Positions 1 through 32,726 of a DNA stretch of 32,726 bases are shown one piece after another (the stretch's first letter is position 1; each line of letters begins with the position of its first letter). The notes below the pieces were generated by a model. That model searched no databases. It was not told the origin of the DNA and saw only the letters and a program-made list of their open reading frames with translations. The stretch is from Macrostomum lignano (Eukaryota). A program made the position numbers and the translations under genes. Location of the stretch: assembly GCA_002269645.1 (NCBI GenBank), contig NIVC01003353.1, positions 1 to 32,726 of the forward strand, written 5' to 3'.

Positions 1-1319
1 AATAATGGATTGATGCTTATTAATAGACAGGTGTCCAACAGTGTTTATTGTTTATTGTTTTGAACTTTTTTAATTGAAATGAAATATCAAAATCATTAGT
101 ACTATTACAAAATTGATGATTTGAAGCTTTGTATAAGATAATAGGGGCCTATATTTGGCATATATTGGTATACATTAAAAATGTAATCATTTTTTCCAGG
201 GTACTTACTGACTATTCCAAACTATGAAAATGTAAATATTTTTTATTTTTATGATTGATATACTTATAAAGCATGAATGTATATTAAGAAGTCCTAATAA
301 GCCCATAGGTAAAAATACAAATAAAAGCTAATTTATATGTTTTGTATATATTTGGATTATTGCATTTATATTTATTATTAAACTATAATCATAAAGACTT
401 TATTACTTTTTTACTGAACATTCTTTATACATTGCTTTGAATGGTCTTTGTGTAAAGCTTACTAAATTTCAATTAAGCTAAAGACTAAAATTAAAGAACA
501 AATATATTGGTTTAACAAAATGAAAGCTACTTTAATTGGCTAAAGTAAATTGTTATAAAACATTAAATAAACTAGGTTATTTTATTATTTAGTGCATTTG
601 ATTCTAACTTCTATTTTAGGCATTAAAAAGAAGCAGGTAAACATGTTAAAAATACTTAAATAAGAAATGTTCAAGTTATAACTATAAAAAACTTATTAAG
701 TAATTACTCAATAAGTAAAAAAGAAACTGAGTATAATTATGTTAAGCCTAACTTTTATATATTTGCATATTTGTATGTATTCTTATTTTTAAGTTGGCTC
801 AAATATCCATAAACCCATAAAAGTCTAAAAATAACTTTGATCCTTCTAGCACTCATTTCATAACATTGTAGGCTAGACCTAACACTTAATACCCCATACT
901 TTAGGGAAGAGGCACAATATATTATATATGATAAAGGCAGGTGCTACAAGCAGAATGAATCTTAGCTTAGATCTTATATATTTCTAATTATATTTAGTGA
1001 TTTAGAACTAAGGCAACCAAATCATTTAGTTTTTAAACTGTGACTAAGGAAGTATATTACTCTAATACAAACTGGTTGATAAGACTCTTGGTAAGATGAA
1101 ATCAGTAGGGGATAATAACAATAAATTCCGTATACTAATATGATAACTACAATTATTAGTTTTTTGGCCTAATTTTAGTAAAGAATTCTTTAATTGACTC
1201 ATACAAAAAAAACAATTACAAAATAAACAAATTACAGTTAATTTTTGACTTGTTAATTTTTTTATGAGTTGCAATGGTTGAGTAGCTACTGGCTGTCTTT
1301 CTAACAAAATCAATGCACA

Positions 1320-1349
1320 ATGGATAAAAATATGCTGCTGATTGGACGG
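1320..1349 (+). CDS. Tentative first coding exon of the RUSC-like gene (MDKNMLLIGR)
   Basis: ACAATGG start context with an in-frame TAA upstream at 1302. Strong phase-0 donor CGG|GTGAGT at 1350, compatible with the phase-0 acceptor at 2704. No homology support. Confidence 0.3.
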
Positions 1350-1479
1350 GTGAGTTGCTATTGGCAAATGTTGCCATTCGAATCATAGATTTAGTGCAGG
1401 TCATTGTTTATTGAATAAATTTTCTATTGTTTGTTTATCTCTATACCTTGGACCAGCTGGGAGTGGAAAAAAGGGAATA

Positions 1480-2195
1480 GAGTGAGAAAGGAGAGGCAAG
1501 GCGAGGCGAGAGATGGGATGAGAGAAGAGATAAGATAAGATAAGACGAGAGAGAGGAGAGAGGAGAGGTAGAGAAGGAGGAGAAAAAAGGTAGAGAAGAG
1601 GGAGAGAAGAGTGGAGAGACGAGAGGTAGAGAAGAGTGGAGACAGGAGAGGTAGAGAAGAGTGGAGAGAGGAGAGGTAGAGAAGAGTGGAGAGAGGAGAG
1701 GTAGAGAAGAGGGGAGAGAGGAAAGGTAGAGAAGAGTGGAGAGACGAGAGGTAGTGGAGACGAGAGGTAGAGAAGAGTGGAGAGAGGAGAGGTAGAGAAG
1801 AGTGGAGAGAGGAGAGGTAGAGAAGAGGAGAGGTAGAGAAGAGTGGAGAGAGGAGAGGTAGAGAAGAGTGGAGAGAGGAGAGGTAGAGAAGAGTGGAGAG
1901 AGGGGAGAGGGAGAGGTAGAGAAGAGTGGAGAGAGGGGAGAGGGAGAGGTAGAGAAGAGTGGAGAGAGAGAGGTAGAGAAGAGAGGAGAGAGGAGAGGTA
2001 AGAAGAGGGGAGAGAGGAGAGGTAGAGGAGAGGTAGAGAAGAGTGGAGAGAGGAGAGGTAGAGAAGAGTGGAGAGAGGAGAGGTAGAGAAGAGGGGAGAG
2101 AGGAGAGGTAGAGAAGAGGGGAGAGAGGAGAGGTAGAGAAGAGGGGAGAGAGGAGAGGTAGAGAAGAGTGGAGAGAGGAGAGAAGAGAGAAAGAG
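1480..2195. repeat. Polypurine minisatellite, ~23-bp unit GAGAGGAGAGGTAGAGAAGAGTG
   Basis: Direct reading; roughly 25 degenerate copies, almost all A/G. Confidence 0.95.
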
Positions 2196-2703
2196 CTGAA
2201 GACACAAGCCTTGAGCGGACCGGATTGCTATTGTAAAGTTTCAGAGACCAAGGGCTAGATAGATAGGCTTTTCGGGCCGGAGTTTGCCGACCCCTGAACT
2301 ATACGATTGCATTGACTTGTTTTGGTATTATCTTTATTTAGAGTCTGTCCTGATTTAATTAGTAAATTTAAGTTACCTTAAAGCTTTCAAAGTAAGTTAT
2401 CAGTTTACGAAGTGAGTGTTTAACCACACTTTATAAATAACGTTTTGTGAATTGAACTCAGCGATTATTTGACTGATTTAACTTTAATTAGTCATGCTTA
2501 ATGATATTATTTAAAATCTCTAAAAGAGCTGTGCTTAAATTTTCATTGCAATTTCATTTAACCGATCTAGTTAGTCTAATTTGTTTAACTTGAATTAATT
2601 ATGCGAAACCAAATGATATAAAGCGCTTATCTCCCACGCTTGTGCAGCTGTGCGAGAGCGCCTACCCGGCGGTGAGCAGCGGAGCCCTGCCTCGCTCTGT
2701 TAG

Positions 2704-2785
2704 TTATCCGCACGAGATGGCCGAATCTACGGCCAGGATCTGGCTTATGATGAAGACTTCCTGCAGCCGTTCGAGCCTTTGTCCT
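2704..2785 (+). CDS. Probable exon 2 of the RUSC-like gene (LSARDGRIYGQDLAYDEDFLQPFEPLS)
   Basis: GC-rich island ending in a CCT|GTGAGT donor at 2786. This phase-1 donor joins the phase-1 acceptor at 4566 (T+AC = Tyr) and gives continuous protein-like sequence. The 5' boundary is ambiguous (2704 or 2648). Confidence 0.55.
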
Positions 2786-2794
2786 GTGAGTAGC

Positions 2795-4525
2795 AGGGAA
2801 TGAGATATGGGATTGCAGGGAAGTCAGGGAATGAGATTCAGGAAAGTTAAGCATTAAGGAATGAGATTCAGGGAAATAAAGGAATAAGATTCAGGAAAGT
2901 TAAGGATTGAGATTCAGGAAAAAGGAATGAGATTCGGGGAAATGAAGGATTGAGATTCAGGAAAGTTAAGGATTGAGATTCAGGAAAAAAGGAATGAGAT
3001 TTAGGGGGAAAGGAATGAGATTCAGGGGAAAAGAATGAGATTCGGGGAAATGATGGAATGAGATTAAGGGAGATGAACGAATGAGATTAAGGGAAATGAA
3101 GGAATGAGATTAAGGGAAATGAAGGAATGAGATTCAGGGAAATGATGGAATGAGATTAAGAGAAATGAAGGAATGAGATTCAGGGAAATGATGGAATGAG
3201 ATTAAGAGAAATGAAGGAATGAGATTCAGGGAAATGAAGGAATGAGATTCAGGGAAATGAAGAAATGAGATTCAGGGAAATGAAGGAATGAGATTAAGGG
3301 AAATGAAGGAATGAGATTCAGGGAAATGAAGGAATGAGATTGAGGGAAATGAAGAAATGAGATTCAGGGAAATGAAGGAATGAGATTAAGGGAAATGATG
3401 GAATGAGATTAAGAGAAATGAAGGAATGAGATTCAGGGAAATGAAGGAATGAGATTGAGGGAAATGAAGAAATGAGACTCAGGAAAGTTAAGGATTGAGA
3501 TTCAGGAAAGTTGAGAATTAAGGAATGAGATTCAGGGAAATGAAGGAATGAGATTCAGGAAAGTTAAGGATTAAGGAATGAGATTCAGGGAAATGAAGAA
3601 ATAAGATTCGGGGAAATGAAGGAATGAGATTCAGGAAAGTTAAGGAATGAGATTCGGGGAGATTAAGAAATAAGATTCAGGAAAGGATTGAGATTCAGAT
3701 AAGGATTGAGATTCAAACAAAGATTGAGATTCAGGAAAGTTAAGGATTAAGGAATGTGATTCAGGGAGTTTAGAGAATGAGATTCAGGGAGATTAGAGAA
3801 TGAGATTCGGGAAGTTTAGAGAATGAGATTCAGGGAGATTAGAGAATGAGATTCGGGAAGTTTAGAGAATGAGATTCAGGGAGATTAAGGAATGAGATTC
3901 AGGGAATTTAGAGAATGACATTCAGGGAGATTGAGGAATGAGATTCAGGGAATTTAGAGAATGAGATTCAGGGTAATAAAGGAATGAGATTCAGGGATAT
4001 TAAGGAATGAGATTCAGTGAGATTAAGGAATAAGATTCAGGAAAGGATTGAGATTCAGAAAAGGATTGAGATTCAGAAACGGATTGAGATTCAGAAACGG
4101 ATTGAGATTCAGAAACGGATTGAGATTCAGAAAAGGATCGAGATTCAGAAACGGATTGAGATTCAGAAACTGATTGAGATTCAGAAAAGATTCAGAAAAG
4201 GATTGAGATTCAAACAAGGATTGAGATTCAAACAAGGATTGAGATTCAGGAAAGTTAAGGATTAAGGAATGATATTCAGGGTGTTTAGAGAATGAGATTC
4301 AGGGAATTTAGAGAATGAGATTCAGGGAATTTAGAGAATGAGATTCAGGGAATTTAGAGAATGAGATTCAGGGAATTTAGAGAATGAGATTCAGGGAATT
4401 TAGAGAATGAGATTCAGGGAATTTAGAGAATGAGATACAGGGAATTTAGAGAATGAGATTCAGGGAATTTAGAGAATGAGATACAGGGAAATTGGAGAAC
4501 GAGATTCGGTAAACTCAGGAAATGA
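2795..4525. repeat. Compound minisatellite: 23-mers GGGAAATGAAGGAATGAGATTCA and GGGAATTTAGAGAATGAGATTCA, plus 18-mer CGGATTGAGATTCAGAAA
   Basis: Direct reading; all units share the core TGAGATTCA. Fills the intron between 2786 and 4565. Confidence 0.95.
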
Positions 4526-4565
4526 GTTTGAGAACGAACATCTCTTCGATTTCTCTTCATCGCAG

Positions 4566-5433
4566 ACCACTCAGGAGGGCGCGCCGTCCACTCCGGCCTG
4601 GACTCGGCCGTGTCCAACTTGGACCTGTTCGCCCAGCTGGAGCTGGCCCATCTGGACCCCGTCCGGGCCACCAGCCAGTTCTCGTCGGCCGCAGCCGCAG
4701 CAGCCGCCGCCTGTCTGGCCAATTCGTCTCTATCCGAGCAGATGTCGCGCAGCGATTCGTGTTTAGCCGCAGCGGCTGCTGCTGCCGCAGACGCCGAAGA
4801 GGCCGGAGTTGGCAACCGCTATTCGAACCGGAGGACTCCGCGAGAACGGACGCCGGCGTCGGGGGAGCCGGCGCTGGCTCTCTGTTGCTAGGCAACAGTG
4901 TAGCTGGCATGACAACTAGTGTTAGTCAATCGTCAGCTAATGTTAAACAGATATTGGGGAAAAGCGCCAGTCCTAACTATCAAGTAGTGGTTGGCATGGA
5001 CGCTTCCGTTGCTATGAGCGGCGCATCGGCCGGCAGCAATATGAACACCTGGATGGCGCTGGCCAAGTCTAACAAGCGATTCGTCAGTACCAGCGATTTG
5101 GAGGCCAGCGACGATGCCACCGCTGATGACAGTCGGCTACCGGCCGCTGCCGCCACCTCCGCTGGCTCCGGCAGGCCTCCCATGACTACTTGGTCCGCGG
5201 TTCGAACTTCGTCTATTAAAGACGTCTCCGCCGCCGCTTCCCCCGGCGTTGCCAATGGCAACAACAACGCCCCCGGGGCGCCGCCGCCGCCGCCGCCTAC
5301 TAGCGCCGGATCTGCTGGCAGCGGCGGCGACAGCGCCTGGCGCCAATTGAAATCTGCCGGCGGCGGCCATCTGGTGTCTTGGAAAGAGTTGAATAGAATT
5401 GTGCGCGATGCTAGGCCGCTGGATAGCGATCAG
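4566..5433 (+). CDS. RUSC-like gene exon 3 (low-complexity N-terminal region); apparent -1 frameshift near 4861
   Basis: Pyrimidine tract plus CAG acceptor (4564-4565). Reads HSGGRAVHSGLDSAVSNLDLFAQLELAHLDPV in the frame of ORF 4610-4891, then continues in the frame of ORF 4522-5535 to a phase-0 CAG|GTGCGA donor at 5434. Confidence 0.7.
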
Positions 5434-5537
5434 GTGCGATTCGGGATGCTTGTCAGAATTAGATATTTATTTATGGTTTCAGGATGTCTTTGTTTATTAT
5501 ATAGTAATGGAAATAAAATATTAACGATTTGCTAATT

Positions 5538-6100
5538 ATGAGGATGGGATATTTATGAAAATAGGATATTTATGAAGATGGGATATTTATGGAAAATAGG
5601 ATATTTACGAAGATGGGATATTCGTGAGGATAGGATATTTGTGAGGATGGGATATTTATGAGGATGGAAGATTTATAAAGATGGGATATTTACGAAGATG
5701 GGATATTCGTGAGGATAAGATATTTGTGAGGATGGGATATTTATGAGGATGGAAGATTTATAAAGATGGGATATTTATGAAGATGGGATATTTATGGAAA
5801 TAGGATATTTACAAAGATGGGATATTTGTGAGGATGGGATATTTATGAAAATAGGATATTTACGAAGATGGGATATTTGTGAGGATGGGATATTTATGAG
5901 GGTGGTGTATTTATGAGGATGGGATATTTCTGAGGGTGGTGTATTTATGAGGATGGGATATTTCTGAGGGTGGTGTATTTATGAGGATGGGATATTTCTG
6001 AGGGTGGGATATTTCTAAGGGTTGGATATTTCTGAAAATGGGATACATGTATTTGTGAGGATGGGATATTTCTGAGAATAGGATATTTGTGAGGATAGGA
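5538..6100. repeat. 17-bp minisatellite GAGGATGGGATATTTAT (intron 3)
   Basis: Direct reading; about 30 degenerate copies. Confidence 0.95.
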
Positions 6101-6150
6101 TCTTTTTTACAGTGGATTATTTTACTGTCTTGACATTTGCCAATTTATAG

Positions 6151-6972
6151 AAGTCCCGTCACGAGATGTCCTCCAGCACAGCTCAGCAGAACGCTGTTGC
6201 CTGGCGCAAGCAGCAGCAGCAACCCCAACAACAGCAGCAGCAACAACAGCAGCAACGGCTTCAGCAGCAATTGACACCCGAACAGCAGCAGCAGGTGCGC
6301 CAGCAGCAGCAGCAGAACAGGTACTCAGGCACCCTGCTGGAGCTATTCAAACGAGCCACCAACACGCCTGCATCCGCTTCGCCATCGGGTGCGCCGCCTG
6401 AGCCAGCGCCCCAGCAGCAGCAGCAGCCGCAGCCCGAGTCCACTCTCCGCTTCCTACACGGTGGCGGCCCGGGATTTCGCGAATTTCGTCGCCGAGCCCG
6501 AGAGCTGGTCGACCAGCAGCAGCAGTTCCCGGCGTCTGCGGCGGCGGCGGGGTCGGCAGCTCGACGAACAGCCGGCCGGCCCGTCGGAGTCGGCCGCAGC
6601 CACTCGGATCTTCAGCACGGCAGGCGGTACATCGCCGCTCAGCAGCAGCAGCAGCTGCCCAGTCTGGCTTTCCTGCGCGATTCCCTGCCGCTTGGAGATC
6701 CGTCGTCTGTCGTTGCTGCCGCCGCCGCCGCCTCAGCTTCGTCGGCGACAACAACGGCCGACGCTGCCGGCGACTCCGGCATCGGGACGGCAGTCGGTGA
6801 CGGCAGCGTCTCGGCTTCGGCGGCGTCGAATTTTGTGTGTCGAAACTGCGGCCATCCGCAGCATCAGCAGCAGCTGGCTCGGCGACTTGCCGGTGGCAAG
6901 CAGAAGCGATCGCAGTCCTTGGATACAACAGCCGCCTCTGCGGCTGCTGCTGCCGCGGCCGCCGCTGATGAG
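6151..6972 (+). CDS. RUSC-like gene exon 4 (poly-Gln/poly-Ala rich)
   Basis: TTTATAG acceptor (6149-6150), 822 nt open, phase 0-0, GAG|GTAAGT donor at 6973. An alternative in-frame AG lies 3 nt downstream. Confidence 0.85.
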
Positions 6973-7018
6973 GTAAGTAATTTAGAATATGGGAGATTTC
7001 CATATTGTTTGCGTTGTT

Positions 7019-7381
7019 TGTATGGGATATTTTGTGTAAATGGGACATTTTGTGTATATGGGATATTTTGTGTATATGGGACATTTTGTGTATATGGGAT
7101 ATTTTGTGCATATGGGATATTTTGTGTATATGGGATACACAAATACGTCTGTTGTGTATATGGAATATGTTGTGTATATGGGATATTTTGTGCATATGTG
7201 ATATTTTGTGTATATGGGATATTTTGTGTGTATGGGATATTTTTGTGTGTATGGGATATTTTGTGCATATGGGATATGTTGTGTATATGGGATATTTTGT
7301 GTATATGGGATATTTTGTGTATATGGGATATGTTGTGTATATGGGATATTTTGTGTATATGGGATATTTTGTGTATATGGG
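7019..7381. repeat. 18-bp minisatellite TATGGGATATTTTGTGTA (intron 4)
   Basis: Direct reading; about 19 copies. Source of the CIWDIL/VYGIFC/YMGYFV ORF repeats. Confidence 0.95.
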
Positions 7382-7424
7382 AAACGCGAGTTCTAATTCT
7401 ATTCCATCACTTGCCGTCTCCCAG

Positions 7425-8033
7425 GCGGAAGCGGCCGAATCCAAATCGGCCGAGCGTCTTCGACGCGCCGCTCGTCGTCGCGTTGCCCGCGCCACCGACT
7501 CGTCCAGGAAGCAGCGCGGCGGCCTCGGCGGCAGCGGCGCCAAACGGACGCTCAGCGAGCCGCACCGGCTCTGCTCCGTCAGCTCCGCCACCGCTGCTGG
7601 TGGCACCGGCACCGGTGGCACCGGCGCATCTGGAAGCGGCGTCGGCTACGATATGACGCAGAGCCTGACAGACTCGCAGGAGGAGGAGTCCTCAGCGGCG
7701 GCTGCCGCGACGCCTCATCGTTCAACCACGCCGCAGGCGGCTTCCTCGTCGGCAAGGCGCGACTACCCCGACGACTTCGGCGGCGGCGGCGGCTTCCGCG
7801 CCAAGAAGTCGGTGTCCTTCTGCGACCGGATCCAGTTCCATAGTCCGAAAGGCCAGGCCGCTGCCAGCCCGACTGCAGGCTCGGCTGCTGCCGGTCAGAT
7901 CTGGCGCGGCGGCGTCGGGTCCACGGTGGATTTAGGCGCCGCCGCCGCCGTCCTGCCGTCTGGCGACTCGCCGCACCGTCAGCAGACTCTGCTGCGCCGG
8001 CCGCTCAGTTTGCAATTGAACTACGATGTACAG
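7425..8033 (+). CDS. RUSC-like gene exon 5
   Basis: TCTCCCAG acceptor (7423-7424), 609 nt open, phase 0-0, CAG|GTAAGC donor at 8034. Confidence 0.85.
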
Positions 8034-8169
8034 GTAAGCAAATGTATTGCGCTAGTATTAAGTCATTTACGCTACATATCGGCAACAACCAGAAGCTTTG
8101 GACTTTGGGACTTTAAAACTCCCATCCTATCGCAGCAGGCTATGTTTAAGGGGCGATGGTAGCCCCTAA

Positions 8170-8488
8170 CCATTTAGTGTAGTAGCCTAGTGGTTAGAAC
8201 GTCGGAATCGCGACTGGAAGGTCGGGGGTTCGATTCTCGACCCCACTCGGAACAATTTGTGTTCTTGAGTAAGACGCTCAACTCTGAATTGTTTCAGTTC
8301 ACCCAGCTGTAAAATGGGTTCCAGCATTAGCTGGGGTAATTGAGGGTGTGTGTTGACCCTCCCCCAGTCCTTGGACTGAACAGCCGTACGCAGCCTTCAG
8401 ATGCGCTCGCAATAGCTGCGGCTGAGCTGTCGATTGTACATCTGCTTAGAGCAGGTGTAATCAATTATTATATATTACAATAAATTTT
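8170..8488 (+). mobile_element. tRNA-derived SINE with CORE-like central domain (intron 5)
   Basis: Pol III A box TAGCCTAGTGG (8183-8193), B box GTTCGATTC (8228-8236) and a partial acceptor stem. Segment ~8259-8318 (...CTTGAGTAAGACGCTCAACTCTG...CTGTAAAATGGG) resembles the CORE domain as I recall it. AT-rich tail. Flanking direct repeat GTAGCCCCTAA at 8159-8169 and 8489-8499. Confidence 0.8.
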
Positions 8489-8547
8489 GTAGCCCCTAAG
8501 TAACTAAGTAGTATATACAAATTAAATATCCGCTGTTGGCCCGGCAG

Positions 8548-9077
8548 GTCATCCCGCAGCAGGTTGGCCTCTACGGCGACAACGACAGTCCGCCGCTGGT
8601 GTTCTGCGGCTCTCCAGTCGGCTCGCCCAGGCGCACTGCGGAGTCCACCGCCGCCGCCAGCCAGCAGCAGCGGCAGTCTCGGCTGGACCGCCTCAGCCAG
8701 CTCGTGTCCGACGCTATCCGCGGCGTCAACGACCTGATCCTGGCTGCCACCGCCTCCCCGCTGGCTGCCGGCACGGCCGACGCCTCCAACCAGCAGCGGC
8801 TGTCCAGCGTGCTGTCGCAGAGCCTCTGCCCGCCGCTGCACGGCCTGCTGACCGACGAGCTGCTGTCTTCTGGCGGCAGCGGCGGCAGCGGCCCGGGCAG
8901 CCGGCTGTCCTTTGGTCGCAGCAGATCCCAGCTGTGGCAGCTGATTGAGGAGACTTGCAAGCCGAGCGGACAGCCCGCCAGCCGACGGCTCAACGAGGTG
9001 CTGCGGCAGGTCCGCTCGGTAGGCGGACTGTCTACGGAGCGGCTGAAGTTCAACGCCTTTGTAGCCGCCTGCCTCAA
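8548..9077 (+). CDS. RUSC2: RUSC-like gene exon 6: N-terminal part of the RUN domain
   Basis: CAG acceptor (8546-8547), phase-2 donor CAA|GTGAGC at 9078. LCPPLHGLLTDEL...LWQLIEET...LKFNAFVAACL matches the RUSC1/2 RUN pattern as recalled (LCP...DGL, W..VE, FNAFI..LLN). Symbol indicates family only; orthology untested. Confidence 0.9.
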
Positions 9078-9111
9078 GTGAGCTCTGGGGGAATTTGTTC
9101 TGTATTAGTGG

Positions 9112-9655
<544 letters not shown>

Positions 9656-9750
9656 CCTGCCTTCTTTCTGCTTCAGTTCCAAAGCAGTTAGATCTTCAGT
9701 AATAAGATTCCCAGCAGCTTGCTAAGCCACTCGCCCGCCCCGCCGTGCAG

Positions 9751-10338
9751 CTCCAAGCAGCTCAGCGCCTGGTTCCACCACGCCGCCAGCAGCGAGTCCA
9801 TTCTGAAGCGCTACTACAAACCGGGCGCCTTCCTGCGCAGCGCCCAGACCGTCCACTGCGAGCTGTTTGCCGATCTGTCCACCTCCCTCGAGCTGCTCAA
9901 CTCGCACTCTTTCGGCATCGAACTGGCCGTCTCGGCCTCCTCATCTGTGACCGCGGCCGGCCAGAACAATTCCCGCAGTAAGCCGGCCGGCCAGCAGCCA
10001 TTGAAGGCCCGGCACGACATCAAAACTCAGCAGCCGCCGCCGCCGCCGCCGCCGCCTCCGCAGCATCAGAGACCGGCGGCCCGGCCCCGCCGCCCCGGGT
10101 GCAGAGCCGGCTGCCCCGGCCTACCAGCTCGGCCGATTCCGCCACCGCCTCGTCAAGCGTCTCTATTGGCAGCTCGGTCTCGTCAACGGCCTCATCCACT
10201 GCTGCTGGCGTTAAAACCAAATCTGCCAGCTCTGGCGGCTCCGGCGGCGGCCTTCGGTCCACCCTGTCTGGCCTGATGAGGCGCCCGGGCTCGTCTTCGT
10301 CTAGCAAACAGCAGCAGCCCGGCACTGGGAAGCGCTGA
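9751..10338 (+). CDS. RUSC2: RUSC-like gene last coding exon: C-terminal RUN domain plus Pro/Ser-rich tail; apparent -1 frameshift near 10081
   Basis: GTGCAG acceptor (9749-9750). AA+C gives Asn and the join ACLN-SKQLSAWF...ILKRYYKPGAFLRSAQTVHCELFADL, parallel to recalled RUSC2 LLN-IRSLEFWF...[22 protein letters not shown]. Read as given it stops at 10276; the shifted frame ends ...GTGKR at 10338. Confidence 0.85.
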
Positions 10339-10408
10339 GTGAGGCTATTGCAGGCTCTGCTTTGTAGTTCACAGATGTTTTTGAATATGATGTGTTCGAA
10401 GTTTTCAA

Positions 10409-11417
10409 TTCAGAGTTGGGATATTTGCGCGCTTAGAGAGCAGCGCAGTTCAGAGTTGGGATATCTGCGCGCTTAGAGAGCAGCGCAGTTCAGAGTTGGG
10501 ATATCTGCGCGCTTAGAGACCAGCTCAATTCAGAGTTGGGATATCTGCGCGCTTAGAGACCAGCTCAATTCAGAGTTGGGATATCTGCGCGCTTAGAGAG
10601 CAGCTCAGTTCAGAGTTGGGATATCTGCGCGCTTAAAGAGCAGCTCAGTTCAAAGTTGGGATATCTGCGCGCTTAGAGAGCAGCTCAGTTCAGAGTTGGG
10701 ATATCTGCGCGCTTAGAGACCAGCTCAATTCAGAGTTGGGATATCTGCGCGCTTAGAGAGCAGCTCAGTTCAGAGTTGGGATATCTGCGCGCTTAGCTCG
10801 TAGAGAGCAGCTCAGTTCAGAGTTGGGATATCTGCGCGCTTAGAGAGCAGCTCAGTTCAGAGTTGGGATATCTGCGCGCTTAGAGAGCAGCTCAGTTCAG
10901 AGTTGGGATATCTGCGCGCTTAGAGAGCAGCTCAGTTCAGAGTTGGGATATCTGCGCGCTTAGAGAGCAGCGCAGTTCAGAGTTGGGATATCTGCGCGCT
11001 TAGAGAGCAGCGCAGTTCAGAGTTGGGATATCTGCGCGCTTAGAGACCAGCGCAGTTCAGAGTTGGGATATCTGCGCGCTTAGAGAGCAGCCCAGTTCAG
11101 AGTTGGGATATCTGCGCGCTTAGAGAGCAGCGCAGTTCAGAGTTGGGATATCTGCGCGCTTAGAGAGCAGCGCAGTTCAGAGTTGGGATATCTGCGCGCT
11201 TAGAGACGAGCGCAGTTCAGAGTTGGGATATCTGCGCGCTTAGAGACCAGCTCAATTCAGAGTTGGGATATCTGCGCGCTTAGAGAGCAGCGCAGTTCAG
11301 AGTTGGGATATCTGCGCGCTTAGAGAGCAGCTCAGTTCAGAGTTGGGATATCTGCGCGCTTAGAGAGCAGCTCAGTTCAGAGTTGGGATATCTGCGCGCT
11401 TAGAGACCAGCTCAGTT
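10409..11417. repeat. 40-bp minisatellite CAGAGTTGGGATATCTGCGCGCTTAGAGAGCAGC(G/T)CAGTT
   Basis: Period of 40 read directly (AGTTGGGATA at 10861 and 10901); about 25 highly similar copies. Confidence 0.97.
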
Positions 11418-11998
11418 TGCGCGCTAAAGGAAACAAAAATCCGTTCTATTATTTCTATATTTTATTCACGTTGTTGTCTATTGCATGTGTGTTCAGCTCT
11501 TTTACTCTAGTATTAAAATCTATGCATGTGCACAGCTAAGTTTAACAAACCAAATCTGTCATTTGCTACTTACTGAAATACGTTTCTCTGCAGTAGTATG
11601 TCTGGAGAATTTGTGTCTTTTTGTTTCCAAGCTGCAAACCAGACCAAGAGCGCGGACCAGCCATTCCTTTGATTTGACTGCTGGATTCGCGCTACGGTTT
11701 GCGCTGTGGCAAACTCTATAGAAATATAGAGAACCCAGACTTTCCTGCGCACCGAACGCCATTTGTCATTTATCTCTAGTAATTATCTAACTGTAGTTCT
11801 TCCATATACCACCATTCAGAACTTGTTTGGTTCTTTAGGGTTAGTTAGATAACTGTTTACTGATTAACTGAACAAGCTTAACCTCCCAGCATCTCTAGTC
11901 ATAACCATGTTTATTAATATTATATAATAATTATTCATTTTATCAAATTTTCCTCAACCTTGTTGTTTTGCTGTTTGTCTGTTCGTTGTGTTTTTTAA

Positions 11999-12022
11999 AA
12001 TAAATTTTGAATCTCAAATAAA
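11999..12022 (+). terminator. Candidate polyadenylation signals for the RUSC-like gene
   Basis: Two AATAAA hexamers (11999 and 12017) in AT-rich, 3'UTR-like sequence. Motif only. Confidence 0.3.
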
Positions 12023-12524
12023 GCGAAAGTTCCATGTGATTATATAATTAGTTTTGTTATAGTCTGTCAGCTGAAGTATATTGAATATTTATGTTTATAT
12101 CTTTACTATTTATTATACATAATCACTATAAATTTGCTTTGAATTCATTATGCTGTGTTTAAACTGTTATTAACACGTTGACTAAATGACTGCTTATTAA
12201 TAATGTTATTCTGTTACCACTGTTATTAATGAGGATCATTGATGATATTATAGTTCTCTGAATCGGGGACAGTTCACTGACTTGTGTACTATTGCGTAAT
12301 GTTTCAAGCAAAGAATTAATTAATTAATTAATATATTCACTGCCTTGCCACCTGCTCGACTTTGACCGACGAATTCAAGCAGATTTAAATTAAATTGAAT
12401 CTTGCTTTTTGTGTCGGCCTGTTGTGTTTTACTTTTACTGTCAAAAAGAAGAAAAGATTTGCAGTTTTGTAACTCCTTTATATGAAATAGCTCACAAAAT
12501 CATCCCGCCATGATGATGGGCTTT

Positions 12525-14061
12525 TCCCATCATAAGCTATTCCCATCATGAGCTATTCCCATCATAAGCTATTCCCATCATGAGCTATTCCCATCATGAG
12601 CTATTCCCATCATGAGCTATTCCCATCATAAGCTATTCCCATCATGAGCTATTCCCATCATAAGCTATTCCCATCATGAGCTATTCCCATCATGAGCTAT
12701 TCCCATCATGAGCTATTCCCATCATGAGCTATTCCCATCATGAGCTATTCCCATCATGAGCTATTCCCATCATAAGCTATTCCCATCATGAGCTATTCCC
12801 ATCATAAGCTATTCCCATCATGAGCTATTCCCATCATGAGCTGCTTCCATCATGAGCTATTCCCATCATGAGCTTTTCCCATCTTGAGCTCTTCCCATCA
12901 TGAGCTATTCCCATCATGAGCTATTCCCATCATGAGCTATTCCCATCATGAGCTATTCCCATCATGAGCTGCTTCTATCATGAGCTACGAGTATTCCCAT
13001 CATGAGCTATTCCCATCATGAGCTATTCCCATCATGAGCTATTCCCATCATGAGCTATTCCCATCCTGAGCTATTCCCATCCTGAGCTATTCCCATCATG
13101 AGCTATTCCCATCGTGAGCTGCTTCTATCATGAGCTATTCCCATCATGAGCTACGAGTATTCCCATCATGAGCTCTTCCCATCATGAGCTCTTCCCATCA
13201 TGAGCTATTCCCATCATGAAGTATTCCCATCATAAGCTATTCCCATCATGAACTATTCCCATCATGAGCTATTCCTATCATGAGCTGCTTCCATCACAAG
13301 CTATTCCTATCATGAGCTATTCCCATCCTGAGCTATTCCCATCATGAGCTATTCCCATCATGAGCTATTCCCATCATGAGCTGCTTCCATCACGAGCTAT
13401 TCCTATCATGAGATATTCCCATCATGAGCTATTCCCATCATGAGCTGCTTCCATCACGAGCTATTCCTATCATGAGCTATTCCCATCACAAGCTCTTCCC
13501 ATCATGAGCTATTCCCATCATGAACTATTCCCATCATGAGCTATTCCCATCATGAGCTATTCCCATCATGAGCTATTCCCATCATGAGCTATTCCCATCA
13601 TGAGCTATTCCCATCCTGAGCTATTCCCATCATGAGCTATTCCCATCGTGAGCTGCTTCTATCATGAGCTATTCCCATCATGAGCTACGAGTATTCCCAT
13701 CATGAGCTCTTCCCATCATGAGTTATTCCCATCATGAACTATTCCCATCACAAGCTATTCCTATCATGAGCTATTCCCATCCTGAGCTATTCCCATCATG
13801 AGCTATTCCCATCATGAGCTATTCCCATCATGAGCTGCTTCCATCACGAGCTATTCCTATCATGAGATATTCCCATCATGAGCTGCTTCCATCACGAGCT
13901 ATTCCTATCATGAGCTATTCCCATCATGAGCTATTCCCATCATGAGCTGCTTCCATCACGAGCTATTCCCATCATGAGCTATTCCCATCATGAGCTCTTC
14001 CCATCATGAGCTATTCCCATCATGAACTATTCCCATCATGAGCTCTTCCCATCATGAGCTC
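12525..14061. repeat. 16-bp minisatellite CTATTCCCATCATGAG
   Basis: Direct reading; about 95 copies with recurring variants (CTGCTTCC, CTACGAGTATT). Confidence 0.97.
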
Positions 14062-14865
14062 TTTCTATCTGACCGGTCAATGTGACCGGAACTGGAGGTC
14101 GCTTTGATCGCGAAAGAGTGGGTCTTGAAGTGTCTACGTGGACTCCTCATTTAGCCTGATAGAATTACAGGGATTTTCAACGCCATCGAAATCGAAGCTA
14201 AGAAGTTCTATCAATGCAAATTAATATATAGTAGAATAGCAAATTGCTAGTATCTAATTATACTACTTAATTCGAATTTTCAGTAGTACCATCATGATTC
14301 TGTTTCCAGTTTAAGTTCAACCATATGTTTCCTACAGAGTTGTCTTTCAATATTTGCAGAAGCCAGTCAGTCAGCTCTGTGTGAAACGCTCGTGTTTATA
14401 TTGCCCCATTTCTATGAAGTTGGATTGCCCGATAAAGTGCGCGCTATCCAATCCACTGCAAGCTGATACATGTCGGGCCGAGGCCACTGGCGCGTGCTCG
14501 CTAAACGTCGTGTCCCTCCTACAAAGGCAAACACTTGGGGGGGGGTCCGAATTTTCAATGTCCAACTGGAGGGTAACTTACAATAAGCATGCAGGTTCTG
14601 TTGCTGTGTGTGCAATACTTTGTAGGGAATTAATTTACTCAGCACTCGAATATGTTGGGCTGAATTTTTGACACAATGGATAGAAGGGACCGCCGCTGTG
14701 ATGCGGGGCTTAACAGCGATGCAATAATGCACAGAGACATCTGTCAGTCAGGAATAAGCAGTTGGCTAAGTTTATGTGAGCTTTTTACACACTCTTGCGA
14801 GTTTAATAGTTCTGGTTATTTTCCTGCGACAGTTTCACTTTGTGTTCTCTTACCACCGCCAATGT

Positions 14866-17800
14866 GTGTCTGTCTCCACTCTCTGTGTCTATCTCCACTC
14901 TCCGTGTTTATCCCCAGTTTCTATCTCCACCCTCCGTGTTTATCTCCAGTGTCTATCTCCACTCTCCGTGTTTATCCCCAGTTTCTATCTCCACCCTCCG
15001 TGTTTATCTCCAGTGTCTATCTCCACTCTCCGTGTTTATCCCCAGTTTCTATCTCCACCCTCCGTGTTTATCTCCAGTGTCTATCTCCACTCTCCGTGTT
15101 TATCCCCAGTTTCTATCTCCACCCTCCGTGTTTATCTCCAGTGTCTATCTCCACTCTGTGTCTATCTCCACCCTCCGTGTCTATCCCCAGTGTCCGTCTC
15201 CAGTGTCTGTCTCCACTCTCTGTGTCTATCTCCCCTCTCCGTGTTTATCCCCAGTGTCTATCTCCACCCTCCGTGTCTATCCCCGGTGTCTGTCTCCACT
15301 CTCTGTGTCTATCTCCACCCTCCGTGTTTATCCCCAGTGTCTGTCTCCACTCTCTGTGTCTATCTCCACTCTCCATGTTTATCCCCAGTGTCTATCTCCA
15401 CCCTCCGTGTTTATCTCCAGTGTCTGTCTCCACTCTCTGTGTCTATCTCCACTCTCCGTGTTTATCCCCAGTTTCTATCTCCACCCTCCGTGTCTATCCC
15501 CGGTGTCTGTCTCCACTCTCTGTGTCTATCTCCACCCTCCGTGTTTATCCCCAGTGTCTGTCTCCACTCTCTGTGTCTATCTCCACTCTCCATGTTTATC
15601 CCCAGTGTCTATCTCCACCCTCCGTGTTTATCCCCAGTGTCTGTCTCCAGTGTCTGTCTCCACTCTCTGTGTCTATCTCCACTCTCCGTGTTTATCCCCA
15701 GTGTCTATCTCCGCCCTCCGTGTTTATCTCCAGTGTCTGTCTCCACTCTCTGTGTCTATCTCCACTCTCCGTGTTTATCCCCAGTTTCTATCTCCACCCT
15801 CCGTGTCTATCCCCAGTGTCTGTCTCCAGTGTCTGTCTCCACTCTCTGTGTCTATCTCCACCCTCCGTGTTTATCCCCAGTGTCTGTCTCCACTCTCTGT
15901 GTCTATCTCCACTCTCCGTGTTTATCCCCAGTGTCTATCTCCACCCTCCGTGTTTATCTCCAGTGTCTGTCTCCACTCTCTGTGTCTATCTCCACTCTCC
16001 GTGTTTATCACCAGTGTCTGTCTCCAGTGTCTGTCTCCACTCTCTGTGTCTATCTCCACTCTCCGTGTCTATCCCCAGTGTCTGTCTCCAGTGTCTGTCT
16101 CCACTCTCTGTGTCTATCTCCACCCTCCGTGTTTATCCCCAGTGTCTGTCTCCAGTGTCTGTCTCCACTCTCTGTGACTATCTCCACTCTCCGTGTTTAT
16201 CCCCAGTGTCTATCTCCGCCCTCCGTGTTTATCTCCAGTGTCTGTCTCCACTCTCTGTGTCTATCTCCACTCTCCGTGTTTATCCCCAGTTTCTATCTCC
16301 ACCCTCCGTGTCTATCCCCAGTGTCTGTCTCCAGTGTCTGTCTCCACTCTCTGTGTCTATCTCCACCCTCCGTGTTTATCCCCAGTGTCTGTCTCCACTC
16401 TCTGTGTCTATCTCCACTCTCCGTGTTTATCCCCAGTGTCTATCTCCACCCTCCGTGTTTATCTCCAGTGTCTGTCTCCACTCTCTGTGTCTATCTCCAC
16501 TCTCCGTGTTTATCCCCAGTTTCTATCTCCACCCTCCGTGTCTATCCCCAGTGTCTGTCTCCAGTGTCTGTCTCCACTCTCTGTGTCTATCTCCACTCTC
16601 CGTGTTTATCCCCAGTGTCTATCTCCACCCTCCGTGTTTATCTCCAGTGTCTGTCTCCAGTGTCTGTCTCCACTCTCTGTATCTATCTCCACCCTCCGTG
16701 TTTATCTCCAGTGTCTGTCTCCACTCTCTGTGTCTATCTCCACTCTCCGTGTTTATCCCCAGTTTCTATCTCCACCCTCCGTGTCTATCCCCAGTGTCTG
16801 TCTCCAGTGTCTGTCTCCACTCTCTGTGTCTATCTCCACTCTCCGTGTTTATCACCAGTGTCTATCTCCACTCTGTGTCTATCTCCACCCTCCGTGTCTA
16901 TCCCCAGTGTCTGTCTCCAGTGTCTGTCTCCACTCTCTGTGTCTATCTCCACTCTCCGTGTCTATCCCCAGTGTCTGTCTCCAGTGTCTGTCTCCACTCT
17001 CTGTGTCTATCTCCACTCTCCGTGTTTATCCCCAGTTTCTATCTCCACCCTCCGTGTTTATCTCCAGTGTCTATCTCCACTCTCCGTGTTTATCCCCAGT
17101 TTCTATCTCCACCCTCCGTGTTTATCTCCAGTGTCTGTCTCCACTCTCTGTGTCTATCTCCACTCTCCGTGTTTATCCTCAGTTTCTATCTCCACCCTCC
17201 GTGTCTATCCCCAGTGTCTGTCTCCAGTGTCTGTCTCCACTCTCTGTGTCTATCTCCACTCTCCGTGTTTATCCCCAGTGTCTATCTCCACCCTCCGTGT
17301 TTATCTCCAGTGTCTGTCTCCACTCTCTGTGTCTATCTCCACTCTCCGTGTTTATCCCCAGTGTCTGTCTCCACTCTCCGTGTTTATCTCCAGTGTCTGT
17401 CTCCACTCTCTGTGTCTATCTCCACTCTCCGTGTTTATCTCCAGTGTCTGTCTCCACTCTCTGTTTCTATCTCCACTCTCCGTGTCTATCTCCAGTGTCT
17501 GTCTCCACTCTCTGTGTCTATCCCCAGTGTCTGTCTCCACTCTCCGTGTTTATCCCCAGTGTCTGTCTCCACCCTCCGTGTTTATCTCCAGTGTCTGTCT
17601 TCACCCTCCGTGTCTATCTCCAGTGTCTGTCTCCACTCTCTGTGTCTATCTCCACTCTCCGTGTTTATCCCCAGTGTCTGTCTCCACTCTCCGTGTTTAT
17701 CTCCAGTGTCTGTCTCCACCCTCCGTGTTTATCCCCAGTGTCTGTCTCCACTCTCCGTGTCTATCTCCAGTGTCTGTCTCCACTCTCTGTGTCTATCCCC

Positions 17801-18246
17801 AGTGTCTGTCTCCACTCTCCGTGTTTATCCCCAGTGTCTGTCTCCACCCTCCGTGTTTATCTCCAGTGTCTGTCTTCACCCTCCGTGTCTATCTCCAGTG
17901 TCTGTCTCCACTCTCTGTGTCTATCTCCACTCTCCGTGTTTATCCCCAGTGTCTGTCTCCACTCTCCGTGTTTATCTCCAGTGTCTGTCTCCACCCTCCG
18001 TGTTTATCCCCAGTGTCTGTCTCCACTCTCCGTGTTTATCTCCAGTGTCTGTCTCCACCCTCCGTGTTTATCCCCAGTGTCTGTCTCCACTCTCCGTGTC
18101 TATCTCCAGTGTCTATCTCCACCCTCCGTGTTTATCCCCAGTGTCTGTCTCCACTCTCCGTGTTTATCTCCACCCTCCGTGTCTATCTCCAGTGTCTATC
18201 TCCACCCTCCGTGTTTATCCCCAGTGTCTGTCTCCACTCTCCGTGT
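14866..18246. repeat. Composite minisatellite of 19-bp (CTCCACTCTCCGTGTTTAT) and 13-bp (CCCCAGTGTCTGT) modules
   Basis: Direct reading; about 3.4 kb. The modules contain no stop codons on +, which explains the 445-1205 aa ORFs. Confidence 0.97.
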
Positions 18247-18250
18247 ATAG

Positions 18251-18690
18251 AGGCAGGATAGAGACAGCAGCCTCCTCCATGTCAATCTCATAGTCAGGAA
18301 GGGCAGGATAGAGACAGCAGCCTCCTCCATGTCAATCTCATAGTCAGGAAGGGCAGGATAGAGACAGCAGCCTCCTCCATGTTAATCTCATAGTCAGGAA
18401 GGGCAGGATAGATACAGCAACCTCCTCCATGTCAATCTCATAGTCGGGAAGGGCAGGATAGAGACAGCAGCCTCCTCCATGTCAATCTCATAGTCAGGAA
18501 GGGCAGGATAGAGACATCAGCCTCCTCCATGTCAATCTCATAGTCAGGAAGGGCAGGATAGAGACATCAGCCTCCTCCATGTCAATCTCATAGTCAGGAA
18601 GGGCAGGATAGAGACAGCAGCCTCCTCCATGTCAATCTCATAGTCAGGAAGGGCATGATAGAGACAGCAGCCTCCTCCATGTCAATCTCA
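18251..18690. repeat. 50-bp tandem repeat GAAGGGCAGGATAGAGACAGCAGCCTCCTCCATGTCAATCTCATAGTCAG
   Basis: Period of 50 read directly; about 9 near-identical copies. Confidence 0.97.
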
Positions 18691-19184
18691 GTCCCCGTCA
18701 CACCCCAGTACGCCGCCCAGTGTGAGCAGGGCATTCTGACTTCTTTCCAACAGAACTGCCTACTGCTTGGACAGGGAAATCTATCTTGAGGCCAGGAGAA
18801 ATTCAATAAACCCCGCCCTCCTCCGCTGCCTTATTCCTTCCGCTTAGTTCCTCAGTATCCGCTCTTGCAGTTCCGTCCGCAATGTCCAGCTCAAAAATGC
18901 ATTAGCAGTTCCGTCGCGTTTTTGAAGTTGCCTCTGAGAAAGGGCGCATTGTAGCTCTCAGTGCTGCTATATTTCCGCAAATTCGATTTCCCACGCGATA
19001 AAAATAGCTTGGCAAGGCAATTTACGAGTCAGTTGCTAACGGCATTGTATGCACTCCTGGAGTCCTAAACTGTCGGCTTGTAGCAGACGCCCACACATTG
19101 GGGAATGAGATTTTAATGTGATAATGGCACCTACGATTGCGATAAGAGGGAACCAAACAAATGGCTGAACTGTATCTTAGTAGT

Positions 19185-19858
19185 GCCAAAATGGACCCAA
19201 AGATGGCGCCAAAATGGACCTAAGGATGGCGCCAAAATGAACCCAAGGACGGCGCTAAAATAGACCCAAGGATAGCGCCAAAATGAAACTAAGGATGGCG
19301 CCAAAATCGACCCAAAGATGGCGCCAAAATCGATCCAAGGATGGCGCCAAAATAGACCTAAATATGGCACCAAAAGGAAACTAAGGATGGCGCCAAAATC
19401 GACCCAAGGATGGCGCCAAAATCGACCCAAGGATGGCGCCAAAATCGACCCAAGGATGGCGCCAAAATCGACCCAAGGATGGCGCCAAAATCGACCCAAG
19501 GATGGCGCCAAAATCGACCCAAGGATGGCGCCAAAATCGATCCAAGGATGGCGCCACAATGAATCTTAAACATAACGCTAAAATAGACCCAAGGATGGTG
19601 CTACAATGGGCCTCAGACCTTAATAGACCTTAAGTATAGCACCAAGATGGATCTCAAGTATAGCACCAAAATGGACCTTAAGTATAGCACCAAAATGGAC
19701 CTTAAGTATAGCATCAAAATGGATCTCAAGTATAGCGCCAAAATGGATCTTAAGTACCAGTACAGCGCCAAAATGGACCTTAAGTATAACGCCAAAATGG
19801 ACCTTAAGTATAACGCCAAAATGGACCTTAAGTACCGGTATAGCGCCAAAATAGGCCT
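19185..19858. repeat. Two related arrays: 23-mer AAGGATGGCGCCAAAATCGACCC followed by 24-mer ATGGACCTTAAGTATAGCACCAAA
   Basis: Direct reading; periods of 23 (~19185-19610) and 24 (~19624-19858). Confidence 0.95.
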
Positions 19859-21209
19859 TGATAGCATTACAAAACAGACTGCAGCAACAAAATAACTGGT
19901 ATCCAGAAAAAACGTTTAAACAGCCTAAAAAATAAGAGAGTTCGATAAAGTTCGGCAGCACGCAGCGATACAGCTGCACACACACACACAGATGTCTTAT
20001 GTTGCACACGCATGGCTAGCAACCGGGTCAGCGTCATCATGCAAAGCAAATTAGTTGCCACATCGCATATAAAAGGGAATTACTGTATCCTATCAATAGC
20101 TACCGTGCCTATTGGATGGGTGTCTAAATAAATTACCCCACGCGACAGGCCTCGCTGCTCTGTTTAAGAGACAGACGCATGAAAAAAGGGAAGGCGAGAG
20201 AGGCCTAATTGCTTTCCGCCCAAAGAAGTCCTCAAGGCGGCTCCGGGATCGGCGAGATGAAATGTAGCAGCGGAGTTCCGCCGCCGCCCCTCAGTTCCTC
20301 CAATGTCCCTCGGGGGGGGGGGGGGGGCTGCTCTGTAAAGCCGAACGGGAACGGCTAGATGAAAATACGAGGAAGGAATTCGGCTAGGAGGCTGCGTGAT
20401 GGCGGCTTGCCTTAGCCTTCGGTTTCGGGCCAAAGTAGACCGAACAGCCCGCGATAATGAATATGCCGGGCCGGCCTTAGTATAGGATATCCAGGGGAAC
20501 TTCTGACAGAAACTTTTCCATCTTCCTGCGCGCCTTCGCAGGATCCGACAAGAGACGGGGGTTCGAGATGAATGGGGAGAGGGAGAGTGAGGTGAAAAAT
20601 TCCCCTCCCTAGTGCTCCTTACCAGATTCTCTACCCAGCTCCCCTCTCCCTCTCCTGTCACACTTGCCCGGACTGCAGCTCTCACACCGCCCGCACCAGG
20701 GGTTGGGGTTGCGGCTAATCCCATTCACATCGGCGCGCATATCTTTGGTGAAATCCTAGCGTGCACAGGGCTTGGGCGGGGCAGGCAGGCAGTCAGGCAT
20801 ACCAAACTGCGGCTGCTGCCCCCTTCCCTGTACTTCAGACGGTTGAGGGGGGCTTGCAATGTCGATCTGGGCTTTGGTTCCCTCCTCTCTCGCTATTTCC
20901 ACCCTCGTCTCCGCTCTCTCCTCTCTCTACCCCTCTCTGGTCTTCCGACTGGCCAGCCCCCCCCGCCCCAGTGACACGAGGAAGAAGGAGGGCTGGCGGG
21001 CCAGGACTAAAGGCGGGAGGCCCAGAGTTTATCGGTTGGATAGAAAGGCAAAAAGGCTTGAAGCGGAAAAGGTGGCCGTTAGTTTTGCCTGAAGGCCTTG
21101 CTTGGTTCTAGCGTAGCTTGTATCGGATTTTCAGCCGGGGCCGAAGCAGCGAATCTCGGTTAGGACAGATCGTTTTTATCATTCTTCAAGCCTCAGTCAC
21201 AGCCGCAAC

Positions 21210-22370
21210 ATGAGTGGCAAGAAAGTGGTGCAAATTCCGCCCGGCTTCAAAGACCTGCTGCAGGACTTCACTGTGGCTGTGCTCAAGGAGACGCCTGAGG
21301 ATGTCGTGGAATTCGCCATCGAGTATTTCACCAGGCTGCGCATGGAAAAAATCTCGCAGAGTCAGGAGGGGGCCGAGGCCGCCGCCGAAGCTGCCGAAGC
21401 CGACTCAGACATCGACGACGAGCCTATGCAGGCGCCGCCGCCGCGTCGCGGACCTCGCCGAGTTGCCGTCGCCGGCGAGAGCTTCGACCCGGAGAAAGAG
21501 GACGACGACGACACTCCGGTAGTGAACCACCCCAAGACCGAGGAGCAGCGGCAGCGCCTGAACGAGGCCGTCAAGCACATCCTGCTGTTCCGCTGCCTGG
21601 ACGAGGACCAGATGCGTGACGTCATCAACGCCATGTTCGAGCGGCGCTGCCAGCCGGGCGAGAAGGTCATCACGCAGGGCGAGGACGGCGACAATTTCTA
21701 CGTGATCGAGTCGGGAGTCTACGACATCTACGTCCTGATCAACGGCCAGGACACCAAGGTCGGCCAGTACGATAACAAAGGCTCCTTTGGCGAGCTCGCC
21801 CTGATGTACAACGCTCCGCGGGCTGCCACCATCCAATGCGCCTCCTCCGGCAGCATCTGGGCGATGGACCGCGACACTTTCCGACGTCTGGTGCTGAAGA
21901 AGGCCTTCCAGAAGCGAGTGATGTACGAGAACCTCATCGACTCCGTGCCGCTGCTCAAGGAGCTGGCGCCCTACGAACGGATGAACATCGCCGATGCGTT
22001 GAAGTCCCGCGTGTACGAAGACGGCGACTGCATCATCGTCCAGGGCGACGTTGGCAACGAGATGTACTTTATCGAGGATGGCGAGGTGCGAATCACGCGG
22101 AAAACCCAGGACGGCAGCGGTGAGATGGAGCTGTCCAGACTGCAGAAGGGCGGCTACTTCGGCGAGCTGGCCCTGCTGACCAAGCAGCCCCGAGCCGCCA
22201 ATGTCTACGCCTGCGGCGGCAAGTGCAAAGTAGCCGTGCTGGACGTCGGCTCGTTCGAGCGGTTGCTCGGCCCCTGCCTGGACATCATGCGCCGCTCCAT
22301 CGACAACTACCAGCAGCAGCTCACCAGTCTGTTCGGCAGCATGGAGGCCGTGCCCGACCTGCGCGCCTGA
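21210..22370 (+). CDS. PRKAR2: cAMP-dependent protein kinase type II regulatory subunit, 386 aa, single coding exon
   Basis: RII-type docking/dimerisation domain ([35 protein letters not shown]) and linker [11 protein letters not shown]. Two cNMP-binding domains with intact phosphate-binding cassettes [17 protein letters not shown] and [18 protein letters not shown]-terminal [21 protein letters not shown] start context. Confidence 0.98.
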
Positions 22371-22456
22371 GTTGGCTGGGGCTCCGCACCTGCCCCCCCC
22401 CCCCCCCCCTAGCTCTGCATCTGCTATCAGCCTGGCTGCCTTTCCAGACTGCAGCG

Positions 22457-23900
22457 CCTTCCTGTCTCTCCCAACCCCTTCCTGTCTCCCAACCCCTTCC
22501 TGTCTCTCTCAAATCCTTCCCGTCTCTCTCAAATCCTTCCTGTCTCTCCAACCCCTTCCTGTCTCTCCCAATCCCTTCCTGTCTCTCCCAACCCATTCTT
22601 GTCTCTCTCAGATCATTCCCGTCTCTCCCAACCCCTTCCTGTCTCTCCCAATCCCTTCCTGTCTCTCTCAATCCCTTCCTGTCTCTCCCAAATCCTTCCC
22701 GTCTCTCTCAAATCCTTCCTGTCTCCCTCAACCCCTTCCTGTCTCTCCTAACCCCTTCCTGTCTCTCCCAAATCCTTCCCGTCTCTCCCAAATCCTTCCT
22801 GTCTCTCCCAACCCCTTCCTGTCTCTCTCAATCCCTTCCTGTCTCTCCCAAATCCTTCCTGTCTCCCTCAACCCCTTCCTGTCTCTCCTAACCCCTTCCT
22901 GTCTCCCTCAACCCCTTCCTGTCTCCCTCAACCCCTTCCTGTCTCTCTCAATCCCTTCCTGTCTCTCCCAACCCCTTCCTGTCTCTCCCAATCCCTTCCT
23001 GTCTCTCCCAAATCCTTCCCGTCTCTCTCAAATCCTTCCTGTCTCCCTCAAACCCTTCCTGTCTCTCCCAAATCCTTCCTGTCTCCCTCAATCCCTTCCT
23101 GTCTCTCTCAAATCCTTCCTGTCTCCCTCAATCCCTTCCTGTCTCTCCCAAATCCTTCCTGTCTCCCTCAACCCCTTCCTGTCTCTCCTAACCCCTTCCT
23201 GTCTCTCCTAACCCCTTCCTGTCTCTCTCAATCCCTTCCTGTCTCTTCCAAATCCTTCCTGTCTCCCTCAACCCCTTCCTGTCTCTCCAAACCCCTTCCT
23301 GTCTCTCCAAACCCCTTTCTGTCTCTCCAAACCCCTTCCTGTCTCTCCAAACCCCTTCCTGTCTCTCCCAACCCCTTCCTGTCTCTCTCACCCCTTCCTG
23401 TCTCTCCCAACCCCTTCCTGTCTCTCTCACCCCTTCCTGTCTCTCCCAACCCCTTCCTGTCTCTCCCAACCCCTTCCTGTCTTCCTCAACCCTTTCCTGT
23501 CTTCCTCAACCCCTTCCTGTCTCTCCCAACCCCTTCCTGTCTCTCTCACCCCTTCCTGTCTCTCCCAACCCCTTCCTGTCTCTCTCACCCCTTCCTGTCT
23601 CTCCCAACCCCTTCCTGTCTCTCCCAACCCCTTCCTGTCTCTCCCAACCCCTTCCTGTCTCTCTCACCCCTTACTGTCTCTCCCAACCCCTTCCTGTCTC
23701 TCTCACCCCTTCCTGTCTCCCCCAACCCCTTCCTGTCTCTCTCACCCCTTCCTGTCTCTCCCAACCCCTTCCTGTCTCTCCCAACCCCTTCCTGTCTCTC
23801 TCACCCCTTTCTGTCTCTCCCAATTCCTTCCCGTCTCTCTCAAATCCTTCATGTCTCCCTCAACCCCTTCCTGTCTCCCTCAACCCCTTCCTGTCTCTCT
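22457..23900. repeat. ~20-bp minisatellite AACCCCTTCCTGTCTCTCCC
   Basis: Direct reading; about 70 copies, starting ~90 nt after the PRKAR2 stop codon. Confidence 0.97.
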
Positions 23901-24051
23901 GCCCCAACGCACTAAAAGCAATTTCTCAACCCAACGAGCTGCCGGCTAACAAAATCGAGTTGAAAAGTTGGAACGCGAAAAAGATTGGCCTGACCACTAT
24001 TGTGTTTAGACTGACACTTAGTTATTAAAATGCTATGCATACTTAGCTACT

Positions 24052-24057
24052 AATAAA
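24052..24057 (+). terminator. Candidate polyadenylation signal for PRKAR2
   Basis: AATAAA followed by T-rich sequence in the unique stretch after the 20-bp array. Motif only. Confidence 0.25.
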
Positions 24058-24540
24058 CAATCTCATTCGTTTATCAATTTTTCGTGTGCCCCGCGTAATT
24101 TTGTTTGTTATTTTCAGTCGAATCCATCTAATCTTCTTAAAACTAAAGTTACAAACAATGTCATAGTATGGAGTTCGACATGTTTTTTATTTAGGCCTCG
24201 CTTAATAAAAATGTCTGTTTGAATTGCTGCAATTGTTTTAACAATATTTTCTCAAGCTGTCTTAAGTTGAGTAGATATTCGAATTTCGGCGTAGCTGACC
24301 AGAGACCGCACATGCCGCACAGAACCCACATGCACTGCCGCCGAATTTTGCACGGCCTTCCCCATCCAACAGCTTCAGCAGCTCTTGCCCCGGCACTCTT
24401 GTTAGCTGGCGCTTTGAAATGTGCGTACAGAAAGCCGAAACTTTAGAAATTTAAATTCTAACAATACAAAGAAGCATTCAAACAAAAATTCCACTTTTGT
24501 TTTGAAGTATTTTTTGTCTGATTTAAAAAAACGACCGCTA

Positions 24541-25826
24541 CTCTCTCCTCTTCTCTGTTTTTTCTCTTTCTCTGCCCTCTTCTCCCTCTTCTTTCTCTTC
24601 TCTCTCTTCCCACTCTTTGCCCTCTTCTCTCTCTTCCCACTCTTTGCCCTCTTCTCCCTCTTCTCCCTCTTCTCCCTCTTCTTTCTCTTCTCTCTCTTCT
24701 CTCTCTTCCCACTCTTTGCCCTCTTCTCTCTCTTCCCACTCTTCTCCCTCTTCTCCCTCTTCTCTCTCCTCCCTCTTCTCTCTCTTCTCCCGCTTCTCCC
24801 TCTTTTCCTCTTCGCCCTCTTCTCTCTCTTCGCCCTATTCTCTCTCTTCTCCCTCTTCTCTCTCTTCTCCCTCTTCTCCTTCTTCCCCCTCTTCTGTCTC
24901 TTCCCCCTCTTCCCCCTCTTTGCCCTCTTCCCCCTCTTTGCCCTCTCCTCCCTCTTCTCTCTCTTCTCCCTCTTCTCTCTCTTCTCCCTCTTCCCCCTCT
25001 TTGCCCTCTCCTCCCTCTTCTCTCTCTTCTCCCTCTTCTATTTCTTCTCCCTCTTCCCCCTCTTCTCCCTCTTCTCCCTTTTCTCCCTCTTCTCCCTCTT
25101 CTCCCTCTTTGCCCTCTCCTCCCTCTTCTCTCTCTTCTCCCTCTTCTATTTCTTCTCCCTCTTCCCCCTCTTCTCCCTCTTCTCCCTCTTCTCCCTCTTC
25201 TCCTTCTTCCCCCTCTTCCCCCTCTTCCCCCTCTTCTGTCTCTTCCCCCTCTTCCCCCTCTTTGCCCTCTTCCCCCTCTTTGCCCTCTTCTCCCTCTTCT
25301 CTCTCTTCTCCCTCTTCCCCCTCTTTGCCCTCTCCTCCCTCTTCTCTCTCTTCTCCCTCTTCTCTCTCTTCTCCCTCTTCCCCCTCTTTGCCCTCTCCTC
25401 CCTCTTCTCCCTCTTCTATTTCTTCTCCCTCTTCCCCTCTTCTCCCTCTTCTCCCTTTTCTCCCTCTTCTCCCTCTTCCCCCTCTTTGCCCTCTCCTCCC
25501 TCTTCTCTCTCTTCTCCCTCTTCTATTTCTTCTCCCTCTTCCCCCTCTTCTCCCTCTTCCCCTCTTCTCCCTCTTCTCCCTCTTCTCCCTCTTCTCCCTC
25601 TTCTCTCTCTTCCCCTCTTCCCCCTCTTCCCCCTCTTCCCCCTCTTCTCCCTCTTCTCCCTATAGCCCCTTCCCCTCTTCTCTCTTCCTCCTCTTCCTTC
25701 TCTTCTCTTGCTTCTCCATCTTCTCCCTCTTGCCCCTCTCCTTTCCCTCCTTTCCCTCTTTGTCCTTTTTGTCCTCTTTGCCCTCTCTTCCCCCTCTTCT
25801 ACCTCTTTTCAGTCTTCCCTTCCTTC
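24541..25826. repeat. Polypyrimidine repeat built mainly on 9-bp CTCTTCTCC modules
   Basis: Direct reading. Confidence 0.95.
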
Positions 25827-26448
25827 ATCTGGTTTTTAACTTTTCCTTCGCCAAGGAAACGAGTTGTCCCAAGCCAAGTCATGCTCTGCCAGTCACCGTG
25901 ACAGAGCGGTCCTCATACCTTGCTTCCTCTCCTAGCCCAGTTCCCTGTTGGCGGCATGGGGCACGGGGAGGAGAGGGGGGAGGTCGCTGAATTCCGCTCA
26001 TTTCCCGGACCCTTAACCATAAATTAAGGACCCAACCCGTGGACAAGAATCCCACAGATCTACCCCAACACTTTCACCCCTCCCTCCTCATAGGTGGGGC
26101 TTTCATCGATTTCTCCGTATCGAGGTCATGCAGTTAACTGGTGAAAACGCACCGATTATGCACAGAGCTTGGGGGATTTTGTTTCACTTTAGTTATAAAT
26201 ATATTCTGTGCACTGTAGCTGTCTAGCTGTTCGCTTTTGCTGCGTTGCTAAAGAATTCTTTGCGGCGTTATCTACATAAGCAGCGCAATTTAGAGCGGAC
26301 AAACTGTACACTTTTTGGGTTGCGCAGGATTCGCTGCCTATCTTAGCGCTATCTTGCTGAATTCGTCCTGCAATTAATGGCCTTTCTTCATCTAGTACAT
26401 CCAGTCTCCCGCAGTCTTGTCTTCTGTCTATTTTGTCTTCACTTTTCT

Positions 26449-27345
26449 GTCTCTCCCTTCCTCTCTCTCCCTTTCTCTCTCTCCTTTCCTCTTTCCCTTC
26501 CTCTCTCTCCCTTTCTCTCTCTCCCTTCCTCTCTCCCTTTCTCTCTCTCTCCCTTCCTCTCTCTCCCTTTCTCTCTCTCCCTTCCTCTCTCTCCCTTCCT
26601 CTCTCCCTTTCTCTCTCTCCCTTCCTCTCTCTCCCTTCCTCTCTCTCCCTTCTCTCTCCCTTCCTCTCTCTCCCTTTCTCTCTCTCCCTTCCTCTCTCCC
26701 TTTCTCTCTTTCCTTTCCTCTCTCCCTTCCTCTCTCTCCCTTCCTCTCTCCCTTCCTCTCTCTCTCTCTCCCTTTCTCTCTCTCCCTTCCTCTCTCTCCC
26801 TTCCTCTCTCTCCCTTCCTCTCTCTCCCTTCCTCTCTCTCCATTCCTCTCTCTCTCCCTTTCTCTCTCTCCCTTCCTCTCTCTCTCCCTTTCTCTCTCTC
26901 CCTTCCTCTCTCTCCCTTCCTCTCTCTCCCTTCCTCTCTCTCCCTTCCTCTCTCTCCCTTCCTCTCTCTCCCTTTCTCTCTCTCCCTTCCTCTCTCTCTC
27001 CCTTTCTCTCTCCCTTCCTCTCTCTCCTTCCTCTCTCTCCCTTTCTCTCTCTCCCTTCCTCTCTCTCTCCCTTTCTCTCTCCCTTCCTCTCTCTCCCTTC
27101 CTCTCTCTCCCTTCCTCTCTCTCTTTCTCTCTCTCCCTTCCTATCTCTCTTTCTCTCTCTCCCTTCCTCTCTCTCTCCCTTTCTCTCTCTCCTTTCCTCT
27201 CTCCCTTCCTCTCTCCCTTCCTCTCTCTCCCTTCCTCTCTCTCCCTTCCTCTCTCTCCCTTCCTCTCTCTCCCTTCCTCTCTCTCCCTTCCTCTCTCTCC
27301 CTTCTCTCTCTCCCTTCCTCTCTCTCCCTTCCTCTCTCTCCCTTC

Positions 27346-27377
<32 letters not shown>

Positions 27378-27932
27378 CTTCCTCTCTCTCCCTTCCTCTC
27401 TCTCTCCTCTCTCTCTCTTTCCTCTCTCTCCTTCTCTCTCCTTCCTCTCTCTCCCTTCCTCTCTCTCCCTTCCTCTCTCCCTTCCTCTCTCCCTTCCTCT
27501 CTCCCTTCCTCTCTCCCTTCCTCTCTCTCCTTCCTCTCTCTCCCTTCCTCTCTCTCCCTTCCTCTCTCTCCCTTCCTCTCTCTCCCTTCCTCTCTCTCCC
27601 TTCCTCTCTCCCTTCCTCTCTCTCCCTTCCTCTCTCTCCCTTCTCTCTCTCCCTTTTCTCTCTCTCCTTTCCTCTCTCCCTTCCTCTCTCTCCCTTCCTC
27701 TCTCCCTTCCTCTCTTTCCGTTCCTCTCTCTCCCTTTCTCTCTCTCCCTTCCTCTCTCCCTTTCTCTCTTTCCTTTCCTCTCTCCCTTCCTCTCTCTCCC
27801 TTCCTCTCTCCCTTCCTCTCTCTCCCTTCCTCTCTCTCCCTTCCTCTCTCTCCCTTTCTCTCTCTCTCCCTTCCTCTATCCCTTCCTCTCTCTCCCTTCC
27901 TCTCTCTAACTTCCTCTCTCTCTCTTCCTCTC
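26449..27932. repeat. Nearly pure C/T repeat of 12/14-bp CTTCCTCTCT(CT)CC units
   Basis: Direct reading; only a handful of purines in ~1.5 kb. Confidence 0.97.
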
Positions 27933-28243
27933 ATGCTTTCCTTTTCCACCTTTTGGTCCTTCACCGAAGCAGACGCAGCTCCTTTTAATTTCTCGAATCG
28001 CCTCTATCAATCTTCTAGCTTTGGCAAACAATGCTGGCACCCAATTGCCTGCAGTTGACACTTCGGTGTCTGAAATTGATCGGTTGAATTAAACTGCGAA
28101 AACTGTGCCACTGCTGTGGAGACCTGCTAGTTGTCCACGGGCTGATTATACTCACCCTAATTTATCATAGCTCATCGTTTTTCTCCCAAATAATAATTTC
28201 CCGCTCTCATCATTTCTGTCAATGGAAGAAAATTAAAGGATGG

Positions 28244-29912
28244 AAGTGGACACTCAGGTGAGAAGTGGACACTCAGGTGAATAGTGGACACTCAGGAGAG
28301 AAGTGGACACTCAGGTGAGGAGTGGATACTCAGGTGAGAAGTGGACACTCAGGTGAATAGTGGACACTCAGGTGAGAAGTGGACACTCAGGTGTGGAGTG
28401 GACACTCAGGTGAATAGTGGACACTCAGGAGAGAAGTGGACACTCAGGTGTGGAGTGGACACTCAAGTGAGAAGTGGACACTCAGGAGAGAAGTGGACAC
28501 TCAGGTGAGAAGTGGACACTCAGGTGAGAAGTGGACACTCAGGTGAGAAGTGGACATTCAGGTGAGGAGTGGACACTCAGGCGAGGAGTGGACACTCAGG
28601 TGAGGAGTGGACACTCAGGTGAGGAGTGGACACTCAGGTGAGAAGTGGACACTCAGGTGTGGAGTGGACACTCAGGTGAGAAGTGGACACTCAGGTGTGG
28701 AGTGGATACTCAGGTGAGGAGTGGACACTCAGGTGAGGAGTGGACACTCGGTGAGGAGTGGACACTCAGGTGAGAAGTGGACACTCAGGTGAGGAGTGGA
28801 CACTCAGGTGAGAGTGGACACTCAGGTGAGAAGTGGACACTCAGGTGAGGAGTGGACACTCAGGTGAGAAGTGGACACTCAGGTGAGAAGTGGACACTCA
28901 GGTGTGGAGTGGACACTCAGGTGAGAAGTGGACACTCAGGTGAGGAGTGGACACTCAGGTGAGGAGTGGACACTCAGGTGAGAAGTGGACACTCAGGTTA
29001 GGAGTGGACACTCAGGTGAGGAGTGGACACTCAGGTGAGGAGTGGACACTCAGGTGAGGAGTGGACACTCAGGTTAGGAGTGGACACTCAGGTGAGAAGT
29101 GGACACTCAGGAGAGAAGTGGACACTCAGGTGAGGAGTGGACACTCAGGTGAGAAGTGGACACTCAGGTGTTGAGTGGACACTCAGGTGAGGAGTGGACA
29201 CTCAGGTGAGAAGTGGACACTCAGGTGAGGAGTGGACACTCAGGTGAGGAGTGGATATTCAGGTGAGGAGTGGACACTCAGGTGAGGAGTGGACACTCAG
29301 GTTAGGAGTGGACACTCAGGTGAGAAGTGGACACTCAGGAGAGAAGTGGACACTCAGGTGAGGAGTGGACACTCAGGTTAGGAGTGGACACTTAGGTGAG
29401 GAGTGGACACTCAGGTGAGGAGTGGATACTCAGGAGAGAAGTGGACACTCAGGTGAATAGTGGACACTCAGGTGAGAAGTGGACACTCAGGTGAGGAGTG
29501 GACACTCAGGTGAGAAGTGGACACTCAGGTGAATAGTGGACACTCAGGAGAGAAGTGGACCTCAGGTGAGGAGTGGACACTCAGGTGAGGAGTGGACACT
29601 CAGGTGAGGAGTGGACACTCAGGTGAGGAGTGGACACTCAGGTGAGAAGTGGACACTCAGGTGAGGAGTGGACACTCGGTGAGGAGTGGACACTCAGGTG
29701 AGGAGTGGACACTCGGGTGAGGAGTGGACACTCAGGTGAGGAGTGGATATTCAGGTGAGGAGTGGACACTCGGGTGAGGAGTGGACACTCAGGAGAGAAG
29801 TGGACACTCAGGTGAGAAGTGGACACTCAGGTGAGGAGTGGACACTCGGGTGAGGAGTGGACACTCAGGTGAGGAGTGGACACTCAGGTGAGAAGTGAAC
29901 ACTAAGGTGAGA
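28244..29912. repeat. 20-bp minisatellite AGTGGACACTCAGGTGAG(G/A)A
   Basis: Direct reading; about 80 copies. Confidence 0.97.
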
Positions 29913-30339
29913 AATGAGGAGGTGAGGAGTTCAAAATTTTATTTCATTCTTTGTTCCCTCCCCAACGGGTGGGGCTCTGATTGCTAGTCTATAACTAAGT
30001 TTATTTACTGACATCATTCCAGTCCAATTAGTAAGTGTAGGATAAAAAATGTAATGACAGATACATTACAAAGTTCTTAAAACTGAGAGCAGCTTAAAAT
30101 GTCGAGAAACAAATAGAGATTGCAATAGCAAAGATCAGCTGACCATTAAAATACATCACATCATTCAATCACACCATTAAAATACGTGGAGAACTATCAT
30201 ACTGCATACATATACTACTGCACATGCGACAATATGGATTGTTAAAGTAGTAAGTAAGAAACATATCGAGAATTTTGTCCTTGTACTTTAACCTAATTTG
30301 CATAAACAGCAAAAACGGTAGTCCTGTCTCAACCGACCC

Positions 30340-30815
30340 CTGCCTGTCTCTCCGGCCCCTTCCTGTCTCTCCAGCCCCTTCCTGTCTCTCCAACCCCTCC
30401 CTGTCTCTCCAAACCCCTTCCTGTCTCTCCAAACCCCTTCCTGTCTCTCCAAACCCCTTCCTGTCTCTCCAAACCCCTTCCTGTCTCTCTAAACCCCTTC
30501 CTGTATCTCCAAACCCCTTACTGTCTCTCTCAACCCTTCCTGTATCTCCAACCCCCTTCCTGTCTCTCCAAACCCCTTCCTGTCTCTCCAAACCCCTTCC
30601 TGTCTCTCTAAACCCCTCCCTGTCTCTCCAAACCCCTTCCTGTATCTCCAAACCCCTTCCTGTCTCTCCAAACCCCTTCCTGTCTCTCCAAACCCCTTCC
30701 TGTCTCTCCAAACCCCTTCCTGTCTCTCCAAACCCCTTCCTGTCTCTCCAAACCCCTTCCTGTCTCTCTCACCCCTTCCTGTCTCTGTCAACCTCTTCCT
30801 GCCTGTCTCGTCTCT
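30340..30815 (+). repeat. 20-bp minisatellite AAACCCCTTCCTGTCTCTCC (same family as 22457-23900)
   Basis: Direct reading. Confidence 0.95.
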
Positions 30816-31151
30816 TTCCTTTCTTTCACATACCCCTTCTTCTCTGAGAAGCTGGGTCATTGCCCCCGAAGCTGAACCGCCACCAAATTTAAAAGCAAGA
30901 TCTCAAAGAAGCACAATTGCAAGTTAAATTTGTTCAGCTCTCAGAATTAATCTTGTCAATTTTGAGTTCACGAATCAGTAAATTCATTCTCAATGTTAAC
31001 TGACTTTCTTCGCCTCCTTCCCAGAATTCGCGTTCGACTCTCATACCACAGTGAGATCTGTACACAGCAATAGGACAAGGCCAGGACCACCTGCAGATGC
31101 CACCAAGGTCCTGCGAAAGTGTATTTGTTTTGCTTACTTTTCATCTTCTTT

Positions 31152-31778
31152 GAGAGAGACAGGAATGGCTTGAGAGAAAGACAGGAAGGGGTTTGGAGAG
31201 ACAGGAAGGGTTGAGAGACAGGAAGGGGTGAGAGACAGGAAGGGGTGAGAGACAGGAAGGGGTGAGAGACAGGAAAGGGGTGAGAGACAGGAAGGGGTGA
31301 GAGACAGGAAGGGTGAGAGACAGGAAGGGGTGAGAGACTGGAAAGGTGAGATAGACAGAAGGATGAAGGACAGGAAGGTTAGAGAGACAGGAAGGGGTGA
31401 GAGAGACGAGAAAGGGTGAGAGACAGGAAGGGGTGAGAGAGACAGGAAGGGGTTGGGAGAGACAAGAAGGAGTGAGAGAGACAGGAAGGGGTTGGGAGAG
31501 ACAGGAAGGGGTGAGAGAGACAGGAAGGGTTGGGAGAGACAGGAAGGGTGAGAGAGACAGGAAGGGGTTGGGAGACAGGAAGGGTGAGAGAGACAGGAAG
31601 GGGTGAGAGAGACAGGAAGGGGTTGGAGAGACAGGAAGGGGTGAGAGAGACAGGAAGGGGTTGGGAGAGACAGGAAGGGGTGAGAGAGACAGGAAGGGGT
31701 TGGGAGAGACAGGAAGGGGTGAGAGAGACAGGAAGGGTGAGAGAGACAGGAAGGGGTTGGGAGAGACGGGAAGGGTTG
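31152..31778 (-). repeat. Same CCCCTTCCTGTCTCTC family in inverted orientation (GAGAGACAGGAAGGGG on +)
   Basis: Direct reading; reverse complement of the 30340-30815 core. Confidence 0.95.
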
Positions 31779-32121
31779 ACAGTGATATTAATGAATAAAA
31801 AGGCCAAATTACTATCGTGCGACATTCTTACTGTATAGAAAAAGAGGTTTAAAAATCTCCACCATGAGATGAACAGCCGGGTGCTTGCCGGTCAGGAAGA
31901 CAAATATAAAGCAGGAAGTCAGGACCAAATTGCCAGGCCAATGACGTAAGCAACCAACCGCTTGGTGATTGTTGGGGCTGAGATCAAATTCTGAAATATT
32001 TGTGGGCAGGATTGTTGCGGGAAAAGTTTTCAGACTGAATGACATCATAAACGGGGTGTTGTGTTAACTACTCTTTCCTTCAAACTCTGTTCTCGGACAC
32101 ACAAGAAGGTCAAAGTGAGTT

Positions 32122-32726
32122 CGAGATCACCTGGATCAGTCACTCGGAGCTCACTCTGGTCAGTCACTCGGAGATCACTCTGGTCAGTCACTCGGAGCTC
32201 ACTCTGGTCAGTCACTCGGAGGTCACTCCTGGGTCAGTCACTCAGAGCTCACTCTGGTCAGTCACTCGAGCTCACTCTGGTCAGTCACTCGCGAGCTCAC
32301 TCTGGTCAGTCACTCGAGCTCATCTAGATCAGTCACTCGGAGCTCACTCTGGGTCAGTCACCGGAGCTCACTCTGGGGTCAGTCACTTAGAGCTCACTCT
32401 AGATCAGTCACTCGAGCTCACTCTGGGTCAGTCACCCGAGCTCACTCTGGGTCAGTCACTCGGAGCTCACTCTGGATCAGTCACTCGGAGCTCACTCTGG
32501 TTCAGTCACTCGAGCTCACTCTGGGTCAGTCACTCGGGATCACTCTGGGTCAGTCACTCGGAGCTCACTCTGGGTCAGTCACTCGAGATCACTCTGGGTC
32601 AGTCACCGCTCACTCTGGGTCAGTCACTCGGAGCTCACTCTGGGTCAGTCACTCGGAGCTCACTCTAGATCAGTCACTTCGGAGCTCACTCTGGTCAGTC
32701 ACCCGGAGCTCACTCTGGGTCAGTCA
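32122..32726. repeat. ~24-25-bp minisatellite GGTCAGTCACTCGGAGCTCACTCT, truncated by the window end
   Basis: Direct reading; many single-base indels between units. Confidence 0.95.

Follow-up and report, generated by a model that had tools for sequence, protein, structure and literature searches.

In regulatory subunits of PKA, the fundamental difference between type II (RII) and type I (RI) is taken to be that the inhibitor site is a substrate in the former and a pseudosubstrate in the latter (PMC4497662), and an RRx(A/G) inhibitor site defines RI (PMC4497662; PMC8560092). In 2025, a survey that drew on 1122 PKA-R sequences, Platyhelminthes included, described RRx[G/A] in RI and RRxS in RII as "entirely conserved" in metazoans (PMC12608923). 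A locus of the flatworm Macrostomum lignano raises the question of how firmly the two properties are coupled, as it encodes a protein that looks like an RII subunit and reads RRVAV at the inhibitor site, with alanine at the position of the autophosphorylated serine. Such a protein could be an RI subunit in disguise, the product of a misread or decaying gene, or an RII subunit that inhibits the kinase in the manner of RI. The identity of the protein, the distribution of the alanine among its relatives, and the structure of the genes that encode them are considered here in turn.

The stretch of DNA analysed, referred to as the window (32,726 nucleotides), is the whole of contig NIVC01003353.1 from the M. 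lignano assembly GCA_002269645.1, as established by exact protein look-up. The same look-up found an identical protein encoded by two other contigs, NIVC01002729.1 and NIVC01002730.1. The coding sequences of the three contigs show 1, 6, and 7 nucleotide differences, all at third codon positions and all synonymous, and the GCC codon of the inhibitor site is constant. The reading frame in the window begins with the ATG at 21210, runs uninterrupted to the stop codon at 22368-22370, and contains RRVAV in frame. Its features are collected in Table 1. The linker region between residues 48 and 82 is variable across the aligned relatives. The intronless gene is embedded in tandem-repeat DNA. At contigs L006 and L007 the ends lack poly(A), and no poly(A) signal was found within 1.6 kb downstream of the stop codon in the window. 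Scans of the window with Rfam and for tRNA gave no matches.

Table 1. Features of the regulatory subunit gene, in positions of the window.
Feature	Position	Strand	Basis
Complete single-exon coding sequence, RII-lineage PKA regulatory subunit, 386 aa + stop	21210..22370	+	ORF list, Pfam, alignment
D/D domain, RII type (VQIPPGF...EYFTRLR), aa 7-47, no cysteines	21228..21350	+	Pfam RIIa, RIIalpha alignment
Linker, acidic, Ala/Glu-rich, aa 48-82, C-terminal PPPRRGP	21351..21455	+	Direct reading
Inhibitor sequence RRVAV, P-3 to P+1, aa 83-87	21456..21470	+	Aligned with RIIalpha, RIIbeta
Cyclic-nucleotide-binding domain A, ~aa 108-232	21531..21905	+	Pfam cNMP_binding, PDB fragment alignments
Phosphate-binding cassette of domain A, FGELAL...PRAAT, aa 191-207	21780-21830	+	Motif position
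Cyclic-nucleotide-binding domain B, ~aa 233-369	21906..22316	+	Pfam cNMP_binding best stretch aa 267-353, PDB alignments
Phosphate-binding cassette of domain B, FGELAL...PRAAN, aa 315-331	22152-22202	+	Motif position

The inhibitor sequence is encoded from 21456 to 21470 by CGC CGA GTT GCC GTC, which gives R83, R84, V85, A86, and V87. The initial annotation of this DNA had reported RRVAV at these positions with Ala86 encoded by GCC at 21465-21467, and its coordinates, residue number, and codon were all right; its remark that GCC is one base away from TCC is likewise borne out by the reading of codon 86. In the alignment with solved structures, RRVAV is matched with RRVSV of RIIalpha and RRASV of RIIbeta, and Ala86 stands at the position of the serine that is autophosphorylated in canonical RII. 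The classical RII signature, an autophosphorylated RRxS, is therefore missing on account of Ala86, and the site has the RRx(A/G) form of an RI pseudosubstrate (RRVA). An alternative phospho-acceptor elsewhere in the protein was also considered and ruled out, as a scan of the whole protein sequence found no R[RK]x[ST] motif.

The remainder of the protein points to type II. Pfam recognizes a RIIa D/D domain at residues 12-46 (E 3.9e-13) and two cNMP_binding domains (E 1.9e-39). The D/D domain is identical to residues 4-44 of RIIalpha at 23 of 41 positions, including the N-terminal xQIPPG strand, and its N-terminus aligns with IQIPAGLTELLQGYTVEVL of RIIalpha, in keeping with the xQIPxG strand expected of RII. 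This strand of the RII D/D domain carries the AKAP-binding isoleucines. Compared with all solved structures, the protein scores highest against RIIalpha, with 403 bits (aligned residues 7 to 378), and RIIbeta, with 375 bits, against 240 bits for RIalpha, and fragments lacking the D/D domain alone give 345 bits for RII versus 216 for RI. Both phosphate-binding cassettes are intact. The protein thus has the D/D domain, the two-arginine inhibitor site with a hydrophobic P+1 residue, and the two cAMP-binding domains by which a PKA regulatory subunit is recognized.

A neighbour-joining tree was built from 278 alignment columns with 200 bootstraps and rooted with the regulatory half of amphioxus PKG. 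RI was represented by four sequences, from a mammal, an insect, a crustacean, and a sponge, taken from the PDB alignment and the supplementary FASTA file of a paper; an exhaustive search of database representatives brought up chiefly proteins of protists and of multidomain type and stopped short of canonical RI. Another sequence tried as an RI outgroup, P0183, was ambiguous (270 versus 255 bits) and was set aside. The RI clade received 100% support, and the RII clade, which includes every flatworm sequence, received 75.5%. The window protein groups with RII and lies outside the RI clade, with 39-41% identity to bovine, insect, and sponge RI. A disguised RI is ruled out by the bit scores together with the PKG-rooted tree.

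Judged by domain matches, similarity, and tree position, the window protein is RII by descent, which agrees with the RII-type D/D domain and C-terminus described in the initial annotation. It is best called a subunit of RII lineage whose inhibitor site is of RI type, and it is a canonical member of neither class. The same annotation had spoken of a natural RI/RII hybrid; the combination of an RII lineage with an RRxA site stands, but the word is too strong because only a single residue is RI-like.

The alanine is no recent accident. The M. lignano paralogues Mlig008623 (83% identical) and Mlig010423 (73%) have RRVAV, as does a relative with 69% identity that comes from environmental contigs. 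Their alanine codons are GCC, GCG, and GCT, respectively; the third base therefore drifts and the amino acid is held. The Nei-Gojobori dN/dS values of the window gene against these three sequences (P0002, P0003, and P0005) are 0.28 for Mlig008623, 0.19 for Mlig010423, and 0.10 for the 69%-identical relative.

A wider alignment took in the 120 best-matching relatives from a database of 5.8 billion proteins. Within this set, the P-site is occupied by Ala (11) or Gly (20) in 31 of 31 flatworm-type orthologue clusters and by Ser in 87 of 87 other animal RII clusters, which come from molluscs, annelids, arthropods, echinoderms, amphioxus, cnidarians, and others; such a split exceeds chance. Two more entries without Ser are long multidomain proteins. 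The named flatworm clusters come from the trematodes Opisthorchis, Fasciolopsis, Calicophoron, Paragonimus, and several Schistosoma, the monogeneans Protopolystoma and Cichlidogyrus, the cestodes Taenia, Mesocestoides, and Spirometra, and Macrostomum, and Ala or Gly is seen in independent assemblies of more than 10 flatworm species. The named flatworm sampling covers Macrostomum, monogeneans, cestodes, and trematodes. The flatworm Ala/Gly lineage has the common motif RRx(A/G)VA(A/G)ES(F/Y/W)DPEK, which the window protein matches, and both inhibitor-site arginines and the P+1 Val are invariant across the 31 clusters. The restriction to Ala or Gly and the invariance of the arginines and the P+1 Val therefore argue for a maintained pseudosubstrate pattern and against decay.

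The Ala/Gly-site flatworm clade, termed g1, is defined by this motif, a single coding exon, and clade membership, all of which apply to the window gene. Its bootstrap support is 67% and 80.5% in two neighbour-joining trees, and that of the Macrostomum sub-clade is 98%. The branching inside g1 matches flatworm phylogeny, and P0008, P0010, P0013, and P0041 are placed between Macrostomum and the parasitic flatworms. The oddity that the initial annotation placed one base from TCC is no lone change; according to the orthologue alignment, Ala or Gly is fixed throughout an RII lineage that is intron-free and flatworm-wide. Its proviso that Ala-site RII proteins might already be documented as common in invertebrates, which would remove the novelty, is not borne out: the Ala/Gly RII is universal in the flatworm orthologues of the databases and was found neither in other invertebrate phyla nor in the literature.

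Other RII-derived proteins of parasitic flatworms lie outside g1. The g2 proteins have the D/D domain and read RRHSVAAESFNP (Schistosoma, Heterobilharzia, Clonorchis, and others), the g3 proteins are without a D/D domain and read RRQSVAAESFDPEK (Schistosoma mansoni, Calicophoron, Paragonimus, Fasciolopsis, and Cichlidogyrus), and g4 is a small Gly-site group (Heterobilharzia and Protopolystoma). The Ser-type groups were seen in trematodes and one monogenean. Searches for a Ser-type RII in Macrostomum with a Clonorchis query and with an 11-sequence g2/g3 profile returned none above generic RII among the best 120 matches listed. Since no Macrostomum counterpart of g2 or g3 occurs among those 120, every M. 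lignano RII-type protein found carries RRVAV.

The groups also differ in gene structure, for which tblastn and public gene models gave approximate exon boundaries. Single-exon g1 genes are present in M. lignano (the window locus and Mlig008623), Schistosoma rodhaini (1137 nt), Taenia asiatica (1104 nt), Opisthorchis viverrini (1143 nt), and Cichlidogyrus casuarinus (1119 nt), and each of the parasite genes translates straight to its database protein. The g2 gene of S. haematobium covers 33 kb and is divided into nine or more coding pieces; the g3 gene model of Heterobilharzia covers 138 kb, and the RII gene of the annelid Capitella 17.9 kb. Intron positions common to g2 and Capitella correspond to window residues 72/73, 132, 167, ~300, ~320, and 341, and none of these positions is occupied in g1 in the one alignment used. 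The sole intron within the g1 clade, that of Mlig010423, falls at residue 190, away from the ancestral positions. A (GTTA)n microsatellite makes up ~960 of its 1253 bases, and the intron has the look of an insertion that arose late and in this lineage alone.

This structure suggests that g1 is an ancient retrogene that lost its phospho-acceptor later. A processed copy of an RII mRNA would have been fixed before Macrostomorpha split from the other rhabditophoran flatworms; this copy would then have lost the serine and become the best-conserved RII of the phylum, with intron-bearing Ser-type copies surviving in parasitic flatworms at least. The sequence proposed here for duplication and serine loss is tentative, because all trees were built by neighbour-joining and give weak support (25%) to a single radiation of flatworm RII.

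It is very probable that the window holds a functional RII-lineage gene of an intron-free, flatworm-wide Ala/Gly subfamily, likely a retrogene, whose product inhibits the kinase as a pseudosubstrate. A sequencing or assembly error, or a decaying retro-pseudogene without functional meaning, would fit an intronless gene within tandem-repeat DNA and a GCC codon one base from TCC, but is hardly credible. Both are ruled out by the agreement of three contigs with synonymous differences only and by the dN/dS values of 0.10-0.28 against the paralogues and the relative, and they are also at odds with the full-length intact reading frame, the preserved cassettes, and the recurrence of Ala or Gly in independent assemblies of other species. 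The subfamily might instead have ceased to regulate the catalytic subunit and serve as a cAMP buffer or anchoring scaffold, the serine having been lost by relaxed constraint, given that the loss of a conserved regulatory residue can mark a changed function. This is most unlikely. Relaxed constraint would permit many residues at the P-site, whereas only Ala and Gly, as in RI, occur in the 31 clusters; the arginine pair and the hydrophobic residue at P+1, relevant only to docking in the kinase cleft, have not varied; and g1 is the flatworm group that has diverged least from canonical RII (branch lengths; 63% identity to annelid RII).

The remaining alternatives concern the origin and the purpose of g1. 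Introns may have been lost stepwise, or by cDNA conversion, at the original RII locus, with the Ser-type groups as side branches. Flatworm genomes show gene and intron turnover, the tree gives the order of the flatworm groups little support (25%), and a Ser-type parent gene was not detected in M. lignano among the best 120 matches listed, all of which would suit such a history. All of the ancestral intron positions, at least five, are however missing together in five lineages that diverged very early, which is the mark of a processed copy. A cDNA that converted the old locus would leave the same trace and would differ from the retrogene only in the landing site. Intron loss in place is considered a fairly unlikely account. 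A rather small chance is given to the view that g1 took over the role of RI as a pseudosubstrate subunit with an ATP-stabilised holoenzyme, RI being reduced or lost in flatworms. The inhibitor residue of g1 is RI-like, and the 2025 survey contains one type I versus eight type II sequences from six platyhelminth species; that same survey does include at least one flatworm RI, and the g1 D/D domain is of RII type without cysteines, so that anchoring would differ from that of RI. The replacement of RI is compatible with the retrogene explanation and supplies a reason for g1.

How a g1 subunit may work can be anticipated from mammalian RII in which the same serine was replaced. RIIbeta S112A, called a "pseudosubstrate version of RIIbeta" by its authors, shows barely altered kinetics of catalytic subunit binding, and phospho-RIIbeta associates with the catalytic subunit ~60-fold more slowly; phosphatases are therefore essential partners of type II holoenzymes (PMC4497662). 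RIIalpha S98A behaves as a permanently dephosphorylated-like RII with low PKA activity that is insensitive to calcineurin, and at 1 uM cAMP it reduces reporter phosphorylation from ~21 to ~6.5% per minute (PMC8560092). Both mutants agree with what the initial annotation had inferred for the flatworm protein, namely that it cannot be autophosphorylated and escapes phosphatase-dependent control of reassembly.

Sequence comparison has shown that the putative docking, inhibitor, and cAMP-binding elements of the window protein are all present and under purifying selection. The dimer would dock via its RII-type D/D domain, RRVAV would fill the catalytic cleft as a true pseudosubstrate, and cAMP bound at the two intact domains would release the catalytic subunit. 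Extrapolating from the mammalian mutants, the subunit would never enter the phospho-RII state. With no residue at the inhibitor site to take up a phosphate, the catalytic subunit is predicted to be recaptured fast and independently of phosphatase, and by analogy this should be combined with normal inhibition and no autophosphorylation. Classically, the RII holoenzyme forms in the absence of MgATP and the high affinity of the RI holoenzyme depends on it, a dependence that the flatworm subunit may have gained. PKA activity would consequently be damped and shortened, with lower basal and stimulated levels at a given cAMP concentration. It is quite possible, if somewhat short of probable, that g1 represents a third class of animal PKA regulatory subunit, a retrogene RII that unites type II docking with type I inhibition, is possibly ATP-stabilised, and may be the only RII of Macrostomum. 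If an Ala/Gly RII alone is left in Macrostomum, type II PKA signalling there would proceed without a cycle of phospho-RII and phosphatase.

The flatworm sequences are already public and annotated as type II by homology. The input of the 2025 survey itself holds the Schistosoma japonicum entry CAX82842.1, which reads RRAGVAAESYDPEK (PMC12608923). A schistosome paper of 2009 stated that no R subunit had been characterised at that time. In schistosomes, the catalytic subunit is indispensable (PMC2724707). Full-text literature searches found no published description of an Ala/Gly P-site in flatworm RII. Neither the exception to the RRxS rule nor its extent across the phylum nor its association with a gene lacking introns seems to have been described so far.

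A phylum whose main RII orthologue breaks the RRxS rule offers a natural experiment on the purpose of the autophosphorylation cycle, and M. lignano, a harmless laboratory flatworm, is tractable for testing the question. The g1 genes may also serve as a dated example of a retrogene gaining a new regulatory mode, and they indicate that the inhibitor motif by itself cannot assign a subunit to RI or RII. Distinct holoenzyme properties could bear on anti-parasite work: a lineage-specific holoenzyme, if true, would provide a parasite-selective point of attack because the kinase is essential in schistosomes.

Mammalian RIIalpha and RIIbeta (PRKAR2A and PRKAR2B) have the same architecture as the window protein, with an RII D/D domain, an RRxxV linker site, and two cAMP-binding domains. 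Over the inhibitor site and cAMP-binding region, the window protein is 55% identical to RIIalpha and 53% to RIIbeta, and it belongs to the same clade. In contrast to their autophosphorylated serine (S98/S99 in RIIalpha and S112/S114 in RIIbeta), it has alanine, and its gene is without introns and its linker is shorter. Similarly, the flatworm g2 and g3 proteins are of the same RII lineage, share 55-62% identity and the VAAES that follows the inhibitor site, but keep the serine and are encoded by multi-exon genes with ancestral intron positions, whereas the window gene has alanine and a single exon.

With mammalian RIalpha and RIbeta, the window protein has in common the RRx(A/G) pseudosubstrate form. 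On the other hand, identity is ~40%, the match reaches only 240 bits, and RI forms a separate clade. Cysteines of RI D/D domains form inter-chain disulfides; the window D/D domain has the N-terminal strand of RII and no cysteines. At P+1, the window protein has Val as in RII, and RIalpha has Ile. The engineered RIIbeta S112A and RIIalpha S98A carry the same change, an alanine at the P-site of an RII scaffold, and are the best guide at hand to how the window protein would behave. These are, however, artificial single mutants of mammalian proteins, whereas in flatworms the rest of the interface could adapt over hundreds of millions of years, as exemplified by the flatworm-specific VA(A/G)ES after the inhibitor site.

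The PKA regulatory subunit gene is an island of unique sequence amid the tandem minisatellite arrays of the contig, which have units of 4-50 nt and cover about two thirds of its length. A 72-copy array of a 20-nt unit begins only 87 nt past the stop codon, and a search for a poly(A) signal downstream of the stop codon found none for 1.6 kb. A unit of ~20 nt (CCTTCCTGTCTCTCC...) builds three arrays, at 22457-23899, 30336-30801, and 31150-31779. The third of these is reverse-complemented relative to the other two, so that at the contig end a single satellite family is arranged as a large inverted structure.

Features of the contig and of the paralogous locus
Feature	Position	Strand	Details
Tandem arrays, first part	1592-4507, 5536-6105, 7021-7382, 9112-9653, 10405-11417, 12516-14060, 14865-18690, 19185-19859		
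Tandem arrays, second part	22457-23899, 24575-25807, 26450-27932, 28245-29911, 30336-30801, 31150-31779, 32121-32726		
ORF with partial RUN domain	9719-10276	+	Pfam PF02759, E 1.6e-6, profile positions 77-127 of 131
Very long ORF within arrays	14676-18293	+	Low-complexity repeat product
Very long ORF within arrays	24421-25665	+	Low-complexity repeat product
Very long ORF within arrays	26189-27964	-	Low-complexity repeat product
Mlig010423 intron	2658-3910 of locus L005 (M. lignano contig NIVC01000075.1)		1253 nt, GT..AG ends

The three very long ORFs, of up to 1205 aa, lie wholly within tandem arrays and encode low-complexity repeat products; they were rejected as genes and are artefacts of the periodic sequence. 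The ORF with the partial RUN domain probably belongs, as one exon, to a neighbouring gene within a stretch of higher GC content at 6000-11000. Four further ORFs, located in this stretch and upstream of the regulatory subunit gene, gave no Pfam match.

The genome of M. lignano is partly duplicated. Three near-identical copies of the regulatory subunit gene are present on contigs NIVC01002730.1, NIVC01002729.1, and NIVC01003353.1 (L001-L003), with 0-7 synonymous differences among them. Their upstream flanks are 81-99% identical, and downstream they diverge within the repeat arrays. The copies represent either haplotypes that were left uncollapsed or duplicates of recent origin.

Outside the flatworms, an Ala P-site is seen in P0184, an RII-like EukProt protein of the jellyfish Sanderia malayensis, which carries a D/D domain together with RRQAVAAESYDP. 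In the tree, this protein forms a long branch adjoining non-flatworm RII. Its Ala could reflect an independent loss of Ser, or the sequence could be a transcriptome contaminant.

A published survey describes RRxS as entirely conserved in metazoan RII (PMC12608923). However, its supplementary file PKAregulatory_input.fasta contains RRAGV in Schistosoma japonicum CAX82842.1 and RRDSV in Echinococcus granulosus CDS17353.1; the input therefore included the two kinds of flatworm site, which passed without remark.

The sole intron of the Ala/Gly-site clade is that of Mlig010423, the M. lignano paralogue that also has RRVAV. About 960 of its 1253 nt are a (GTTA)n microsatellite of ~240 copies. The intron splits the codon region immediately ahead of the first phosphate-binding cassette, a site at which none of the other RII genes compared has an intron. 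Genes orthologous to the window's regulatory subunit gene consist of a single exon in Schistosoma, Taenia, Opisthorchis, and Cichlidogyrus (loci L008, L010, L011, and L013). In contrast, the flatworm Ser-type paralogues and the annelid RII (loci L009 and L012) are multi-exon and have intron positions in common.
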